Assembly: GCA_964504105.1 (NCBI GenBank) | Contig: CAZDDB010000001.1 | Coordinates: 1 to 53,257 of the forward strand | Origin: an uncultured Acidobacteriota bacterium | Lineage (GTDB): Bacteria > Acidobacteriota > HRBIN11 > JAKEFK01 | DNA: 53,257 nucleotides | Reading direction: 5' to 3' | Shown: piece after piece, positions 1 to 53,257 of the stretch | Layout of the letters: each line of letters begins with the position of its first letter | Position numbering within the stretch: the stretch's first letter is position 1 | The notes under the pieces: generated by a model | The model's database searches: none | Seen by the model: only the letters and a program-made list of their open reading frames with translations | Told to the model about the DNA's origin: nothing | Translations under genes and position numbers: made by a program

Positions 1-2
1 TG

Positions 3-83
3 GGCCAGTCGATCGCTTATGCCAGAATGAACGGCGTGGTTCCGCCCTGGACCGCTGCCGAGCAGGCCGCGGCCAACAAGTAG
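3..83 (+). CDS. C-terminal fragment of a CDS cut by the window edge; product not identifiable
   Basis: Frame is open from position 3 to TAG at 81-83 (..GQSIAYARMNGVVPPWTAAEQAAANK*). Only 26 codons are visible. Confidence 0.3.
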   Translation, partial: GQSIAYARMNGVVPPWTAAEQAAANK

Positions 84-144
84 GGGCGCGCGGCGTGCGC
101 TCCTACAAATCTCTCTTGCGACTGCGCGTGTTATATTTAATACT

Positions 145-831
145 ATGCCGCCGCGTAAACGAAGGAAGGAGCGTGATCCTGAAGTCGACCGGATCCTGAA
201 TCAACTCTGGAACATTATCGATGATCTGGAGATGCTGCTTCCATCGCATTCACGATGGTTTCGGGTTACGATTTTTGGAAGCAGCCGGATCGCCCGCGGA
301 GATTCGCTATACATTCTTGGGCGAGATCTTGCATTCCATCTCACACGGCTCGGGTGCGATATTGTAACTGGCGGCGGACCCGGTCTGATGGAAGCAGCTA
401 ACGAAGGCGCTCAGGTAGGAGATACTACGGGAAGAACGAAGTCGTACGGTCTTCACATCGAGCTTCCTTATGAATACAAGCCGAATCCGTACATTGACCG
501 GCTAACTTCGCACCGGACCTTTTTCTCCCGGCTCCACCATTTTGTGCGTCTTTCCCACGCCTACATCGTGTTGCCTGGTGGAATCGGAACCTGTCTTGAG
601 ACGTTTATGATCTGGCAGCTGCTTCAGGTGGGTTACATCAAAGACCGTCCCCTGATTTTACTGGGAGAAATGTGGTCCGGCTTGCTGGAATGGATGCGTA
701 AGGAAATGGTGCCCCAGCGTGTTTCCTCCGAGGAAGCAGACATTGTTCGTGTGGTTACAACGATTGAAGAAGCAGTTCGCATCATCAAAGAGGCGAAGAA
801 GAAATTCGATCGGACGATGGCTTTGGTGTAG
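145..831 (+). CDS. LOG / TIGR00730-family Rossmann-fold protein (cytokinin riboside 5'-monophosphate phosphoribohydrolase-like)
   Basis: 228-aa ORF with the two LOG-family signatures GGGPGLMEA and PGGIGTCLE in the expected order. Confidence 0.8.
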   Translation: MPPRKRRKERDPEVDRILNQLWNIIDDLEMLLPSHSRWFRVTIFGSSRIARGDSLYILGRDLAFHLTRLGCDIVTGGGPGLMEAANEGAQVGDTTGRTKSYGLHIELPYEYKPNPYIDRLTSHRTFFSRLHHFVRLSHAYIVLPGGIGTCLETFMIWQLLQVGYIKDRPLILLGEMWSGLLEWMRKEMVPQRVSSEEADIVRVVTTIEEAVRIIKEAKKKFDRTMALV

Positions 832-883
832 GAAGGACAGCCTCTTATAGTATACTGTGCAGTTCACTGGAGGCTCTTTTTTC

Positions 884-1537
884 ATGCGCGACTACGAGGA
901 AAAAAGTTATTACGAAATTCAGCTGGATAACAAGCAGCTGATTCTCGTTTTCTTGGCCGCGCTGACTCTCTGTGTGCTGATTTTTGTTCTGGGTGTGATG
1001 GTGGGAAAGGGACAAAAGGAAGCCGAGATGGCGGCCATGGCAAGACCGGAAGGAACACAGGTAAAGACTGAGCCTGATCCGAATGTTCCGGAGCAGCCAA
1101 AAGAGACTGTGACTCCGGATCCGAAGAGTGAGAAGGCGGAAAAGACATCGAAGACGCAGACTTTATCCAACCCGGCACAAGGCGACGGATTCTACGGGCT
1201 CGATCAATCGGAGGAGTCTCAGAAAGGGCTGGAACCCGAAAAAAAACCGGTGACCGCAAAGCCGGAAACCAAGGTTCCCGAGGTTTCACCGCAACCGGTT
1301 TCGCCACGCTTTACGGTTCAGCTCATGGCAACCGAATCCAAGAACAAGGCGCAGGAACAGGTAAGATTTCTAAAAGCCAGGGGATACAACCCGTTCATGA
1401 GCGTCAAGGAAACAAAAAAAGGGAATGTTTACAAAGTCCGTGTCGGGAAGTATTCAGATACTGCCGAGGCAAAGGAAATGGCCGCGCGTCTGAAGGAAAA
1501 GCTGAAACTCGACCCCTGGGTTACCGAGCTTGACTGA
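884..1537 (+). CDS. SPOR domain-containing membrane protein
   Basis: ATG 884 is preceded by GGAGG (869-873). N-terminal TM helix (LILVFLAALTLCVLIFVLGVMV), a Pro/Glu/Lys-rich linker, and a C-terminal SPOR-like segment (FTVQLMATESKNKAQEQVRFLKARGYNPF..YKVRVGKYSDTAEAKEMAARLK). Confidence 0.8.
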   Translation: MRDYEEKSYYEIQLDNKQLILVFLAALTLCVLIFVLGVMVGKGQKEAEMAAMARPEGTQVKTEPDPNVPEQPKETVTPDPKSEKAEKTSKTQTLSNPAQGDGFYGLDQSEESQKGLEPEKKPVTAKPETKVPEVSPQPVSPRFTVQLMATESKNKAQEQVRFLKARGYNPFMSVKETKKGNVYKVRVGKYSDTAEAKEMAARLKEKLKLDPWVTELD

Positions 1538-3225
1538 TGCTTGTTTCTGAGAATAACGGAAAGAAGCTGCTCGGAAACGTTCTTGTAGAAGCGGGATTGA
1601 TCACGACGCCGCAGCTCGATCAAGCGCTCGAAGAACAAAAACTGCACGGCGGCCGTATCGGATTCAATCTCGTCCGGCTGGGTTTCCTCTCTTCTTCCAG
1701 TCTGGTCCTCTATTTGCAAGAACATCTGGGTGTTGGAATCCACAGCGCCTCGCCGGCAGAGAGGCAAAAAGCTGCCGATGCGCTCCCGCGGCACCTGGCC
1801 CTCTACTACAAAATTGCTCCGATCCGGTTAGAAGACGAAACTCTTACCGTGGCCATTTCGGAGATCGAACATGCCAATCTGATCCCTGTCCTTTCGGAGA
1901 TTACCGGTTATAGGATTGACCCGTTGATCTATCCGGAAAAAGAGATTCGTGTGCTGGTGGACAGTTCGTACAGTGTTCCTTCCGAAAAGGGGATTGAATT
2001 TCTTTCCTTTGGCGATCACATTTTTACCATTGTGGATGCAGCTAAAAACCTCAAAGCGCTTGCACCCGGACAGCTCAAGAATGAACTCGATGTCGGAGAA
2101 TGGTTCCGCAGTATTGTCGCGGAAGCGATCCGGGAAAAATCCCGTGAAATCCTGATCCAGCCGGAAGCCGGAGGAAGTTCGATTTACTTTAAGAAAGAGA
2201 GCTTTCAATTCTCCGAGTTTTCGCTGGATCCACCCATGCACGATGACCTGACGTTTCTTCTGTTCAGACTTGCTCGAATGAATCCAATCCAGCAGCAAAG
2301 CCCGCAGCATGGCCGGTTTCAGTTAAAGGTCAATGACCGGAAGGTTGTGATGGTCGCCGGCGCGTTTCCAACCATCTATGGAATGCGCTTTCTACTGGAG
2401 ATGTTTGATGAGAGGATGCTGCGACGCTCATTTGATGAGGTTACGAATCCATATCCTGCAATGAGGAAGCACCTGGACGATTTCGTATCCGCGCGGAGAG
2501 GGATGCTGTTGATTACCGGGCCTCCGGGATCCGGACGGACTTCGTTTCTGTACAGTTTGTTGAGCCGGTGCAAAGAACAATACAGCCACATCATGACGCT
2601 GGAGGAGGCGGTCCGGTATCCGCTGAGCGGAATCAGTCAAACCTGTGTGGAAGAGAAGGGGATGGAAAGCGCCCTGGAGGATATCCTCACTCAGAAACCG
2701 GATCTGGTGGCGGTTCATACGCTTCGAACGCCGCGGAGCGTCGAGATTGCGTTCCTGATTGCGGCGCGAATTCCGGTGATTTGCATTCTGTCTTCTTATG
2801 ATAGTTTTCTTGCAGTGGAATGGCTTTGCCGTCACCACCTAAAATCGGCTGTCAAGGCGGGGCTGCTCCATTCGGTGGTCTCTCCCCGGATGATTCCGCA
2901 GGTTTGTCCCCGTTGCGCCGCCCCGTACGATCTTTCCTCCGCTCAAAAGGAGAATCTTGCGATTCCCGGCCATCTGGAGCTCAAGACAAACCAGGGATGC
3001 GATTACTGCAGTTCTGTGGATGAAGCGCGTTGCGAAATTGCTATGGAATGCTTGCGGGTGGACCGCGATGTTCTTTCCTGGCTCGAGACAAGTCATTCGG
3101 CCTCAAGCCTGCGACAGAGAGCCCGTGAATCCGGGCGGAAGACGCTTTACGACGTTGCCTTGCAAATTGCATCGCGGGGCGGACTGGACATGGTTTCCGT
3201 GATGAAGTTGCAATCTGTCCTGTGA
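1537..3225 (+). CDS. GspE/PilB-family (type II/IV secretion ATPase-like) protein with degenerate nucleotide-binding motifs
   Basis: T2SSE_N-like N-terminus (LLGNVLVEAGLITTPQLDQALEEQ), P-loop GPPGSGRTS, and a C-terminal tetracysteine motif CPRC..CDYC. The start overlaps the upstream stop (TGATG). Confidence 0.75.
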   Translation: MLVSENNGKKLLGNVLVEAGLITTPQLDQALEEQKLHGGRIGFNLVRLGFLSSSSLVLYLQEHLGVGIHSASPAERQKAADALPRHLALYYKIAPIRLEDETLTVAISEIEHANLIPVLSEITGYRIDPLIYPEKEIRVLVDSSYSVPSEKGIEFLSFGDHIFTIVDAAKNLKALAPGQLKNELDVGEWFRSIVAEAIREKSREILIQPEAGGSSIYFKKESFQFSEFSLDPPMHDDLTFLLFRLARMNPIQQQSPQHGRFQLKVNDRKVVMVAGAFPTIYGMRFLLEMFDERMLRRSFDEVTNPYPAMRKHLDDFVSARRGMLLITGPPGSGRTSFLYSLLSRCKEQYSHIMTLEEAVRYPLSGISQTCVEEKGMESALEDILTQKPDLVAVHTLRTPRSVEIAFLIAARIPVICILSSYDSFLAVEWLCRHHLKSAVKAGLLHSVVSPRMIPQVCPRCAAPYDLSSAQKENLAIPGHLELKTNQGCDYCSSVDEARCEIAMECLRVDRDVLSWLETSHSASSLRQRARESGRKTLYDVALQIASRGGLDMVSVMKLQSVL

Positions 3226-4748
3226 ATCCGCAGGCTTACCGCTACTCTCCGGCAATTCTTGCCGTTCTTTCCGGGCTTCTCCAAATAGTGATCTTCCCTT
3301 CGTTGGAACTATCCTGGTTGGGGTTTATTTGTTTTGTGCCCTTGCTGGTTCTTGTTTCCACGCATCGGTCCCGGGCCCTCTTTCTTTATTTTGGTTTGGG
3401 AGGGATTGTCTTTCAACTGGGGAACCTTTACTGGATCTTTCATGTAATCGAACACTACACGAAGTTGCCCGTGCTCCTTGCGGCCGGGGTCTTGCTTCTT
3501 CTTTGTCTGGCAATCTCCGTCCTCTTCTGGGGAACTTTTGGAGCGCTCCTGGGGCTCTTTCACGCGCGGTTGGGAATGTATTGGGCCATGCTTGCTGCTC
3601 CGTTTCTATGGATTACGCTGGAATGGCTGCGCAACCACGGCACACAATTTCCCTGGTGTTTTCTCGGTTACAGCCAGTATAACCACATTCGGCTCGCGCA
3701 ATTTGCCGCCCTGACCGGGGTGTATGGTCTTTCCTGGTTGCTTCTGGCAGCAAACGCATCTATTACTATTCTAATAACTCTAAAACGTTCAATCTACTTT
3801 ATTTTAATTACTGTATTAGTATTATGTATATACTATTATGGAAATAATACTATTAACAATAATATTCAAGGCGAACGAATCACTGTGGGATGCGTTCAGG
3901 GGAATGTGCCGCAGGATGTGAAGCTGAGCTACCAATTTGCGGAGGAGATCAACCGCAGACAGCTGCAGATGACTGACCAGTTGATCCGTACAAGCAAGCC
4001 GGACCTGGTTCTCTGGTCCGAGTCATCCACACTGTTTCCTCTGCGCGAAGGAGGGCCGTGGACCGCTGAGATTCAGGATCTTGCCAGAACCAGCGGAACA
4101 CCTTTTGTGATCGGGAGTGATTCGTTCGATCGCGAGGGGGTATACAACAGCGCATTTCTGGTAAACAGCCGCGGAGAAATCGACGGTCGTTATGACAAAG
4201 TTTATCTTGTTCCCTTTGGTGAGTATGTCCCGCTGCGTTCGATTCTGTTTTTTGCCGGCAAGGTCGTTCCGGAGATCTCCGATTTCTCGGCAGGGAAGGG
4301 GTACCATCTCTTTCCAATCAAGGGGGGGAAATTTGCGGTTCATATTTGCTTCGAGGTAGTGTTTCCGCAATTGACTCGCGAATTCTGTCTGGGCGACGCC
4401 TCTCTCCTTGTGAACATCACCAATGATGCATGGTTCGGTGACACGTCAGCGCCCCGGCAACATTTCGCGATGGCTGTGATGCGGGCCATTGAAAATCGCC
4501 GCTACATGGTTCGCGCTGCCAACACCGGGATCAGTGGAATCATTGATCCCTATGGCCGGATCTTGCAAACCACAAAGATTTTTGTGCCTGCCCTGGTTTC
4601 CGGTGAAGTGAAGAACATCCGGGAGCTGACGTTTTATACGCGTTACGGTGATCTGCTGGTTTATGCAGCGATTCTTATCGTCAGCTTTGCTTTTATTGTG
4701 GCAATCTTCAGACGCCCGCGCTCCACTCACGTTGACGCACGAAACTGA
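3222..4748 (+). CDS. lnt: apolipoprotein N-acyltransferase
   Basis: Multi-TM N-terminus followed by a CN-hydrolase domain with Lnt-type motifs (LVLWSES, YDKVYLVPFGEYVP, VHICFEVVFP). The GTG start overlaps the upstream stop (GTGA). Confidence 0.85.
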   Translation: MNPQAYRYSPAILAVLSGLLQIVIFPSLELSWLGFICFVPLLVLVSTHRSRALFLYFGLGGIVFQLGNLYWIFHVIEHYTKLPVLLAAGVLLLLCLAISVLFWGTFGALLGLFHARLGMYWAMLAAPFLWITLEWLRNHGTQFPWCFLGYSQYNHIRLAQFAALTGVYGLSWLLLAANASITILITLKRSIYFILITVLVLCIYYYGNNTINNNIQGERITVGCVQGNVPQDVKLSYQFAEEINRRQLQMTDQLIRTSKPDLVLWSESSTLFPLREGGPWTAEIQDLARTSGTPFVIGSDSFDREGVYNSAFLVNSRGEIDGRYDKVYLVPFGEYVPLRSILFFAGKVVPEISDFSAGKGYHLFPIKGGKFAVHICFEVVFPQLTREFCLGDASLLVNITNDAWFGDTSAPRQHFAMAVMRAIENRRYMVRAANTGISGIIDPYGRILQTTKIFVPALVSGEVKNIRELTFYTRYGDLLVYAAILIVSFAFIVAIFRRPRSTHVDARN

Positions 4749-4766
4749 AACGGGTATTTTGCTTCT

Positions 4767-5891
4767 ATGCAGACAGGCGCGATCAGCGTTCGTTGGATTT
4801 CGGGTAGAAACTATGACCTGCTCTTGTATATCGGCGCCTGCCTCAGTGGCTATCTTCTGATCTACTGCAATGTTGCGCTGGGAGTTCCGGCGCTTTTCCT
4901 GTTCTGGATCTGGATTGTATCGGTGGATGGGCCACATGTGTTTGCGACAATTTCGCGCACCTATCTGGATTCCCGGGAATGGAAAGAACGATCCCGGCTC
5001 CTGCTGGGAAGTCTGGCATGGTTTCTAGTTGGGCCAATCATCGTGTTTTTATCGATCCTGCTGGGCACGAAACTTCCGTTTTTCACTTTCCTGACGTTGG
5101 CTCAACTATGGGCTTACTGGCATGTGGTCCGGCAACATTATGGTTTTCTGGTGCTTTACCAGAAAAAGAACGGGGAAGCCGCGGGGAAATTAAACAGAAC
5201 TGATTATTGGATCTTTTACATTCTGATGCTCGCTCCGTTTGTCTCTTTCCTGTTGCGTCACCCCGAGGCGCGAGCTCAGGTCGGACTGCCGCCGTGGATT
5301 TCGAAACTGGAAACATATGCTCTGGTTGCCGTGCACGCAGTGATTGCGGTCGCTCTCATCTGGTATCTTGCGAAGGAGATCAGGAATTGGAGCAGAGGAC
5401 TCCCGTTGAATGTGCCGAAAAACTTGTTTCTGCTTGCATGCGTTCCGCTCCATATGCTCATCTTCTTGCATCCGTATGTTTCGACGCATGTGGACATTCG
5501 CCTGTTTGCCGTCTTCGTGACCTTCTATCACAATATCCAATATCACGGAATTGTCTGGTTCTATAACCGGAACCGGTATGGTTCCGATCCGGACGGAAAA
5601 CAGTTCGGTCTTGCAGGGAAAGTCAGTCGCAGCTTTCTCACTTACTATCTTGCGGGGATCGTGTTTACATTGATGTACCGGTATCCGAACTGGTTTTTGA
5701 CCGGTTTGCCGGTCCCCTTTGCGACCGGACCGAGCAGTGTAAGCCAGGCGACATTGGGACCGCTCTTTACAATTTCCGATCTCGCTATTGGTTTTTGGTG
5801 GGGCTTTGCGTTCAATCACTACTTTTTGGATCAGAAGATCTGGAAACTGAGCAAGGACAAACAACTCACCAAAGACCTCCGTGTGGCGTAG
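4767..5891 (+). CDS. multi-pass membrane protein of unknown function with His-rich motifs
   Basis: 374-aa ORF, predominantly hydrophobic helices. Conserved-looking HVVRQHYGF and HNIQYHGIVW (HxxxxH) motifs. I recognise no family. Confidence 0.6.
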   Translation: MQTGAISVRWISGRNYDLLLYIGACLSGYLLIYCNVALGVPALFLFWIWIVSVDGPHVFATISRTYLDSREWKERSRLLLGSLAWFLVGPIIVFLSILLGTKLPFFTFLTLAQLWAYWHVVRQHYGFLVLYQKKNGEAAGKLNRTDYWIFYILMLAPFVSFLLRHPEARAQVGLPPWISKLETYALVAVHAVIAVALIWYLAKEIRNWSRGLPLNVPKNLFLLACVPLHMLIFLHPYVSTHVDIRLFAVFVTFYHNIQYHGIVWFYNRNRYGSDPDGKQFGLAGKVSRSFLTYYLAGIVFTLMYRYPNWFLTGLPVPFATGPSSVSQATLGPLFTISDLAIGFWWGFAFNHYFLDQKIWKLSKDKQLTKDLRVA

Positions 5892-5902
5892 CTCAGGGAA
5901 TT

Positions 5903-6046
5903 CACCGCAGAGAGACGCAGAGTACGCAGAGAGGGAAAAAATTCAGCACGGAATACACGGAAACCACGGAATAGGATTTGGACATGAGTGATAACTTCCG
6001 TGTATTCCGTGCTGAATCCTTTCTCTGCGTTCTCCGCGGTCTGTGC
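5903..6046. repeat. REP-like long imperfect palindrome built of 9-bp-spaced heptamers (CGCAGAG x3, CACGGAA x3)
   Basis: Perfect 22-bp arms attcagcacggaatacacggaa (5941-5962) and ttccgtgtattccgtgctgaat (5996-6017). The outer arms pair imperfectly. Starts 12 nt after the stop of the upstream gene. Confidence 0.8.
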
Positions 6047-6105
6047 TGTCAATTCCTTGACAGGGATGTGGACACACTGTACTGTCTTATAATTCAGGAG
6101 GAGGG

Positions 6106-7992
6106 ATGCGTTTGCGTTGGATCGCGAATGGACTGCTCTTCGTATTGCTTTCGGTTTCAGGACTGGTTGGTACAGAGGTGACGATGGGAGGTTCAGTGGA
6201 GAGAGGGAATATGCATCAGGATCCGCATTCATTTTCCAATCCGGAAGAAGCTGTGGTGAAAGATCTTATGCTGGATGCCACGGTGGATTTTTCGAAGAAG
6301 CAAATCACAGGAAAAGCGACTCTGCAGATTGAAAACAAAAAAAGAGTTCGGAAGCTCTATCTGGATTCAGAGTCCTTGCATATAGAGCGGGTAACGGTGG
6401 GTAATCCCGAACAGGTATCCACGTTTGAGGTTGGCAAGAGTGTTCAATATCTGGGAGAACCGTTGATCATTGACATTCAACCCGATACGAACCTTATAAA
6501 TATCTATTATTCCACCAGTCCGAGGGCTTCGGCATTACAATGGCTGGAGCCCGCGCAGACGGCGGGCGGCAAACAGCCGTTCCTGTATACGCAGTCTCAG
6601 ACCGCGCTTGCGCGAAGTTGGGTCCCGTGCCAGGATACGCCGGGTGTCCGGATGACCTATCGGGCCAGGATTAAAGTGCCCGCGAATCTGATGGCCGTCA
6701 TGAGTGCGCAGAATCCGACCACAAAGAATGCTTCTGGTATTTATGAATTCAAGATGCCTCATCCCGTTCCTTCCTACCTGCTGGCTCTTGCAGTGGGCGA
6801 CCTTGAGTTCCGTTCGATGGGCTCGCGTACCGGTATCTATTCGGAGCCGTCGGTAGTTGGTAAAGCTGCATGGGAATTTGCAGAGACGGAAAAGATGATC
6901 GAGGCGGCGGAGAAACTCTACGGTTCTTACCGTTGGGACCGCTACGATTTGATTGTGCTGCCTCCCAGCTTTCCGTGGGGCGGGATGGAGAATCCGATGC
7001 TGACGTTTGCTACTCCGACCGTCATTACGGGAGACCGGTCACTGGTTGCTCTTGTGGCTCATGAACTGGCTCACTCATGGTCCGGGAATCTGGTTACCAA
7101 CGCCACCTGGAACGACTTCTGGCTGAACGAAGGATTTACGACCTATTTTGATCATCGCATTATGGAAGTGGTTTACGGAAAGGAATTTGATGACATGCTT
7201 TCCGTGCTCAGCCTTCAGGATCTTCAAAAGGAGATGGTTCAACTGGGGCCGAAGAGTCCGGATACGCAATTGAAAACCAATCTGGCAGGCCGGGATCCGG
7301 AGGATTCCGCCACACAAATCCCCTACGAGAAGGGACAGTTTTTCTTGCGCACGATTGAGGAGGCCGTAGGGCGGAAGCGATGGGACGCGTTTCTCAATGC
7401 CTATTTTGATCATTTTGCGTTTCAGAGTATTACCACGGAAGAGTTTCTCGATTATTTGCGAAAGAACCTGATCGACGGAGACGAAGAACTGGAAAAGAAA
7501 CTTCAGATCGAAGCCTGGGTCTATCATCCGGGAATTCCTTCGAATATTGTAAAAGTACACAGTGATGCGCTTGCGAGTGTAGATGCGCAAATCAAGCAGT
7601 GGTCCGATGGAATGCCGGTCAAACAGTTGCAGACTTCAAGGTGGACCACGCAGGAATGGATACATTTCTTGCGCCATTTGCCCGCAAACTTAGATCCTGA
7701 TCGGCTGGGACAGGTCGACGCTGTGCTTCATCTCTCGGACAGCCCGAATTGCGAGATTCTACACGAATGGCTCTTGCAGGTGATCGCAAGGAAGTATGAA
7801 ACGGCCTATCCCGCCATCGAACGTCTCTTGACACTCTCGGGCCGCAGGAAATACGTAAAGTCAATCATGACGCAATTGGCAAAATCGCCCGAGGGTTTGG
7901 ACCTGGCGCGAAAAATCTACAGGAAATCTCGTCCCACATATCATGCCGTGACACGAGACATTGCGGACAGGATCTTGCAGTGGAACTATTGA
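6106..7992 (+). CDS. M1-family zinc aminopeptidase (leukotriene A4 hydrolase-like), secreted
   Basis: Signal-peptide-like N-terminus, GGMENP exopeptidase motif, HELAHSWSGN..x18..WLNEGFTTY zincin motif, and an LTA4H-type helical C-terminal domain. Confidence 0.9.
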   Translation: MRLRWIANGLLFVLLSVSGLVGTEVTMGGSVERGNMHQDPHSFSNPEEAVVKDLMLDATVDFSKKQITGKATLQIENKKRVRKLYLDSESLHIERVTVGNPEQVSTFEVGKSVQYLGEPLIIDIQPDTNLINIYYSTSPRASALQWLEPAQTAGGKQPFLYTQSQTALARSWVPCQDTPGVRMTYRARIKVPANLMAVMSAQNPTTKNASGIYEFKMPHPVPSYLLALAVGDLEFRSMGSRTGIYSEPSVVGKAAWEFAETEKMIEAAEKLYGSYRWDRYDLIVLPPSFPWGGMENPMLTFATPTVITGDRSLVALVAHELAHSWSGNLVTNATWNDFWLNEGFTTYFDHRIMEVVYGKEFDDMLSVLSLQDLQKEMVQLGPKSPDTQLKTNLAGRDPEDSATQIPYEKGQFFLRTIEEAVGRKRWDAFLNAYFDHFAFQSITTEEFLDYLRKNLIDGDEELEKKLQIEAWVYHPGIPSNIVKVHSDALASVDAQIKQWSDGMPVKQLQTSRWTTQEWIHFLRHLPANLDPDRLGQVDAVLHLSDSPNCEILHEWLLQVIARKYETAYPAIERLLTLSGRRKYVKSIMTQLAKSPEGLDLARKIYRKSRPTYHAVTRDIADRILQWNY

Positions 7993-7999
7993 GATCCAA

Positions 8000-8998
8000 A
8001 TGAAAGTTCGGATTATTAATCAGATTGAAATCCGTCAACTTTTGCCGATGGCCGAGTGTCTGGATCTGATGTCCGAGGCTCTGAAAGCGCTGGCCCGCGG
8101 CGCGTCGATTCTTCCTTTGCGGCAGGTCATTGCTTTACCCGATAAGAGCGGCCTTCTCGCTGTAATGCCTTCTTATTCAGGAAATCTTCCGGCGATGGGT
8201 GTGAAGGTGATCAGCGTGTTTCCGGGAAATCTGGGAACGGAGCTGGATTCGCATCAAGGCGCGGTTTTGCTCTTCGAAACGGAGCGCGGACGTCTGATTG
8301 CGATTCTTGATGCAAGCGAGATTACCGCGATTCGAACTGCCGCCGTCAGCGGCGTTGCCACGCGCGTTCTGGCGCGGGAAGACGCCACCGATCTGGCAAT
8401 TCTGGGTTCCGGGGTTCAGGCACGGAGTCATCTCGAAGCGATGCTGGTTGCGCGAAATATCACACGCGTGAGGGTCTGGAGCCGCCGTTTCGAAAATGCC
8501 CGTCGCTTTGCAGAAAGTGAATCGCTGCGCATCAACTTATCTGTTACCGCAGTTCGAACGGCACAGGAGGCTGTAACTGCTGCCGACATCATTTGCACCA
8601 CGACTGCTGCGAAGGAACCGGTTCTGTTTGGCGAATGGATTTCCCCGGGCACACACATCACTGCCGCAGGCGCGTTTGGTCCCACAACACGCGAGGTGGA
8701 CACGGTAGCGATGGTGAAATCCAGGCTGTTTGTGGACCGGCGCGAGTCTACACTGAATGAATCAGGCGACTTTCTGATCCCAAAACGCGAAGGCGCGATC
8801 AACGATGCACACATCCTGGGCGAACTGGGCGAATTGCTGATCGAAAAAGTGAGAGGCCGAACTGCGCCAGGTGAAATTACGCTTTTCAAATCGATGGGCA
8901 TCGCGATCGAAGATCTTGCGTCCGCCCACTACATTTACAACAAAGCCGTGCAACAGGGAATCGGAACCAGCATCGAACTCGGCGGCGAACGATCGTAA
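8000..8998 (+). CDS. ornithine cyclodeaminase / mu-crystallin family protein
   Basis: The ORF is open from 7961, but ATG 8000 (MKVRIINQIEIRQLLPM..) avoids overlap with the peptidase gene. Rossmann segment DLAILGSGVQARSHL and overall OCD-family pattern. Confidence 0.8.
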   Translation: MKVRIINQIEIRQLLPMAECLDLMSEALKALARGASILPLRQVIALPDKSGLLAVMPSYSGNLPAMGVKVISVFPGNLGTELDSHQGAVLLFETERGRLIAILDASEITAIRTAAVSGVATRVLAREDATDLAILGSGVQARSHLEAMLVARNITRVRVWSRRFENARRFAESESLRINLSVTAVRTAQEAVTAADIICTTTAAKEPVLFGEWISPGTHITAAGAFGPTTREVDTVAMVKSRLFVDRRESTLNESGDFLIPKREGAINDAHILGELGELLIEKVRGRTAPGEITLFKSMGIAIEDLASAHYIYNKAVQQGIGTSIELGGERS

Positions 8999-9000
8999 GA

Positions 9001-9957
9001 ATGCGTAACCATTCTGTTACGCTTCAGGACATTGAGAACGCACGCGGGCGCATCGCAAAGATTGCGCTTCGGACGCCGCTGGTTCGCTTGAACGTGGAGG
9101 ATGCGCCGGCAGAGATTTATCTAAAACTGGAGAACCTTCAGCCGATCGGGTCTTTCAAAGTTCGGGGCGCGGGAAACGCCATGCAGCTTGCGAGCGTCGA
9201 TGCTCTTGCGAACGGAGTTACCACCGCAAGCGCCGGAAACATGGCGCAAGGTGTTGCCTGGAATGCGAAGCGCCTCGGGATTTCGTGCACAGTGGTTGTT
9301 CCTGATCACGCACCGGAAACAAAACTTGCTGCGATTCGCCGGTTGGGTGCACAAATTGTTCAGGTTCCTTTTGACGAATGGTGGCAGGTAGTTCTCACAA
9401 GCCGTTTTGATGGCGCACAGGGTCTTTTTATCCATCCTGTTTCGGATCCCGGAGTGATGGCCGGCAACGGAACCATCGGTCTGGAAATTTTGGAAGACTT
9501 GCCCGAAGTGGCCACCATCCTTGTGCCGTATGGTGGGGGAGGACTGAGTTGCGGAATTGCGACTGCTGTTCGCGCGCGAAAGTCCGGCGTCCGGATCTAC
9601 GCCTGTGAAGTGGAAACAGCCGCTCCGTTCGCGGCTTCACTGGCAGCAGGATGCCCCCGCGAAATTTCCTACACTCCCAGCTTTGTAGATGGCATCGGAG
9701 GTAAGAGCGTTCTTCCGGAAATGTGGCCCCTTGCCTGTTCACTGCTAGATGGTTCACTTGTCGTGAGTCTTGCCGAAGTTGCGGCCGCAATCCGCCTGCT
9801 GGTTGAGCGCAACCGTGTGATCGCAGAAGGAGCGGGAGCAGTCTCCGTTGCGGCTGCGCTATCCGGCAAAGTGGGTTCCGGAAAGATCGTTTGCGTCGTC
9901 TCCGGCGGCAACATCGATTCCGCGAAACTGATCAAGATCCTTGCAGGCGAGCTCTAG
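9001..9957 (+). CDS. PLP-dependent threonine/serine dehydratase-like enzyme (fold-type II)
   Basis: PLP-lysine motif GSFKVRGA, glycine loop VPYGGGGL, 318 aa. Tightly packed behind the OCD-family gene (2-nt gap). Confidence 0.85.
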   Translation: MRNHSVTLQDIENARGRIAKIALRTPLVRLNVEDAPAEIYLKLENLQPIGSFKVRGAGNAMQLASVDALANGVTTASAGNMAQGVAWNAKRLGISCTVVVPDHAPETKLAAIRRLGAQIVQVPFDEWWQVVLTSRFDGAQGLFIHPVSDPGVMAGNGTIGLEILEDLPEVATILVPYGGGGLSCGIATAVRARKSGVRIYACEVETAAPFAASLAAGCPREISYTPSFVDGIGGKSVLPEMWPLACSLLDGSLVVSLAEVAAAIRLLVERNRVIAEGAGAVSVAAALSGKVGSGKIVCVVSGGNIDSAKLIKILAGEL

Positions 9958-10082
9958 AGATAGATTTTTCTGCAGTCATGACCAGTATACTAAATCAACC
10001 AGTACCGTTTAGTTCGATAAGCCAGGAACGGTCTGGCAACTACGTTTGACAGTTCCCCGGCAAAGTAGTTAACGTAGGGAAC

Positions 10083-13000
10083 ATGAAATGGAGCAAAGAA
10101 GACTCCAGCCAATTGGAGCCAACGGTTGATACGCCCAGCCCATTGAAGCACCACCTGCTACCGGGCTCCAATTTCGGCAATCGCTACAAGGTCGTACACA
10201 TACTCGGGGAAGGCGGGATGGGTACCGTATATCGAGCGTATGATAAGGAGCTGAATCGCGAAGTCGCTCTGAAGCTGATCAAACCATCCGCAACGGACGA
10301 AGTCATTGTAATGGAGCGATTCAAGCGGGAAATCCTTCTTGCGAGCAAAATCACGCATAAGAATGTTTTGCGGATCCATGATCTCGGGGACGTGGATGGC
10401 ACCAAATACGTCTCGATGAACTATGTGAAGGGGGAGAATCTTAGCGCGACCCTCAAACGCCAGGGTGCGCTCCCCATCGATCGAGCAGTGGATCTTGTCC
10501 AACAATTTTGCCACGGTTTGAAAGCGGCACATGACGAAGGCGTCTTGCACCGGGACTTGAAGCCGCAAAACATACTTATCGATGAACGGGACCACCTCTA
10601 TATAACCGATTTTGGTCTTGCCCGCTCCATTGATCTGAAAACAGAGAAATCTCTCACGCGTACAGGGGCAATGATGGGAACACCGATGTATATGTCGCCC
10701 GAGCAAATCAAAGCGGAAGAGCCCGACAAGCGTTCCGACCTGTACACCTTTGGCCTGATCCTCTATGAAATCCTCACCGGTGAGTTTCCTTTTGAAATGA
10801 CCAAAGGGTATGAATCCCTTTTCAAACGCGTCCGCGAAAAGCCAAAAGATCCGAGTCACGTTCGTTCCGAAATTCCTGATTATCTGGCAGAAATTGCCAT
10901 GAAATGCATGGAACCGCAGATGGAATGGCGCTATCAGGATGCTGGTGAAATCCTGGAAGACCTCGAAGCGCGAAGTGTGCGGCACGTCGGCAAAAGCTTG
11001 AAGCGGCGACTCCCCTGGCGGAAACCTGCGCTAGCCGCAGCCTTGTTCATCATCGTTTTTCTGGGTGTATGGTGGTTCTTTCATCGCGAACCGGCACAGA
11101 GTCCGGTCATTGCTCGAACCGTGCTGACTGCTCTGCCGATGGAAAATGCAACGGGGGATAAGTCACTTGAATGGATGAGTACAGGAATTCCGGACATGAT
11201 CGTTGGAATTTTGCGGGAAAACGGGAACGTTCAAGTGGTATCGAGAAGCCGTCTGGCTCAGATTCAAAGAGGCTTACAATTCCCGGAACAGAAAATGACC
11301 GCCCAGGCCTTAGCCCGGCACGTCGCTGAACTGGGTGGGGCAAATACGATACTCACGGGCAAATTCACGAAAGAGAACGGAGTCCTTAGCGTAACCGGAT
11401 TACTCATGGATTTCAAAGTAGATCCGGTTGCACCCTCCCAGATCGACGCGCGCGGAAACATCGAGCGCATTGTAGCGACACTATCCAGGCAGATCCAGCA
11501 ACTCAGCGGCTTCGCTGCCAGGGTAGATCGAGACCCGTCCGGCAGTGTCAAAAAGCTGTTGAGTACCTCCCAAGCAGCCCTCAGCTCCTACTATGAGGGT
11601 TTGAGTTTGTTGGATCAAGTCGATCAAGTGTTTTCACGTTTTCCTTGGCTACCGGCGCCCAGAAGCTTGACCATCCCAGAGAAAGCAACTGAACTGCTTA
11701 AAAAAGCTGTACAACAAGATCCATCCTTTGCTCTCGCACATGCGAAACTCGCGGAAGTCTATTACGGCATGGGTCAATCAGAGCAAGCGCAGCGCTCTTT
11801 GCAAAACGCCATGAAAGCCTCCGATGCGCTGCCACAATACGAGTTCCTTCAGCTGCAACTGCTCCAGGCAAAGCTGAAGAATAATTCCGAGAAAACGATC
11901 CAGGCATATCGGCAGCTTCAGTCCGCGTATCCAAACAGCCCGGAGGCGTATGCTGATCTAGGATCGTTCTTTTACGACCAGGAAGACTGGAAGCAGGCAC
12001 TGGAGAATTATCAGAAGGCCTGGGAACTTGACCCTAAGTCCGTTTACGTATTGATGGACCTGGGCGTAACGGAATGGAAAAATGCGAATCCGCAAAACGC
12101 ACTGAAGTACTTGACGGATGCACAAACGCTCAGCCTCCAATTCGAAAGTGATCAAGAGCGCTCGGAACTGTTGATTGCGCTCGGTTTAGTCTACTGGTCC
12201 CTGCAGTACCACGAATCTGCTTTGGAGCATTATCAAAAGGCGTTGCAAATCAAGTCCCGGATCGGTGATAGGAAACAGGTCGCTACGATTCTGAATAATA
12301 TGGCAATTGTTTACAAAGAAATGGGACGCTACGAGGATTCCCGTCGCAGCTATCAGGAAGCTCTGGCTATCGATCAACAACTCGGTTATAAAAAGGGGAT
12401 CGCATGGATTCTAAACAACCTGGGAAACCTGGCGGAGAAGTTTGGTTACTTTGATGAGGCTCTCGACTATCACACTCGAGGGCTGGACGTTGCTAGGACA
12501 GTAAAGTCCCGGTTTGATATCGCAAACGGGTTGGGCAATATCGGATGGATCTATTATCTTCGTGGCCGTTATACAGACGCTGCGACATATTATCAGTTAG
12601 GGCTACAGGAAATTGGGGACACCGACCGCATGCTCAAAGCTCGGATTCTCTTCTACAAAGGAATCCTTTTGACGGACGTGGCTAAGTATGCTGATGCCCT
12701 GGATTCTTTTTCGCCGGCGCTCAAGATTTGGCGAGACAGTCAGGACGCTGTAGGGCTTGCATTCACTTTGATCCATTCCGCCGGCACATACAATTTGCTC
12801 GGTCTCTTTGATGAAGGGAACAAGCGCATTGAGGAGGCACAGAAAGTCGCAAATGGTATCAATGATAAAGAAGCTTCTACCGATCTGTTGATGCGGCGGT
12901 GCGAGATGCTGCGCTTGCGGCAAGAGCTGAATTCAATCGAACCGTTGATAACTCAGACCCAGCAGGTGGCTGAGGAAAGCAAGGTCGTTAGGGCAATGCT

Positions 13001-13481
13001 GGTCGCCCGGTTGGAAGTAGCCGCGCTTTACAATCAGTTGCACGAACCTGATCGTTCCCTTCCTCTGCTTCAAAAGACTCTAAAGGAAACAGAAAGAATG
13101 GGATTAAAGCCGCTCACTGTACGGGCGAAAGCAGAAATCGGCAAAGCATACGAACTGCAGCACAAGCCCATGGAAGCACTTCGGGAGATCCGGTCGGCTA
13201 TTGACCTTGCCGGACAACTCGGACTTCAGGAGACATTACTTCAAAGCCACTTCGTCGCAGCAAGAATCTACCAGAGCCAAAACAAGCCCGATTCTGCCCT
13301 GAAACATTACCAGCAGGCTCTAGATGTCGTGGACGAAATCCGGAAAGACGCAGGCAACAACGCCGCAAGTTTCACACAGCGAAAAGATGTGCAGGAGCTG
13401 CTACATAAGGCGGCCGCCACCTTCAAGGCTGCCGGCCAGGAAAAACAGTTCGCGTCCTATGCCCAATGGATGCTTCAGTAA
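10083..13481 (+). CDS. Ser/Thr protein kinase with TM helix, extracytoplasmic domain and long TPR array
   Basis: Hanks kinase motifs GEGGMGTVY, VALK, HRDLKPQN, DFGLA, SPEQ. TM helix ALAAALFIIVFLGVWWFF. More than 600 aa of TPR-like repeats. Confidence 0.9.
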   Translation: MKWSKEDSSQLEPTVDTPSPLKHHLLPGSNFGNRYKVVHILGEGGMGTVYRAYDKELNREVALKLIKPSATDEVIVMERFKREILLASKITHKNVLRIHDLGDVDGTKYVSMNYVKGENLSATLKRQGALPIDRAVDLVQQFCHGLKAAHDEGVLHRDLKPQNILIDERDHLYITDFGLARSIDLKTEKSLTRTGAMMGTPMYMSPEQIKAEEPDKRSDLYTFGLILYEILTGEFPFEMTKGYESLFKRVREKPKDPSHVRSEIPDYLAEIAMKCMEPQMEWRYQDAGEILEDLEARSVRHVGKSLKRRLPWRKPALAAALFIIVFLGVWWFFHREPAQSPVIARTVLTALPMENATGDKSLEWMSTGIPDMIVGILRENGNVQVVSRSRLAQIQRGLQFPEQKMTAQALARHVAELGGANTILTGKFTKENGVLSVTGLLMDFKVDPVAPSQIDARGNIERIVATLSRQIQQLSGFAARVDRDPSGSVKKLLSTSQAALSSYYEGLSLLDQVDQVFSRFPWLPAPRSLTIPEKATELLKKAVQQDPSFALAHAKLAEVYYGMGQSEQAQRSLQNAMKASDALPQYEFLQLQLLQAKLKNNSEKTIQAYRQLQSAYPNSPEAYADLGSFFYDQEDWKQALENYQKAWELDPKSVYVLMDLGVTEWKNANPQNALKYLTDAQTLSLQFESDQERSELLIALGLVYWSLQYHESALEHYQKALQIKSRIGDRKQVATILNNMAIVYKEMGRYEDSRRSYQEALAIDQQLGYKKGIAWILNNLGNLAEKFGYFDEALDYHTRGLDVARTVKSRFDIANGLGNIGWIYYLRGRYTDAATYYQLGLQEIGDTDRMLKARILFYKGILLTDVAKYADALDSFSPALKIWRDSQDAVGLAFTLIHSAGTYNLLGLFDEGNKRIEEAQKVANGINDKEASTDLLMRRCEMLRLRQELNSIEPLITQTQQVAEESKVVRAMLVARLEVAALYNQLHEPDRSLPLLQKTLKETERMGLKPLTVRAKAEIGKAYELQHKPMEALREIRSAIDLAGQLGLQETLLQSHFVAARIYQSQNKPDSALKHYQQALDVVDEIRKDAGNNAASFTQRKDVQELLHKAAATFKAAGQEKQFASYAQWMLQ

Positions 13482-13490
13482 AAAGATAAA

Positions 13491-14378
13491 TTAACTTTTC
13501 CCGCTTTCGTTCCCAAGTGAGAGTAAATCCATGAATTGACGGATAGCGAATACGATCTGTCTGGCTGTAGACTGTAGATACGCTGCATATTGTGCGCTCA
13601 GGTATCCATCATTCAGCTTATCTTGGACGACCGTCTCGAATTCTGTTAACAGTTTAATGGCATCTTCGAATCGCTTCTCATTAATTGCTTTGTTTGCCTC
13701 CTGAAGGGGCTTCGGGTCAATAACGGGCTTCCCATCATAACCGAGGGGAATCTTTTCCTCCAGTTTCTTGGTAAGCTTGTTTGTAATGTGCTTCGGTTCT
13801 TTTAAGGAATCCTTGTGCAGATTGACCAAAAAGAAATCGGACTTGCCTCCCGTGTCTCCACCCCCTTTTCCGTCATCCGCCGGGGTAGGACCTTTCTCTA
13901 CAACAGTTGTAATGTCTGAGCAAGTGCCATCGGCTTTTTTGTGAATCAGGCGCATCTTAAAGGCTTTACCCCCCCCCGTCACGACCTCTGCGTAATTCAC
14001 GATCTCGATATGCATCGGAAACTCTTTCGGATAACAATTGTCAACTGGTTTGATTCGATAAATGGAATATTGATCTGATCCCGCCGGCATGGTCGGCTCT
14101 TTTATCGGCACACTCTTGTTATACCAGCCTTTTGCATCTAAGCAGGCAAATTCTTTTAGATCCGTCACGGCATCGCGCGTGACTTGTAGCTTGCACTTAC
14201 CCTCCATTGTAATCTTCACGACAGCGTCGGCCTCCCCATCACCTGCGCCAAATTTGAACTTGATCGGTGTGTCTCCCTCCTGAGTTTCGGCTGCGGTTAC
14301 GCCTACACCTATCATTCCAAGCATAAGAAACAGTACAGCTAGCGTGAAAGCGAAAATAACTTTGAATCGATTTTCCAT
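13491..14378 (-). CDS. secreted hypothetical protein
   Basis: 295-aa ORF with a strong RBS (AAGGAGGA upstream of ATG 14378) and a signal peptide (VIFAFTLAVLFLMLGMIGVGVTAAE). I recognise no family. Confidence 0.7.
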   Translation of the reverse strand: MENRFKVIFAFTLAVLFLMLGMIGVGVTAAETQEGDTPIKFKFGAGDGEADAVVKITMEGKCKLQVTRDAVTDLKEFACLDAKGWYNKSVPIKEPTMPAGSDQYSIYRIKPVDNCYPKEFPMHIEIVNYAEVVTGGGKAFKMRLIHKKADGTCSDITTVVEKGPTPADDGKGGGDTGGKSDFFLVNLHKDSLKEPKHITNKLTKKLEEKIPLGYDGKPVIDPKPLQEANKAINEKRFEDAIKLLTEFETVVQDKLNDGYLSAQYAAYLQSTARQIVFAIRQFMDLLSLGNESGKS

Positions 14379-14549
14379 CGTGTCCTCCTTGGCCTAATCA
14401 GCGGAGTTAATTCGCTCACTCCGATTTAAACGAAACCCCCATGTCAAGAGTGGCGCTCCGCCTCTGACCATGTATCATATACGCAAATGCAACCGGCACC
14501 AAAGCCCTCTAAAAAGCAGAACATCCGGAGAATACGGTGCGTGCTGTTA

Positions 14550-14764
14550 CTAAGGGCCTGCACAAAAATAACTTCCCATTTTGGCGCGAGCGGCGGGCGG
14601 CAGATGGCGTCTGCCGCCGCGCCCCCTCGGGCTGCGGCCCTCAAGGCCGCTGGCTTCGTTGCTCGCTCCTTACATACCGCAGCGGGTATGCGTGTCGCTC
14701 GCGCCTCGCCATCGACCTTGCGGGCCAGCAGCAAAATGGGAAGTTATTTTTGCGCAGGCCCTAA
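14550..14764. mobile_element. MITE-like non-coding element: ~34-bp terminal inverted repeats flanking a GC-rich, multi-hairpin core
   Basis: Left end ctaagggcctgcacaaaaataacttcccattttg (14550-14583). Right end caaaatgggaagttatttttgcgcaggccctaag (14731-14764); its reverse complement differs at 2 positions. A solo partial copy lies at 49224-49250. Confidence 0.5.
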
Positions 14765-14962
14765 GTAGGCGTGGAAGGGATCGATGAAACGTAAAATATG
14801 GATTGCGCTAGCGGTGATGCCCGCTGCTTTGCAGACGGCACAGGCGGAGGCACCACAATCACTGGCGGCAAAAATTGAGCGAAAAAGAGAATGCTTTTAT
14901 TTTCTCAGACGGTATTCGAGAAGTTTTGCCTTTAACAGTTTCCTAGTGACTTCGTAAAAGCC

Positions 14963-15046
14963 GGTTCAGGCAAAATCGTGTGCGTCGTATCTGGCGGCAA
15001 CATCGATTTTGCGAAGCTGATCAAAATCCTGAGCGGGGAGCTCTAG
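14963..15046 (+). pseudogene. orphan duplicate of the last 27 codons plus stop of the dehydratase-like gene (compare 9874-9957)
   Basis: Hand alignment gives 69/84 nt identical, with most changes synonymous. It encodes GSGKIVCVVSGGNIDFAKLIKILSGEL* versus GSGKIVCVVSGGNIDSAKLIKILAGEL*. There is no upstream ORF body. Confidence 0.8.
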
Positions 15047-15209
15047 CTCTTTTACCACAAAGGCGCCCCGGCGTTTTCACCCGAGATTTTCTTCCGGCAG
15101 GGGGGAACCAAATGGCGAGTAGGCGCGTCTTATAGATTGAATGCATCTACTCCGTTCTAGTTAGTTGGGGGCGCCCGCAATGGCGGGCGCTCCTGCCCCC
15201 TCACCTAGA

Positions 15210-17213
15210 CTACAGCGCGGCGATCTCAACGCGGGCGTCGTTAAAACAGGCTCCACCGGCTGTACCGAGTGTATCGGGAGACAGCGCATTAGAAGTCAGA
15301 CCATTGAGAGAGGCTTTTCTCCACGCGCCTTTTGGGATGGAAACCACACCTGGCCGGACTTCGGAACGGATCCGAAGTTTGCAATGCACTTCGCCGTACT
15401 CATTAAAAACGCGCACGAAAATTCCATCTTTGAGATTTCGTGAAGTCGCGTCTTGTGGATGCATTTCGGCGAATAGTTCCGGCAAATTGTATTCACCCAG
15501 AGATGAGCTGATCGTTTTGTTTGTGGCAGGACTGATCAACGCCAGCGGATAACGCGGGTCTGCACTGTCTTCGATATATTCATACGGATGCTCACCCAGC
15601 GTTGACGGCGCCAGATTGATTTTGCTGTCAGTTGTCCAGGGAAACGTTGTCTGAAACTGGATGGGCATGGGCCCGGGGAAATCAAAGAAGAGCAAACGTT
15701 TTTCCCGAAGCTCTTCCAGTGTTACATTTTTTCCAAGGCCGCGGATCGCGCCGGCGGCACGGCGCAAATAGTCTTCTGTGGTCTCCTGAAACGCCGAATC
15801 GGTCCATCCCATCCCGCGGCCGAGCGTTGCAAACACCTGTTCGTTCGGTTTTGCCTCTCCGCATGGTGGAATCACGGGCGCGGAATATTGCAGCACGTAG
15901 CTGCCGTAGGATTTCTTGATCTCTTCCTGCTCCAGAAATGTGACCGCAGGCAACAGGACATCTGCAAACATGGCGGTATCTGTTACGATCTGGTCAAAGA
16001 CAATGGTGAACAGATCTTCGCGTGCGAGTCCCTGAAGCACTGCCTTCTGGTTCGGCATGGTTGCCGCGGGGTTGCAATTGTAGACAAAGAGAGCTTTGAG
16101 GGGCGGCTTCTTTTCTTCCAAAAGGAGTCTGCCCAGGTGATTCATGTTCAATTCGCGCGTAATCCAGATTGGAGCATCCACCAGCTTGTTGCTCATGACT
16201 TTTGCGGAACTGCTGTTGCTCAATGTGTATCCGCCACCGCGTACTCCAAACTTTCCAAGCAGAGCCGGCATCGCCAAAATGGCTGCGGAGGACTGTCCCC
16301 CGTTGCGGTTCCGCTCCTGCCCCCAGCCGATTCTAATCAGAGCGGGATTGGCGTTCGCGTACATCAGTGCCAGCTTCTCGATGTCGACGGCAGGAACTCT
16401 AGCGATCGATGCCGCTTTATCTAAAGTGTATTGGGAGGCTCGTTCAAGCAAAACATCAAGACCAACTGCATGTTGCTCGAGAAAATCATTGGCCAGCATC
16501 TTGTTCTGATGCCAGTAGCGAATCATCGCCATCGCGACTGCCAGATCGGTGCCGGGATAAACAGGAAGATGCAGATCATATTCGCGCCGGGAATAATTCA
16601 GTTTGGGGTCTACGATCGCGATCTGCGCACCGTTTGCTTTCGCCTTCTTCAGAATGGGCACCAGATGAATGTTGGAAGCCTTTGCGTTTGCTCCCCAGAT
16701 CAGGATCATTTTTGCATGCACATAATCTTCGAACGCGACGCCCGGCATCTTTCCGTACATTCCTGCTGCTGCCGCGCTGGTCGGCGCGGCGCACACGGTT
16801 CGCGCCAGCCGCGACGCTCCCAGCTTTGCGAAAAAGGCTCGATCGCTCGTGTCCTGACCAAGGATCCCGTTTGATCCTCCGTATGAGAAGGGGAGTATCG
16901 CTTCGCCGCCAAACCGTTCTCGAATCGATTGAAATTTGCCGCAGATCAAATCAATCGCCTCATCCCAACTGATTCGGACAAACTCTCCTGCGCCTTTTGG
17001 CCCCGTGTGCTTCATCGGATACAGAATGCGATCCGGAGAATAGAGTCGCTTTGTGAAGTTCGCGACTTTTGAGCAAATGAATCCGTCTGTAGTTGGGTTC
17101 AACGGTGAAGGCGAGATTTTGGTGACACGTCCGTTCTGAACTTCCACTTCCAGACTGCACGTGTCGGGGCAATCCATCGGGCAAACGGAGGGGAGCGTCC
17201 TGATTTCCATCAC
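15210..17213 (-). CDS. molybdopterin (bis-MGD, DMSO-reductase superfamily) oxidoreductase, cytoplasmic
   Basis: N-terminal 4Fe-4S motif CPMDCPDTCSLEV..C, 667 aa with typical molybdopterin-oxidoreductase and C-terminal dinucleotide-binding-domain patterns. No Tat signal. Confidence 0.85.
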   Translation of the reverse strand: MMEIRTLPSVCPMDCPDTCSLEVEVQNGRVTKISPSPLNPTTDGFICSKVANFTKRLYSPDRILYPMKHTGPKGAGEFVRISWDEAIDLICGKFQSIRERFGGEAILPFSYGGSNGILGQDTSDRAFFAKLGASRLARTVCAAPTSAAAAGMYGKMPGVAFEDYVHAKMILIWGANAKASNIHLVPILKKAKANGAQIAIVDPKLNYSRREYDLHLPVYPGTDLAVAMAMIRYWHQNKMLANDFLEQHAVGLDVLLERASQYTLDKAASIARVPAVDIEKLALMYANANPALIRIGWGQERNRNGGQSSAAILAMPALLGKFGVRGGGYTLSNSSSAKVMSNKLVDAPIWITRELNMNHLGRLLLEEKKPPLKALFVYNCNPAATMPNQKAVLQGLAREDLFTIVFDQIVTDTAMFADVLLPAVTFLEQEEIKKSYGSYVLQYSAPVIPPCGEAKPNEQVFATLGRGMGWTDSAFQETTEDYLRRAAGAIRGLGKNVTLEELREKRLLFFDFPGPMPIQFQTTFPWTTDSKINLAPSTLGEHPYEYIEDSADPRYPLALISPATNKTISSSLGEYNLPELFAEMHPQDATSRNLKDGIFVRVFNEYGEVHCKLRIRSEVRPGVVSIPKGAWRKASLNGLTSNALSPDTLGTAGGACFNDARVEIAAL

Positions 17214-17299
17214 TTACAAGCAGAGCTTATCTGAGCAAGCGTGAAACTGTAAAGTACCAATTCCAGGAATTTCACCGAAATTTCCAGATTTTGTCTTCT

Positions 17300-18253
17300 T
17301 CATTTCACGCCCAGCTTTTCCAGAGAGCGTTTCACCATGATCCCGACCATGTGGCGCCGGTAGTCCATGGTGCTTGCGGAAGTCTTGAGCGGCTTCGCGG
17401 CCCGCATGGCGAGCTTGCGCACCTCCTCCGAAACATGGGGAGGATCGTGCAGCAGCACGGGAAGCGGATTGACTGCAGTCAGACCGATTCGCAGATCCTG
17501 GATGTCTCCATTCGATTTCTTGATGGCCACTGCAACGCCTGCAAGCGGATAATCCACCGATCCACGCATCCGGAATTTTTCATAGGATCCGGCATAGCCA
17601 CGTGATTCGGCGGGAACCAGAATCTCCGTAAGAATTTCGCCCGGTTCAATTCTGTTCCGGACCAAGCCATCATTCAGGAAGAATTCCGGAAGCGAAACAA
17701 TTCGATCTCCAGTTGAAGAGGAAAGCTTGATTTTCGCGTGAAGCGTCAGAAGAGCGGCCGCGGTGTCTCCGGAATAAACCGCCCAGCAAGTCTTGCTTCC
17801 TGGTGCGACATGACACATCGCGCCGTCCTTCTTGATGCAGAAACCGCACGACTGGCGCCAGAAATAGGATTGGTTGTACCAGTAGCAGCGCGTATCCAGA
17901 CAGATATTTCCGCCAATCGTTCCAACATTGCGCAGCCCGGGGCCCGCAACCGTGAATGCTGCCTGTTGCAGAACCGGAAACTCTTTCCGGATCAGCGGAT
18001 TTGCGGCTACTTCAGTGATCGTGGTCAATGCACCGATGCGAATTCCACCATCGCGCAATTCGTGGATCCCGTGCAGCTCCTTGAGAGACTTTATATCGAG
18101 CAAATACTGTGGTTCAAACAAGCGTTGTTTCAAGCTTGGGACGATGTCCGTTCCGCCCGCAAGAATCTTTGTGGAGCTCTTGTTTTCCGTATAAAATTCG
18201 AGCGCTTCTTTTAGCGTTTCGGGGATGATTACGTCAAATACGGGAAGTGTCAT
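17300..18253 (-). CDS. xanthine dehydrogenase-family FAD-binding (medium) subunit with HcrB-like Cys-rich insertion
   Basis: FAD motifs LAGGTDIVP and GTIGGNIC. Inserted loop CYWYNQSYFWRQSCGFCIKKDGAMCHVAPGSKTCW. Overlaps the 3' end of the large-subunit gene by 20 nt. Confidence 0.85.
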   Translation of the reverse strand: MTLPVFDVIIPETLKEALEFYTENKSSTKILAGGTDIVPSLKQRLFEPQYLLDIKSLKELHGIHELRDGGIRIGALTTITEVAANPLIRKEFPVLQQAAFTVAGPGLRNVGTIGGNICLDTRCYWYNQSYFWRQSCGFCIKKDGAMCHVAPGSKTCWAVYSGDTAAALLTLHAKIKLSSSTGDRIVSLPEFFLNDGLVRNRIEPGEILTEILVPAESRGYAGSYEKFRMRGSVDYPLAGVAVAIKKSNGDIQDLRIGLTAVNPLPVLLHDPPHVSEEVRKLAMRAAKPLKTSASTMDYRRHMVGIMVKRSLEKLGVK

Positions 18254-20528
18254 TTCTTTCTTTCAGCGCTTTCAAAATCTTTTCAGGCGTGAAGGGAAGT
18301 TCGGTGATGCGCACGCCGATCGCATCGTAAATTGCATTGCCCACCGCGGGAATCACCGCAGCCAGCGATCCTTCGCCGGCTTCCTTGGCGCCGTAGGGGC
18401 CTTCCGAGTCGGCGCTTTCCACGATGATTGATTCAATCACCGGAGAATCGAGAATGCCGGGAGTCTTGTATTCCAGAAGTCCCGGGTTCATTATCAATCC
18501 CCGGTCAAAGATCACCTGCTCCAGCATCGCCTGCCCGAGTCCCATGGAAACGGAGCCTTCAATTTGTCCTTCCACGGTGAGCGGATTGAGAGCAAAGCCG
18601 CAATCATGCGCGGCAACCACGCGGTCCACCCTCACCACGCCCGTCTCGGGGTCCACGGTGACTTCTGCAACCTGCGCGCTGTAACTGTAGGCAGGGGAGG
18701 GGCCTACGCCGGCGCCTTTGAATTTGCCTCCCTGCGCTTCCTTTGGCGGTGTGTAGGACCCTTTGGTCACAAGAGTTCCGCCCTGTGTGCCGAGCGCATG
18801 AACAACTGCTTGTTCAAAATCGATACGTTTCTCAATATTCTCAGAATCAAAAATGAAGTTGTCGCGGTTTCTCAATCGTTCAGCGGAAACTTCCAGCAAT
18901 TCGGATGCGGCCTTGTTGACCTTGTTCTTCATTTCCCGCGCTGCCTGAAGACAGGCATTACCGGCCATGAATGTGACGCGGCTGGAATAACTACCCAGAT
19001 CCAGCGGAGTCAAATCGGAATCGGCCGAGATGATCCGGATGCGATCGATTCCGATTCCCAGCTCTTCAGCGACAATCTGTACCTGAATCGTATCGGAGCC
19101 CTGACCGATCTCTGCCGTGCCGGTGTAGATGGTAACTCCGCCATCGATATCCAGTTTCAACATCACGTTTGAATGCGGCAACTTCGCCCGGATAATCGAA
19201 TTGGCTGCGCCGCTGACGTAGTGAGAGCCTGCAATTCCAACTCCTTTTCCAAAGGGGAGCTTCCCTTTTTTCTCGTTCCATCCGGATCGGCGCACCACTT
19301 CCCGGATACAGTCCGGATAGCCGTAGGAGGTGACACGCAGATCGTTGACCGTACGCGTATTTGGCTCAAGCGCGTTGCGGAGGCGGATCTCGGCGGGATC
19401 GATGCCAAGATCGTGGGCGATCATGTCCAGCTGCGATTCAAACGCAAACCGGACGTTCACGGTTCCGTGACCGCGCATTGCGCCCGACGCAGGCTTGTTG
19501 GTAAGCACACGGTAGCCGTCGTATTTCATGTTACGAATATCGTAGATGGCCCCGAGCAGCGCTCCCGAGTACAGAATGGTGACCACCCCGTAGCTGCAGA
19601 ATGCGCCCCCATCCTGGATCGTTTTGCATTCGACCGCTGTGATCTTCCCGTCCTTTGTGACACCGGTCTTGATGTCGACAAACTGTGTGGGGCGTCCGCG
19701 ATGGATGTAGAAAACCTCTTCGCGGGTCACGGTAAGTTTTACCGGACGCCCCGCTTTCACCGATAGCGCTGCGGCGCAGATCTCGTGCCCTAGCGGTTCG
19801 TCTTTGCCGCCAAAGCCGCCCCCCACGAGAGGTACGATTACCCGGATCCGGCTCATCGGGATCTCCAGGACCTGCGCCAACGTACGATGTAGATAGTACG
19901 GAGTTTGAGTAGACGACCAGACGGTCAACTTGCCGTTCTCCTCGTACTTTGCGACGGTGCTGTGCGGTTCCATTGCCGCGTGGGTTACCTGGGGACAGGT
20001 AAATGTATCGCTGCGGATGTGATCTGCCCGGGCAAAACCCTCTTCCACGTTGCCGAAATGATGATGATAATCGCGCTCCAGATTGTCCGGCTTGTCTTCA
20101 TGAATCAGCACTGCGGGCTTGTTCATCGATTCGCGCGCGTCAAAATAGGCTGGAAGCGGCTCGTACACAACCTCGATGGCGCGAATCGCTTCTTCCGCGA
20201 TTTCCGGAGTTGTTGCCGCAACTGCGGCGATTCCTTCTCCAACGTGACGCACTTTGTCGACGGCAAGAGCCGTTTCATCGTGCCCCACCGGCAGGATGCC
20301 ATATTTCTGAGCTATTTCTTTTCCAGTGATAATGGCATGGACACCCGGGATCTTTTCAGCGTGCGAAGGATCCAGTTTCAAGATCCGCGCATGCGGATGA
20401 ACACTGCGTAGAATCCGCGCGTGGAGAGTGCCGGGCAATTTCATGTCATCCGTGTAGATGCCGCTCCCGGTGACTTTGGCGGCCCCGTCCACCATCGGAA
20501 CCGGTTTACCTATGATCGAGTAGTACAT
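18234..20528 (-). CDS. xanthine dehydrogenase-family molybdopterin-binding (large) subunit
   Basis: Start assigned at ATG 20528 (MYYSIIGKPVPMVDGAAKVTGSG..), 2 nt after the small-subunit stop. The longer ORF to 20738 would overlap the small-subunit gene. Aldehyde-oxidase/XDH a/b-hammerhead and Mo-binding patterns (GGGFGGK, GAMRGHG, EAGEG). Confidence 0.9.
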   Translation of the reverse strand: MYYSIIGKPVPMVDGAAKVTGSGIYTDDMKLPGTLHARILRSVHPHARILKLDPSHAEKIPGVHAIITGKEIAQKYGILPVGHDETALAVDKVRHVGEGIAAVAATTPEIAEEAIRAIEVVYEPLPAYFDARESMNKPAVLIHEDKPDNLERDYHHHFGNVEEGFARADHIRSDTFTCPQVTHAAMEPHSTVAKYEENGKLTVWSSTQTPYYLHRTLAQVLEIPMSRIRVIVPLVGGGFGGKDEPLGHEICAAALSVKAGRPVKLTVTREEVFYIHRGRPTQFVDIKTGVTKDGKITAVECKTIQDGGAFCSYGVVTILYSGALLGAIYDIRNMKYDGYRVLTNKPASGAMRGHGTVNVRFAFESQLDMIAHDLGIDPAEIRLRNALEPNTRTVNDLRVTSYGYPDCIREVVRRSGWNEKKGKLPFGKGVGIAGSHYVSGAANSIIRAKLPHSNVMLKLDIDGGVTIYTGTAEIGQGSDTIQVQIVAEELGIGIDRIRIISADSDLTPLDLGSYSSRVTFMAGNACLQAAREMKNKVNKAASELLEVSAERLRNRDNFIFDSENIEKRIDFEQAVVHALGTQGGTLVTKGSYTPPKEAQGGKFKGAGVGPSPAYSYSAQVAEVTVDPETGVVRVDRVVAAHDCGFALNPLTVEGQIEGSVSMGLGQAMLEQVIFDRGLIMNPGLLEYKTPGILDSPVIESIIVESADSEGPYGAKEAGEGSLAAVIPAVGNAIYDAIGVRITELPFTPEKILKALKERNDTSRI

Positions 20529-20530
20529 CG

Positions 20531-21043
20531 TCAGAGCGCGATCCTTTGCGGATCTTTTCGGCGAGCTTCCTGATAGTCCAACGCCGCTTTGTGGACTGCA
20601 GCGATAATCTTCGTGTAGCCGGTGCACCTGCAAAGATTGCCGGCTAAAGCTTGCGAAATTTCTTCGACACTCGGATCGGGATTTTTCAGCAACAGCGCTC
20701 TTGCAGTCATCAGAATACCCGGGGTACAGAATCCGCACTGCTGTCCGCCTTCTTCACAAAAGGCCCTTTGCAGCGGATCGAGATCCCCTTTTTTGGAAAG
20801 CGCCTCGACAGTCTGGATCTCTCTTCCCTGATAGGAAACCGCCAGCATCATGCAACATTGGGATGGTAGGCCATCTACCAGAATGGTGCACGCGCCGCAC
20901 GAACCATCGTCGCAACCCAGCTTTGTGCCTGTCAGACTGAGGTCCTCCCGCAAGACATCGAGAAGCAAACGGTTGGGCGGGGCTGCAACTTCGACTTCTT
21001 CGCCGTTTACGCGGAAGCGCATAAACATTTTTTTGAATTTCAT
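20531..21043 (-). CDS. (2Fe-2S)-binding small subunit of the xanthine dehydrogenase-family enzyme
   Basis: Plant-type ferredoxin motif GCDDGSCGACTILVDG and second cluster motif QCGFCTPG..CRCTGY. The start could be ATG 21043 or an in-frame alternative. Confidence 0.9.
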   Translation of the reverse strand: MKFKKMFMRFRVNGEEVEVAAPPNRLLLDVLREDLSLTGTKLGCDDGSCGACTILVDGLPSQCCMMLAVSYQGREIQTVEALSKKGDLDPLQRAFCEEGGQQCGFCTPGILMTARALLLKNPDPSVEEISQALAGNLCRCTGYTKIIAAVHKAALDYQEARRKDPQRIAL

Positions 21044-21097
21044 TCCTTTTTCTCTCACGCCGGGGGGAGGTGCGACCCAGAATGTTGCTTCTCAGAA

Positions 21098-21126
21098 ATC
21101 ATATAGAACGGTGGAAACGTTGTCAA
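21098..21126 (-). promoter_or_regulatory. candidate sigma-70 promoter for the S/L/M/molybdopterin-oxidoreductase operon
   Basis: Minus strand reads TTGACA-N17-TATGAT, about 55 nt upstream of the small-subunit start. Confidence 0.45.
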
Positions 21127-21142
21127 TTTAAGTGATAGAGTT

Positions 21143-21742
21143 GTGCGTATGATTGCCGCATTGATTCTCGCTGCCGGGGAATCGCAGCGGATGAATACGC
21201 CGAAGGCTCTTTTGCGGATCGGGACCGAGAGCTTTGTGGAGTGCATCGCACGGAAGGCAAGGGAAGCCGGCGCCTCAACAGTTTACCTGGTTGCCGGCCA
21301 CCACCATGAACGGATCAAACGAGAACTGAAGGGGAAGCTGGAAATCGATATTCTTTTTAACTATCGCTACAAGGAAGGACAGATCTCCTCGCTCAAGGAG
21401 GGTCTACGGAATCTTGCAACAGGGTTGACAGAAGCTCTCGTCTGGCCCGTCGATCAGCCACTCGTGACAACGCGGACGGTTCAAGTTTTACTTGAGTCTT
21501 ACCGGAATGAGAAGAATCATGTGACAATTCCGGTTTTTCAAGCAAAGCGCGGACATCCGGTGTTGTACGATGTCCGCGCGATACACTCTCTTTTGTCGCT
21601 TTCGCCAACGCAGACGGCGAAGGATCTGCAGAAGATTTACGAAAAAGAGATTAGCTTTGTAGATGTTGACGATCCGGGAGTACTTGTGGATATCGATACG
21701 GCCGAAGATTACCAGAAATACATCACAGATTCCGGTCGCTGA
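21143..21742 (+). CDS. MobA-like NTP transferase, probable molybdenum cofactor cytidylyltransferase (MocA-type)
   Basis: N-terminal AALILAAGESQRMNTPKALL motif. Divergent from the XDH-family operon. Start is GTG 21143 or ATG 21149. Confidence 0.75.
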   Translation: MRMIAALILAAGESQRMNTPKALLRIGTESFVECIARKAREAGASTVYLVAGHHHERIKRELKGKLEIDILFNYRYKEGQISSLKEGLRNLATGLTEALVWPVDQPLVTTRTVQVLLESYRNEKNHVTIPVFQAKRGHPVLYDVRAIHSLLSLSPTQTAKDLQKIYEKEISFVDVDDPGVLVDIDTAEDYQKYITDSGR

Positions 21743-22580
21743 TAGCCCTTGTGGTTGCGCGCCGGCTTTTGATCTGAAAGTCGACCGCCCTTCGTTTGGC
21801 GGCGTTCACGTTCTTGATCTGGATCACTTCTGCAAGGATGCTGATCGCGACTTCTGCGGGACTTTTCCCGCCGATCGGCAGTCCGATCGGCGCATGGATT
21901 CTGTCTAACAGGGCAGTGGAAACCCCTTCCTGCTCTAATTCGTGCCGAAACTGTCTGATCTTGGATTTACTTCCGATCAGGCCAAGATAAGCCACCGGGC
22001 TGTCGATGGTACGCCGCACAAGAATCTTGTCGGTTTCGTGACAGCGCGTTACGATCACTACATAGGTGTTCTCATCAAGGTCAGGAACACCTCGGAGGAA
22101 AGAACGATCGGTCAGGATTACCTGATCCGCCACCGGATGTTTTGTAACATCAGCATACTGGCTTCTGTCATCCACCACAACAGTTTGAAACAATTCACTT
22201 GCTGCCGCGAGTTTTGACAAGGCCTGGCCCACGTGACCGCCTCCGAAAATGACCATCCGTGGAAGAGGGTGGTAACTTTCGAACATCACGCGTACAAGGC
22301 CCTGGCAGTACATTCCCAATTCCGGTTTCGTAAGCCGGTACTCGTGATGCACCGGGACTTCTTCGCCCAGTACGGCTCGTGCATCTTCCAAGACTTCCGC
22401 TTCAAAAGTGCCTCCTCCAATCGTGAATTCGAAGGATCCGTCCTGATGAATGATCATTTTCGCGCCGGGCTTTTGCGGGCAAGACCCTTTTACTTCCGCG
22501 ATTGTGGCCACCACGAAATGTCTTCGTGAGTGCAACAGTTCCGCAATCCTGTGATGGATCGTTTCCGCATCGAGCTTCAT
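21723..22580 (-). CDS. XdhC/CoxI-family molybdoenzyme maturation factor
   Basis: XdhC N-domain pattern (VVATIAEVKGSCPQKPGAKMIIH) and Rossmann part (MVIFGGGHVGQAL). ATG 22580 is preferred over the TTG at 22625. The 3' end overlaps the convergent MocA gene by 20 nt. Confidence 0.8.
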   Translation of the reverse strand: MKLDAETIHHRIAELLHSRRHFVVATIAEVKGSCPQKPGAKMIIHQDGSFEFTIGGGTFEAEVLEDARAVLGEEVPVHHEYRLTKPELGMYCQGLVRVMFESYHPLPRMVIFGGGHVGQALSKLAAASELFQTVVVDDRSQYADVTKHPVADQVILTDRSFLRGVPDLDENTYVVIVTRCHETDKILVRRTIDSPVAYLGLIGSKSKIRQFRHELEQEGVSTALLDRIHAPIGLPIGGKSPAEVAISILAEVIQIKNVNAAKRRAVDFQIKSRRATTRAISDRNL

Positions 22581-22599
22581 TTTGGTTTTTGCAATTCCA

Positions 22600-23094
22600 T
22601 CAGGAGTGAGGGTGATACTTGGCAACGATCAGAGACCGAATTTCTTGAGGGGTCATCCCCTCCTTATCCATCTGATCGGCTTCGATCACTTCCTTCAAAC
22701 AGACGTCGCAGTGAACGGCATGATCTGTGACATAACAATCATGCAGCGATCCGTGACCGAAACGGTCGCAGTAACAAAAGCAGGGAAGCTGCGCCAGAAG
22801 TTCCGGTTTACCCTGAGCAATCGCGTATTCCGCCTGAACCTCTGACGGCACAGAAGCGGGCGCGAGAGTCGGGGTAAGCGGTCCGGCAGAGACGGGATCC
22901 TCCAGGTAAGGCGGCATCCGAAAGTTGTTGCTCGACGCAGGCTGTGGCGCAGCAGACTGTTCAGCAGTTTGGTTGACTTCCGGTGGGGCGCTTTTCGGTG
23001 TGGATTGGTAACGGGATGAGTCCTGAGTTCCACACCTTATCACCATGAAACCCAGCGCGATCATGACACACGGGAAAGCGATCCTTATTTGCAT
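22600..23094 (-). CDS. PCYCGC/CYCXC-motif lipoprotein-like protein
   Basis: Start assigned at ATG 23094 (MQIRIAFPCVMIALGFMVIRCGTQ, lipobox-like). C-terminal PCFCYCDRFGHGSLHDCY..HCDVC motif. The ORF-track extension to 23394 overlaps the divergent gene and promoter. Confidence 0.65.
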   Translation of the reverse strand: MQIRIAFPCVMIALGFMVIRCGTQDSSRYQSTPKSAPPEVNQTAEQSAAPQPASSNNFRMPPYLEDPVSAGPLTPTLAPASVPSEVQAEYAIAQGKPELLAQLPCFCYCDRFGHGSLHDCYVTDHAVHCDVCLKEVIEADQMDKEGMTPQEIRSLIVAKYHPHS

Positions 23095-23137
23095 CGCGTA
23101 AATTATAATGGCGCGGTTTGTTAACGCGCAAGTTTTC

Positions 23138-23166
23138 TTGACAGCCCGAATGAGCGCATATATCAT
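23138..23166 (+). promoter_or_regulatory. candidate sigma-70 promoter of the bifunctional-nuclease gene
   Basis: TTGACA-N17-TATCAT, about 50 nt upstream of ATG 23218, which has an AAGGAG RBS. Confidence 0.45.
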
Positions 23167-23217
23167 ACATCGTAGGTTTTCGGGGAAAGTGGGCCTCTCA
23201 GGGTTAAGGAGCTGCCT

Positions 23218-23703
23218 ATGCATGTTGAGATGCGAATCAAGGGTCTGATGCTGGACCCTGTTACCAACATGCCGATTATTATCCTCTCCGACATGGAAGG
23301 ACAGAGAATCCTCCCGATCTGGGTTGGTTTTTTTGAAGCCAATGCTATCGCGTTGCAGATGGAAAACGTCACAACGCCCCGGCCAATGACCCACGATCTG
23401 ATAAAAAACATCATCAGCGGTCTCAACGCTACGGTAAAGAAGATTCTCGTAAACAATCTCTGGGACAACACGTTTTATGCTCTTGTGTTTCTGGAAGCAA
23501 ACGGGGAAACGGTGGCGATTGATTCACGGCCAAGCGATGCGATCGCACTTGCTTTGAGGATGAAATCGCCCATCTACGTTGAAGAGGAAGTCATCAACAA
23601 AGCCAAGAGTATTGAAGGGACCCGCGACTTAACGGATGGGGAAAGCCTTCAGCGCTGGCTGGAAAATCTTCGCCCCGAAGAACTCGGGAAGTACAAGATG
23701 TAG
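23218..23703 (+). CDS. bifunctional nuclease (BFN / DUF151) family protein
   Basis: Characteristic N-terminus VEMRIKGLMLDPVTNMPIIILSD..GQRILPIWVGFFEANAIA..TPRPMTHDL. Confidence 0.8.
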   Translation: MHVEMRIKGLMLDPVTNMPIIILSDMEGQRILPIWVGFFEANAIALQMENVTTPRPMTHDLIKNIISGLNATVKKILVNNLWDNTFYALVFLEANGETVAIDSRPSDAIALALRMKSPIYVEEEVINKAKSIEGTRDLTDGESLQRWLENLRPEELGKYKM

Positions 23704-23740
23704 CGGCTACTAATATAGTAGTAGACAGCATGGCTTTCTT

Positions 23741-23769
23741 TTGACAATCCTTTCCTTTTCAGATACTAT
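23741..23769 (+). promoter_or_regulatory. candidate sigma-70 promoter of parAB
   Basis: TTGACA-N17-TACTAT, about 65 nt upstream of ATG 23835. Confidence 0.4.
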
Positions 23770-23834
23770 CCAATCTGGTTTTTTTATCTGGTGATTCGAC
23801 TGAAATTTTCGGCCTCCCTGTTTTCTGCGGAACT

Positions 23835-24587
23835 ATGATCCTGGCCATTGCGAATCAAAAAGGCGGGGTAGGGAAGACCACCACTGCCATCAACATAGCT
23901 GCCTGTCTTGCCTCAAAAAAGCGAAAGACGCTTCTTGTGGACATGGATCCGCAGGCAAACAGCACCCTTTCTTTTGTTGATCCCGCGTCTTTTCGCCTTT
24001 CCGCCTATGATGTTTTGGTTGATGGAATCAACCCCGAAGATTGCATTGTGCCGGCAGGCGTTCCGAATTTGAGCCTGTTGCCGGCGCGTTTGTCGCTGGC
24101 GAAACTGGAGGCGAAGCTGATCGGGGAATTGGATGGACATTTTCGGCTGAAGGATCGATTGGGTCCGCTTCATGAACTCTATCCGTACATTATAATTGAC
24201 ACGCCTCCCACGCTCGGTTTGATCACGGTTAGCGCTCTTGTGGCTGCTACACACGTTTTGATTCCGATTCAGTCTTCGTATTTCGCGCTCGAAGGAACAG
24301 ATGACCTGTTGGAAACCATTCAGAAAATAAAAGCAAGGCCAAACCCGGCGTTAAACCTGCTAGGGGTGGCTATTACGCTCAATGATCGACGCACTACTCT
24401 CAGCCGTGATATTCAGGCACAGATCCGGCAGGTTTTTGGCCACAAAGTGTTCCGCACGGTGATCAGTAAGAGCGTGCGCCTGGAGGAGAGTCCCGCTTAC
24501 AAGGAGAGCATTTTTACCTATGCTCCAAAGTCCTCCGGAGCCATGGAATACGAACAGCTTTGCAAGGAGGTGCTGGCACGTGAATAA
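23835..24587 (+). CDS. parA: ParA/Soj chromosome-partitioning ATPase
   Basis: Deviant Walker A NQKGGVGKTTTAINIA, DMDPQANST, IIIDTPP. 250 aa. Confidence 0.9.
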   Translation: MILAIANQKGGVGKTTTAINIAACLASKKRKTLLVDMDPQANSTLSFVDPASFRLSAYDVLVDGINPEDCIVPAGVPNLSLLPARLSLAKLEAKLIGELDGHFRLKDRLGPLHELYPYIIIDTPPTLGLITVSALVAATHVLIPIQSSYFALEGTDDLLETIQKIKARPNPALNLLGVAITLNDRRTTLSRDIQAQIRQVFGHKVFRTVISKSVRLEESPAYKESIFTYAPKSSGAMEYEQLCKEVLARE

Positions 24588-25380
24588 AAGGGGACTTCCT
24601 CAGACGATTCAAATGAAGCACGATTTGCATTATGTGGACGAGTTGTTTCATGACAACGTGGGAGCGGTGGGAAGATACATTCCCGTGGATCAGATCCGTC
24701 CCAATCCATCCCAGCCAAGACAGATCATCGGTGATCTGAGCGAGCTGATAAATTCCATCAAGGAAAAAGGGATTCTGGAACCTCTTCTCGTTCGTGGGCA
24801 AAAGAACGAATACGAGATCATTGCAGGAGAAAGACGGTGGCGTGCTGCGAAAGAGGCGGGTCTGGCGGTTATTCCGTGTATCGAGATGGAAGTTACGGAC
24901 CGGGAGATGCATGAAATCGGGCTGATCGAGAATCTTCAGCGAAAGGATCTGACCCCGTTCGAGGAAGCGGAAGGACTCCAGGTGTTGGCTGAGAGGTTTG
25001 GTTATACTCACGTACAGATAGCGCAGGCGGTAGGGAAGGCGAGATCCTCCGTCACGGAAGTCCTTCTGCTAAATCAGATGCCCGATGAGATCAAAGATCT
25101 ATGTCGGCGGGCCGACATTACCAATAAGTCCCTCTTGTTGCAAGTGGCCAGGCAACCGGATGTCGCGAAGATGAAATCTCTTGCCGACAGGATAGCAAAG
25201 GGAAGTGTGACTCGTCAGCAGGTCCGGGAAGAAAAAAATCAACAGAAGAGCAAAAAGAAGCCGTTCGTTTATTCAACAAAAGGAAGTGGATACACGCTTA
25301 GAATTTACTTTAATAAACATAATGTAAGCAACGAAGAGGTCAAGTCAGCAATAGAAGAATCATTAACTAATCTAGAGTAA
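24580..25380 (+). CDS. parB: ParB/Spo0J partition protein
   Basis: GTG 24580 (VNKRGLPQ.., ParB-type N-terminus) overlaps the parA stop. ParB box motifs GILEPLLV and IIAGERRWRAA, plus an HTH region. Confidence 0.85.
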   Translation: MNKRGLPQTIQMKHDLHYVDELFHDNVGAVGRYIPVDQIRPNPSQPRQIIGDLSELINSIKEKGILEPLLVRGQKNEYEIIAGERRWRAAKEAGLAVIPCIEMEVTDREMHEIGLIENLQRKDLTPFEEAEGLQVLAERFGYTHVQIAQAVGKARSSVTEVLLLNQMPDEIKDLCRRADITNKSLLLQVARQPDVAKMKSLADRIAKGSVTRQQVREEKNQQKSKKKPFVYSTKGSGYTLRIYFNKHNVSNEEVKSAIEESLTNLE

Positions 25381-25430
25381 ATAATAATAATACTTGATGT
25401 TTTACTTTCGTTGTTGGCCGGCCGACACTG

Positions 25431-26153
25431 ATGAACCTTCTTGCGATTAGCGACCTCCACTTAAACCCGGCAACCAAAGAACGAGCTGACTTATTTTTGC
25501 AGTTCCTCGCAAAGGCTTTCGAGCGGGGCGATGAAGTTGTCATTGTTGGGGATCTTTTTGATTTATGGTTCGGAAAACACCCTTTTGATTATCAGAAAGA
25601 AGTGTTGGAACGAATGAAGGATCTCGCCGCGCGCGGTCTTGCTCTTCATTATGTGGAAGGGAACCGTGATTTCAACATCCGGCACCTGGCCGGCACAATA
25701 TTTCACGATGTGTGGCCGGAAGCCTTCGAACTCGAATGGCGCGGAAGAAATCTCTATCTGGTACACGGAGATCTGATCAATACAAATGATAAACCGTACC
25801 GCTTGTGGCGCATGCTGACGAAGAATCCTCTCTCGCTTGGAATCCTTGACGCTGTTCCGCGTTCATTTCTGTTGAAAAGATCCTCCAATCTGGAACAACA
25901 GATGAAAACTACGAACCTGAAGCACAAATCCGGTTATCCGGAGGAAGAATGCCGTCGCTTCTGCATGGAGCATTCTCAACGCGGCGCAGACGTTATTGTT
26001 GCGGGTCATTTTCATGCAGAAAGAGAAATGTCCATACAGTTAGAAGACAGGAATGTGTTATTCTATAACCTACCCGGATGGGAACAGGGATTTCGATACC
26101 TTGTTGTTCCGCCGGGAAAAGAAAAACCGTATTTTCAGGGACTGGTAATCTGA
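25431..26153 (+). CDS. lpxH: UDP-2,3-diacylglucosamine diphosphatase-like calcineurin-type metallophosphoesterase
   Basis: ISDLHL, GDLFDLWFG, EGNRDF, VHGDL and GHFH motifs are collinear with LpxH. Confidence 0.7.
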   Translation: MNLLAISDLHLNPATKERADLFLQFLAKAFERGDEVVIVGDLFDLWFGKHPFDYQKEVLERMKDLAARGLALHYVEGNRDFNIRHLAGTIFHDVWPEAFELEWRGRNLYLVHGDLINTNDKPYRLWRMLTKNPLSLGILDAVPRSFLLKRSSNLEQQMKTTNLKHKSGYPEEECRRFCMEHSQRGADVIVAGHFHAEREMSIQLEDRNVLFYNLPGWEQGFRYLVVPPGKEKPYFQGLVI

Positions 26154-26154
26154 T

Positions 26155-26499
26155 ATGGAAATCCTTCAACGTCGCCGCGGAAATGTCGTAATTCTGGATA
26201 TTCATGGAGCCATCTCGATGGGAGAGAGCAAAGAGAAGTTTGCGCAGGTCATGGACGAACTTCTTTCCGAGAAGAGTGTGAATGTCCTGGTGAATTTTTC
26301 AGGTATCAATTACGTGGACAGCACGGGCATTGGCGAAATGGTGGGATACTTGAACAAGTTTGTGGAGAGCAACCGTCAGTTGAAAATTTTAAAACCGCAC
26401 GATCGCGTCCTGAAGCTGCTCCAGATTACAAAGCTTGATTCCATGTTTGAAATCTACCAGGACGAGGAAGAAGGACTGAAAAGCTTCTCCCCTGATTAG
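26155..26499 (+). CDS. STAS-domain anti-sigma-factor antagonist (SpoIIAA/RsbV-like)
   Basis: 114 aa. Conserved phosphorylatable loop YVDSTGIGEMV. Starts 1 nt after the lpxH-like stop. Confidence 0.85.
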   Translation: MEILQRRRGNVVILDIHGAISMGESKEKFAQVMDELLSEKSVNVLVNFSGINYVDSTGIGEMVGYLNKFVESNRQLKILKPHDRVLKLLQITKLDSMFEIYQDEEEGLKSFSPD

Positions 26500-26532
26500 G
26501 ACCCCTATATCATTTCCAGGAGGCTCCATTCC

Positions 26533-27054
26533 ATGCTCATTCGATTGTTCCGTCACTTTTTTTTGATTGCGCTTCTGTTCGCAGCTTTCATCCCCACCGT
26601 TTCGCAGGGACAGCCTGAAAAAGACGAAGAAGATAAAGGAAATATCGAAGACTCATTTCAGGCAAGAATCAAAAATTACTATGAAGCCTGGAATACGTTG
26701 GATACGGAGAAGGCTGGAATCTTTTATGCAAAGGACGCGGATCTGGTTTTCTATGACATCGCCCCGCTGAAATATACCGGATGGGACGAATACAAGACGG
26801 GAGTCAAGAAACTCCTGGAGCCTTACACCAGCTTTCGGCTCGTTCCGGCGGACGACTTGAAGATTTCGCGGCGCGGGAAAATTGTCTGGACCACAATCGG
26901 ATGTCATTTTTCCGGCGTGTTGAAGGATGGGACAAAGGCTGAGTTGGAGGGCCGTCACACTGCCATCTGGGAAAAACAAAAAGGGGAATGGCTCATTGTT
27001 CATGAGCATGTGTCCGTCCCGCTGGCCGCGTCTCCATCAAGCGGCACGAAATGA
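26533..27054 (+). CDS. secreted SnoaL-like / NTF2-fold (DUF4440-like) protein
   Basis: Signal peptide LIALLFAAFIPTVSQG. Pattern ..YYEAWNTLD..GKIVWTT..HTAIWEKQKGEWLIVHEHVS is typical of the NTF2-like fold. Confidence 0.6.
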   Translation: MLIRLFRHFFLIALLFAAFIPTVSQGQPEKDEEDKGNIEDSFQARIKNYYEAWNTLDTEKAGIFYAKDADLVFYDIAPLKYTGWDEYKTGVKKLLEPYTSFRLVPADDLKISRRGKIVWTTIGCHFSGVLKDGTKAELEGRHTAIWEKQKGEWLIVHEHVSVPLAASPSSGTK

Positions 27055-27079
27055 TGTCTAATTACTTAGAGCTAATCAA

Positions 27080-27427
27080 TTAGAATGAAGAGATGGCCGC
27101 TGCTTCGTCCTCGAAAACCTCGAAGATCCCCAGCAGGCCGGTGATTTTCAATGTATGGCGGACCATCTTTCCCGGATTCAGCAATTTCAGCTTTCCGCCG
27201 CTCTGGGTGATCGTCGTATAGCTCTTGACGATCGCCCCGATCCCTGAGCTGTCCATGAACTCCACCGTCTCCAGATTCAGCACTACGCGGTTGTAGTTGC
27301 GCGAGGTCAGATCGGCAATCGCATCCTTGTAACGCTGTTCGTTCGCCCCGACCGTAAGATTTCCGATCAGATCCAGGACTACAACATCCCCTTTCTTTCG
27401 TTTTTGAATATCGAACTCATGATCCAT
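27080..27427 (-). CDS. STAS-domain anti-sigma-factor antagonist (SpoIIAA/RsbV-like)
   Basis: 115 aa. Loop FMDSSGIGAIV with a phosphorylatable Ser. Confidence 0.85.
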   Translation of the reverse strand: MDHEFDIQKRKKGDVVVLDLIGNLTVGANEQRYKDAIADLTSRNYNRVVLNLETVEFMDSSGIGAIVKSYTTITQSGGKLKLLNPGKMVRHTLKITGLLGIFEVFEDEAAAISSF

Positions 27428-27582
27428 TTGCCAACTCCATTTCCGGGAAACCTGCGGGGTTTCCGAACATTGATTGCCCGATGGAAAAATGCTAACATCA
27501 GCGCAAATTGTTTCTGCGCTCAGGACAGGGCTATTATAATTTTGACGTTCCTTGCAGTCAAACCTGAGATAGCGAGGTAGAA

Positions 27583-30009
27583 ATGGCTGAAGAAGCGAGC
27601 AGCAAAATATTTCAGTTGTACCGGCTGGCGTATTCGCTGATTTTTTGCCGCTCCCTTCCGGAGATCCTGGAAACAGCTACTACCAATCTTGCGAAATCGA
27701 CCGGCACGCGCAATGCGATCCTCTGGCAGTTTTCAGCGTCTCAGGCCAGCTTGATTCCCGCTCATCTTCAGCTGGAAGATAAATCGACCCGTACGCGCAC
27801 CGTTTCACTCGGATCTGATTTTCTGGGTGAGGTCTTTCGCAGCGGCAAACCACTTTTTCTGGATGCCGAAAAGTTGCAAGAGTCGAACAAACACGTTCAG
27901 TTCTCCAAAGAAACGATTCTGATCTCCGGCCTTTGCATCCCATTTAAAGGAAAGCCTGAACTTGAAGGGGTGCTTGAACTCGTAAATAAAGCGGAAGGGG
28001 CGTCGACGTTTAACGAGGACGATGCCGAATATGTGAGTAAGGCGATGGAACTGGTGCAGGTCGCAGCGGCCAACATGAAGTCCTATGAAGAACAGGCCCG
28101 CAACCAGCTGAACGCGATTACCAGACTGACGCTTCTGTATGACATAAGCCAGATCTTCAATTCCACGCTGGAACTGGGGCAGTTGCTCCCGATCATCGGT
28201 GAGAAAATTCGCGACATCCTGGATGCCGAAACATGCACCGTCTGGCTTCTGGATGAAACGGGAGAAAAAATCTATTGCGCAAAGAGTTCGGGCGCCTATG
28301 GAGAACTGTTTAAGAAGCTTCGTCCAAAATTGGAAGAGGACATAGCTGGAGAAATCATTCAGCAGGGAGAGGGGATCCTTTTGGAGGATGCGAGCGAAGA
28401 CGAACGCCTGTTGAAACGGATGCCGGATAAAGAGGAGCACCCCGTTGTTACCTATATGGCTTCTCCGCTGGAATGCAAAGGAAAGATTCTTGGCACGCTG
28501 GAAGTTCTCAATCGCGTGAACGAGAACCTCCCCAACTTCAATGAAGAGGACCAGTTTCTGTTAAACGATCTTTCGCATCAGGCAGCGGTTTCCATTCACA
28601 ATGCAAACCTGCTTCAGGCCGAACGGAAAGCAAAAGAACTCGATGCGTTGTTGAGCATCAGCCATGAGATCACGTCCACTCTCAACCTGGATCGTGTTTT
28701 GCTGACGATTGTCAATCAGGCGGCCTCGCTTCTTCCGTACGACCGTGCGGCGATTGCGTTGATGGAAAAGAATAAGCTGGAACTCGTTGCGGTTTCAGGA
28801 ATCATGGAAGTCGACAAGAAGAGCGAGCCCATGATTGATCTCCAGCAAATACTCCTGTGGAGTCTGCAAAGCGGCAAGTCGATGTACATTTCGGAATTCA
28901 ACGAGAAGATCGCTACGGATCGCGAGGAAACACGTGAAAAATTCAAGGCCTACTTCGCCCGCTCCGGTATGAAATCATTTGTCTCCATTCCTCTGAAAGA
29001 TGAAGAAGGGGAACTGGGGATCCTGAGCTTTGAAAGCGATACCGCTTATTTTCTGGATGAACGTCATCTTGAGGTTGCCAGCATTCTTTCGAACCAGGCT
29101 ACGGTCGCGATTCGCAATGCGCAGTTGTACCGCCAGATGCCCTTGATCAACATTATGGGACCGATCATGCAGAAAAAGGCCCTCCTCATGAAAATGCCGC
29201 AGGGCCGCAGGATGGCGTGGGGGGCAGGGATCGCTCTTGCTCTTGCGATTCTGATTCTTGTCCCCTGGAACATGAAGCTTGTTGGAGATGTTACTGTTCT
29301 TCCCGCTCGAAAGACACCTGTGGCGAGTCAGGTGGAAGGCATTGTCAAGAAGGTGTATCTGCGCGAGGGAGCCCGAATCAAGAAAGGCACCCTGATCGCG
29401 TCTCTTGAGGACAACGATTACAGACTTGCCCTGCAACAAAAGCATACGGAGCGAGATGTACTGCAGAAGGAGATCAGTCGCAGTCAAAGCATCGGTGATT
29501 CAGCATCTGCGAGGATGCAGCAGATCCAGTTAGACCAGGTTCTCAGAGAAATTGAATTTTACGAATACAATCTGAATGCCACGAGGATCGTTGCTCCCCT
29601 CGACGGTGTGCTGATCACCCCCAGGATTGAGGAAAAGACCGGTTCACTGCTCGTGAAGGGGGAGGCGTTCTGTGAAGTGGCCGACATGCGTTCGCCCCGT
29701 GCTGAAATCGAGGTCGAAGAGGGGGACGCGGCCTTCGCCGGGACTGGTCAGAAGGTCAGTTTAAAGATGAACGCATACGCTACGCAGAAATTTTACGGGA
29801 CAGTCAATCTTCTGGGTACGCAACTTGTTGCTCGAGATACGGAACACTACTATCGCCTGGAAGCGCAAATTGACAATCCGGACCTGCTGCTCAAGTCGGG
29901 AATGGTAGGAAAAGCAAAAGTGGAGGTTGGCTACCGCAGCATCGGCTATGTCTTATTACGAAAGCCCTTCCGATTTATATGGAAAAAGTTTTGGGTCTGG
30001 CTCCCCTGA
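27583..30009 (+). CDS. triple-GAF / TM / HlyD-family membrane-fusion-protein fusion
   Basis: RBS GAGG 7 nt upstream. About 530 aa of three GAF-like modules, TM helix MAWGAGIALALAILILVPW, then HlyD features (VASQVEGIVKKVYLREGARIKKGTLIASLED, coiled coil, IVAPLDGVLITP). Confidence 0.85.
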   Translation: MAEEASSKIFQLYRLAYSLIFCRSLPEILETATTNLAKSTGTRNAILWQFSASQASLIPAHLQLEDKSTRTRTVSLGSDFLGEVFRSGKPLFLDAEKLQESNKHVQFSKETILISGLCIPFKGKPELEGVLELVNKAEGASTFNEDDAEYVSKAMELVQVAAANMKSYEEQARNQLNAITRLTLLYDISQIFNSTLELGQLLPIIGEKIRDILDAETCTVWLLDETGEKIYCAKSSGAYGELFKKLRPKLEEDIAGEIIQQGEGILLEDASEDERLLKRMPDKEEHPVVTYMASPLECKGKILGTLEVLNRVNENLPNFNEEDQFLLNDLSHQAAVSIHNANLLQAERKAKELDALLSISHEITSTLNLDRVLLTIVNQAASLLPYDRAAIALMEKNKLELVAVSGIMEVDKKSEPMIDLQQILLWSLQSGKSMYISEFNEKIATDREETREKFKAYFARSGMKSFVSIPLKDEEGELGILSFESDTAYFLDERHLEVASILSNQATVAIRNAQLYRQMPLINIMGPIMQKKALLMKMPQGRRMAWGAGIALALAILILVPWNMKLVGDVTVLPARKTPVASQVEGIVKKVYLREGARIKKGTLIASLEDNDYRLALQQKHTERDVLQKEISRSQSIGDSASARMQQIQLDQVLREIEFYEYNLNATRIVAPLDGVLITPRIEEKTGSLLVKGEAFCEVADMRSPRAEIEVEEGDAAFAGTGQKVSLKMNAYATQKFYGTVNLLGTQLVARDTEHYYRLEAQIDNPDLLLKSGMVGKAKVEVGYRSIGYVLLRKPFRFIWKKFWVWLP

Positions 30010-30025
30010 TGTAACCCTGCCCAAA

Positions 30026-32080
30026 ATGCGATCGGATCTGGTGATCCGTCGGCAGGTCCATCAGAAAGAAGTCTATTACATCGTCAAAGATCCCCCGGCG
30101 ATGGCGTACTTTAACTTTCCTCCTTCCGAACACGAAATCCTGACGCTCTTTGATGGAAAGCGAACGGATGAGGAAATCATTGATGAATACAACCGGAGGC
30201 ATCCGTTGGAAATCATCGATGAAGACGGATTGGCAGCCTCGAAGGCAGGGTTTCGGGAAATGGAACTCCTCGAGATCCCTCCACGTGTCAAGAACCTGAT
30301 GCTTATGGAGCGTATCCGCGCTCAGCGGCAACTTCGAAAGAAAGCCACCGAAGGCGACATTTTTTACATGACGTTTTCCGCCTGGGACCCGGACAGAATC
30401 TTTAACCGTGTGATTCCGTATCTCCGCTTCTTCTGGACGCGCGAATTTCTTCTGATTTCTGCTGTTTGCATCCTGATGATGCTCGGAATCAACTATGTCA
30501 AATGGGAAGAATTTAAGCAGGGCACGATTGAACTTTATTCGTTTAGTAATAAATCGCTGTGGGAAGTTTTCGTATTTATTTTTCTGATGACGGCTACCGG
30601 CACGGTTCACGAGCTTGCTCACGGACTGACTCTGAAGAATTATGGCGGAGAAGTTCATCAGGTGGGTTTTCTGCTGTTTTACCTTACTCCCGCATTCTAC
30701 GCAGACGTCAGCGATTCGTATATCCTTCCGCGGAAAGAGCGCCTGTGGACTACGCTTGCAGGGACATATGCCGAGTTGATGCTCTGTTCCATCGCCTCCT
30801 TTGTCTGGTATTTTGCTGTGCCGGGAACGCTGATCTACTACTTTGCCTTTCAGGTGATTCTGTTTACAGGCATTTCTTCCTTCCTGATCAATATGAACCC
30901 CCTCATCAAGCTGGATGGATACTTCATCCTGATGGATACGTTGGAAATACCGGATCTTCGCGAAGAATCCTTTTCTTTCGTTGTTCGATGGGTCAAGAAG
31001 AATGTCTTCGGGTTACAGGTAGAAGAAGAGGAGCAGACAACGCGGCGGAGACGGCGTATTTTTATCACTTATGCCTTCTTTGCCATGCTGTACACTCTCA
31101 CAATCTACCTGTTGGTAGTGATCTGGATACGGAATATCTATCTCAACTCCTTTGGAAGGGTTGGTTATTTTCTGTTCCTGGTTACGGTGTATTTCCTTTT
31201 CCGGAAAGAAATCAAGGAAATATTTCAATTCGGCAAGTTTGTCTATCTGGATAAGAAAGAGGTGCTTATGAAGAAGAAACCTGCCATCTGGATCGGCGGC
31301 GGGATCGCGCTGATTTTGCTTCTGGTGTTTCCCGCGCACACAAAGATTTCGAGCGCTTTTGTTGTGGAACCTTCCCAAAGAGTGGAAGTGCGAGCCGGAA
31401 CAGACGGGTTTATTGACCAGGTGCTTGTTCGCGAAAGTGATTCCGTTCAGCCGGGCCAAGTCCTTGTCCGAATGAAGAATCGTGATATGGACCTTCACGT
31501 TATGCAGATCAGCTCCGGGTTGGAGCAGCGAACCCGCACTTTATATGCCCTGCAGTCGTTGGAAGACAAAGCAGAATATCAGATGAGACAGCGTGAGCAG
31601 AAACAGCTTCTGGAACAGAAAACGGAGTTGGATCGAAAGATTGGGCAGCTGGTTCTGAAGTCGCCGATTCGAGGAACAGTCATGACTCCCCGCGTGGATG
31701 AGTTGACCGGAACATATGTTGAAAAGGGCGTGCTGGTTTGCGTGATTGGATCGCTGGATCGAGTTCGGATCCAGATCCCGGTGCAAGAGTATGCGATAGA
31801 GGACATTTCGGTCGGTCGGGAGGTCGTGCTAAAACTGGACGCTTATCCGACGAAAACATATCCCGGTGTGGTGGCGGAAATCTCTTCTGCCGGAACAGAA
31901 AGAGTGGATGCAATCGAGGGATCCTTTGCGAAATTTATGGTAACGGTATTGATTGAGAATCAGGATCGCCGGTTGGTTCCTGGAATGAGAGGGGACGCGA
32001 AGATTTTGGGCCCGAGATATCCAACGATCTGGAGGATGGGCCGCGAAGTCCGCCGCTGGATACAGTCGCGTGTCTGGTGA
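30026..32080 (+). CDS. PqqD/RRE-like N-domain / site-2-protease (M50) / HlyD fusion protein
   Basis: HELAH and NMNPLIKLDG metalloprotease motifs in a multi-TM core. N-terminal YYIVKDPPAMAYFNFPPSEHEILTLFDGKRTDEEIIDEY. C-terminal TM plus HlyD unit. The start is uncertain: ATG 30026 is chosen, and in-frame ATG 29948 / TTG 29927 would overlap the upstream gene. Confidence 0.8.
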   Translation: MRSDLVIRRQVHQKEVYYIVKDPPAMAYFNFPPSEHEILTLFDGKRTDEEIIDEYNRRHPLEIIDEDGLAASKAGFREMELLEIPPRVKNLMLMERIRAQRQLRKKATEGDIFYMTFSAWDPDRIFNRVIPYLRFFWTREFLLISAVCILMMLGINYVKWEEFKQGTIELYSFSNKSLWEVFVFIFLMTATGTVHELAHGLTLKNYGGEVHQVGFLLFYLTPAFYADVSDSYILPRKERLWTTLAGTYAELMLCSIASFVWYFAVPGTLIYYFAFQVILFTGISSFLINMNPLIKLDGYFILMDTLEIPDLREESFSFVVRWVKKNVFGLQVEEEEQTTRRRRRIFITYAFFAMLYTLTIYLLVVIWIRNIYLNSFGRVGYFLFLVTVYFLFRKEIKEIFQFGKFVYLDKKEVLMKKKPAIWIGGGIALILLLVFPAHTKISSAFVVEPSQRVEVRAGTDGFIDQVLVRESDSVQPGQVLVRMKNRDMDLHVMQISSGLEQRTRTLYALQSLEDKAEYQMRQREQKQLLEQKTELDRKIGQLVLKSPIRGTVMTPRVDELTGTYVEKGVLVCVIGSLDRVRIQIPVQEYAIEDISVGREVVLKLDAYPTKTYPGVVAEISSAGTERVDAIEGSFAKFMVTVLIENQDRRLVPGMRGDAKILGPRYPTIWRMGREVRRWIQSRVW

Positions 32081-32183
32081 AGAAATCGTTTGGGGGGCGG
32101 GCCTCCGTGCCCGCCGAAGAAGTTAGCGGAATCCGGCAGGCAGGGACGCCCGCCCCTCCGGATCGGATTGTGGACAAAAGCAA

Positions 32184-32216
32184 AAGGCCATCCCGGAGGA
32201 TGGCCCTTGTTTTTTG
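32184..32216. terminator. bidirectional rho-independent terminator between convergent genes
   Basis: Stem GGCCATCC / GGATGGCC with a 4-nt loop. It is flanked by an A-run on the 5' side and GTTTTTT on the 3' side, so a U-tract is present on both strands. Confidence 0.7.
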
Positions 32217-32225
32217 TGCGTGTGA

Positions 32226-32507
32226 TCAGCCCACTCTTTTTGGATTGGCTCTCTTTGCCGCTCTCTTTGGATTGGCTCTCTTTGCCGCCCTTTTTGGATT
32301 GGCTCTCTTTGCCGCTCTCTTTGGATTGGCTCTCTTTGCCGCTCTTTTCGGATTCGCTCTCTTTGCCGCCCTTTTCGCCGCAAGTCTCGGGGCCAGCATC
32401 GGCGTTACTTTCGCCTCAACCGTTTCCACCTTGATTTCCGGCTGTTCCGAACGAGCCTGTCTCAACTGTTCTTTTTGTTCCTCGGTCATTTCAAATTTAT
32501 CTGGCAT
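32226..32507 (-). CDS. small acidic-N / basic-repeat protein (5 x AAKRANPKR), histone-H1-like composition
   Basis: AGGAGG 8 nt upstream of ATG 32507, a sigma-54 promoter about 40 nt upstream, and a terminator downstream. 93 aa. Confidence 0.7.
   Translation of the reverse strand: MPDKFEMTEEQKEQLRQARSEQPEIKVETVEAKVTPMLAPRLAAKRAAKRANPKRAAKRANPKRAAKRANPKRAAKRANPKRAAKRANPKRVG
32232..32380. repeat. 27-bp tandem repeat, about 5.5 copies (unit ctctttgccgctctctttggattggct)
   Basis: Read directly. Units start at 32249, 32276, 32303 and 32330, with partial copies at both ends. In frame with the 93-aa minus-strand ORF. Confidence 0.9.
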
Positions 32508-32543
32508 TTTCTTTTCCTCCTATTCGATCTTTGCACTTTGAGC

Positions 32544-32563
32544 TATTGCAATCCTCTTGCCAA
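32544..32563 (-). promoter_or_regulatory. sigma-54 (-24/-12) promoter
   Basis: Minus strand reads TTGGCAAGAGGATTGCAATA, matching TGGCAC-N5-TTGCW with GG and GC at canonical spacing. Confidence 0.7.
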
Positions 32564-32635
32564 CTATCATTTCCTCGGAGGCAACGTAAAGGAGAGTCTT
32601 ATCAGAGTAAATTTTCATCCTTGAAGGAGAAGGAG

Positions 32636-32652
32636 AGGTGAATTTTTCACCT
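32636..32652. promoter_or_regulatory. perfect 7-3-7 palindrome AGGTGAAtttTTCACCT, candidate enhancer-binding-protein site (UAS)
   Basis: Centred about 95 nt upstream of the -12 element of the sigma-54 promoter. Confidence 0.4.
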
Positions 32653-32672
32653 GAGGTATTCTTGCGCAAGCC

Positions 32673-34052
32673 CTAAAGGTCATATTTTCGGGAGAGGTAC
32701 TTCATCTGGTTTTTGTCGAGACCGAGGCTCTGTGCTGCTTTGGTTTTGACACCGCTGGCTTTTTGCAAGGCATCCTGAAGAAGCTGACGCTCGAATTTTT
32801 CTACGGCCTGATCAAAGGTCATTCCCGCATCAAGACGAATGTCAGGCGATCCGGAGTCACGATGTTCCTTTTGAATGTATGAAGGGAGATCCCGCGCTCG
32901 GATCGTTTTTTGGTCGCTCATGAGGATCAAAGTCTGCACCAGATTTTCCAGCTCGCGGACATTTCCTTTCCATGAATACGAAACCAGGGGTTGCAGGGCA
33001 TCCGGATCAAAATTCTTTACAGGGATACCATTCTCCTTACAAAACAGATGCAGAAAGTGATTCAACAGGGCCGGGATGTCTTCCGTCCGTTCCCGGAGCG
33101 GGGGGACATGAATCGGAAATACGTGAACGCGGTAGTAAAGGTCCTCACGGAATTGTTCTTCCTTTACTTTCTTTTCGAGATCTTCATTGGTAGCGGTAAT
33201 CAGCCGAACGTCTGCTGAAATCTGTTTGGTTCCGCCGATCCGATCGAACCGACGCTCTTGCAGGACGCGCAACAGTTTGGCCTGAACGGAAAGACTGATG
33301 GATCCGATTTCATCAAGGAACAACGTGCCGCCGTGAGCCAGTTCAAAGCGTCCCGCGCGCGCCGACACGGCGCCTGTAAACGCACCGCGCTCATGACCGA
33401 ACAGTTCCGATTCAATCAGGGTTTCCGGCAGTGCTGCGCAATTGACGCTCACAAACGCCTTTTCGCGCCGGCGGCTGTTGTAATGAATCGCGCGCGCGAT
33501 CAACTCTTTGCCCGTCCCGCTCTCCCCGCGGATGATCACGGTTGCGGGAGTATCCGCCACGCGCCTGATTGCATCGAAAACGCGCAGCATCGGCGGGCTT
33601 TGCCCGATCATGTTTTCGAAGGAATAGCGGTTCTGTAACTCCCGGTGCAGCCGGTCATTTTCCAGCTGGATCCTTTGTTTTTCGAGCGCACGACCGATGA
33701 TCAGCTTCAGTTCCGTCAAATCAAACGGTTTCTTAAAAAAATCGTAAGCGCCTGCATCCACCGCTTTCTGGATCGCCTTCATGTCCGCGTCACCGGACAT
33801 CACAATAATGATTGTTTCCGGAAGGTCTCTCCGGATCGTTTCGATCAGAGACATTCCTTCCTGGATCTTTCCTGTGGGAGGCATATGCAGATCTACAAGC
33901 GCCAGCTCCGGCTTTTCCTGCAATAGCAGACGTTCCCCTTCGATCCGGTCACCGGCCTCGATGACTTCGTAATCTTTGTTCAGGGCGAACGAGAGCTGCT
34001 GACGGAGAAGGCGATCATCCTCCACCACAGCAATTTTTTTATGTGGGAGCAT
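32673..34052 (-). CDS. sigma-54-dependent response regulator (NtrC family: REC - AAA+ - Fis HTH)
   Basis: Start at ATG 34052 (MLPHKKIAVVEDD..). REC domain with acceptor Asp in LALVDLHMPP, Walker A GESGTGKE, GAFTGA loop, and a C-terminal HTH. Overlaps the kinase stop by 14 nt. Confidence 0.9.
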   Translation of the reverse strand: MLPHKKIAVVEDDRLLRQQLSFALNKDYEVIEAGDRIEGERLLLQEKPELALVDLHMPPTGKIQEGMSLIETIRRDLPETIIIVMSGDADMKAIQKAVDAGAYDFFKKPFDLTELKLIIGRALEKQRIQLENDRLHRELQNRYSFENMIGQSPPMLRVFDAIRRVADTPATVIIRGESGTGKELIARAIHYNSRRREKAFVSVNCAALPETLIESELFGHERGAFTGAVSARAGRFELAHGGTLFLDEIGSISLSVQAKLLRVLQERRFDRIGGTKQISADVRLITATNEDLEKKVKEEQFREDLYYRVHVFPIHVPPLRERTEDIPALLNHFLHLFCKENGIPVKNFDPDALQPLVSYSWKGNVRELENLVQTLILMSDQKTIRARDLPSYIQKEHRDSGSPDIRLDAGMTFDQAVEKFERQLLQDALQKASGVKTKAAQSLGLDKNQMKYLSRKYDL

Positions 34053-34749
34053 TTTCTTCCGAAGGCAAATCAACGGGCAGGACAATCCGGAACGTGGTTC
34101 CCTCATTCGGGCTGCTTTCGACTTCAATCTTGCCGTGATGAAGCGCGAAGATCTGCTGGCTGGTGAACAAGCCCAGACCGAGGCCATTCTCTTTTGTGGT
34201 GATAAACGGACGGAACAGTTTGCTTTCCATAAAACCCTGGCTCATTCCGATGCCTGTGTCGGAAATCTCAACAATTACCCAGGGCTTTTTCCTGCGGCGC
34301 AACACTTTTGTCTTGACCCCCAGCGTGCCGCCTTCGGGCATCGCTTCTGCCGCGTTTTCGATGAGACTCTGAAATGCATTTTGTAAATAGAACGTGTCTC
34401 CCCAAAGCAGCGGCATCTCTCCAAGACTCAGTTCGATCTTCAGGTTCCGTGTCCTCCCGGAGGGGAGGGCATCCAGCAACCCTGCGAGGATCTGGTTGAG
34501 ATCCACGCGGACTTTTACCATGACGTGCTGCTGCTGTTCCTTGAACCGCTTCACAATATCGTTCATCTTGCGGATCGTGTCGCCCAAAACATCGAGCATA
34601 CTCTTCTTGAACAGTGGATTTTCGTAGTTGTCATCCATGTTTTGCAAGAGCGCGCTCAGGCGGAACGCCAGGTTCTTCATGTCATGGACGATCACGGAAT
34701 CAACAGTCTGTCCGACTGTGTTCTGACTATCTTTTCGTTTTCGTGTCAT
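34039..34749 (-). CDS. soluble histidine kinase core (HisKA + HATPase_c) without a sensor domain
   Basis: H-box SVIVHDMKNLAF, N-box LIENAAEAM, G-boxes DTGIGM and GLGLGL. 236 aa and no TM segment. Confidence 0.85.
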   Translation of the reverse strand: MTRKRKDSQNTVGQTVDSVIVHDMKNLAFRLSALLQNMDDNYENPLFKKSMLDVLGDTIRKMNDIVKRFKEQQQHVMVKVRVDLNQILAGLLDALPSGRTRNLKIELSLGEMPLLWGDTFYLQNAFQSLIENAAEAMPEGGTLGVKTKVLRRRKKPWVIVEISDTGIGMSQGFMESKLFRPFITTKENGLGLGLFTSQQIFALHHGKIEVESSPNEGTTFRIVLPVDLPSEENAPT

Positions 34750-34761
34750 CGATGGAACGGT

Positions 34762-36432
34762 TCAGCTGATTGTGTCCGGTTCTTGTTCGATTGCCGTGTA
34801 ACGCAGGATGAATACCGAAATATCATCCGACTGCGGTGTCCCCGCAGCGTGTTCCGCGACGGCCCGGAAAACGTTCGCAACAATTTCTTCCACAGACTTT
34901 TGCCGGTTTGCGTATAAAATGTTTTTCAAACTCTCTTCCCCCAGCATCTCCCCGCCTTCGCTGCGCGCTTCGGTGACCCCGTCGGTGAACAGGCAAACCA
35001 GGTCTCCCGGCTGAAGATACATGCTGATTTCCTGATACTTTGCAAAGTCAAAAGCTCCCAGAACGACAGAGGCAGAATACAATTCCTCTATGTGTCCATT
35101 CGCGTGGATTACAATCGGTGGATTGTGCCCCGCATTGACGTATCGAAGTTCCCCATCGCGCGAGATTGCCCCATAGAATAGGGTAATGAACTTGTCCGAA
35201 TTAGTGCGGAGAACAAGATACTTGTTCACACTCTCCAGACAGGCCGCGAGAGAGTCACATCGTAGTGCTTCCGCATAAAGAAACCCCTGCGCCATAGAAC
35301 ACAGGAGCGCGGCAGAAATTCCCTTCCCGGAGACATCTGCAATCACGAATCCGTACCGGTCCTCAGAAAGCTTGATCAAATCGTAGTAGTCTCCGCTGAT
35401 GTGACGGCTCGGAATGTTCTGGGCGCATGCCGAAAAAAAACTATACGCTCCGCGGATCTTAGGCAATAAAGTGGCCTGTATTTCATGTGCTGTTGCCAAC
35501 TCGGTCTCCAGACGTTCTTTCTCCCGCGATTCTTTCAGTAACCGCGCATTCTCTATGACTCCTGTCGCATCCGTGGCCAGCGAGTCCAGGATTCCCTGAC
35601 TGATCTTGGAAAAAGATTCCGTTGCCTTCTTACTATCCAGGTAAAGAGCGCCAAGCACATCTTTTCTGCCGACATAGGAAGAAGTGGAGAAATCGACTAC
35701 CTGGTACGACTGCAGGGGTAAACATGCAATGCTGCGAATTTCCAGATTGAGCATGCTTTCTGACATCACATACTTCTCCGGGCCCTGGACATCCGAAAGA
35801 AGAACCCTTTCGCCTGATTCCATCACCTGTTTGAGAATGGTCGTACTAATTTGAAACGCCTCTTCTGGAAGCGGCTGCTTGGCGCGGTTCCGGCCTCGTT
35901 GAAAACGTGGCTCTCCGTTCTTATCCTTCAGCACCAGGAACCCCCGTTCAGCGCGCGTAACTTCGATGGCCATATCCAGCACCAGGTCAAGGATTTCTCC
36001 AAGCGGGAGCGCGCCACTAAAGATTCTCGCCGTCTCCAAAAGCTTCGAAACATTCCGAAGATCGTTTCCCGCAAAGGACATGATAATCGAAGGCGTATCC
36101 GGCCCAAGTCCGGTATCCGTGGTGAGTTGATCTTCTCCCGTGAGAAAGACAGCTTGTGTTTCATTCCCGAGTTGAATCCGGTCCTGGTGCACGAGGATCT
36201 GGTTCTGGATTCGTGTTGCATTGACAAACGTACCGCACTTGCTTCCTTTGTCTACGATCCGGAATTTCTCGCCCTCCCGAATGATCTCAGCGTGGTGGCG
36301 GGAAACTGAAGCGTCATTGGTTTGAAGGTCATTCTCGCCACTTCGTCCGATCGTAAACCGGAGCGCCTCCAGGAAAATAGTTTGTTCTTCTCCCGTTGTG
36401 GAGCGAACAATCTTAATTCGAGGCTTCATCAT
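34762..36432 (-). CDS. FHA - GAF - PP2C(SpoIIE-type) serine phosphatase
   Basis: FHA: FTIGRSGENDLQ..VSRHHAEI..IVDKGSKCGTFVN. Central GAF-like module. PP2C: ISGDYYDL..FVIADVSGKGISAAL..FTDGVTEA. Confidence 0.85.
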   Translation of the reverse strand: MMKPRIKIVRSTTGEEQTIFLEALRFTIGRSGENDLQTNDASVSRHHAEIIREGEKFRIVDKGSKCGTFVNATRIQNQILVHQDRIQLGNETQAVFLTGEDQLTTDTGLGPDTPSIIMSFAGNDLRNVSKLLETARIFSGALPLGEILDLVLDMAIEVTRAERGFLVLKDKNGEPRFQRGRNRAKQPLPEEAFQISTTILKQVMESGERVLLSDVQGPEKYVMSESMLNLEIRSIACLPLQSYQVVDFSTSSYVGRKDVLGALYLDSKKATESFSKISQGILDSLATDATGVIENARLLKESREKERLETELATAHEIQATLLPKIRGAYSFFSACAQNIPSRHISGDYYDLIKLSEDRYGFVIADVSGKGISAALLCSMAQGFLYAEALRCDSLAACLESVNKYLVLRTNSDKFITLFYGAISRDGELRYVNAGHNPPIVIHANGHIEELYSASVVLGAFDFAKYQEISMYLQPGDLVCLFTDGVTEARSEGGEMLGEESLKNILYANRQKSVEEIVANVFRAVAEHAAGTPQSDDISVFILRYTAIEQEPDTIS

Positions 36433-36445
36433 AAAACGAGGCGAC

Positions 36446-37228
36446 TTACGGGGAGGTGGCGGCTGTCCCTTGACCGGGCTTTGTGCGAAGAATCACCTTT
36501 CCCGAAGTTCCGGGTCTCAGCAAACCTTTTCCTTGGCCCGGATCCAGCTCGACGATCGCCTGCGCGGTGCCGCTGGCTGCGTCAATCGTTGAACTGATCC
36601 ATTTCACCCTCCCTGCGAAACTCTTTCCCGTGGCGACATTCGGCACAAAATCTGCCTTCATTCCGGACGTGACTTGCGGCAACTGCTCTTCGGTGATCAA
36701 GATGCGCGCTAGAAGAGGCTCGAGGGCCGTGATCCGAAACAAAGGTGTGTTTTCGTCTTCCACGACACGTTGTCCAATCTTCGCGGATAGCTCAGCCACA
36801 ACTCCCGGGAAAGGGGCTTTGATGATACTCTTTTCAAATTCAACTTTTGCGATCTGATGCTGGGTTTCTGCCCGTTCATTGGAAAGACGCTTCAGATCAT
36901 ACTCTGATTCAGAAAGAAGTTTTTGATCGAAAAGTGACTTCGCTCTCTGATACTCCGCTTTCGTCTCTTCCATGGAGACTTCTGCTTTCTTCACTTCGAG
37001 AGCAAAATCTTCGTTCTGAAGTCTCGCGAGCGGATCTCCTTTCTTTACCCAGGAACCGCGGTCCACGAAAATCTGCTCGATGATCCCGGTCAGGCGGGAT
37101 TTTACTTCCACGTCGTTTTTGGTAAACAGTGCTGTATCAAAACGAAGCGGGGGATCCGCAGGAAAGGCCGCACCTGTAAGGAAAATGAATGTGAGGAGAG
37201 CAGGCAACCTTATATTTCGCAAACCCAT
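36446..37228 (-). CDS. short HlyD/RND-adaptor-like periplasmic protein
   Basis: Signal/anchor LPALLTFIFLTGAAF. Barrel-sandwich KSRLTGIIEQIFVDRGSWVKKGDPLARLQNED, a short coiled coil, and IIKAPFPGVVAEL. Confidence 0.8.
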   Translation of the reverse strand: MGLRNIRLPALLTFIFLTGAAFPADPPLRFDTALFTKNDVEVKSRLTGIIEQIFVDRGSWVKKGDPLARLQNEDFALEVKKAEVSMEETKAEYQRAKSLFDQKLLSESEYDLKRLSNERAETQHQIAKVEFEKSIIKAPFPGVVAELSAKIGQRVVEDENTPLFRITALEPLLARILITEEQLPQVTSGMKADFVPNVATGKSFAGRVKWISSTIDAASGTAQAIVELDPGQGKGLLRPGTSGKVILRTKPGQGTAATSP

Positions 37229-37298
37229 CGTTACCTCAAGTTAGCACAATCCTCGAGCAAATCAAAGCCGTGGGAACGCCCGCGCTACAAACGCGACG

Positions 37299-37327
37299 TT
37301 GACTGAAAATTGAATTGTCTCTAGAAT
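37299..37327 (+). promoter_or_regulatory. candidate sigma-70 promoter giving a leaderless or very short-leader cNMP-FHA/uvrA transcript
   Basis: TTGACT-N17-TAGAAT. The -10 hexamer ends 10 nt before ATG 37338 and no Shine-Dalgarno is visible. Confidence 0.5.
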
Positions 37328-37337
37328 TGACTTACAA

Positions 37338-38105
37338 ATGACCTCCGAGCTTTTCGAGAAGTACCGGGTATCGTATAAGAGGGGACAAATCATTTTTTCC
37401 GAGGGAGACCTGGGGAACGAGATGTTCATCATCCAGAACGGAAAGGTCCGTATCTTTAAGAACATCGATAACTTCGATCAGACGCTGACTGTTTTGGAAA
37501 AGGGGGACTTCTTCGGGGAGATGTCTATTCTGGAAGGAATGCCCCGCTCCGCTTCCGCTGAATCGGAAGAGGATTGCGAGCTGATCAAGATCAACAGCGC
37601 GAATTTTGTCTCGATGATTAAATCGAACATCGAGATCGCGATCAGGATCATGCGAAAACTTTCGTTGCGGCTCCGTGAGGCAAACCAGCAGATCGAAAAA
37701 CTCATGCACGCTTCCACGGAGATGTTTCCTTTGCCCGAACCTCCCCCAGTGAAACAAACAAAGGCAGCCGATGCGCAGGCGTATCTCGTATCCGCGATGT
37801 CGGGGAAAACATTTTCTCTTGGCAAAGAGGAGGCGTATGTCGGGCGGGTGGACCGCGTAACGGGAGCTGTTCCTGATATTGATCTGTCGGATGAAGACCC
37901 CAAACGCTTTATCTCGCGCCGTCATGCAAAGATCGTCAAACAAGAGGAAGAGTTTCTTCTGGTGGAAGAAATCGGCACCGTAAACGGCACGTTTCTGAAC
38001 AATCAGAGATTGGCCACCGGAGCTCCTGTGCCATTAAAAAACGGCGATACGTTGACGTTTGCCAATATCACGCTTACCTTTTATCACACAGCGGCCGAAT
38101 CATAA
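37338..38105 (+). CDS. cyclic-nucleotide-binding domain + FHA domain protein
   Basis: cNMP-binding pattern GDLGNEMFIIQNGKVRI..GDFFGEMSILEG.PRSASA. C-terminal FHA: YVGR..ISRRHAKI..GTVNGTFLNN. Confidence 0.85.
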   Translation: MTSELFEKYRVSYKRGQIIFSEGDLGNEMFIIQNGKVRIFKNIDNFDQTLTVLEKGDFFGEMSILEGMPRSASAESEEDCELIKINSANFVSMIKSNIEIAIRIMRKLSLRLREANQQIEKLMHASTEMFPLPEPPPVKQTKAADAQAYLVSAMSGKTFSLGKEEAYVGRVDRVTGAVPDIDLSDEDPKRFISRRHAKIVKQEEEFLLVEEIGTVNGTFLNNQRLATGAPVPLKNGDTLTFANITLTFYHTAAES

Positions 38106-38138
38106 GTGAAATTGCCTGACAAGTGCAGGCACACCACA

Positions 38139-40907
38139 ATGCAAGATAACATCGTTATTCGTGGCGCGCGCACCCACAATCTTAAGAACCTGTGTGTCGA
38201 AGTGCCTTCTGGAAAATATGTCGTGATTTCAGGAGTGAGCGGCTCCGGAAAATCCAGTCTTGCTCTCGATACCCTGTATGCGGAAGGGCAAAGACGCTAC
38301 GTGGAATCACTGTCCACATACGCGCGGCAGTTTCTGGACAAAATGGAAAAGCCCGATGTGGATGCCATTGAGGGAATCTATCCGGCGATTGCAATTCAGC
38401 AGAGGACAAGCCAGGCAAATCCACGGTCCACCGTAGCCACTGTTACTGAGATCTATGACTACCTGAGGTTGTTGTTTGCGCGCGCCGGACATACGTTTTG
38501 CCCGAAATGCGGTCAGGAGATTCAGGCAGATTCGCCATCTTCCATCCTATCCGAATTCGATCGTCATCTTTCTTCCGACTCCACGCTGCGAATCGGGTTC
38601 CCGGCATCTCAGGAGCTACACCATCGGGCTCTTCTGGACTTGAAACGCAGGGGTTTTTATCGAATCGTCTCGGGCGAAGAAATCCATGATGCGGATGACT
38701 TCTATAAAGAGGTAGCCATTCACGAAAACCCTCCGGAGTATTACGTGCTCGTGGATCGAGTGCGGTTCAAAGGAAATCGCCAGCGAATTGCGGACGCCGT
38801 GGAAACAGCGTTCCGCGAAGGCAACAGCAGCGCCATTGTCGAAACGAACGGAACAAAATACTACTTTAGCGACCGGTTCGAATGCCGCAACTGCAGGATA
38901 CGCTATTCCCGTTCGGATCCCAAAACCTTCTCCTTCAACAGTCCTCATGGAGCTTGCCCCAGGTGTCAGGGCTTTGGAAACATCATGGATCTGGATGAGA
39001 CAAAGATCATACCGGATGCCTCACTGAGCTTGGAAGAGTATCCGATCGCTCCCTGGAATAATTCCGAATACCGGTGGATGTATGAATATGCGCAAGACAT
39101 CGGCGAGCTTCCCAAAGGCGTTCCGGTCTCAAAATTTACTGATCCACAGCGCCGGATTCTGTGGCAGGGAAAAGACCGGTATCCCGGGATTCGCGGATTT
39201 TTCGACCAGTTGCAAAACAAGAAGTACAAGGTCTCGGTCCGGATTTTTCTTGCCCGCTATCGCGGCTATTATCCGTGCGACGAATGTAAGGGGGAACGTT
39301 TACGTCTCGAGGCGAGGATCGTGCGGGTTGGGGGAATCAATATCAGTCAATTCTGCTCTCTCGATGTTCGAAGCGCGCTTGCGTTTCTGAATGAACTGCA
39401 GATGTCCAGCCAGGAACAGCAGATCGGCGGAAAGATTCTGCCGGAAATCAAAAAGCGGCTGCAATATCTGATCGATGTCGGACTCGAATATCTAACGCTG
39501 GACCGGCGTTCCGGCACATTGAGCGGCGGGGAGGCGCAACGGATCAATCTTGCCTCCTGTCTTGGATCCTCGCTCGTGGGAACCCTGTATATCCTGGATG
39601 AGCCGTCTGTTGGACTTCATGCACGCGACATTGGCCGGCTGACCGGAATTCTGCAGAACCTTCGTGATATCGGGAACACTGTCGTAGTAGTAGAACACGA
39701 CGAGGAAATGATCCGCAAGGCTGATTATGTCATTGATCTCGGTCCGCATGCAGGGGAACGCGGCGGAAATTTGGTTTTTGCCGGTGCGGTGGAAGACCTT
39801 CTTCGTCATCCGGAATCCTTGACCGCCCAGTATTTGCGCGGTGAAAAGACCGTGATACCAGCGGCGCCAATCCGACTGTCCACCGGTGGAAGAACGAAAA
39901 CAGAAAAGGAGATCTTACTGAAAGGGGCCCGGGAGCATAATCTGAAGAATCTGACGGTTCGTTTCCCGCTGAATAGACTTGTTTGTGTCACAGGCGTATC
40001 CGGTTCGGGGAAAAGCACTCTGATCCAGGATGTACTTTATCCTGCGCTTTCCCAGGAATTCGGCGAATGGCAAGGAGCCGTTGGCGCTCATGATGGTCTT
40101 ACGGGTTTTCGCAATATTGATGAAGTGGCGTTTATGGATCAATCCCCGCCATCCAGAAGCTCCAAATCTGTGCCGGCCACCTACTTGAAAATCTTTGATG
40201 AAATCCGTGCGCTGCTGGCCTCCACCAATCAGGCGCGTAAGAGCCGGCTCACGGTTTCTGATTTCTCGTTCAATATTCCAGGAGGCCGGTGCGAAGCCTG
40301 TGAAGGAGAAGGGACGCTCCGTGTGGGAATGCTCTTTCTGGCCGATGTGGTTCTGGTTTGTGAGGCATGCAAGGGGAAACGGTACCAGGAAAAAGTTCTT
40401 GAAGTAAAATACAAGGATCGCAGCATTCACGACATCCTGCGATTAACCATTGCGGAAGCGATGGCTTTCTTTTCCAGTCAACCGAAAATCCTGGAAAAAC
40501 TGTATGTTCTCTCATCGGTTGGTCTTGAGTATCTTCGTCTTGGTCAGCCCACTTCCACTCTTTCGGGCGGAGAAGCTCAACGATTGAAACTTGCGTTTCA
40601 TCTGGCACAACCCTCAAAAAATCGTGTTCTGTATATTTTTGACGAACCGACGATTGGCCTTCATTTCGACGACGTTAAAAAGCTGCTTCGCTGTTTCAGG
40701 AAACTGATTCATGGGGAAAACAGCATTATATGCATTGAGCATAACCTCGATGTAATTCGCGCAGCGGATCACGTTGTGGATCTGGGTCCGGAAGGAGGAG
40801 AGAAGGGCGGTTATTTGGTGGCGGAAGGATCTCCGGAAACCATTGCGCACACACCCGCATCTCTCACGGGACGATATTTGCGTGAGTATTTCCGGAAGGC
40901 GCAATGA
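38139..40907 (+). CDS. uvrA: excinuclease ABC subunit A (UvrA family)
   Basis: MQDNIVIRGARTHNLKN.. is collinear with UvrA. Two ABC modules (GVSGSGKSSLA, GVSGSGKSTL; LSGGEAQR x2) and zinc-module cysteines. The ORF is open from GTG 38106, directly after the upstream stop. Confidence 0.9.
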   Translation: MQDNIVIRGARTHNLKNLCVEVPSGKYVVISGVSGSGKSSLALDTLYAEGQRRYVESLSTYARQFLDKMEKPDVDAIEGIYPAIAIQQRTSQANPRSTVATVTEIYDYLRLLFARAGHTFCPKCGQEIQADSPSSILSEFDRHLSSDSTLRIGFPASQELHHRALLDLKRRGFYRIVSGEEIHDADDFYKEVAIHENPPEYYVLVDRVRFKGNRQRIADAVETAFREGNSSAIVETNGTKYYFSDRFECRNCRIRYSRSDPKTFSFNSPHGACPRCQGFGNIMDLDETKIIPDASLSLEEYPIAPWNNSEYRWMYEYAQDIGELPKGVPVSKFTDPQRRILWQGKDRYPGIRGFFDQLQNKKYKVSVRIFLARYRGYYPCDECKGERLRLEARIVRVGGINISQFCSLDVRSALAFLNELQMSSQEQQIGGKILPEIKKRLQYLIDVGLEYLTLDRRSGTLSGGEAQRINLASCLGSSLVGTLYILDEPSVGLHARDIGRLTGILQNLRDIGNTVVVVEHDEEMIRKADYVIDLGPHAGERGGNLVFAGAVEDLLRHPESLTAQYLRGEKTVIPAAPIRLSTGGRTKTEKEILLKGAREHNLKNLTVRFPLNRLVCVTGVSGSGKSTLIQDVLYPALSQEFGEWQGAVGAHDGLTGFRNIDEVAFMDQSPPSRSSKSVPATYLKIFDEIRALLASTNQARKSRLTVSDFSFNIPGGRCEACEGEGTLRVGMLFLADVVLVCEACKGKRYQEKVLEVKYKDRSIHDILRLTIAEAMAFFSSQPKILEKLYVLSSVGLEYLRLGQPTSTLSGGEAQRLKLAFHLAQPSKNRVLYIFDEPTIGLHFDDVKKLLRCFRKLIHGENSIICIEHNLDVIRAADHVVDLGPEGGEKGGYLVAEGSPETIAHTPASLTGRYLREYFRKAQ

Positions 40908-41003
40908 ACTGTGACTCATGCCCGGCCGGGCGTGCGCCTGGATTGTTGCACCGTGCGTGGCTAAAACTCATTGTAGTACTACGGCAATGTTAATCGTAAG
41001 TAA

Positions 41004-41033
41004 TTGACAGACAGCATTTTTTCCTGATATGAT
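41004..41033 (+). promoter_or_regulatory. candidate sigma-70 promoter of the FHA-RDD operon
   Basis: TTGACA-N18-TATGAT, about 50 nt upstream of ATG 41083 (RBS GGAGGGAG). Confidence 0.5.
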
Positions 41034-41082
41034 CCCTTACAATATCCGAGTCTTAAGAGTGGTCATCGGAGGGAGATTCTGA

Positions 41083-42300
41083 ATGGCAAAAATAAATTTT
41101 ATGGACCGTGAGAATCTGTTGCGTTCCTTCGAAATCAAGGATGATATCGTTACCGTTGGCCGGGAAGCCACGAATAAAGTGGTTATCGCGGACCCCAGTG
41201 TTTCACGCCAGCATGCGACCATCGAGAGAAGGGAAGACGGCTATTATCTTGTGGATAAGAACAGCTCGAACGGGACGTATGCGAACGGCAAACGAATCAG
41301 CGCGCAGAAACTCAATCACAATGACAAGGTTAATTTTGGCAGCGCCTCGGTCATTTTTGAAGATGAGGAACAGGTCGCGTCAACATTTATTGTCTCGCGA
41401 AACGAGATGCCCGAAGCGCTTCCCAAGCTGGAAGCCAAAGTTTTAAGTCCGAATGAGCGCCCAACAGATGCGCTGGATGAAATGATGGAAGACAAACCGC
41501 TTCCACCGCCGACTCCTATGATTTCGTCCGTGCCCCCGCAGGCTGACCCTGTGGTTCCGCCGCCGCGGCCGCAGCCTCCTGCGCCGGCGCCTGCCAGGTT
41601 GGAACCGGTGCCCGAGGCCCCTGTTGGAATCTTGTGTCCCACCTGCAGGAAAGTTGTTGACAATGGCGCAAGGTTTTGCGGATTTTGCGGAACGCCTTTG
41701 ACGCCCAAGGCAGTTCCGGCTCCTCCACCTTTACCGCCTGTCGTTGAAAGACCTGCTGCTGTGCCTCCGCCGATCCCGCCGCCGCCACGAACAGTTCTGA
41801 AATCAGAGCTTCAGGCGCGCACACCTGTTCCAAGCTTCGGCAACACAACGAGCACAGGTTTGAACTACGCAGGCTTTGGTCCACGTTTGATCGCATATTT
41901 CATCGATATTGTGATCGTTCTTGCCCTTTCTCTGTTACCTCTTCTTGTCGCGTTCTTTGTCGCGATGCCCGTGTGGCGGGACAATGAACCGCTGAAACCG
42001 TTGGGTATTCTCATTGTGTTCGCTTGCGTCTTTATAGCGTTGCTGATCGCGTTCGGTTATCTTTTGTATTTTACTGGTGTGAAAGGGGCCACTCTGGGCA
42101 AACGAATCATGAAGCTTAAAGTAGCTTTTCCGGACGGCAAATATCCGATCGGATATGGAAAGGCTTTTCTGAGGTTGATCGGGTATGGTGTCAGCGGGCT
42201 GATTTGTTATATCGGCTTTTTGATGATACTTTTCGATAAGGAACAACACCGCGGGCTGCACGACCGGATGGCAGGCACCGTGGTAATCAAGGAATCTTAG
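41083..42300 (+). CDS. FHA domain - Pro-rich linker - zinc ribbon - RDD-family membrane domain protein
   Basis: FHA: VTVGRE..VSRQHATI..LVDKNSSNGTYANG. Zinc ribbon: CPTCRKVVDNGARFCGFCG. C-terminal TM helices ending in ..HRGLHDRMAGTVV (RDD type). Confidence 0.85.
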   Translation: MAKINFMDRENLLRSFEIKDDIVTVGREATNKVVIADPSVSRQHATIERREDGYYLVDKNSSNGTYANGKRISAQKLNHNDKVNFGSASVIFEDEEQVASTFIVSRNEMPEALPKLEAKVLSPNERPTDALDEMMEDKPLPPPTPMISSVPPQADPVVPPPRPQPPAPAPARLEPVPEAPVGILCPTCRKVVDNGARFCGFCGTPLTPKAVPAPPPLPPVVERPAAVPPPIPPPPRTVLKSELQARTPVPSFGNTTSTGLNYAGFGPRLIAYFIDIVIVLALSLLPLLVAFFVAMPVWRDNEPLKPLGILIVFACVFIALLIAFGYLLYFTGVKGATLGKRIMKLKVAFPDGKYPIGYGKAFLRLIGYGVSGLICYIGFLMILFDKEQHRGLHDRMAGTVVIKES

Positions 42301-42307
42301 CGCTCCC

Positions 42308-43468
42308 ATGCGCTTTATTGTTGTCGTCACCCTGTTTTTTATTCTCACACCCCGTATCACGTTCGCATCTCAACCGCCGGCTGAGCTTGTACAGGACTTG
42401 CAACTGATGACGAACGGCCAGTTGCTCGAGGCCTATAGCGCGTTCAAGGAGTTTCACGAAGAAAACCCCGGGGATGCTACAGCTACATTCCTCCTGGCTC
42501 TCTCCAAGTGGAAGATGATGTGGTTATCCACGTACAGCCGGACCGACCGGCAGGAGCTTGTGGAATACCTGGATCAAGTCGATCTTCTTTGCAAACCGCA
42601 AATCGATCGAGACAAAGACGCTCTTTTCTATTATGCGTCCGTGTTCGGGCTACGATCCCAACTTGCTGCGACGGAAAGTGAGTGGTGGGATACTGCCAAG
42701 CTTGGAAAGAAAATGAAAAACCACGCGCAGCGTGTCATTGAAATGGACCCTGAGTACTATCAAGCTTATTACCTCCTGGGCTCCTATAACTATTTCGCGG
42801 ATGCTTTGCCCGGATATCTTAAATTCCTCCGGACCCTTGCGTTTCTACCCGGGGGCGACAGGATGGGGGGGCTGAAGCAGTTGATCCTGGCCTTTGAGAA
42901 AGGAGAAACAGCTTCAGCGGAGGCTGGAAGGACACTCGTTCTGATCTACACATACTTCGAGAAGCGGCATGATTTTGGCGTTCAGATGTGCGATACGCTT
43001 CTCGCGCAGTCTCCCGAAGCCTACGACCTCGGACTTTACAAAGGAATCAATCTCTATTTCAGCATGTCGTGGGAAAAGTCCGTGGAATGGTTTCAAAATG
43101 TGCGAAATCAGATCGCTGCGTATTCCCAGAAGAACGGATCGGAGAAAATTGTCCCTGTATACTTTCCTCTGGAGAGAGAGATTCGTTATTGGACTGCGCG
43201 GAGCATGATCCAGCTACATCGTTATCCGGAGGCGCGTGAACTTTTGTTAGGTCTTACAAATCCGGAAATCCATCAGCCCTGGTGGTTAATGCGCGGGGTG
43301 TATCTTTCTCTTGCGCAGATTGACTATCAACTTGATCAACCTGAGCAGGCGGAAAAATGGCTGGCCAGAGTCTTGGCCTGGAAGGATGCAAAGGAATCAC
43401 ACGATAAGGCGAACCTGCTGCGCAAGAAACACGCCGATCTGGATGTCTTCGATGTTGACATCCTATGA
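42308..43468 (+). CDS. secreted all-helical (TPR-like) hypothetical protein
   Basis: Signal peptide VVVTLFFILTPRITFASQ. 386 aa of helical-repeat character. 7-nt gap from the upstream gene. Confidence 0.6.
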   Translation: MRFIVVVTLFFILTPRITFASQPPAELVQDLQLMTNGQLLEAYSAFKEFHEENPGDATATFLLALSKWKMMWLSTYSRTDRQELVEYLDQVDLLCKPQIDRDKDALFYYASVFGLRSQLAATESEWWDTAKLGKKMKNHAQRVIEMDPEYYQAYYLLGSYNYFADALPGYLKFLRTLAFLPGGDRMGGLKQLILAFEKGETASAEAGRTLVLIYTYFEKRHDFGVQMCDTLLAQSPEAYDLGLYKGINLYFSMSWEKSVEWFQNVRNQIAAYSQKNGSEKIVPVYFPLEREIRYWTARSMIQLHRYPEARELLLGLTNPEIHQPWWLMRGVYLSLAQIDYQLDQPEQAEKWLARVLAWKDAKESHDKANLLRKKHADLDVFDVDIL

Positions 43469-43471
43469 ATA

Positions 43472-43545
43472 AACCACGAAGGTCACGAAGAGCACGAAGA
43501 TAATGTTACTTACTCACCTTCGTGCTCTTCGTGTTCTTCGTGGTT
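43472..43545. repeat. REP-like hairpin, 28-bp arms of 9-bp-spaced CACGAAG heptamers; probable bidirectional terminator or insulator
   Basis: Left arm aaccacgaaggtcacgaagagcacgaag (43472-43499) and right arm cttcgtgctcttcgtgttcttcgtggtt (43518-43545). 26/28 positions pair, with an 18-nt loop. Lies between convergent genes. Confidence 0.85.
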
Positions 43546-43559
43546 CAAATCTATCTTCT

Positions 43560-44045
43560 TTATTCGCGAAGCAATTTGACGGTGCCCTGAGGCTTCTCCA
43601 CCCTTAGGATCACAAAGGGTTGGGAAAGCACCTGTAGAATGAAACTGTTGTCGGGTGGCTCGGTGAGTTTGTATGCAATCACTGCGTCGTTTCCTTCGGC
43701 CGCAACGTTTTTCAGAATTACCCTGTAACCGCTGGTTCGTTTTTCGCCGGCAAATATGACGGCCACGACTTCGGATTCAAAATCCACCGGAGGCACGGGA
43801 GGTTGTGGCACGAGGACGCTCACATGGCGTTTCCAGAGCTCTTCCCATTCCTTCTGCGTTGTGATGATTTTGGCGATCGCGTCTTTGATTCCGCTCGAGG
43901 TTCCCTGCTGGATCACTTCATTCGTCATCGTAACACTCGTCTGTGTCTGCGTCTGTGTCTGGGACTCCTTCTTTTTGTCGTCCGCCCCGGACAAAAGGAG
44001 CGGCATCAGGAGCGTAACGAGGATCGATACATACCAGAGTTTCAT
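43560..44045 (-). CDS. secreted PrcB-like (protease complex subunit PrcB C-terminal domain) protein
   Basis: Signal peptide, a (TQ)n low-complexity stretch, and a C-terminal pattern VVAVIFAGEKRTSGYRVILKNV..AVIAYKLTEPP resembling PrcB_C. Confidence 0.5.
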   Translation of the reverse strand: MKLWYVSILVTLLMPLLLSGADDKKKESQTQTQTQTSVTMTNEVIQQGTSSGIKDAIAKIITTQKEWEELWKRHVSVLVPQPPVPPVDFESEVVAVIFAGEKRTSGYRVILKNVAAEGNDAVIAYKLTEPPDNSFILQVLSQPFVILRVEKPQGTVKLLRE

Positions 44046-44093
44046 TCTACCTCCGGTTGACTGTTTTCAGTCAACAGTTAACTATTATATGGA

Positions 44094-44336
44094 ATGAGCC
44101 AGGAGATTCCAGTCGCTGCCGTCCTCGATACCTTTGGTCTTCTTTGCCCGATGCCCATCATCAAGACAGCCGCCCGCGTCAAACATATGAACCGGGGCGA
44201 TGTGCTGAAGGTCTTGTCCGATGATCCGGGAATCAAGGAGGACATGCCCGCCTGGTGTATCACGTCCGGCAATGAGCTGATCCGGATCGATGAAGTGGGC
44301 GAAGAGTTTCACGCCTACGTTCGGAAACTGCGATGA
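44094..44336 (+). CDS. TusA/SirA-family sulfur-carrier protein
   Basis: 80 aa. Active-site motif LLCPMPIIKT (CPxP). Confidence 0.8.
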   Translation: MSQEIPVAAVLDTFGLLCPMPIIKTAARVKHMNRGDVLKVLSDDPGIKEDMPAWCITSGNELIRIDEVGEEFHAYVRKLR

Positions 44337-45469
44337 GCTCACTCTATTTTAACAACGCATTCAGCAAACAACCTCTTCCGGATGTCGTTGCAGCCATGCA
44401 ACCTTACCTGCGGGATGAGTTTGAGAATCCCCTGACCGAGTCGGACGGTGCGGAACGGATCCGCAGTATGATTCAAAAGGCTCGCGAAAGTGTGGCCGCT
44501 TGTATTCATGCGAAGCCCGGTGAGATCTATTTTGTTTCGTCCGGAACGGAAGCAAACAACTGGGCGCTGAAAGGAGCAGCCTGGAACAGGGGGAAAAACC
44601 ATCTTGTGATCTCTGCGGTGGAGCACTTTTCAGTGTACCAGACGGCAGAGTTTTTGCGGCGGCAGGGCTTCGATCTCACCATTATTCCGGTGGATTCGTC
44701 CGGCTTTGTGGATCCCGCGGATCTTGCACGGGCGGTGCGCTCTTCTACCTTTTTAGTATCAGTGCAGTCCGCCAGTGATGAAATCGGAGTCATTCAAAAT
44801 GCCCAGGAAATTGCGGCAATAAAGAGGCGATTTCCGGATGTTCTGTTTCACACGGATGGAATCCAGTTTGTGTGTTACGAGACCCTGGATTTGCGTCAGC
44901 TTCCTTTTGATCTGGTGAGCCTCTCTTCCAATGCTCTTTACGGGCCTCCAGGAATCGCAGCCCTTTACATCCGGGAAGGGACGCGCATTCAGCCGCTGAT
45001 GCATGGTGGAATGCAGGAAGAGGGAATGCGTCCCGGGTACCAGGCGCCGTTTCTAGTAGCGGGGTTCGGCAAAGCTGCGGAGATCAGTCTTTTTCGGAAA
45101 TCTCGTTGGAAAGAACGACTATTGGATCTGCGGCAGACTTTATACCTGTTGTTTGACCGTCTTGGAGTTCCGGTGATTGGAAGCAGACAGCAGCGCCTTG
45201 CGGACAACATTCTTGCAATTGCGGATGTGGATGGAGAAGCGATCCTGACGTTGCTTCTTGAACGGGGAGTGCGCGCCAGTTCCGGATCGACATGTACTCA
45301 GTACGCGCAAAAGGAATCACATGTCCTGAAAGCTCTGGGAATTACGCCGGAAAGCGCTCGCGGCGCCATTCTTTTCACGCTGGGCGTAGATCAAACAGAG
45401 AACGAAATCTCGCTCCTTTGTTTTACCTTTGAGGAGGCGCTGACACACTTGAGAAGATTAAAACCATAG
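44333..45469 (+). CDS. class-V aminotransferase / cysteine desulfurase homologue lacking the PLP-binding lysine
   Basis: Collinear with IscS/NifS (SSGTEANN, HTDGIQ, SSGSTCT). The segment DLVSLSSNALYGPPG replaces the SxHK(I/L)YGPKG motif. ATGA overlap with the TusA gene. Confidence 0.8.
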   Translation: MSSLYFNNAFSKQPLPDVVAAMQPYLRDEFENPLTESDGAERIRSMIQKARESVAACIHAKPGEIYFVSSGTEANNWALKGAAWNRGKNHLVISAVEHFSVYQTAEFLRRQGFDLTIIPVDSSGFVDPADLARAVRSSTFLVSVQSASDEIGVIQNAQEIAAIKRRFPDVLFHTDGIQFVCYETLDLRQLPFDLVSLSSNALYGPPGIAALYIREGTRIQPLMHGGMQEEGMRPGYQAPFLVAGFGKAAEISLFRKSRWKERLLDLRQTLYLLFDRLGVPVIGSRQQRLADNILAIADVDGEAILTLLLERGVRASSGSTCTQYAQKESHVLKALGITPESARGAILFTLGVDQTENEISLLCFTFEEALTHLRRLKP

Positions 45470-45537
45470 GGCTCCCGTAATTCCGGATCAACACCGGGAA
45501 CCCTCCTGAATTTGAATCCTTTGATGAATCGACGAAA

Positions 45538-45819
45538 TCAGCGGCCTTTGGCCACCATCGCCTTCAGCCCTTTTCCGGCCTTGAATTTCGGAACCCGTTT
45601 TGCAGGGATGCGGATTTCCTTTTTGGTTTGAGGGTTGCGTCCGATTCTTGCTTTCCGTTCGGCAACCGAAAAAGTGCCAAAACCAACAAGCGTAACGCTC
45701 TGTCCTTTCTTTAGCGATTCGCTGATTGCTTTCAGCGCTGCTTCCAGAGCTGCACCGGCTGTTGATTTTGTTAGCTTGGCGTCTTTTGCGATGCGTCCAA
45801 TCAAATCCGTTTTGTTCAT
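45538..45819 (-). CDS. hup: HU-family DNA-binding protein
   Basis: [49 protein letters not shown] is a canonical HU/IHF arm. Confidence 0.9.
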
Positions 45820-45853
45820 TGAGTGCTCCTCCTAGGTTTCAAAACCTGCGGGG

Positions 45854-45883
45854 ATTATATCACCGAGGCGCAAATCGAATCAA
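45854..45883 (-). promoter_or_regulatory. candidate sigma-70 promoter of the HU gene (extended -10)
   Basis: Minus strand reads TTGATT-N18-(TGa)TATAAT, about 35 nt upstream of ATG 45819, which has a TAGGAGGAG RBS. Confidence 0.5.
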
Positions 45884-45924
45884 TTTTTAAATGTCTGAAA
45901 GTGGTAGCGGCGACCTACCGGTTT

Positions 45925-47286
45925 CTATCGTAGCAATTTCGACGCGAAGGGACGAAGCAGCACCGCCAGGGCGCTTCCACTGGGTTTGCCTGTCTTCCAT
46001 TTTTCCCGGCGATCATAGCTTTCATATAACAGATACCCGCAAAGAAGCAGCAGAATCACATCCAGCGGTCTGCCGATTCCAGAAAGGATATTTATAACGG
46101 ACACAACAAAGTTGAAAAAAGCGAGGATACCGATTGCAATCATACTCATGTGACTGAATTTTAGCGTATCGAAATCATACAACTGTTCGAGACGTTCCTG
46201 CTCCTGCTCATTCAGAAGGCCCCAGAATGGAGCAAAGGTTTTGACCCAAACCCCCATCTCGCGTCTGCGTTCGTCCTTATACAGTTTGCTGACTTCATCC
46301 GGCGTGTAATGTGTAGTGCTGCGAAAGACCGTCCCTTCCGAAACCTTCTTCAGGAGGAAACGATAACGTACTTCTTGTTCTTGATGAACTGTTTGTGAAT
46401 CGATCAAACCGTACCAGGTGTCGCGGTAGAGGATCCCCGTAAGCATGTTCCAGTGCGGTTTAGGAAGAATGGACACGATCTCCAGGTGATACTCCGGTCC
46501 CGCGGTTTCCGAAACCTGATCGCGTGTGTTCAAATAAAACGAGGGACGTCCTTTCCACTTCGTTTCAATCTCTTCTTGCCGCACCGCGGGATCTACCGAG
46601 CGGCTGATCATCCGGTACGTTCCGAAAATCAGAAAGACAGGCAGGGTTCCCATCGGTTCTTCCTGCACCATGCAGGAGTGGAGACGAACAAGCGATTCGA
46701 GAAAGAAATAGCATCCCGTAAGCTGAAGTGCCGTGTTTCCGGGCACGGTCGTTTCATAAACCTGACCAAATTGCGATACAAGAAAAGAAATCAGTCCGGC
46801 TCCGCCCGAAATTAGAAGAAGGATCGCGGAAACAAACGTGAGACGCTGTGCGGATATCCCGTAACTATTCTCCAGTCGATGTTGATCCGGTCCCGGAAGC
46901 AACCCGAACAAAGGCGCCAGCAATAGAATCGTGATGTTGATTCTGTTTGATTTCTTTCGATCGAGAAGCGATTGCGCGAGTCTTTCACACTCCTCTTTCG
47001 TGTAATGAAATTGAACACGAATCGGGAAGCGCTCCTCCCACAGCTTCAGAAAGTAGCGGACTCGTGGCATGGCCCCGGTTGTAGATTCCATTCGAGCGAT
47101 TTCGTAAGTCCTCTCTTCAAACCGGACGGTCGCTCCAGGAAAAATCAGGTTTCGGGGCCCTGAAGTCTGTCTTGGCTGCCACCCAGGCTTTTGTACGGGA
47201 CTCTCGATCTCCAGATCGAACTCGGATCCGAAAGGGTAGCGAATCAGATAGTCGCCTGCGGCAAACGGAATCCGATCCCGTTTCAT
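45925..47286 (-). CDS. membrane protein of unknown function with internal tandem duplication
   Basis: 453-aa ORF. Two similar modules, each a soluble beta-rich segment followed by TM helices. Confidence 0.6.
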   Translation of the reverse strand: MKRDRIPFAAGDYLIRYPFGSEFDLEIESPVQKPGWQPRQTSGPRNLIFPGATVRFEERTYEIARMESTTGAMPRVRYFLKLWEERFPIRVQFHYTKEECERLAQSLLDRKKSNRINITILLLAPLFGLLPGPDQHRLENSYGISAQRLTFVSAILLLISGGAGLISFLVSQFGQVYETTVPGNTALQLTGCYFFLESLVRLHSCMVQEEPMGTLPVFLIFGTYRMISRSVDPAVRQEEIETKWKGRPSFYLNTRDQVSETAGPEYHLEIVSILPKPHWNMLTGILYRDTWYGLIDSQTVHQEQEVRYRFLLKKVSEGTVFRSTTHYTPDEVSKLYKDERRREMGVWVKTFAPFWGLLNEQEQERLEQLYDFDTLKFSHMSMIAIGILAFFNFVVSVINILSGIGRPLDVILLLLCGYLLYESYDRREKWKTGKPSGSALAVLLRPFASKLLR

Positions 47287-47444
47287 AGTTCAAATCATAC
47301 CCTAACCCGGATGAGTCGGAACCAGCGCCGGCGAGAGTATCCAAAAATTGTAGCGGCGCATTGCATTCGCACCAGCCTGTACCTTGCTATCGCATTCCAG
47401 CAAACTTCGTTAAAATACACCTGACGCGGTCATGGCCCGCTCCG

Positions 47445-49103
47445 ATGAAGAAAGTTTGGATTTGCCTTTCCGTTGTGCTGCTTTTGTTGACTGTCATTCC
47501 TGCAGCGCTCTCCTATCGTAGATACAACGTAATTTTGGTCACGATCGACACACTGCGGGCTGACTACTTGAGCTGTTACAATCCGAAGGCGCCTCCCACC
47601 CCAAATCTAGACCGCCTGGCGCGGGAGGGAGTCCTGTTTGAAAACGCCTACAGTTTGATTCCGATTACGCTGCCTGCTCACGCCGCGATGCTGACTTCCC
47701 ACCCTCCTCATGAACTAGGTCTTTTCAACAACGGTGAATTCTTTAGCAGCAAACAGCCTTCTATTTCCGAGCTGCTTGCCAGGAAAGGATACGCCACGGC
47801 AGGATTTACCTCGCTGGGAGTGTTGTCCCGCAAGTTTAATATCAACCGCGGATTTCAAACGTATGAGGGGTATGTTGAAGGAGAATCTTTGCGTTCGTAT
47901 AAACTGGCTTCCGAAGTGAACGAGCTGGTTTACCCCTGGTTGGAAAAAGTACGGGATCGCCCATTCTTCGCGTGGATTCACTACTCCGATCCGCACGAAC
48001 CCTATATTACCGTTGACGCCCCTCCGGACACAGAAATTTGGGTGAATGACAGGTTTCGAAGCAAGTATTGTCTGGCAACGCGGCAGAGATTTTTGTTGAA
48101 ACTGTTTCTACAGCCAGGGGAAAACAAAATCGAATTTAGGACCGTGAAAGGTCTCGCTGAGGCGGGAATTGTGGAATCCAGCTATCTGACCTCCAGGACC
48201 ACTATCCAGCCGAAACGTTGGTTCCGCCTCACTCCTGGCGATAACCTGAAGAGGACCAAAGCCGAAAACGGGTCGGAAGTCTGGTTTTACCGTGGGTCCG
48301 GCGTGTTGACTGTGGTGAATAGCAATTCCAGGTGGACCCCCGCTACGCTTCGTTTCGCAGGCGGAGTGACCCAGAGTTTGGACGTGATCCTTCGCAATTA
48401 TCAAAGCGAAGTTCAGTACGCGGATCGATACTTCGGACTCCTGCGCAATAAGCTTTCGAATCTCGGAATTCAAAGCAAGACGATACTGATTGTCACTGCC
48501 GATCATGGGGAGGGTTTGAATACCCATGGCAGCATAGGCCACATTTACCCTATCTACAATGAGATCACTCATGTGCCCATGATCATCTACTATCCGGTTC
48601 TGGGGCGCGCCAAACTCCGGGTCCACGACCTGGTAAATCACCTGGACATCATGCCTACGTTCCTCGATTTGATCCATGAAAAAACAAATGCCGTTATGCG
48701 AGGACACAGTTTGAAGCACTATTTGAGCCGGTCGCCTGTGGACTGGCTTTTCACCTCCCGGATCAAACGCGTGCGAACTTTCACGTCCACCTATACTCCA
48801 GAGTCACCGGTCAATTCATTTGCCGTGATCGATAGGGATTTCAAACTGATTCAGACCGAAAGCGAAAAAGGATGGCAGTCGGAAGCATATGACCTACTGA
48901 AGGATCCACTGGAAAAAACGAATCTGACCGGCAAAGACTCCTTGCTGTTCCAGGACCAGAGATTTTTCGCCCTGCGGACACTATTAGAACAACATACTCA
49001 GGAAGCACAAAAAGCACATCAACGCCGAAACCAACCCACCCTCAATGAACAGGACATTGAGATGCTGCAAAACCTCGGTTACGTAGCCGGGAAGGAAGAG
49101 TGA
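47445..49103 (+). CDS. sulfatase-like hydrolase/transferase (alkaline-phosphatase superfamily), membrane-anchored or secreted
   Basis: ATG 47445 gives MKKVWICLSVVLLLLTVIPAAL. Metal/nucleophile region VILVTIDTLRADYL, and a later TADHGE motif. Confidence 0.8.
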   Translation: MKKVWICLSVVLLLLTVIPAALSYRRYNVILVTIDTLRADYLSCYNPKAPPTPNLDRLAREGVLFENAYSLIPITLPAHAAMLTSHPPHELGLFNNGEFFSSKQPSISELLARKGYATAGFTSLGVLSRKFNINRGFQTYEGYVEGESLRSYKLASEVNELVYPWLEKVRDRPFFAWIHYSDPHEPYITVDAPPDTEIWVNDRFRSKYCLATRQRFLLKLFLQPGENKIEFRTVKGLAEAGIVESSYLTSRTTIQPKRWFRLTPGDNLKRTKAENGSEVWFYRGSGVLTVVNSNSRWTPATLRFAGGVTQSLDVILRNYQSEVQYADRYFGLLRNKLSNLGIQSKTILIVTADHGEGLNTHGSIGHIYPIYNEITHVPMIIYYPVLGRAKLRVHDLVNHLDIMPTFLDLIHEKTNAVMRGHSLKHYLSRSPVDWLFTSRIKRVRTFTSTYTPESPVNSFAVIDRDFKLIQTESEKGWQSEAYDLLKDPLEKTNLTGKDSLLFQDQRFFALRTLLEQHTQEAQKAHQRRNQPTLNEQDIEMLQNLGYVAGKEE

Positions 49104-49223
49104 TTGTATTCGTGCTCGATTTCAAGTATTTCAAGTAGTACCGTATACCCTTCACCTGCGGGCCGTGCTAGAATCCAGCAATGAGTGTTGCCATGACGCC
49201 AATTATAACGGAATTTCTGGTAC

Positions 49224-49250
49224 CTAAGGGCCTGTGCAAAAATAACTTCC
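49224..49250. repeat. solo partial copy of the MITE terminal repeat (ctaagggcctgtgcaaaaataacttcc)
   Basis: Matches 14550-14576 with 2 mismatches. Lies 25 nt upstream of ATG 49276. Confidence 0.6.
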
Positions 49251-49275
49251 ACACCGGAATCTCCCGTTCCAAGTC

Positions 49276-50934
49276 ATGAAAACTCCTGATCCCGATTCAA
49301 TCAAAGATTTGACACTCAGGCTTGAGAAACTGAGCGATCTGCGGAAGCAGGAAGAAGAAGAATACAACAAAATTCTAACCTTACTGGATGAAACATGCCG
49401 CTTTGCACTGCCGGCTGAATCACACGGCCGTCTCAACGAAGTGCGAGAAGCCCTGAACGGGGCGTGGGATGTTTCTCGCGATGCTTATTCAGGTACCGAT
49501 GCCGAGAGTAATTTCTTCTGGAAGCAAGTTTCACGCAGGGTCGCTCAATATCTGCAGCCCTTTGTGAGCCGGCAACGGGAGTTTAACTCACTAACGGTTC
49601 ATCTGCTGAACGAGTTCATTGAGGGCGTTACGCACTCTCTGACCGAGATCCGGCATTTCCAATGCAGGCAGATCCTGTACTTTCAAAGAATCATTCCGGT
49701 CATCGATTCCAAGGATCGAGAAGTCATTGGCATCGAAGACAAGAACCTCGCCTATAACCTGATTCAACACCATCATGTGATGCTGGAACATCATGATCTG
49801 TTGAAGTGGAGCGCTCATGATGATCTGTTGAAGTGGAGCGCTCATGGAGATTTCCTCTTCCAAGAGCTGGACAAGAAGTTGGAAACACTGAGAGTAGACT
49901 TTCTGCAACAGCAAGGGCAACTGGAAAATCAAAAAGTAGACTTGATTCAACAGCAACAGCAACTGGAAAATCAAATGGAAGTGGCGCAAAGTATTCTGAA
50001 TTCGCAAATCCCTTCTTACTCCGAACAGGTAGTAAGGCAGATCCGGGAAGTTAAAAAACTGAATACCGAGCTTGAGAAACGCGTTTCCCACGCCGACACT
50101 TTGTTTCATGATCTCGACAAAATGATCCCGTTGCTCCGGGAGGAGCCGGCGGAACCAGGCAAGAGGCCCTTTGTCGAAACCGGGGACGAGGCACAGGAGG
50201 ATCCGGCCAAAAAGGGTAAGACTGAGATATCCCCGGAAAAGCTGCCGCCCTCTGTAGAAGGATCCAACTACTATGACTTTGAAGAAGTTTTCCGGGGGCC
50301 CCGTGAAACAATCAAGAACAACTTTGCAATGTACATGGAGTACTTTCAGGATAGCAGGAGCGCTCCCATTCTGGATCTGGGGTGCGGGCGCGGAGAATTC
50401 CTGGAACTGCTGCGGGAGGCTGGGATTTATGGAATCGGTGTGGACGTTAATCCCAATATGGTTCAGAAATGCCGGGATCTAGGACTGGACGCGGAGAAGG
50501 GGGACCTGCTGGAATTCTTGCTTTCCAGGGAAGACAGTTCCCTGGGTGGCATTTTCTGCTCGCAAGTGGTCGAGCACCTTCATCCGGATTATCTCGTGAA
50601 ACTGCTGGAGATTGCCTGGCATAAACTGAAAGAAGGCGCTCCACTCCTGCTGGAAACTGTAAATGTCAGCACGGCTCATGCGTTCCTGCAAATCTTCACC
50701 AGGGATATTACCCATTGCACACCACTGCATCCGGATACGCTGAAATTCCTGGTTGCAGCGTGTGGATTTCAAAACGCGCAGGTTCTCTTTACCAGCCCCC
50801 TTCCGGTCTCGGCTCAAATGAAATTGGTACCGGGGGGTGGCGATGAGCTCAAAGAAATCTTTAATCAAAATATGTCCAGGCTGAACACTCTACTCTACGG
50901 TTTTCAAGAATATGCCGTCCTTGGTATCAGATGA
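49276..50934 (+). CDS. coiled-coil protein with C-terminal class I SAM-dependent methyltransferase domain
   Basis: SAM motif I ILDLGCGRGEFLELL, followed by VVEHL.. Long Gln/Glu/Leu-rich N-terminal half. Confidence 0.75.
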   Translation: MKTPDPDSIKDLTLRLEKLSDLRKQEEEEYNKILTLLDETCRFALPAESHGRLNEVREALNGAWDVSRDAYSGTDAESNFFWKQVSRRVAQYLQPFVSRQREFNSLTVHLLNEFIEGVTHSLTEIRHFQCRQILYFQRIIPVIDSKDREVIGIEDKNLAYNLIQHHHVMLEHHDLLKWSAHDDLLKWSAHGDFLFQELDKKLETLRVDFLQQQGQLENQKVDLIQQQQQLENQMEVAQSILNSQIPSYSEQVVRQIREVKKLNTELEKRVSHADTLFHDLDKMIPLLREEPAEPGKRPFVETGDEAQEDPAKKGKTEISPEKLPPSVEGSNYYDFEEVFRGPRETIKNNFAMYMEYFQDSRSAPILDLGCGRGEFLELLREAGIYGIGVDVNPNMVQKCRDLGLDAEKGDLLEFLLSREDSSLGGIFCSQVVEHLHPDYLVKLLEIAWHKLKEGAPLLLETVNVSTAHAFLQIFTRDITHCTPLHPDTLKFLVAACGFQNAQVLFTSPLPVSAQMKLVPGGGDELKEIFNQNMSRLNTLLYGFQEYAVLGIR

Positions 50935-51974
50935 TGGCCGGCATGAAGAAGGTTTGCGTTTGTTTTTCGCAGGCGCCGTTTGTTCGAGGCGGCGCTGAAA
51001 TTTTTCGCGATAACCTGGTGGAACAATTGAAGAAACGCTCCTTCGAGGTGGAAATCATCCAATTACCACTGCAGACACAACCACTGGAGGAAGTCCTCAA
51101 AGGATGTCTTGCATGGAGATTCATGAACCTGGATAGGATCGGAGACGAGAACCTCGATCTGGTGATTGGGACAAAATTTCCCTCCTACTTGGTCCCGCAT
51201 TCCAACAAGATCATTTGGCTGGAGCACCAGCACCGTGAGGTTTACGATCTTTACGGAACGAATTATTCCGGATATCAAATCACCTCCAAGGACAACCAGT
51301 TGCGGCATCACATCTTTGATCTGGACCAGATCGCTTTCTCAGAAACCAGGAAGATATTTTCTCAGTCCAAGACCGTCGCTCAAAGACTGAAGGATTACAA
51401 CGGATTTGATAGTACAGTGGTCTATCCGCCCCTGGGTGATACGGAACGATTTCATTTCACGGCCATGGAAGATTTTGTCTTGAGCGTTACCCGGCTGGCT
51501 GCCAACAAGCGAATTCACCTCCTCATTGAGGCGATGCAGTATGTCTCCTCTCGCTTTAGGGCCGTAATTGTGGGAGAGGGATTTTTGAGGAGTCAGTATG
51601 AGAAGCTCGCATCTGACGTTGGAGTGTCGGATCGCGTGATCTTTACGGGCGGTGTGTCCCGGGATGAAGTAATCAATTTCTATGCGCGCGCCGGCGTCGT
51701 TTTCTACGGTCCGATCGGAGAAGATTATGGTTATTCGACTCTGGAAACTTTTTATTCGCGCAAGCCGGTGATTACCTGCCCGGATTCGGGAGGCGTCCTG
51801 GAATTTGTGGATGAATCAAATGGTTGGATCGCCCTCTGCAACCCAAAATCGATCGCAGAATGCATTGATGCCGCGCTGATAAACAAGGAAGTTTCCAGGG
51901 GCAAAGGAGAGGCTGGTTATCATCGGATTTCCTATATCAACTGGGATTACGTTCTTGATTCCCTGCTTTCATGA
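50931..51974 (+). CDS. glycosyltransferase (GT-B fold, family 4-like)
   Basis: ATGA overlap with the upstream gene. C-terminal GT1/GT4 pattern ..GEDYGYSTLETFYSRKPVITC.DSGGVLEFV. Confidence 0.75.
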   Translation: MMAGMKKVCVCFSQAPFVRGGAEIFRDNLVEQLKKRSFEVEIIQLPLQTQPLEEVLKGCLAWRFMNLDRIGDENLDLVIGTKFPSYLVPHSNKIIWLEHQHREVYDLYGTNYSGYQITSKDNQLRHHIFDLDQIAFSETRKIFSQSKTVAQRLKDYNGFDSTVVYPPLGDTERFHFTAMEDFVLSVTRLAANKRIHLLIEAMQYVSSRFRAVIVGEGFLRSQYEKLASDVGVSDRVIFTGGVSRDEVINFYARAGVVFYGPIGEDYGYSTLETFYSRKPVITCPDSGGVLEFVDESNGWIALCNPKSIAECIDAALINKEVSRGKGEAGYHRISYINWDYVLDSLLS

Positions 51975-53257
51975 AAAGAATCGCATTCTTCGAACCCATA
52001 AATCTTACCCCAGCGGGAGTCCCGGATTACGACGACGAATTGTTACCACTCCTGAAACGCGATCATGATATCGATGTATTCGTTGAAAGAGGAAAGGCGC
52101 TGGATTATATCTTTCCTCACAACGATTTCTATTTTCGGCACAGGAGTAAACCATACGATTTAATGCTGTACCAGATCGGAAACTCACTGGCGTACGAATA
52201 CATCTACGGTTATCTGTTTCAATATCCGGGCGCCGTTGTCTTCCGCGACTGTCTGCACAATTCCCGTGCAAGGATGCTTCTTCAAAGGGGACTGGTCCGC
52301 GAATATATCGAAGAAGTACAGTTTGCTCATACAGGGATGCCCAATTTGCATTGGGTCGCTGCGAAAGGACTGTTAACACAAGCGTTGCTTTATCACTTTC
52401 CTCTGGTGCGGCTGCCGTTGAGAGCTGCCCTTGCTGCCGGAGCTTACAGCGACTTCATGGTAAAAGAATTGAGCACAACGGAAACGCCGGTCACCAAAGT
52501 TCCGATTGGCATACGCATCAATCACCCGGATGAAGGGATGCAGGAAGAGATCAAGGAACTGTACCCGGGAATGTTGGTGATCGGCTCATTTGGTCAGGTC
52601 ACTCCCGAAAAGCGGCTTGACACCGTTTTCAAGGCGCTGGTGGAGTTACGCAAATCCCACTCAAACCTTCGGTGCGTCATCACCGGGAATCTGGTCGATC
52701 ACTATAACATCCGCGCGGAAATCGCACACTTCAAGGTGGAGGACCTGGTCCAGGTGATTGGCCGGGTCGATCACCGGACATTTCACCTCCTGATGGCCCG
52801 CTCGGATATTGTTGTGAATCTGCGGTATCCTTCAGCACGAGAGACTTCGAATACCATGCTGAAGGCAATGGCTCTGGCAAAACCAGTCTTGATCAGCCGT
52901 CTGCAGCACTTACACGAAATTCCGCAAGATGCCGTGGTTGCAATTCGTCCTGATCGCGAACAAGAGGATTGCTTGCATTTTCTCTCTCAGCTCATCGAGA
53001 ATGAAACGCTGCGCCGCCAGTATGGAAACAGCGCGCGGAGTTATGTCCGGAAACACCATCGCCCCGAACAGATGGTTAAAAAATACAATGAACTCATCGA
53101 GCTTGCTCTGCGACGAAAGGAAAGCTATCGAACCCCCGAATTCCCGCTCCATCTTCAGAACAGCCGGCAGATCATGCAAGAGTACATTCAACGAACATCT
53201 TTTGCCGGGAGAGACTCTAATCTATTAGATCTCGCTCTGGATTGGACGGATTCGTTC
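51971..53257 (+). CDS. glycosyltransferase (GT-B fold, family 4-like), 3' end beyond the window
   Basis: Not in the ORF track because no stop is reached. I translated 429 codons from ATG 51971 (ATGA overlap) to the window end and found no stop. Pattern ..RETSNTMLKAMALAKPVLIS.. is the GT1/GT4 E-x7-E-type region. Confidence 0.7.
   Translation, partial: MKRIAFFEPINLTPAGVPDYDDELLPLLKRDHDIDVFVERGKALDYIFPHNDFYFRHRSKPYDLMLYQIGNSLAYEYIYGYLFQYPGAVVFRDCLHNSRARMLLQRGLVREYIEEVQFAHTGMPNLHWVAAKGLLTQALLYHFPLVRLPLRAALAAGAYSDFMVKELSTTETPVTKVPIGIRINHPDEGMQEEIKELYPGMLVIGSFGQVTPEKRLDTVFKALVELRKSHSNLRCVITGNLVDHYNIRAEIAHFKVEDLVQVIGRVDHRTFHLLMARSDIVVNLRYPSARETSNTMLKAMALAKPVLISRLQHLHEIPQDAVVAIRPDREQEDCLHFLSQLIENETLRRQYGNSARSYVRKHHRPEQMVKKYNELIELALRRKESYRTPEFPLHLQNSRQIMQEYIQRTSFAGRDSNLLDLALDWTDSF

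What the first reader, a model, noticed from the sequence alone, without database searches (positions are those of the whole stretch)
26155..38105. Integrated hypothesis: a 12-kb envelope-spanning sensing and proteolysis locus with a sigma-54 output
Within 12 kb the window concentrates many signalling and envelope modules: three HlyD-type periplasmic units, one intramembrane M50 protease, four GAF modules, one cNMP-binding domain, two of the three FHA domains, a PP2C phosphatase, two STAS proteins, a kinase/sigma-54 regulator pair and a sigma-54-controlled repeat protein. There is no transporter, outer-membrane factor, anti-sigma kinase or sigma factor. Taken together this looks like one functional neighbourhood. 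Cytoplasmic second-messenger and phospho-Thr inputs would gate a membrane protease/adaptor complex. The same signals, or the protease product, would drive sigma-54-dependent expression of a basic repeat protein. This is inference from domain content and gene packing only.
Basis: inference. Interest (0 to 1): 0.7.

Follow-up and report, generated by a model that had tools for sequence, protein, structure and literature searches.

The report
Conserved peptide-processing and export gene module
Most of this 12-kb stretch is a gene module kept together in hundreds of soil Acidobacteria genomes, and it most likely makes small peptides on demand, cuts them with a membrane protease and passes them out through the cell envelope; no such system has been described.

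Summary
Comparison with 82 non-redundant related loci shows that most of the stretch is one conserved module: STAS, 3xGAF-TM-adaptor, a short adaptor, an M50-adaptor fusion and a convergent sigma-54 activator. Between protease and activator lie small genes, each with its own activator-binding sites and -24/-12 promoter (64 of 68 loci).

The FHA-GAF-PP2C gene is an accessory (5 of 52 loci). The cNMP-FHA, UvrA and SnoaL genes are only lineage neighbours (0-1 of 52).

The new point concerns the protease. It has an N-terminal RiPP-recognition-element fold, as in the daptide protease MpaP, then a site-2-protease core, then a MexA/MacA-like periplasmic adaptor.

The "basic repeat protein" (32226-32507, minus strand, not in the public protein collection searched) belongs to a family with a conserved leader and a hypervariable tail or tandem repeats. 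Relatives carry 20-40-residue Lys-rich peptides in arrays.

It is therefore most likely the protease's substrate (a precursor peptide), not merely a regulatory output.

The proposed mechanism is sigma-54-induced precursors, leader-guided intramembrane cleavage and release through a three-adaptor conduit. This is inferred, not shown. I found no family model or paper that covers it.

The parts
26155..26499 (+). STAS protein 1 (114 aa), DSTG motif; possibly part of the module
   Evidence: Pfam STAS 52 bits; TIGR00377 58 bits. Same-strand STAS genes precede GAF-HlyD in layout-B loci.
27080..27427 (-). STAS protein 2 (115 aa) with the phosphorylatable-Ser motif DSSG, divergent from GAF-HlyD
   Evidence: Pfam STAS 73.7 bits. 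A STAS gene lies within 7 kb upstream in 53/68 loci. The DSSG motif is kept in 62/66 homologues.
27583..30009 (+). 3xGAF (cytoplasmic) - one TM helix (residues 544-562) - HlyD-type periplasmic adaptor, 808 aa
   Evidence: Pfam GAF x3, HlyD_D23, HlyD_3. TM segment. Adjacent to the M50-HlyD gene in 74/75 loci.
29948..32080 (+). RRE - site-2-protease (M50-like, HExxH...NxxPxxxxDG) - TM - periplasmic adaptor fusion. 710 aa from ATG 29948 (the length on record, matching homologues' N-termini). Analysed here from ATG 30026 (684 aa).
   Evidence: NCBIfam daptide_HExxH 200 bits over residues 51-425. Invariant H195/E196/H199 and N289..D297-G298. AF2 model pLDDT 84.8. Residues 436-684 match ZneB/MacA/MexA/AcrA. 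Residues 1-80 match the RRE proteins TbiB1, TfuB1, CteB and SkfB.
32183..32208 (.). Bidirectional hairpin terminator between the convergent protease gene and small gene
   Evidence: 11-bp stem with a T-run on the minus strand, 8-bp stem with a T-run on the plus strand.
32226..32507 (-). Small protein, 93 aa. Proposed leader is residues 1-36 (MPDKFEMTEEQKEQLRQARSEQPEIKVETVEAKVTP). The rest is a basic tandem-repeat part (AAKRANPKR units). Proposed precursor peptide.
   Evidence: ORF, RBS aggagg, 27-bp x 5.3 tandem repeat. Homologous leaders in 26 loci. Pro36 aligns with the ...LEERIAP end of short-tailed relatives. Variants with 1 and 2 repeat units exist. The exact sequence is absent from the protein collection.
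32548..32562 (-). Sigma-54-type -24/-12 promoter element, TGGCAAGAGGATTGC, about 39 nt before the start codon
   Evidence: The same element is in the same place in 64/68 related loci: 1.09/kb against 0.07/kb on the other strand and 0.077/kb elsewhere. No sigma-70-like site in 32000-32750.
32605..32651 (-). Two putative activator-binding sites (UAS): palindrome GGTGAAAAATTCACC (32637-32651) and degenerate GGATGAAAATTTACTC (32605-32620)
   Evidence: Sequence. Exact palindrome located. One or two GGTTGAAAAATTCAACC-like palindromes sit 60-150 nt upstream of the promoter in both layouts.
32673..34052 (-). NtrC-type response regulator / sigma-54 enhancer-binding protein (REC with Asp, AAA+ with GAFTGA, HTH_8), 459 aa from ATG 34052
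   Evidence: Pfam Sigma54_activat 247 bits, Response_reg, HTH_8. PrsR-like at 458 bits, below the 502.6 cut-off. Convergent to the protease gene in 59/62 loci.
34039..34749 (-). Soluble histidine kinase (236 aa, H-box HDMKN, no TM helix, no sensor domain)
   Evidence: Pfam HATPase_c 74 bits. Matches the C-terminal 200 residues of PrsK at 148 bits. No TM segment. Present in 22/61 loci, in just those whose activator keeps the phospho-Asp.
34762..36432 (-). FHA-GAF-PP2C (SpoIIE-type) phosphatase; accessory member
   Evidence: Pfam SpoIIE 161 bits, FHA 69 bits, GAF 31 bits. Present in 5/52 loci, including distant ones (L009, L036).
36446..37228 (-). Short periplasmic adaptor (260 aa, N-terminal signal/anchor)
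   Evidence: Pfam HlyD_D23 79 bits; TIGR01730 145 bits, above the 94.9 cut-off. A separate short adaptor is present in 58/59 loci.
37338..38105 (+). cNMP-binding + FHA protein; a neighbour, not a conserved member
   Evidence: Pfam cNMP_binding 87 bits, FHA 49 bits. Found in 1/52 related loci, a close relative only.

Best explanation
The core of the stretch (27080-37228, possibly from 26155) is a conserved Acidobacteriota module. It most likely produces, processes and releases small ribosomal peptides.

1. The response regulator/sigma-54 activator binds two palindromic sites and switches on a sigma-54 promoter in front of the small gene. Its input here is the soluble kinase. In relatives without a kinase the receiver has lost its phospho-Asp, so the input must differ.
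2. The product is a precursor with a conserved ~36-residue leader and a variable part. In this genome the variable part is a run of basic 9-residue repeats. In relatives it is either other repeats or a 3-12-residue tail on a short Lys-rich peptide.
3. The cytoplasmic RRE domain of the membrane protease binds the leader.
4. The site-2-protease core cuts near the conserved Pro that ends the leader.
5. The C-terminal periplasmic adaptor of the same protein, together with the GAF-adaptor and the short adaptor, forms a periplasm-spanning conduit. This presumably docks on a TolC-like channel encoded elsewhere and lets the peptide(s) out.
6. The cytoplasmic GAF triad and the STAS protein gate the machine. 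The PP2C phosphatase joins them in this lineage.

Shown: the parts, their conservation as a set, the promoter/UAS cassettes, the RRE, S2P and adaptor folds, and the leader/variable anatomy.

Inferred: binding, cleavage, export, and the role of GAF/STAS.
For: Module conservation:
- 82 non-redundant loci show the same set in two gene orders, plus a third order without the sigma-54 activator.
- The RRE-S2P part has 1317 cluster representatives at E<=1e-30, and most of the top 150 are 680-820 aa, i.e. long enough to carry the adaptor.

Protease:
- It matches the daptide intramembrane protease model over RRE plus core at 200 bits, E 6e-59.
- Literature states that MpaP is an RRE fused to a site-2 protease that removes the leader. 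The M50 protease EpeP is thought to both cleave and export its peptide.
- In the AF2 models, residues 1-80 are beta-beta-beta-alpha-alpha-alpha. Their best PDB matches are leader-bound RRE proteins: TbiB1 (TM 0.56-0.71), TfuB1, CteB and SkfB.
- The C-terminal part has an alpha-hairpin, lipoyl and beta-barrel domains like MexA/MacA, E about 1e-14.

Substrate candidates:
- Small ORFs with an RBS follow a sigma-54 element in 64/68 loci, in arrays of 1-5.
- In 20 genes of one peptide class, chosen by that motif, the first 18 residues are nearly fixed and the 3-11-residue tail is different in almost every gene.
- Repeat-type proteins share a leader but not the repeat unit or even its charge.
- Third codon positions vary most: entropy 1.27 against 0.79 and 0.65.
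- Repeat copy number varies among variants with the same leader, at 1, 2 and 5 units.
- Peptide type tracks the locus layout, 65 of 68.

Independent arrangement:
- In L085 and L093 two leader-type peptide genes (...EELEERIAP plus a 4-8 aa tail) sit directly upstream of GAF-HlyD on the same strand, followed in L085 by HlyD and M50-HlyD (L093 ends within GAF-HlyD). There the regulator is BTAD/AAA_16, not a sigma-54 activator.
- Their leader end aligns with VEAKVTP of the window protein. It also resembles the daptide leader motif ELExMEAP quoted.

Possible modification enzyme:
- In 13 related loci a SET-domain (lysine methyltransferase fold) gene lies between the activator and the Lys-rich peptide genes.
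Against: - No cleavage, binding or export has been observed; all is inference from sequence, models and gene order.
- No energy-coupled transporter and no outer-membrane channel is conserved within 10 kb. None is in the window either. An export route is therefore incomplete as encoded.
- No modifying enzyme is present in this locus, so it is not a classical RiPP cluster.
- The protein scores below the curated cut-offs of both RiPP-protease families: 200 against 300, and 57 against 225.
- The N-terminal domain has no Pfam PqqD hit, and its Foldseek E-values are only about 0.02.
- The short Lys-rich peptides and the long leader+repeat proteins are not demonstrably homologous.
- Two of six leader-family members looked up lie away from any M50-HlyD gene.
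- The window's own leader is a divergent member: it has RSEQ where relatives have ATGQ.
Confidence: 0.55

Rival explanations
1. The module is an envelope-sensing signalling pathway. The M50 protease carries out regulated intramembrane proteolysis of some membrane regulator. Cytoplasmic inputs (GAF, STAS, PP2C, FHA, cNMP) gate it. The kinase/sigma-54 activator then switches on the small basic protein, which is an intracellular effector such as a histone-H1-like nucleoid or RNA-binding protein. The small protein is an output, not a substrate.
For: - The window protein's C-terminal half has 23 K/R and no D/E.
- A relative's repeats score 35 bits against Pfam HC2, the histone-H1-like nucleoprotein family, which is below the 40-bit cut-off.
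- Site-2 proteases classically act in signalling (established knowledge: RseP, SpoIVFB).
- The sigma-54 control and the many sensor domains are real.
Against: - No membrane-anchored anti-sigma or regulator substrate is conserved in the module.
- The protease carries a leader-peptide-binding RRE fold instead of the PDZ-type gate of signalling S2Ps.
- The repeats are acidic or neutral in several relatives (LRAGDQES, ADRANPTAL), so nucleic-acid binding cannot be the conserved role.
- Hypervariable tails, tandem paralogue arrays and repeat-number polymorphism fit precursors better than a housekeeping effector.
- In layout C the peptide genes stay with the three adaptor proteins and lose the sigma-54 activator.
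- The cNMP-FHA gene is not conserved.
Confidence: 0.2
2. The three adaptor proteins serve an efflux or secretion pump whose inner-membrane transporter and outer channel are encoded elsewhere. The M50 domain is a quality-control or assembly protease of that machine. The small sigma-54-driven proteins are regulators or cytoplasmic plugs of the pump (or of the activator), and are not exported cargo.
For: - Adaptors normally work with ABC, RND or MFS transporters (established knowledge; one search shows the adaptor fold).
- The short adaptor passes the RND_mfp cut-off, 145 bits against 94.9.
Against: - No transporter is conserved next to the module. The ABC-type genes that recur upstream in some relatives look like pstCAB-phoU.
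- The fusion of the adaptor to the RRE-S2P is the dominant architecture. This ties peptide recognition and cleavage physically to the conduit.
- This model does not explain the leader/variable anatomy of the small proteins.
Confidence: 0.12
3. The genes are unrelated neighbours that happen to be rich in common signalling domains, and there is no shared function.
For: GAF, FHA, STAS, HlyD and sigma-54 activators are common domains (general knowledge). Some of the listed genes (cNMP-FHA, SnoaL, UvrA) indeed prove to be mere neighbours.
Against: Order and orientation of the core genes are kept at 31-37% protein identity across several classes of Acidobacteriota and into Bdellovibrionota: 74/75, 58/59 and 59/62. 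The promoter/UAS cassette is kept in 64/68 loci.
Confidence: 0.02

Closest known systems
Daptide leader protease MpaP (RRE fused to an intramembrane site-2 protease; NCBIfam NF041824)
   Same: - Same RRE + M50-like core, aligned over 375 residues at 200 bits.
- RRE fold confirmed by model.
- Small neighbouring precursor genes, often several.
- Relatives' leader end ...ELEERIAP resembles the daptide motif ELExMEAP.
   Different: - Below the family cut-off of 300 bits.
- No MpaB/C/D/M modification enzymes.
- A C-terminal periplasmic adaptor is fused on.
- Found in diderm Acidobacteriota, whereas the daptide paper describes clusters from Actinomycetota and Bacillota.
- Precursors have no invariant C-terminal Thr.
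- Expression is sigma-54 controlled.
Epipeptide protease YydH/EpeP/LiaK (M50; NF058609)
   Same: An M50-type membrane protease that matures a small ribosomal peptide and is thought to also export it. It matches at 57 bits.
   Different: - Far below the cut-off of 225 bits.
- No radical-SAM epimerase or ABC transporter (YydG, YydIJ; from my own knowledge).
- Has the extra RRE and adaptor domains.
Eep/RseP-type site-2 proteases that release peptide pheromones in Firmicutes (established knowledge, not tested here)
   Same: An M50 protease generates short C-terminal peptides from small precursors with a Lys-rich N-terminus. The layout-A peptides (MAKKTLKKSKK...KPL + tail) have that look.
   Different: - Those substrates are signal-peptide-like and hydrophobic, and export uses a separate ABC transporter.
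- Here the peptides are hydrophilic.
- Here the protease has an RRE and an adaptor instead of PDZ domains.
Type 1 secretion / bacteriocin exporters (peptidase-containing ABC transporter + HlyD-type adaptor + TolC)
   Same: Leader-dependent cleavage is coupled to an envelope-spanning adaptor conduit. The adaptor fold has a TolC-docking-type alpha-hairpin.
   Different: - No ABC ATPase; the cleaving unit is a metalloprotease fused to the adaptor.
- There are three different adaptors, one with a cytoplasmic GAF triad.
- No outer-membrane factor gene lies nearby.
PrsK/PrsR two-component system of PEP-CTERM/exosortase loci (TIGR02916/TIGR02915)
   Same: The best-scoring named relatives of the kinase (148 bits) and of the sigma-54 activator (458 bits).
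   Different: - Both are below cut-off (300 and 502.6 bits).
- The kinase lacks the large membrane part of PrsK.
- No exosortase or PEP-CTERM proteins are present in the locus.
Multi-core precursor peptides (e.g. cyanobactin PatE-type; established knowledge)
   Same: One leader is followed by tandem copies of a short unit, with copy number varying between strains.
   Different: No recognisable flanking recognition or cleavage sequences, and no heterocyclase or macrocyclase. Whether the repeats are cut apart is unknown.

Membership tests
Site-2 protease / peptidase M50 | HExxH zinc site in a membrane helix | tested here: met
   HELAH at residues 195-199. H195, E196 and H199 are invariant in 18 and 73 homologues. 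They lie in helix 178-205 of the model.
Site-2 protease / peptidase M50 | Second motif NxxPxxxxDG (third zinc ligand Asp) | tested here: met
   NMNPLIKLDGY. N289, N291, P292, L293, D297, G298 and Y299 are invariant.
Site-2 protease / peptidase M50 | Pfam PF02163 at or above its gathering score | tested here: not met
   23.0 bits against a 27.2 cut-off for the window protein. Many homologues carry a precomputed PF02163 hit.
Daptide protease MpaP family (NF041824) | Score at or above the curated cut-off (300 bits) | tested here: not met
   200.1 bits, E 5.8e-59.
Daptide protease MpaP family (NF041824) | N-terminal RRE (three strands + three helices) fused to the protease | tested here: met
   Strands at 6-12, 15-22 and 27-31; helices at 33-41, 48-58 and 66-78. 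Foldseek top hits are TbiB1, CteB, TfuB1 and SkfB.
Daptide protease MpaP family (NF041824) | Neighbouring daptide modification enzymes and precursors ending in Thr | tested here: not met
   None among the genes of the window or of 82 related loci. Precursors end in varied residues.
YydH/LiaK epipeptide protease (NF058609) | Score at or above the cut-off (225 bits) | tested here: not met
   56.8 bits.
Periplasmic adaptor (membrane fusion protein, HlyD/RND_mfp) | Lipoyl/barrel-sandwich + beta-barrel + alpha-hairpin fold | tested here: met
   Pfam HlyD_D23 and HlyD_3 in all three proteins. In the model, a hairpin at 486-540 and barrels; matches to ZneB, MacA, MexA, AcrA and EmrA at E 1e-14 to 1e-11.
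Periplasmic adaptor (membrane fusion protein, HlyD/RND_mfp) | Cognate ABC/RND/MFS inner-membrane transporter and outer-membrane factor encoded with it | tested here: not met
   None in 26155-38105 or elsewhere in the window. None conserved within 10 kb in related loci.
NtrC-type sigma-54 enhancer-binding response regulator | REC with phospho-Asp + AAA+ sigma-54 interaction domain with GAFTGA + HTH_8 | tested here: met
   Pfam Response_reg, Sigma54_activat (247 bits) and HTH_8. GAFTGA is visible in the translation. The Asp column is kept in layout B, 20/21.
PrsR / PrsK (PEP-CTERM regulators) | Scores at or above the equivalog cut-offs | tested here: not met
   458 against 502.6 bits, and 148 against 300 bits.
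Sigma-54-dependent gene | -24 GG / -12 GC element at correct spacing upstream, with activator sites, conserved among relatives | tested here: met
   Actual sigma-54 dependence cannot be tested with these tools.
Partner-switching module (STAS / PP2C / anti-sigma kinase / sigma) | STAS with phosphorylatable Ser, plus a PP2C phosphatase | tested here: met
   DSSG/DSTG motifs; SpoIIE domain 161 bits.
Partner-switching module (STAS / PP2C / anti-sigma kinase / sigma) | RsbW/SpoIIAB-type kinase and a target sigma factor in the locus | tested here: not met
   Neither is found in the stretch.
RiPP biosynthetic gene cluster | Precursor with conserved leader and variable core next to an RRE-containing protein | tested here: met
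   (anatomy and adjacency only).
RiPP biosynthetic gene cluster | At least one post-translational modification enzyme | tested here: not met
   None in the window locus. A SET-domain gene is present in 13 related loci.

The most novel reading that the evidence does not exclude
A previously unrecognised kind of envelope-spanning machine, widespread in Acidobacteriota, in which recognition, cleavage and conduit are built into one set of proteins.

- A leader-reading intramembrane metalloprotease is fused to its own periplasmic adaptor.
- It is joined by a GAF-sensor adaptor and a plain adaptor.
- It cleaves and ejects ribosomal peptides without any ATPase or proton-driven transporter.
- Its cargo genes are individual sigma-54/UAS cassettes encoding either arrays of Lys-rich mini-peptides or one leader followed by tandem-repeat 'poly-peptides'.
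- These peptides would act as signals or weapons between soil bacteria.
Probability: 0.3. Interest if true: 0.85.

Novelty: new variant of a known kind. Interest (0 to 1): 0.72.

Why it matters
Acidobacteriota are among the most abundant soil bacteria, yet almost nothing is known about their peptide products or cell-cell signals. This module occurs in at least about 590 species-level genomes. Its protease core has more than 1300 sequence clusters (50% identity) at E<=1e-30.

If the proposed mechanism holds, it would define three things:
- a large untapped family of ribosomal peptides;
- a new way of coupling leader-guided intramembrane cleavage to an envelope conduit without a known energy source;
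- a compact sigma-54 promoter cassette that can be used to find the cargo genes automatically.

It also shows that the small genes are missed by annotation: the one in this window is absent from the public protein collection searched.

Tried and rejected
- The plus-strand 154-aa ORF 32077-32541 was first taken as a gene. It has no family hit and is the antisense shadow of the repeat gene.
- Pfam and NCBIfam on ten small proteins/peptides gave no family. The only hits were compositional: HC2 at 35 bits, Mucin-like, FliH.
- Pfam on the isolated N-terminal domain gave no PqqD hit at E<=1.
- A homologue search with the whole small protein was swamped by the repeats, giving 3 hits. A profile of the leaders alone worked, giving 68 hits.
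- My first promoter pattern (TGG-N9-TGC[AT]) missed 16 loci whose -12 box reads TTGCG or TTGCC. It was replaced by TGG-N8-TTGC.
- The codon test on the MAKKTLKK class is partly circular, because the genes were chosen by peptide motif. The repeat on the leader+repeat class also picks genes by a short N-terminal motif, but scores 24 codons, most of them outside it.
- Unbiased clustering of all ORFs in the loci looked for a conserved transporter or outer-membrane factor. It found only pstCAB-phoU-like genes, upstream in 20-29 layout-A loci (likely lineage synteny), and a SET-domain gene.
- PADLOC gave no defence-system relation, only generic cNMP-domain hits.
- Literature searches (7 of 10 used) found no description of an M50-HlyD fusion, of GAF-HlyD, or of these peptides. 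Two apparent leads, Chem Rev 2021 and the TMcin preprint, were irrelevant.
- One neighbourhood look-up failed for lack of capacity.
- The repeat finder did not report the 6+6 palindrome because its arms are too short.

Full report
**1. What is in the stretch**

On the plus strand:
- STAS, 26155-26499.
- A SnoaL-like protein with a signal-like N-terminus, 26533-27054.
- A 3xGAF-TM-HlyD protein of 808 aa, 27583-30009.
- An M50-HlyD protein, ending at 32080.

On the minus strand:
- A second STAS, 27080-27427.
- An operon running HlyD (36446-37228), FHA-GAF-PP2C (34762-36432), a soluble histidine kinase (34039-34749) and an NtrC-type sigma-54 activator (32673-34052).

cNMP-FHA (37338-38105) is transcribed divergently and is followed by uvrA. 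No transporter, outer-membrane factor, anti-sigma kinase or sigma factor lies in 26155-38105. Pfam scans of the other large ORFs of the window found none elsewhere either.

**2. The repeat protein**

The 'basic repeat protein' is the minus-strand ORF 32226-32507 (93 aa). It has a strong RBS, a 27-bp unit repeated 5.3 times (AAKRANPKR), and a hairpin terminator at 32183-32208.

Its N-terminal 40 residues are net acidic. Its C-terminal 53 residues hold 23 K/R and no D/E.

The larger plus-strand ORF over the same DNA is an antisense shadow. The exact 93-aa sequence is not in the 15-billion-protein collection, so the gene is absent from the public gene calls in that collection.

Upstream lie:
- TGGCAA-N5-TTGCA at 32548-32562.
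- No sigma-70-like site.
- A perfect palindrome GGTGAAAAATTCACC at 32637-32651, plus a degenerate second copy.

**3. Is the clustering more than chance?**

The M50-HlyD protein has 1414 scored homologues at E<=1e-10, mostly from Acidobacteriota. Its RRE-protease part alone has 1317 cluster representatives at E<=1e-30, and most of the best 150 are 680-820 aa.

I annotated 82 non-redundant loci with the window's own domains. Counts, in loci with enough flank:

| Component | Loci |
|---|---|
| GAF-HlyD next to the protease gene | 74/75 |
| Separate short HlyD | 58/59 |
| Convergent sigma-54 activator within 4 kb | 59/62 |
| STAS within 7 kb upstream | 53/68 |
| Kinase | 22/61 |
| FHA-GAF-PP2C | 5/52 |
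| cNMP-FHA | 1/52 |
| uvrA | 1/52 |
| FHA-RDD | 0/52 |

Two gene orders recur:
- Layout A: STAS, GAF-HlyD, HlyD, M50-HlyD, activator.
- Layout B (this window): STAS, GAF-HlyD, M50-HlyD, activator, kinase, [PP2C], HlyD.

The PP2C loci include distant ones (L009, L036). The cNMP-FHA and uvrA cases are a close relative only. SnoaL and the metallophosphoesterase also appear only in that relative.

So the core is a conserved module, PP2C is an accessory, and cNMP-FHA, uvrA and SnoaL are neighbours.

The regulators are internally consistent:
- Activators with an adjacent kinase keep the receiver Asp (20/21).
- Activators without one have Gly or Ala there (40/40).
- The STAS DSSG motif is kept in 62/66.

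**4. The sigma-54 cassettes and what they encode**

In the gap between the protease gene and the activator gene, TGG-N8-TTGC occurs on the activator's strand in 64/68 loci. The density is 1.09 per kb, against 0.07 on the other strand and 0.077 in the rest of the loci.

Each element is preceded at 60-150 nt by one or two GGTTGAAAAATTCAACC-like palindromes. It is followed at about 50 nt by an RBS and a small ORF.

Layout-A loci carry 1-5 such cassettes in tandem. Each encodes a 20-40-residue Lys-rich peptide. In 20 genes of one class, picked by that motif, the first 18 residues (MAKKTLKKSKKLEATKPL) are almost fixed, while the following 3-11 residues differ in nearly every gene.

Layout-B loci carry one gene for a 66-227-residue protein. 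It has a conserved ~36-40-residue N-terminal part ((I)KLT(D/E)EQKxxIKEATG..EI(K/R)V...P). This is followed by tandem repeats whose unit, number and even charge differ between genomes: AAKRANPKR here, and MAKKAAPKQI, GLGKK, LRAGDQES, ADRANPTAL, GARASGKSI elsewhere.

Further observations:
- Peptide type follows layout in 65 of 68 loci.
- Third codon positions of the leader are the most variable: entropy 1.27 against 0.79 and 0.65, as expected for a translated gene.
- Two public variants of the window protein have the same leader with one and two repeat units instead of five.
- No Pfam or NCBIfam model covers any of these proteins.

**5. The protease is a leader-reading enzyme with its own adaptor**

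NCBIfam aligns residues 51-425 to the daptide intramembrane metalloprotease model (200 bits, cut-off 300). It aligns more weakly to the epipeptide protease family.

The daptide paper describes that enzyme as an RRE domain fused N-terminally to a site-2 protease that removes the leader. A review notes that the M50 protease EpeP is thought to both cleave and export its peptide.

The AlphaFold model of the window protein has pLDDT 84.8 with 73 sequences. It shows:
- Three strands and three helices at residues 6-78.
- A polytopic core with HExxH and NxxPxxxxDG, both invariant.
- After a last TM helix, a domain with a 55-residue alpha-hairpin and barrels. Its best PDB matches are ZneB, MacA, MexA, AcrA and EmrA, E 1e-14 to 1e-11.

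The N-terminal domain modelled alone has pLDDT 86.4. It matches the leader-bound lasso RRE proteins TbiB1 and TfuB1 and the RRE domains of CteB and SkfB, with probability up to 1.0 and TM 0.5-0.7 but weak E-values of about 0.02.

Basic residues flanking the TM helices fit a cytoplasmic RRE and a periplasmic adaptor. This is read from the sequence and is an inference.

**6. Independent support from other arrangements**

A profile of the leaders found 68 short 'hypothetical' proteins. Of six looked up, four lie in the module:
- Two are in layout B (L091, L092).
- Two are in a third layout (L085, L093). There, two peptide genes (...IELSxEELEERIAP plus a 4-8-residue tail) stand directly upstream of GAF-HlyD on the same strand (L085 continues with HlyD and M50-HlyD; the L093 contig ends within GAF-HlyD). 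They sit beside a BTAD/AAA_16 regulator instead of a sigma-54 activator.

So the peptides stay with the three adaptor proteins even when the regulator changes.

The end of that leader aligns with VEAKVTP (Pro36) of the window protein. It also resembles the daptide leader motif ELExMEAP quoted.

Two others are elsewhere. One is next to FliB_C-domain proteins and one is an orphan.

In 13 layout-A loci a SET-domain gene (73 bits) lies between the activator and the Lys-rich peptide genes. This hints at lysine methylation of the peptides in that subgroup.

**7. Most likely mechanism**

Confidence is 0.55. Shown versus inferred is marked in the summary sections.
1. The activator, fed by the soluble kinase here, binds the palindromes and fires the sigma-54 promoter.
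2. The small protein is made in the cytoplasm.
3. The RRE binds its leader.
4. The site-2-protease core cuts near the conserved Pro.
5. The product leaves through a conduit made of the three adaptors. This presumably docks on a TolC-type channel encoded elsewhere.
6. The GAF triad and STAS (with PP2C in this lineage) regulate the machine.

The weak points are:
- The lack of any energy-coupled transporter or outer channel in the module.
- The lack of a modifying enzyme here.
- The sub-threshold family scores.
- The total absence of experimental data.

**8. Rivals**

Relatives have non-basic repeats. The protease has an RRE rather than a PDZ-type gate. No membrane regulator substrate is conserved. 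Layout C keeps the peptides but drops the sigma-54 activator. I give it 0.2.
- *A pump-accessory model* gets 0.12.
- *Chance neighbourhood* is excluded for the core and holds only for the flanks.

**9. Novelty**

The parts are known kinds: an RRE-site-2 protease, periplasmic adaptors, an NtrC-type activator and STAS/PP2C. The combination is not covered by any curated model or by any paper I could find in seven searches. That combination is:
- a protease fused to its own adaptor;
- a GAF-adaptor and a plain adaptor alongside it;
- no transporter;
- per-gene sigma-54/UAS cassettes;
- Lys-rich mini-peptides or leader-plus-tandem-repeat precursors.

The literature library is incomplete, so prior description elsewhere cannot be excluded. 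I rate it a new variant of a known kind, with a 0.3 chance that it is a truly new type of secretion/maturation machine.

Noticed in passing
L050 13369-13863 (-), L052 13466-13960 (-) and 11 other layout-A loci: A 165-aa SET-domain protein (Pfam SET 72-73 bits) is encoded between the sigma-54 activator and the Lys-rich peptide genes. It could be a lysine methyltransferase acting on the peptides.
   Followed up: partly
L085 2601-8064; L093 5423-7853: A third layout of the module. A BTAD/AAA_16 regulator is divergent from two leader-type peptide genes (46 and 51-52 aa, ...EELEERIAP + short tail). These are followed on the same strand by GAF-HlyD, then in L085 by HlyD and M50-HlyD (the L093 contig ends within GAF-HlyD). 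There is no sigma-54 activator, and a Ser/Thr kinase lies downstream in L085.
   Followed up: partly
L087 5299-6837 and 8466-10062; L088: Peptides of the same leader family lie next to FliB_C-domain proteins (one also with a CxxCxxCC domain), with no M50-HlyD gene within 7 kb. This may be a modifying-enzyme branch of the family.
   Followed up: no
window 32234-32375; proteins P0121, P0122: Repeat copy-number polymorphism. Public variants with the identical leader have one or two AAKRANPKR units and end in KRAI, against five units ending in KRVG in the window.
   Followed up: partly
window 32226-32507 (-): The 93-aa gene is absent from the 15-billion-protein collection, while its neighbours from the same contig are present. 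The small cargo genes appear to be missed by the gene calls in that collection.
   Followed up: yes
activator genes of layout-A loci, e.g. L003 13576-14871 (-): Activators that lack an adjacent kinase have Gly or Ala in place of the receiver phospho-Asp (40/40). They still keep the acidic DD pocket in most cases. Their input signal is unknown.
   Followed up: yes
layout-A cassettes, e.g. L048, L052, L066 (between promoter and RBS): A conserved short 5'-UTR hairpin, GCCC-N4-6-GGGCAA, sits just upstream of the RBS of the Lys-rich peptide genes.
   Followed up: no
window 10083-13481 (+) and 41083-42300 (+): A 1132-aa Hanks-type Ser/Thr kinase with TPR repeats, and an FHA-zinc-ribbon-RDD membrane protein. 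These are possible sources and readers of phospho-Thr for the FHA domains of this lineage.
   Followed up: no
upstream flanks of about 20-29 layout-A loci, e.g. L019 1288-4768: pstCAB-phoU-like genes lie upstream of the STAS gene. This is probably lineage synteny rather than part of the module.
   Followed up: partly
L076, L082 (Oligoflexia / Bdellovibrio MAGs): M50-HlyD, HlyD and a GAF-GAF-HlyD gene occur together outside Acidobacteriota, with no sigma-54 activator or STAS detected in the flanks.
   Followed up: no
window 15210-23394: A molybdenum-enzyme cluster (molybdopterin oxidoreductase, xanthine-dehydrogenase-type subunits, XdhC, MobA-like), followed by parA-parB at 23835-25380. It is syntenic in the close relative L002 and unrelated to the finding.
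   Followed up: no

Follow-up and report, generated by a model that had tools for sequence, protein, structure and literature searches.

Two adjacent, co-directional genes in a 53,257-nucleotide stretch of DNA from an uncultured Acidobacteriota bacterium (the window) encode fusion proteins that appear to make up the membrane core of a machine for leader-guided peptide processing, which probably also exports its product; we give this reading a probability of roughly 0.55. Sequence comparisons indicate that the gene set to which they belong is widespread in Acidobacteriota, which are soil bacteria. We infer that the cassette most likely recognises and cuts small, highly variable peptides encoded by an adjacent gene, and possibly exports them. 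No description of this gene set was found in the literature searched.

Gene 1 (27583-30009, + strand, 808 aa) encodes three GAF stretches (Pfam GAF 123.7 bits, GAF_2 120.6 bits), a single hydrophobic segment (AWGAGIALALAILILVPW) and a C-terminal HlyD (membrane-fusion-protein, MFP) part matching HlyD_D23 (67.7 bits, cut-off 30) and HlyD_3 (37.4). About 540 residues are cytoplasmic and the periplasmic adaptor carries an alpha-hairpin of ~60 aa. The reading frame and these matches confirmed the GAFx3-TM-MFP architecture proposed in the initial annotation. Gene 2 (29948-32080, + strand, 710 aa) encodes an RRE, a site-2 (M50-type) intramembrane metalloprotease (S2P), a TM segment and an HlyD unit, as delineated by homologue alignment, NCBIfam, Pfam and an AF2 model. 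Its start had been placed at the ATG at 30026, resulting in a product of 684 aa. The open frame spans 29927-32080, the residues following the ATG at 29948 (MSYYESPSD.YGKSFGSGSP) are conserved among close homologues and the public gene model has 710 aa (P0001); the true start is probably at 29948, the former being likely 78 nt late, and gene 2 would therefore overlap gene 1 by 62 nt.

The protease part of gene 2 contains the motifs HELAH and NMNPLIKLDG, and no substitution of H195, E196, H199, N289, N291, P292, L293, D297 or G298 occurs in 28 homologues with identity down to 32%. The NCBIfam model "daptide biosynthesis intramembrane metalloprotease" (daptide_HExxH) matched residues 18-392 with an E value of 6e-59 and a score of 200 (model cut-off 300), the match reaching into most of the RRE region. 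The C-terminal unit scored above the Pfam cut-offs for HlyD_D23 (50.9 bits) and HlyD_3 (46.2 bits) and matched MacA/ZneB/MexA/AcrA (E ~1e-13). In the AF2 model (pLDDT 81), a b3-a3 N-domain is followed by about seven hydrophobic helices and a MacA/MexA-like fold; the seven hydrophobic segments separating RRE and HlyD are compatible with an N-in/C-out topology. The N-domain is predicted to fold as b1b2b3-a1a2a3 (pLDDT 88), and 8 of its 10 best structural matches in the PDB are RREs, several of them solved with a leader peptide bound; the RRE matches include TbiB1 (TM 0.71, probability 1.0), CteB and TfuB1, with SkfB at rank 15. The PqqD/RRE-like nature of the N-terminus is thus supported by the predicted fold, the PqqD profile giving sub-threshold matches (E 0.0015-0.08). 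All three domains initially assigned to gene 2 were recovered, the RRE by fold, HlyD by Pfam and S2P by motifs and NCBIfam; among the profiles proposed for the pair, GAF, HlyD_D23 and HlyD_3 matched, and PqqD and Peptidase_M50 (23.3, cut-off 27.2) remained below threshold.

In daptide biosynthesis, the leader, with its motif ELExMEAP, is cleaved off by MpaP, in which an RRE and an S2P are fused, and the clusters use ABC transporters (10.1101/2023.03.08.531785). The protease half of gene 2 is homologous to this RRE-dependent leader peptidase and clusters with the RiPP leader peptidases MpaP and YydH/EpeP, not with RseP/SpoIVFB. The HlyD fusion and the GAF partner are features found here beyond the RRE-S2P described for MpaP. 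The initial view that such proteins have no functional description consequently holds for the fused MFP and the GAF-bearing partner, and not for the RRE-S2P part, which is described as MpaP (10.1101/2023.03.08.531785). Distant S2P-HlyD genes (L093, L091) adjoin genes whose products bear an ELExRIAP leader resembling the daptide ELExMEAP, and in another locus (L090) the product of the adjacent gene, 1491 aa long, begins with ..KKKLEDRIAP. The leader motifs VEAKVTP of the window lineage, LGxNPAxxP of Thermoanaerobaculia and KKLEKKxPL of Acidiferrales match the ELExRIAP box only loosely. The cassette contains no modifying enzyme and so, strictly speaking, does not qualify as a RiPP cluster.

The candidate precursor is encoded by a small gene convergent with gene 2 (32226-32507, - strand, 93 aa), identified as an open reading frame with homologues in the same position. 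In its product, six AAKRANPKR repeats come after a conserved leader, MPDKFEMTEEQKEQLRQARSEQPEIKVETVEAKVTPMLAP; the repeats are encoded by a 27-nt tandem repeat (32234-32375; 5.3 copies, 92% matches; Tandem Repeats Finder). A sigma-54 (-24/-12) promoter, TGGCAAGAGGATTGC (32548-32562, - strand), with one mismatch to TGGCAC-N5-TTGC, lies 40 nt 5' of the ATG and is followed by a GGAGG ribosome-binding site; in the whole window, only one other site matches TGG[CT][AC]N6TTGC[AT]. Between the convergent genes, a bidirectional intrinsic-terminator-like hairpin (32183-32208) has an 11-bp stem and a T-rich tail directly past the small gene's stop on the - strand, and, on the + strand, a stem of 8 bp with a run of T. 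An overlapping + strand frame (32077-32541) is of low complexity and was judged spurious.

Homologous leader-plus-hypervariable-repeat proteins occupy the position of the small gene in 24 related loci, and a profile of its leader retrieved 154 small hypothetical proteins. In this first family, the leader IxLTxEQKxKIKxATG...V is joined to hypervariable repeats forming long cores (93-227 aa), which vary in chemistry between basic and strongly acidic across sister lineages while the leader stays conserved. In the Acidiferrales family, 1-3 copies of 22-40-aa peptides consist of MAKKTLKKSKKIEATKPL plus 5-10 variable residues, the tails differing among close relatives and the leaders being conserved. 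These candidate substrate genes adjoining S2P-HlyD strongly support the earlier proposal of a peptide-recognising protease. Peptides with the same leader type also adjoin radical-SAM or FliB_C-like genes with no S2P-HlyD nearby, so that the leader is not exclusive to the S2P-HlyD machine.

Upstream of the small gene on the same strand lies a sigma-54-dependent response regulator (32673-34052; Pfam Response_reg, Sigma54_activat 247 bits, HTH_8; receiver - AAA+ - HTH_8), whose nearest NCBIfam model is PEP_resp_reg (458 bits, cut-off 502.6). Its start was deduced from the receiver, which begins at residue 52 of a 504-aa frame that in full would overlap the kinase gene. Judging from adjacency only, this regulator probably activates the small gene promoter. 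The kinase gene (34039-34749, - strand) encodes a soluble histidine-kinase core (H-box VHDMKN; Pfam HATPase_c) resembling the PrsK-like C-terminus (NCBIfam, 148 bits, below cut-off), in which Pfam and NCBIfam scans and the sequence revealed no sensor or membrane domain. A third, short HlyD (36446-37228, - strand, 260 aa), whose N-terminus carries a signal or anchor, scored 78.7 with HlyD_D23, 66.7 with HlyD_3 and 145 bits with TIGR01730 RND_mfp (cut-off 94.9); homologues lie between the GAF-HlyD and S2P-HlyD genes in Acidiferrales loci and are also found in a Planctomycetota locus. Neither this gene nor the small gene figured in the initial annotation. Divergent from gene 1, a gene for a STAS protein of the anti-sigma-factor-antagonist type (27080-27427, - strand; Pfam STAS 73.7 bits, TIGR00377 79.7 bits, above cut-off) carries a DSSG phospho-serine motif, and a sigma-70-like promoter is located at 27561-27533.

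Conservation was analysed in 85 related loci, with denominators varying per gene. GAF-HlyD is directly upstream of and co-directional with S2P-HlyD in 75/76 loci, as anticipated for a co-conserved pair. The core is nevertheless larger than the two genes first proposed, comprising also the third MFP (at least 45 of 58 loci), the sigma-54 activator (convergent or downstream in 61/64), the STAS protein (within 8 kb upstream in 55/67) and sigma-54-driven precursor genes; the kinase was detected by tblastn in 24/63. A sigma-54 motif, a ribosome-binding site and a small ORF are found in the gap, on the regulator's strand, in 60/66 loci, the chance expectation for TGG-N8-TTGC by simple arithmetic being ~0.06 sites per kb per strand.

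In the proposed machine, the cytoplasmic RRE of gene 2 would bind the precursor leader, and the HExxH/NPxxxDG site, on the inner face of the membrane, would remove it and perhaps also cut between repeats. In the periplasm, the adaptor domains of both fusion proteins and of the short HlyD may assemble around the protease and either pass the product toward an outer-membrane channel encoded elsewhere or keep it in the periplasm. The three GAF domains of gene 1 would couple the assembly to a ligand or partner inside the cell, and the kinase/sigma-54 regulator and STAS protein, with the PP2C phosphatase in this lineage, would set precursor transcription. Against such a machine, there is no evident energy source or inner-membrane channel and no linked outer-membrane factor, and the Lys/Ala-rich repeats compositionally resemble histone-H1-like proteins too.

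Foremost among the alternatives, though unlikely, is a quorum-sensing-type circuit analogous to AgrB/AgrD/AgrC/AgrA, a functional specialisation of the processing machine in which cut and released peptides would be sensed and feed back on their own promoters through the kinase/sigma-54 regulator. In Gram-positive bacteria, pheromones are matured by M50 proteases such as Eep, every peptide gene's sigma-54 promoter adjoins a two-component sigma-54 activator, distant S2P-HlyD genes are paired with other two-component systems (PAS-HK plus LuxR), and the paralogous short Acidiferrales peptides, with their conserved leaders and hypervariable tails, fit such signals. In contrast, the long repeat cores and the 1491-aa cargo are unlike pheromones, the kinase has no sensor or membrane domain, no receptor was identified and control of the promoter is deduced from adjacency. 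Trans-envelope signalling, a possibility raised initially, is less probable again: the S2P would perform regulated intramembrane proteolysis of a regulator, HlyD and GAF would sense envelope or cytoplasmic state, and the small sigma-54-driven proteins would be downstream effectors rather than substrates. Classical S2Ps function in signalling, the cassette is full of signalling parts (GAFx3, STAS, PP2C, kinase, sigma-54 regulator, cNMP-FHA protein) and a sensorless soluble kinase requires an input partner. Yet the cassette has neither a conserved anti-sigma factor nor a conserved regulator tethered to the membrane, the protease groups with MpaP and YydH/EpeP and carries a peptide-leader-binding fold, and genes for leader-bearing products accompany S2P-HlyD even where regulators differ.

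It is improbable that the HlyD proteins are ordinary tripartite-efflux or type-I-like adaptors, with pump and duct encoded elsewhere and the protease acting as an accessory leader peptidase in place of the C39 domain that bacteriocin ABC exporters have. All three are bona fide MFPs by fold or profile and are labelled efflux adaptors in databases, and a MacB-type ABC exporter (ABC plus FtsX) adjoins 3/85 loci, daptide clusters also employing ABC transporters (10.1101/2023.03.08.531785). The other 82 loci have no adjacent exporter, the remaining ABC matches nearby being the phosphate importer PstSCAB-PhoU; the OEP family is absent from the 9 loci with Pfam-annotated neighbours, and an RND pump near one locus (L002) comes with its own adaptor. 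Pairs are hence not invariably encoded beside an ABC exporter and outer-membrane factor. Pfam scans of all large ORFs in the window likewise detected no ABC exporter, RND, MFS or OEP/TolC, the single ABC_tran match being UvrA, in agreement with the pump and duct having been reported missing. Moreover, three co-conserved MFP paralogs, two fused to non-transporter modules, are unlike known pumps. Very improbable is that the small repeat proteins are intracellular, as histone-H1-like nucleoid proteins or disordered polymers, and mere co-regulated neighbours of an S2P-HlyD with a different substrate. Their Lys/Ala-rich repeats match histone H1-like models below threshold (E 3.6e-8, 33.9 bits, cut-off 80), but the repeats become strongly acidic in sister lineages under a conserved leader, the Acidiferrales versions are short peptides, and position, strand and promoter relative to S2P-HlyD are kept in the same 60/66 loci.

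The FHA-GAF-PP2C (SpoIIE-type) phosphatase (34762-36432, - strand; Pfam SpoIIE 160.9, FHA 68.9, GAF 31.4 bits) is a lineage-specific accessory, present in only 6/63 loci. A cNMP-binding and FHA protein (37338-38105, + strand; Pfam cNMP_binding 87.3, FHA 49 bits), divergent from the short HlyD, is kept only in the closest locus (L003) and is a possible accessory of uncertain membership; the Planctomycetota version of the cassette is flanked by a Crp-type cNMP regulator.

The initial annotation had started gene 2, which encodes a fusion of an RRE (RiPP recognition element), an S2P (site-2, M50-type intramembrane protease) and a HlyD-type adaptor (membrane fusion protein), at the ATG at 30026. 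This start was revised: the frame is open from 29927 to 32080 on the plus strand, 26 residues counted from the ATG at 29948 are kept in close homologues (MSYYESPSD.YGKSFGSGSP), and the public gene model on the same contig (database protein P0001) has 710 aa. Judged from this conservation and from the public model, gene 2 most likely spans 29948-32080 (+), with a 62-nt overlap with gene 1. The two protease motifs recognized earlier are intact. The HELAH zinc site falls within a predicted helix (residues 178-205, AlphaFold2), and its H195, E196 and H199 are unchanged in 28 homologues with identities down to 32%, as are N289, N291, P292, L293, D297 and G298 of NMNPLIKLDG. The assignment to M50 stood only in part. 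Pfam PF02163 (Peptidase_M50) scored 23.3 bits, under its gathering score of 27.2, and covered profile positions 2-103 of 221 only, but the NCBIfam model of the daptide biosynthesis intramembrane metalloprotease (NF041824) matched residues 18-392 with an E-value of 6e-59 (200 bits, under the curated cut-off of 300). The model for YydH/EpeP/LiaK (NF058609) also stayed below its cut-off (56.8 bits, E 2.5e-15, cut-off 225). By sequence similarity, gene 2 is a homologue of MpaP, the daptide protease, and not an equivalog.

The N-terminus had been called RRE-like from its sequence pattern, a reading that the predicted fold upheld and the profiles did not. The NCBIfam PqqD model gave a sub-threshold E-value of 0.078 on gene 2, Pfam PqqD matched 4 of 19 family members, again below threshold (best E 0.0015), and a profile of the N-domain retrieved weak matches only from PDB sequences (TbiB1, E 0.4). 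The structure of gene 2 was modelled with AlphaFold2 from a family alignment, with a pLDDT of 81 over the complete protein and of 88 for the N-domain in isolation. In the model, residues 6-78 form a three-stranded sheet followed by three helices (beta1-beta2-beta3-alpha1-alpha2-alpha3; strands 6-12, 15-22 and 27-31, helices 33-41, 48-58 and 66-78). When this domain was compared with the PDB using Foldseek, 8 of the 10 best matches were RREs (TbiB1, CteB, TfuB1), with SkfB at rank 15. The TbiB1 structure with bound leader matched with a target-normalised TM of 0.71, a probability of 1.0 and an E-value of 0.03, and the TfuB1 match was likewise to a structure with bound leader. Combined, the predicted fold and the homology to MpaP, rather than profile thresholds, show that the modelled N-terminus is RRE-like. 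About seven hydrophobic helices separate it from the adaptor unit in the model, and seven membrane passes would be compatible with an RRE on the cytoplasmic side and a HlyD unit in the periplasm.

Gene 1 (27583-30009, +) is an ORF of 808 aa in which three GAF modules, a transmembrane segment and a HlyD unit had been proposed. Pfam profiles bore this out, with GAF reaching 123.7 bits over three stretches, above its cut-off, followed by a single hydrophobic segment and then by HlyD_D23 and HlyD_3. Both HlyD profiles also scored above cut-off in the C-terminal third of gene 2. A third adaptor gene, short HlyD (36446-37228, -), completes the set; HlyD_D23 scored 67.7, 50.9 and 78.7 bits on gene 1, gene 2 and short HlyD, respectively (cut-off 30), and the TIGR01730 cut-off of 94.9 was reached by short HlyD alone (145 bits). 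Pairwise identity among the three adaptors is about 20-26% and their predicted hairpins are of similar length. In the AlphaFold2 model of gene 2, the C-terminal unit consists of a lipoyl domain, a 55-aa hairpin and a beta-barrel, and Foldseek placed it close to MacA, ZneB, MexA and AcrA (E about 1e-13, target-normalised TM up to 0.7). The adaptor part of gene 2 carries a conserved basic/aromatic C-terminal helix, RxxRRWxxSxxW, whose last Trp is unchanged across 28 homologues. Both long proteins close with such a conserved basic/aromatic amphipathic helix (..RRWIQSRVW in gene 2, ..RFIWKKFWVWLP in gene 1), which may serve as a membrane-surface anchor in place of the adaptors' usual membrane-proximal domain.

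Short HlyD opens a minus-strand operon that lies downstream of gene 2 and converges on it. It is followed by an FHA-GAF-PP2C (SpoIIE-type) phosphatase identified with Pfam (34762-36432, -), by a histidine-kinase core without sensor (34039-34749, -; HATPase_c, H-box) and by a sigma-54 response regulator (32673 to about 34052, -; Sigma54_activat, 247 bits). Upstream of gene 1 and divergent from it, a STAS gene (27080-27427, -) encodes a product in which a DSSG motif occurs; a second one is found further upstream (26155-26499). The DSSG-bearing STAS and the SpoIIE-type PP2C are possible parts of a partner-switching module; the HATPase_c protein resembles a histidine kinase with an H-box more than RsbW. 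The absence of a pump and of an outer-membrane duct, noted from the sequence alone, was confirmed by Pfam scans, which found no ABC exporter, RND, MFS or OEP family across the 53 kb of the window. Three ORFs of the window had no Pfam match, and the two run against PDB sequences returned nothing. The surroundings are dense in FHA signalling genes: besides the phosphatase, they include a cNMP-FHA gene (37338-38105, +), common only to the window and its closest locus (L003), and an FHA-zinc-ribbon-RDD gene (41083-42300, +). A Ser/Thr kinase with TPR repeats is encoded at 10083-13481 (+). From gene content, this suggests an input by Ser/Thr phosphorylation.

Homologues of gene 2 number more than 1,400, come mostly from Acidobacteriota metagenome bins and are labelled 'putative peptide zinc metalloprotease protein' or 'efflux RND transporter periplasmic adaptor subunit'. 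A genome scan with an alignment as query and one genome per species confirmed at least 583 stretches, from which 80 loci were fetched; the same collection scanned with the single gene 2 protein gave no matches. Synteny was then counted by tblastn of the window proteins against 85 loci. The GAFx3-HlyD gene lies directly upstream of the gene 2 homologue, on the same strand, in 75 of 76 loci, which answers the question of co-conservation posed for the gene pair. The sigma-54 regulator is found downstream in 61/64 loci, STAS within 8 kb in 55/67, the kinase in 24/63 and the PP2C phosphatase in 6/63. Short HlyD was counted in at least 45 of 58 loci, an undercount since annotated cases were missed (e.g. 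L002 and L084); its gene stands between the two long genes in Acidiferrales and first in the regulator operon in Thermoanaerobaculia and in the window lineage. Were such pairs always encoded beside an ABC exporter, an ordinary secretion module would be indicated, but a MacB-type ABC and FtsX pair adjoins the cassette in 3 of the 85 loci only. The other ABC matches, lying upstream of STAS in some 20 loci of Acidiferrales, proved to be PstSCAB-PhoU and were discarded as unrelated neighbours. An RND pump near the cassette of L002 was set aside, as it has its own adaptor. No OEP or TolC-like gene was found in the window, nor in any of the 9 loci whose neighbours have Pfam annotation, although one could lie elsewhere in the genome.

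Between gene 2 and the regulator, a small gene (32226-32507, -) encodes a 93-aa product composed of MPDKFEMTEEQKEQLRQARSEQPEIKVETVEAKVTPMLAPRL followed by six AAKRANPKR units. The units are encoded by a tandem repeat at 32234-32375 (27-nt unit, 5.3 copies, 92% matches). The gene is a complete transcription unit: a sigma-54 promoter with correctly spaced -24 GG and -12 GC elements, TGGCAAGAGGATTGC, lies 40 nt upstream (32562-32548, -), a GGAGG ribosome-binding site precedes the ATG and a hairpin terminator follows directly (32183-32208). The promoter departs from the sigma-54 consensus at one position, and the window has one further site of this kind; a motif search found none upstream of gene 1; we infer that it depends on the neighbouring Sigma54_activat protein. 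An ORF of 154 aa overlapping the gene 2 stop (32077-32541, +) was considered as a third gene of the operon and is probably spurious, as it is a low-complexity (LFGLALFAA)n sequence without family match, read from the strand opposite to that of the repeat gene. In an exact-sequence look-up, the 93-aa product was absent from the protein collection and its neighbours were present; because the look-up also missed a called homologue (at L001), this absence is weak evidence that the small gene is unannotated.

We surveyed 66 loci, the window included, that have a gap between the gene 2 homologue and a convergent regulator. In 60 of them, the regulator's strand has a TGG-N8-TTGC element and, after it, a Shine-Dalgarno sequence with an ORF that is 18 aa or longer; by calculation, TGG-N8-TTGC is expected by chance about 0.06 times per kb per strand. 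The products carry two types of leader. Family 1, found in the window lineage, Thermoanaerobaculia and Blastocatellia, has the leader MA.EV+I.LT.EQK.KIK.ATG....I+V..LG.NPA..P followed by tandem repeats of 5-12 aa whose chemistry ranges from basic (AAKRANPKR, MAKKAAPKQI) to acidic (ADTSIES, AQDLS, GDQESLRA); some loci have two or three such genes, each with a promoter. The Acidiferrales family consists of peptides of 22-40 aa, encoded in arrays of 1-4 genes, with MAKKTLKKSKKIEATKPL or ..GKKLEKKxPL followed by 5-10 variable residues. The ends of the products vary, with no invariant C-terminal Thr, and NP or KPL recurs at repeat-unit boundaries in some lineages, not in all. A leader profile search retrieved 154 small hypothetical proteins. 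Two of the proteins, P0176 and P0177, from other metagenome assemblies, have a leader 100% identical to that of the window and 2-3 repeats only, which suggests either repeat-number polymorphism or assembly collapse. Many homologues sit on contigs of 0.5-1.3 kb, as if repeats break assemblies.

The RRE-protease half extends over 1,299 clusters (50% identity) at E <= 1e-30. Most top matches are 680-860 aa long and hence fused to an adaptor, and names in this wider family include 'multidrug resistance efflux pump'. In a Planctomycetota bin (L090), S2P-HlyD, short HlyD and GAF-HlyD occur with a regulator of Crp type where other loci have the sigma-54 regulator. The gene that directly follows the protease gene at this locus encodes a 1491-aa acidic 'PDGS' repeat protein (L090:10957-15432) with the N-terminus MSEQKTKGKKKVSGIDVGKKKLEDRIAP, a Lys-rich ..KKKLEDRIAP leader and no classical signal peptide. 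This leader, like LEPRIAP, may resemble the 'LEPR-XLL' motif found at the N-terminus of large proteins in planctomycetes; the leaders of L090 and of the LExRIAP type had no match to any NCBIfam model. L093 has three small ORFs ahead of S2P-HlyD and a LuxR-type regulator; their leaders read ..EELEQRIAPS.. and their cores are rich in Gly, Asn and Ser. At L091 an 87-aa ORF with ..LEIERLEPRIAPGG.. precedes S2P-HlyD and a PAS kinase/LuxR pair. On one metagenome contig (L092), a 619-aa SecA-like gene (3899-5758; SecA_DEAD, PP_bind, P-loop_SecA) lies directly upstream of a trio of long adaptor, S2P-HlyD and short HlyD; this single case is a possible hint at an energy source. Peptides of 45-55 aa with the leader IRIELTEEQKAQIKAATGK..ELEERIAP and a 4-9-aa variable tail are also encoded at three loci with no S2P-HlyD nearby (L086:8001-8153, L088:5299-5448, L089:6619-6768), where they adjoin radical-SAM/HemN_C or FliB_C-like genes and may form a separate, undescribed RiPP-like family with the same leader type. 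In these peptides the family 1 leader is combined with ELEERIAP, so that the leader type also belongs to other contexts of peptide maturation.

Combined, these results lead us to read the cassette (gene 1, gene 2, short HlyD, STAS, the kinase and sigma-54 regulator, and the small gene) as a leader-guided peptide processing machine, with a probability of about 0.55. The RRE of gene 2 would bind the leaders of the small gene products, the protease would take them off and possibly cut between repeats, the three adaptors would co-assemble and the processed product would leave the cytoplasm, with GAFx3, STAS, PP2C and the kinase/regulator pair controlling the process. Export is the weakest step, since there is no evident energy source or inner-membrane channel. 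A more specific version, which we consider improbable, is a pump-less, leader-guided secretion across the envelope in which the RRE-S2P replaces the ABC/RND/MFS transporter beneath three adaptors, one with a cytoplasmic GAFx3 sensor, and in which the cargo would range from 5-residue peptides and hypervariable repeat polymers to the repeat protein of 1491 aa, all with an N-terminal LExRIAP-type leader. That the cassette is a genuinely new secretion route stands a minority chance; leader peptidases of the RRE-S2P type, adaptors of the HlyD type and the export of peptides by way of a leader are already known.

MpaP, from daptide biosynthesis, is an intramembrane leader peptidase that depends on an RRE (Ren et al. 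2023, 10.1101/2023.03.08.531785). It is described as an RRE-S2P protein, so that this half of gene 2 is a known architecture, and the statement that no functional description exists holds for the adaptor fusion, for which none was found. Gene 2 shares with MpaP the N-terminal RRE and a site-2-type HExxH protease, over most of the RRE and core, but has a C-terminal HlyD unit and travels with two more HlyD proteins, one of them GAFx3-fused. The daptide leader motif is ELExMEAP and the tailoring genes are a PLP-aminotransferase, an alcohol dehydrogenase that depends on NAD(P), a SAM-methyltransferase and one conserved gene without recognisable similarity (10.1101/2023.03.08.531785). Here too, short neighbouring ORFs carry a leader box, and the ELExRIAP of distant gene 2 relatives is close to ELExMEAP; none of the daptide tailoring enzymes was found within 10 kb of the cassette, the precursors lack the invariant C-terminal Thr and there are no ABC transporters. 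Measured as a RiPP cluster, the cassette has a leader and a variable core and no modifying enzyme, only a leader peptidase. JGI names gene 2-type proteins yydH (KEGG), and YydH/EpeP (LiaK) is likewise an M50-type metalloprotease of the membrane that serves a single small ribosomal peptide; EpeP is considered to carry out both cleavage and export (PMC10885120). Its similarity to gene 2 is weak. YydH is without the RRE and HlyD fusions, and the cassette is without a radical-SAM gene, hence without a radical-SAM epimerase, and without a YydIJ-type ABC transporter. In bacteriocin and microcin exporters (CvaAB-TolC, ComAB), a peptidase-containing ABC transporter works with a HlyD-family accessory protein and, in diderms, with TolC. 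The logic is the same, with a peptide that bears a leader, a membrane-associated leader peptidase and an adaptor of the HlyD family, whereas the cassette has an RRE-S2P metalloprotease instead of a C39 cysteine peptidase, no ABC ATPase/permease, three adaptor paralogs and no double-glycine leader.

Other, less likely readings compete with that of a processing machine. The cassette could be an autoinducing-peptide circuit, such as those of AgrB/AgrD and Eep/RseP, in which an integral-membrane protease matures a small ribosomal pheromone peptide under two-component control. A membrane protease and a small ribosomal peptide gene, with two-component control deduced from the genes, are indeed found here, but gene 2 has no sequence relationship to AgrB, and Eep and RseP are without the RRE and HlyD parts. 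Gene 2 could also be a signalling S2P, which the STAS, phosphatase and kinase genes around it would suit; its RRE-like fold and the leader-bearing small genes speak against this. The HlyD proteins could be ordinary adaptors with distant pumps: gene 2 shares with MacA, MexA, AcrA and ZneB a predicted fold made up of a lipoyl domain, an alpha-hairpin (about 55 aa) and a beta-barrel, but here no linked gene encodes a cognate pump or an outer-membrane factor, the long adaptors are fusions with a protease or with cytoplasmic GAF domains and the basic/aromatic helix seems to stand in for the membrane-proximal domain. Finally, the small repeat proteins could be unrelated and nucleoid-like. The family 1 and Acidiferrales leaders had no Pfam or NCBIfam match beyond compositional ones to histone-H1-like proteins; the repeats include acidic ones and the genes recur in the gap next to gene 2 homologues.

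Neither the literature searched nor any curated model contained a fusion of leader peptidase and adaptor, its obligate pairing with a GAFx3-adaptor plus a third adaptor, a transporter-less leader peptidase/adaptor system, or sigma-54-driven, hypervariable and often tandem-repeat precursors. In the literature searched, nothing described combinations of M50, HlyD and GAF, fusions of an RRE-S2P with an adaptor, sigma-54 peptides of Acidobacteriota or the LExRIAP motif; a TMcin preprint and a review of tripartite pumps did not bear on the cassette. Acidobacteriota belong to the most abundant bacteria of soils and, to our knowledge, little is known of their signalling and competition. The cassette, whose proteins are labelled 'efflux adaptor' or 'multidrug pump' in databases, brings with it a large set of sigma-54-driven peptide genes, most of them uncalled, in which the leaders are conserved and the cores evolve fast. 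If the processing machine is real, these genes would open a new supply of peptides, secreted or signalling, that could be mined via leader, promoter and protease; the leader peptidase, of apparently broad cargo tolerance, would be useful in peptide engineering; and the cassette would be a test case for the role of membrane fusion proteins without a pump.

Just upstream of the cassette, the window encodes a ParA/ParB pair (23835-25380, +), then an LpxH-like phosphoesterase and the second STAS. Further upstream, a molybdenum hydroxylase cluster occupies 15210-22625 (Fer2, MoCoBD and FAD_binding_5 subunits, a MobA-like NTP transferase and XdhC). A similar cluster (L086:2058-6832) adjoins the leader-peptide/radical-SAM pair of L086, and its occurrence in both places may be a coincidence of Acidobacteriota gene order.

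What the first reader, a model, noticed from the sequence alone, without database searches (positions are those of the whole stretch)
32226..32507. Sigma-54-driven 93-aa protein: acidic head plus five AAKRANPKR repeats (H1-like nucleoid protein, or multi-core peptide precursor?)
The minus-strand ORF has a textbook RBS (AGGAGG 8 nt before the ATG), its own sigma-54 promoter and a terminator, so I take it as real even though all frames are open across the repeat. The N-terminal half is acidic (MPDKFEMTEEQKEQLRQARSEQPEIKVETVEAKV). The C-terminal half is five near-identical 9-residue units AAKRANPKR, encoded by a 27-bp tandem DNA repeat. Ala/Lys/Arg/Pro repeats are the hallmark of bacterial histone-H1-like proteins (Chlamydia Hc1/Hc2, AlgP-type KPAA repeats). 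That points to an inducible DNA-, RNA- or polyanion-binding protein. An alternative reading is that an acidic leader followed by iterated cores resembles a multi-core peptide precursor, and the convergent neighbour is the RRE-like/M50 protease fusion. Copy number is likely to vary between strains.
Basis: partly seen in the sequence, partly recalled or inferred. Interest (0 to 1): 0.65.

Follow-up and report, generated by a model that had tools for sequence, protein, structure and literature searches.

The report
Sigma-54 precursor peptide with cationic repeats
This small, strongly transcribed gene most likely encodes the leader-bearing precursor peptide of an undescribed cassette whose membrane protease carries a peptide-recognition domain and a secretion-adaptor domain, so it is probably a processed, exported peptide rather than a histone-like DNA-binding protein.

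Summary
There is a 93-aa minus-strand ORF (32226-32507) with an AGGAGG ribosome-binding site, a sigma-54 promoter, a terminator and five identical AAKRANPKR units from a 27-bp tandem repeat. Eight sediment metatranscriptomes cover this gene and essentially nothing beside it.

It is not an orphan. Relatives share a conserved ~36-residue N-terminus (invariant T8, Q11, P36) followed by unrelated repeat tails. Most tails are very basic, but some are charge-neutral DRANP repeats.

In every lineage with enough flank, the gene sits beside a sigma-54 response regulator and an M50/site-2-protease-HlyD fusion. That fusion's N-terminal domain folds as a RiPP recognition element (top structural matches TbiB1 and TfuB1).

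Shorter ~50-aa relatives, up to four in tandem, lie in an equivalent GAF-HlyD / HlyD / M50-HlyD cassette with a Crp-type regulator. Their leaders end in ELEERIAP, close to the daptide leader motif ELExMEAP.

Best reading: a sigma-54-induced precursor. Its leader docks on the protease's recognition domain, and its polycationic repeat tail is released and probably exported. The H1-like resemblance is compositional.

Cleavage, export and product form are inferred, not shown. Copy number differs (5, 4, 2, 1) among four assemblies of the species.

The parts
32226..32507 (-). CDS of the 93-aa precursor peptide, stop codon included
   Evidence: Homologues were found by exhaustive phmmer and by profile search. 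RNA contigs cover 32259-32520 in 8 metatranscriptomes.
32400..32507 (-). Leader region, residues 1-36, ending at the family-invariant Pro36 (...VETVEAKVTP)
   Evidence: Family alignment A3 has invariant T8, Q11 and P36. AlphaFold predicts a helix at 9-20 and coil at 21-37.
32229..32399 (-). Variable core or tail, residues 37-93: MLAPRLAAKR + 5 x AAKRANPKR + VG. Net charge +23.
   Evidence: It is not alignable between lineages.
32234..32375 (-). 27-bp tandem repeat array, 5.3 copies. The five complete units are at 32235-32369.
   Evidence: Differences between units are all synonymous.
32516..32521 (-). Shine-Dalgarno AGGAGG, 8 nt before the ATG
   Evidence: GGAGG is also present upstream in all relatives.
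32547..32562 (-). Sigma-54 promoter TGGCAAGAGGATTGCA (GG at 32560-32561, GC at 32548-32549). The expected transcription start is near 32536.
   Evidence: It is conserved at -52 to -81 from the ATG in 7 lineages.
32637..32651 (.). Palindrome GGTGAAAAATTCACC, the likely enhancer (UAS) site for the adjacent sigma-54 activator
   Evidence: The same or near-same palindrome lies at about -130 to -145 in L098, L089, L097 and L088. Imperfect versions occur in L096 and L087.
32605..32620 (.). Second, imperfect UAS-like site GGATGAAAATTTACTC
   Evidence: Read. It matches the second site GGTTGAAAAATTACCC of L096, L097 and L088.
32183..32208 (-). Intrinsic terminator hairpin followed by a T-run
   Evidence: It is conserved in L001, L002 and L098.
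32673..34052 (-). NtrC-type sigma-54-dependent response regulator (459 aa as called in L001), immediately upstream on the same strand
   Evidence: Orthologues (50-67% identity) lie next to the small gene in L085, L087, L088, L089/L090, L096 and L097.
34039..34749 (-). Soluble histidine-kinase core (DHp + HATPase_c, no predicted membrane segment)
   Evidence: It is conserved in L085, L096 and L097.
34762..36432 (-). FHA-GAF-PP2C (SpoIIE-type) phosphatase
   Evidence: It is conserved in L096 and L097.
36446..37228 (-). Stand-alone HlyD-type membrane-fusion protein, 260 aa
   Evidence: Orthologues are in L092, L095, L096 and L097.
27583..30009 (+). GAF-GAF-(one TM)-HlyD protein, 808 aa
   Evidence: Orthologues are in L089 (62% identity), L092 and L095 (about 30%), L096 and L097.
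29927..32080 (+). RRE - intramembrane M50/site-2 metalloprotease - HlyD fusion. RRE is at residues ~31-115, HELAH at 228, NMNPLIKLDG at 322, the last TM at 452-470, and the HlyD domain at 480-717.
   Evidence: (NF041824, 200 bits). There are 743 homologues at E<=1e-10.

Best explanation
The 93-aa protein is the precursor (substrate) peptide of a conserved seven-gene cassette. The cassette comprises GAF-HlyD, RRE-M50 protease-HlyD, the peptide, a sigma-54 response regulator, a kinase core, an FHA-GAF-PP2C phosphatase and a stand-alone HlyD protein.

Proposed mechanism:
1. The adjacent NtrC-type activator binds the GGTGAAAAATTCACC palindromes and fires the sigma-54 promoter. This produces a short monocistronic mRNA. 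The promoter and the transcript are shown; activator binding is inferred.
2. The conserved leader (residues 1-36) is bound by the cytoplasmic RRE domain of the membrane protease (inferred).
3. The site-2-type metalloprotease cuts at or just after the invariant Pro36. This is inferred from the leader-end motif shared with daptide precursors, which are processed by the homologous RRE-S2P MpaP.
4. The released 57-residue, +23 tail is handed across the envelope through the periplasmic HlyD domains of the three membrane-fusion proteins (inferred).

The 27-bp repeat is how this lineage built and resizes its core. Whether the tail acts whole as a polycation or is further cut after each RANP is not decided.
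For: Real, expressed gene:
- RNA contigs cover only 32259-32520 in 8 metatranscriptomes, and almost nothing else in 20 kb.
- The frame is fixed by homologues and by synonymous-only differences between units.

Sigma-54 control:
- The promoter and the UAS palindromes are conserved in 7 lineages whose intergenic DNA has otherwise diverged.
- The activator gene is adjacent in all of them.

Linkage to the protease:
- The M50-HlyD fusion lies next to the small gene in the window, L085, L089, L096 and L097 despite an inversion of gene order in L089.
- The ~50-aa relatives sit in an equivalent GAF-HlyD / HlyD / M50-HlyD cassette with a different regulator in L092-L095.

Protease features:
- The N-terminal domain is modelled at pLDDT 94-97 with three strands followed by three helices. 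The best PDB matches are leader-binding RREs: TbiB1, TfuB1, CteB and SuiB.
- HExxH and NxxPxxxxDG are intact.
- It matches the NCBIfam daptide intramembrane metalloprotease model at 6e-59 over the RRE and protease parts.

Precursor-like conservation:
- The four tandem paralogues in L092 are 82% identical in the leader and 19% in the tail.
- There is an invariant Pro at the junction.
- The short-family leader end ELEERIAP resembles the daptide motif ELExMEAP at -8..-1 (bioRxiv 10.1101/2023.03.08.531785).
- There is no signal peptide or membrane segment in the peptide.

Precedent: the M50 protease EpeP is thought to both cleave and export an epipeptide (PMC10885120).
Against: - No cleavage, export or product has been observed.
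- The cassette has no ABC or other energised transporter, no outer-membrane factor and no modifying enzyme. The export route is therefore unexplained.
- The protease scores below NCBIfam's daptide cut-off (200 against 300 bits).
- The window's own leader end (VETVEAKVTP) keeps only the Pro and the hydrophobic spacing of the ELExMEAP motif.
- Short relatives in L083 and L084 have no M50-HlyD within 8 kb.
- In one strain variant (L002, X4), other genes are inserted between the peptide gene and the protease gene.
- The strand of the RNA is not known, because contigs carry no direction.
- The RNA 5' ends at 32517-32520 are not a mapped transcription start.
Confidence: 0.55

Rival explanations
1. 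Multi-core precursor. After leader recognition, the protease cuts after every ...RANP. This would release four to five identical short cationic peptides (such as KRAAKRANP) that act as signals or antimicrobials. Repeat number would then set dosage.
For: - The unit repeats the last residues of the leader-end motif. Compare P0077 ...VETVEERANP|GVRSFYID. In P0008 and P0028 the leader ends ERGNP/DRGNP, and every unit starts with DRANP followed by a 4-7-residue variable spacer.
- Units are kept identical at the peptide level while their DNA has diverged synonymously in the window, L087 and L096.
- Short relatives have cores of only 2-10 residues after the junction Pro.
- An independent three-unit repeat R[VK]SPTELG occurs in P0039.
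Against: - Several basic relatives have no Pro in the unit: P0003 AAKRLSSKK, P0005, and P0026 KKVGL.
- L097's tail is degenerate, not unit-like.
- Tail net charge is nearly constant (+23 to +27) across five lineages with different units and lengths. This points to selection on the whole tail.
- A site-2 protease acting processively on a soluble, non-helical polycation has no precedent that I know of.
Confidence: 0.2
2. Intracellular histone-H1-like polyanion binder. The basic Ala/Lys/Arg/Pro tail binds DNA, RNA or polyphosphate in the cytoplasm, while the acidic N-terminus masks it. The protease, if involved, activates or degrades it.
For: - The tail has 40% K+R, 32% Ala, 11% Pro and net charge +23.
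- Four relatives hit Pfam HC2 (Chlamydia histone-like), best E 1.8e-8.
- Both the RRE and the S2P active site face the cytoplasm, so a cleaved tail could stay inside.
- The gene is inducible and very highly transcribed in situ.
Against: - The window protein itself hits no Hc1, HC2 or other Pfam or NCBIfam model and no PDB sequence.
- The HC2 hits are low-complexity matches.
- The DRANP clade, in the same synteny, has a net -2 tail.
- Short relatives have 2-10-residue tails that cannot bind DNA.
- This reading gives no role to three HlyD-domain proteins and an RRE.
Confidence: 0.15
3. Regulatory substrate or decoy. The peptide is not a product but a signalling element. For example, it may be a cytoplasmic ligand of the RRE-protease-HlyD or GAF-HlyD complex, and its cleavage would feed back on the kinase / PP2C / sigma-54 regulator circuit.
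For: - The cassette is rich in signalling parts: GAF, FHA, PP2C, a kinase core and a response regulator here, and a Crp-type regulator in L092 and L095.
- It has no transporter and no modifying enzyme.
- The conserved part of the family is the leader, not the tail.
Against: - Hypervariable tails, tandem paralogues and repeat expansion are typical of secreted products, not of regulatory ligands.
- Very high transcript level relative to all cassette genes fits a stoichiometric product better.
Confidence: 0.08
4. Not a protein-coding gene in this frame. The repeat would be non-coding, or the plus-strand ORF (32077-32541, LFGLALFAA repeats) would be the expressed one.
For: - All frames are open across the repeat.
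- Unit differences are nearly silent in one plus-strand frame too.
- RNA contigs carry no strand.
Against: - Protein-level homologues have 45-58% identical N-termini, different tails and diverged DNA.
- The RBS, sigma-54 promoter and terminator are all on the minus strand and are conserved.
- RNA coverage ends at the minus-strand 5' UTR and does not extend over the rest of the plus-strand ORF (32077-32258).
- There is no Rfam match above threshold.
Confidence: 0.02

Closest known systems
Daptide RiPP system (precursors MpaA/DapA; RRE-fused intramembrane site-2 protease MpaP/DapP)
   Same: - The protease has an N-terminal RRE fused to an M50/S2P core and is homologous to the daptide enzyme (NF041824, E 6e-59, covering RRE plus protease).
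- The leader ends with a conserved motif whose last residue is Pro. The short relatives have ELEERIAP against daptide ELExMEAP at -8..-1.
- Some genomes carry several tandem precursors.
   Different: - There is no DapB, DapC, DapD or DapM (no PF00465 dehydrogenase, no PF00202 aminotransferase) anywhere in the 53-kb window.
- There is no invariant C-terminal Thr and no aliphatic core.
- The protease carries an extra C-terminal HlyD domain and scores below the family cut-off.
- The hosts are Gram-negative-type phyla, not Actinobacteria or Firmicutes.
- ABC exporters are replaced by HlyD-domain proteins.
Epipeptide system EpeX/EpeP (YydF/YydH) of Bacillus subtilis
   Same: A membrane M50 protease removes the leader of a small ribosomal peptide and is thought also to export it (PMC10885120). 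There is weak homology (NF058609, 57 bits).
   Different: There is no radical-SAM epimerase (YydG) and no YydIJ ABC transporter. The score is far below the cut-off of 225. An RRE and a HlyD domain are added.
Class II bacteriocin / microcin export by a peptidase-containing ABC transporter plus a HlyD-type membrane-fusion protein (own knowledge)
   Same: An unmodified peptide with an N-terminal leader and no Sec signal is processed. Leader removal is coupled to a HlyD-family adaptor, and expression is under a dedicated two-component regulator.
   Different: The leader peptidase is an RRE-guided zinc intramembrane protease fused to the adaptor, not a C39 cysteine peptidase on an ABC transporter. 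There is no double-glycine motif and no ATPase in the cassette.
Bacterial histone-H1-like proteins (Chlamydia Hc1/Hc2, Pseudomonas AlgP) (own knowledge, plus Pfam HC2)
   Same: Tandem Ala/Lys/Arg/Pro repeats, an extreme positive charge and predicted lack of a globular fold. Some relatives hit Pfam HC2.
   Different: The window protein has no model hit. It has a conserved acidic leader with an invariant junction Pro. It shows obligate synteny with an RRE-protease. Non-basic and very short-tailed relatives exist.
Multi-core precursors such as cyanobactin PatE or fungal alpha-factor (own knowledge)
   Same: One leader is followed by iterated units, each carrying a copy of a short conserved motif next to a short variable or identical segment. 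Unit number varies between strains.
   Different: There are no cyanobactin proteases (PatA/PatG) or Kex2-type sites. Cutting between units has not been shown.

Membership tests
Sigma-54-dependent gene | -24 GG / -12 GC element with canonical spacing (TGGCAC-N5-TTGCW) upstream of the gene | tested here: met
   TGGCAAGAGGATTGCA at 32547-32562(-) is the only exact match in the window. The same element lies 52-81 nt upstream of the ATG in L085, L087, L088, L089, L096, L097 and L098.
Sigma-54-dependent gene | A cognate bacterial enhancer-binding protein and upstream activator sites | tested here: met
   An NtrC-type regulator (Sigma54_activat 9e-74, HTH_8) is adjacent in all lineages. Paired palindromes GGTGAA-N3-TTCACC lie about 75-90 bp upstream of the -24 element and are conserved. 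Binding itself was not tested.
Sigma-54-dependent gene | Transcription start about 12 nt downstream of the GC, dependent on RpoN | tested here: inconclusive
   RNA coverage starts at 32517-32520, where contigs run into adapter. That is 16-19 nt downstream of the expected +1 (~32536). Nothing is covered upstream. This is compatible with the promoter but is not a mapped start. RpoN dependence cannot be tested here.
RRE-dependent leader peptide / precursor (RiPP-type logic) | A RiPP recognition element (PqqD-like fold with three strands then three helices) in a neighbouring processing enzyme | tested here: met
   An AlphaFold model of residues 1-175 of the M50-HlyD protein has pLDDT 94-97 for residues 31-115, with strands 39-45, 48-55 and 60-64 and helices 66-74, 81-91 and 99-111. 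Foldseek's top hits are TbiB1 (5v1u, 5v1v; TM 0.68-0.73), TfuB1 (6jx3), CteB and SuiB.
RRE-dependent leader peptide / precursor (RiPP-type logic) | Bipartite peptide with a conserved leader and a hypervariable core; often several paralogues | tested here: met
   Alignment A3 has an invariant T8, Q11 and P36, and the tails are not alignable. The four tandem paralogues in L092 show leader identity 0.82 and tail identity 0.19.
RRE-dependent leader peptide / precursor (RiPP-type logic) | Physical binding of the leader to the RRE, and cleavage by the protease | not testable with these tools
No biochemical data exist.
RRE-dependent leader peptide / precursor (RiPP-type logic) | Post-translational modification enzymes acting on the core | tested here: not met
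   No radical-SAM, YcaO, lanthipeptide, dehydrogenase or aminotransferase genes lie in or next to the cassette, here or in L092, L095, L096 or L097. The product may be unmodified.
Daptides | DapP/MpaP-type RRE-S2P peptidase (NCBIfam NF041824 equivalog) | tested here: inconclusive
   It is the best NCBIfam hit: E 5.8e-59, 200 bits, model positions 18-365 of 379. The score is below the curated cut-off of 300, and the protein has an extra HlyD domain.
Daptides | [quoted passage not shown] | tested here: not met
   The window leader end is VETVEAKVTP, the core is K/R/A-rich, and the C-terminus is ...KRVG. Short relatives have ELEERIAP but no C-terminal Thr. No NCBIfam daptide precursor hit was found.
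Daptides | DapB (DUF-RRE), DapC (PF00465), DapD (PF00202) and DapM genes | tested here: not met
   None was found among all ORFs of at least 120 aa scanned in the window.
Histone-H1-like nucleoid proteins (Hc1/Hc2/AlgP) | Match to the family models | tested here: not met
   The window protein has 0 Pfam families at E<=0.01 and nothing relevant at E<=1. It has 0 NCBIfam hits and 0 PDB sequences. 4 of 23 relatives hit PF07382 HC2 through KKAAPK repeats.
Histone-H1-like nucleoid proteins (Hc1/Hc2/AlgP) | The basic repeat is the conserved, function-bearing part | tested here: not met
   The conserved part is the acidic leader. The DRANP clade has net charge -2, and the short clade has 2-10-residue tails.
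Histone-H1-like nucleoid proteins (Hc1/Hc2/AlgP) | DNA binding or nucleoid condensation | not testable with these tools
   This needs EMSA or localisation experiments.
NHLP / Nif11 leader-peptide families | Match to the TIGR03793 or TIGR03798 leader models | tested here: not met
   There were no NCBIfam hits for the window protein or for 8 relatives at E<=1.
CpxP/Spy/ZraP (LTXXQ) periplasmic proteins | LTXXQ-motif domain with a signal peptide | tested here: not met
   Only the short LTEEQKxQ motif is shared. There is no Pfam hit and no hydrophobic N-terminus. L099 shows what a true LTXXQ protein looks like.

The most novel reading that the evidence does not exclude
The cassette is a new kind of peptide-processing and export machine of diderm bacteria (Acidobacteriota, Gemmatimonadota and others). 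An RRE-guided intramembrane site-2 protease is fused to a membrane-fusion (HlyD) domain. Together with two further HlyD proteins, it would take the place of the usual peptidase-ABC transporter. Its substrates form an undescribed precursor family. In this lineage the cores have expanded by tandem duplication into polycationic or multi-core peptides, used as secreted signals or antimicrobials under sigma-54 control.
Probability: 0.3. Interest if true: 0.85.

Novelty: new variant of a known kind. Interest (0 to 1): 0.68.

Why it matters
If the reading is right, a small repeat ORF that annotation pipelines leave unnamed is the product gene of a widespread cassette with no curated model. The protease alone has 743 homologues at E<=1e-10.

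It would extend the leader-peptide/RRE logic of RiPP biosynthesis to a transporter-less protease-adaptor fusion in poorly studied soil and sediment phyla.

It would give a ribosomal route to a ~+23 polycation or to iterated short peptides. It would also show tandem DNA repeats acting as a fast way to resize a peptide product between strains.

The gene is also the dominant transcript of its region in natural sediments, so the product is likely to matter ecologically.

Tried and rejected
- The word-index search with the full protein found only same-species copies, which at first suggested an orphan. The exhaustive search overturned this.
- A genome-contig scan with the small protein found nothing.
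- The 80 GTDB loci with remote (<=29% identity) M50-HlyD relatives contain no family member by HMM and no ELExxxAP-type small ORF. The link therefore holds only for a subclade of these proteases.
It gave one same-species locus and one false positive, a CpxP/Spy-like LTXXQ protein.
- Pfam PqqD was not detected in the protease N-terminus even at E<=10, so the RRE had to be shown by structure.
- The Rfam scan of the region gave only sub-threshold noise.
- Literature searches for an RRE/M50/HlyD system found no description.
- An exact look-up of window proteins for a taxon name gave nothing. An Acidobacteriota origin is inferred only from named homologues at 57-60% identity.
- NHLP/Nif11, LTXXQ and DUF1192 relationships were considered and rejected.
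Full report
**1. The observation**

- AGGAGG (32516-32521) lies 8 nt before the ATG.
- A 27-bp tandem repeat (32234-32375; 5.3 copies, 92% matches) encodes five identical AAKRANPKR units.
- All 18 pairwise DNA differences between units are third-position and synonymous in this frame.
- TGGCAAGAGGATTGCA (32547-32562, minus strand) is the only exact sigma-54 consensus in 53 kb. Alone it is weak evidence, because 23 of 100 shuffles give one.
- A hairpin with a T-run follows the stop codon.
- Other frames are indeed open across the repeat.

**2. It is transcribed**

Twenty runs labelled as metatranscriptomes from several studies hold the sequence. In the eight I laid out, contigs identical to the window cover 32259-32520 and nothing in the flanking genes.

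Over 20 kb (24000-43999) it is the only feature covered in all four runs examined. Two contigs end at 32517 and 32520 and run directly into Illumina adapter.

The 5' boundary therefore lies just downstream of the promoter, and there is no read-through from the regulator gene. The expected start is about 32536. The 16-19-nt gap is compatible with the usual loss at cDNA 5' ends, but this is not a mapped start. Contigs carry no strand.

**3. It has a family**

The word-index search found only two near-identical shorter copies. The exhaustive phmmer search found true relatives aligned over the whole length: P0003, P0005, P0008, P0010, P0013, P0014 and P0015.
- They share an N-terminus of the form IIxLTEEQKxQMRxATGQEHxEIKVETVG..L[AS]P.
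- Their tails are unrelated tandem repeats: AAKRLSSKK, AAKRLVAKK, VMAKKAAPK, VAPKRLAKA and KKVGL.
- One clade has charge-neutral DRANP-spacer repeats.

A profile of the N-termini then retrieved about 65 proteins of 45-55 aa. They read ...IRIELTEEQKAQVKAATGKDARAIELNAEELEERIAP, followed by only 2-10 variable residues. In the joint alignment T8, Q11 and P36 (window numbering) are invariant. No Pfam or NCBIfam model covers any of them.

**4. Conserved neighbourhood**

- L096 and L097 (protease 59% identical) have exactly the window's gene order with different flanks: GAF-HlyD, M50-HlyD, then convergently the small gene, sigma-54 regulator, kinase core, FHA-GAF-PP2C and HlyD. Their small proteins are 125 aa (nine [IT][ML]AKKAAPK[QM] units) and 111 aa (degenerate basic tail).
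- In L089 the small gene instead follows the protease on the same strand, with the regulator convergent.
- In L085, the DRANP clade, the order is kinase, regulator, small gene, then a convergent protease at 32% identity.
- L087 and L088 are short contigs that show the regulator followed by the small gene.
- The short ~50-aa relatives in L092-L095 sit after GAF-HlyD, HlyD (283-290 aa), M50-HlyD (about 30% identical over the full length) and a Crp/cNMP regulator. There are four tandem copies in L092-L094 and a single copy in L095.

The peptide, the protease fusion and the two other HlyD proteins therefore travel together while the regulator is swapped.

There is an exception. In L083 and L084 the short peptide lies in a cox/xdh maturation cluster without the protease. 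None of 80 loci with remote (<=29% identity) M50-HlyD proteins has a family member.

**5. Regulation**

Every sigma-54-type cassette has TGGCA-N6-TTGC[AT] 52-81 nt upstream of the ATG. Most also have one or two palindromes of the type GGTGAAAAATTCACC or GGTTGAA-N-TTCAACC about 75-90 bp further upstream. In the window these are at 32637-32651, with a second imperfect site at 32605-32620.

The surrounding intergenic DNA is otherwise diverged, so these elements are under selection. They are the expected promoter and enhancer sites for the adjacent NtrC-type activator.

**6. The protease**

The 717-aa neighbour has an intact HELAH (228) and NMNPLIKLDG (322). It has several membrane segments, the last at 452-470, followed by a HlyD barrel-sandwich/beta-barrel domain.

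Its best NCBIfam hit is the daptide intramembrane metalloprotease (E 6e-59, 200 bits, below the cut-off of 300). The alignment starts at residue 51, so it includes the part that in daptide enzymes is an N-terminal RRE (bioRxiv 10.1101/2023.03.08.531785).

Pfam does not see a PqqD domain. An AlphaFold model of residues 1-175, built from 41 sequences, nonetheless gives pLDDT 94-97 for residues 31-115, with three strands followed by three helices. Foldseek's best PDB matches are all leader-binding RREs: TbiB1, TfuB1, CteB and SuiB.

**7. Leader-end motif**

Daptide precursors carry ELExMEAP at -8..-1 (bioRxiv 10.1101/2023.03.08.531785). The motif is needed for binding to the RRE of MpaB. The paper proposes, without assaying it, that MpaP, the RRE-protease homologous to the one here, then removes the leader.

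The short relatives here end their leader with ELEERIAP. Intermediates read VETVEERANP (P0077), and the window reads VETVEAKVTP. By analogy the cut is placed at or after Pro36; this is an inference.

The repeat unit of the window (…KRANP) and of the DRANP clade copies the last residues of that junction motif. This is the main argument for a multi-core reading.

Against that reading:
- Several relatives have Pro-free units.
- One relative has a degenerate tail.
- Tail charge is nearly constant, at +23 to +27, across five lineages.

On the other hand, units are kept identical at the peptide level while their DNA diverged synonymously in the window, L087 and L096. In L096 the differences by codon position are 31:39:147. 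Arrays of 15, 27 and 30 bp show independent expansions (the 15-bp period is inferred from the 5-residue KKVGL unit of P0026).

**8. The peptide itself**

AlphaFold predicts a helix at 9-20, coil to 37 and short helices broken at each Asn-Pro, with pTM 0.32, so there is no globular fold. There is no signal peptide or membrane segment.

**9. Strain variation**

Four assemblies at about 98% DNA identity carry 5 (window), 4 (L098), 2 (L001) and 1 (L002) units. The two smallest come from k141 short-read assemblies and could be collapsed.

L002, and independently run X4, have other genes (Rrf2, DUF2292) inserted after the terminator.

**10. Verdict**

The gene is real, sigma-54-driven and highly expressed. 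The best-supported function is precursor or substrate of the RRE-S2P-HlyD protease. Leader removal would release a polycationic repeat tail that is probably exported.

The reasons for proposing export are the three HlyD proteins and the EpeP precedent (PMC10885120). Cleavage, export, product form and biological role are inferred.

The H1-like idea is reduced to a compositional resemblance. It survives only as a minority alternative in which the tail stays in the cytoplasm.

The system is not a daptide. It lacks the modifying enzymes, the C-terminal Thr and the aliphatic core, and no curated family or paper I could find describes it.

The host is probably an acidobacterium, judged only from named homologues.

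Noticed in passing
L083:8001-8159; L084:8001-8153 and 15591-15973: Short family members (46-52 aa) lie inside a CO-/xanthine-dehydrogenase maturation cluster (coxG, small gene, AAA_5 MoxR-like, VWA CoxE, XdhC) with no M50-HlyD within 8 kb. Two further copies lie beside a BTAD/AAA_16 regulator. The window also has a Mo-hydroxylase cluster at 15210-23394. A possible link was not examined.
   Followed up: partly
window 32392-32521 (runs X2, X3): DNA contigs from the same sediment study hold a copy of the leader-coding region with 13 differences (about 90% identity) and a completely different upstream sequence. This is a paralogue or a sister species with another promoter.
   Followed up: no
L002:2800-4592; run X4 at window 32177; L098:5400-5529: After the terminator, the L002/X4 strain type departs from the window and carries Rrf2 and DUF2292 genes. 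L098 has a third version of the intergenic spacer. The junction between the peptide gene and the protease gene is a hotspot of strain variation.
   Followed up: partly
window 32096-32154: A GC-rich hairpin lies just after the M50-HlyD stop codon, distinct from the small gene's terminator. It gave only spurious sub-threshold miRNA hits in Rfam. It is probably the protease operon's terminator.
   Followed up: no
window 37338-38105 (+): A cNMP-binding/FHA protein is divergent from the cassette's HlyD gene. Crp-type cNMP regulators precede the peptides in L092 and L095, and GAF domains sit on the HlyD and PP2C proteins. Cyclic-nucleotide input recurs throughout.
   Followed up: no
P0039 (67 aa): An independent three-unit repeat R[VK]SPTELG[VI] occurs in the short-leader subfamily. 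Each unit begins with a copy of the junction motif, as in the window and DRANP clades.
   Followed up: no
tails of window, P0003, P0015, L096:12197-12574, L097:12205-12540: The net charge of the basic tails is +23 to +27 in five lineages despite different unit sequences and tail lengths (55-86 aa). This suggests selection on total charge.
   Followed up: partly
window 29927-30009: The GAF-HlyD and M50-HlyD ORFs overlap by up to 83 nt. The public gene call starts the protease 7 codons later (710 aa, P0095). Translational coupling is likely.
   Followed up: no
L099:10001-10400: The pattern scan pulled in a CpxP/Spy-like LTXXQ protein (MFDGIELTEEQRQQMRDLMQQ...). The family's LTEEQKxQ motif resembles LTXXQ, and P0072 gives a weak CpxP hit (E 0.013). 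This is probably convergence in a helix-start motif.
   Followed up: partly
window 10083-13481; L097:1-7147: Large Ser/Thr protein kinases with TPR repeats lie near the cassette (one in the window, three in L097). Several FHA-domain proteins are also nearby (34762-36432, 37338-38105, 41083-42300). Phospho-Ser/Thr signalling may feed into the cassette.
   Followed up: no
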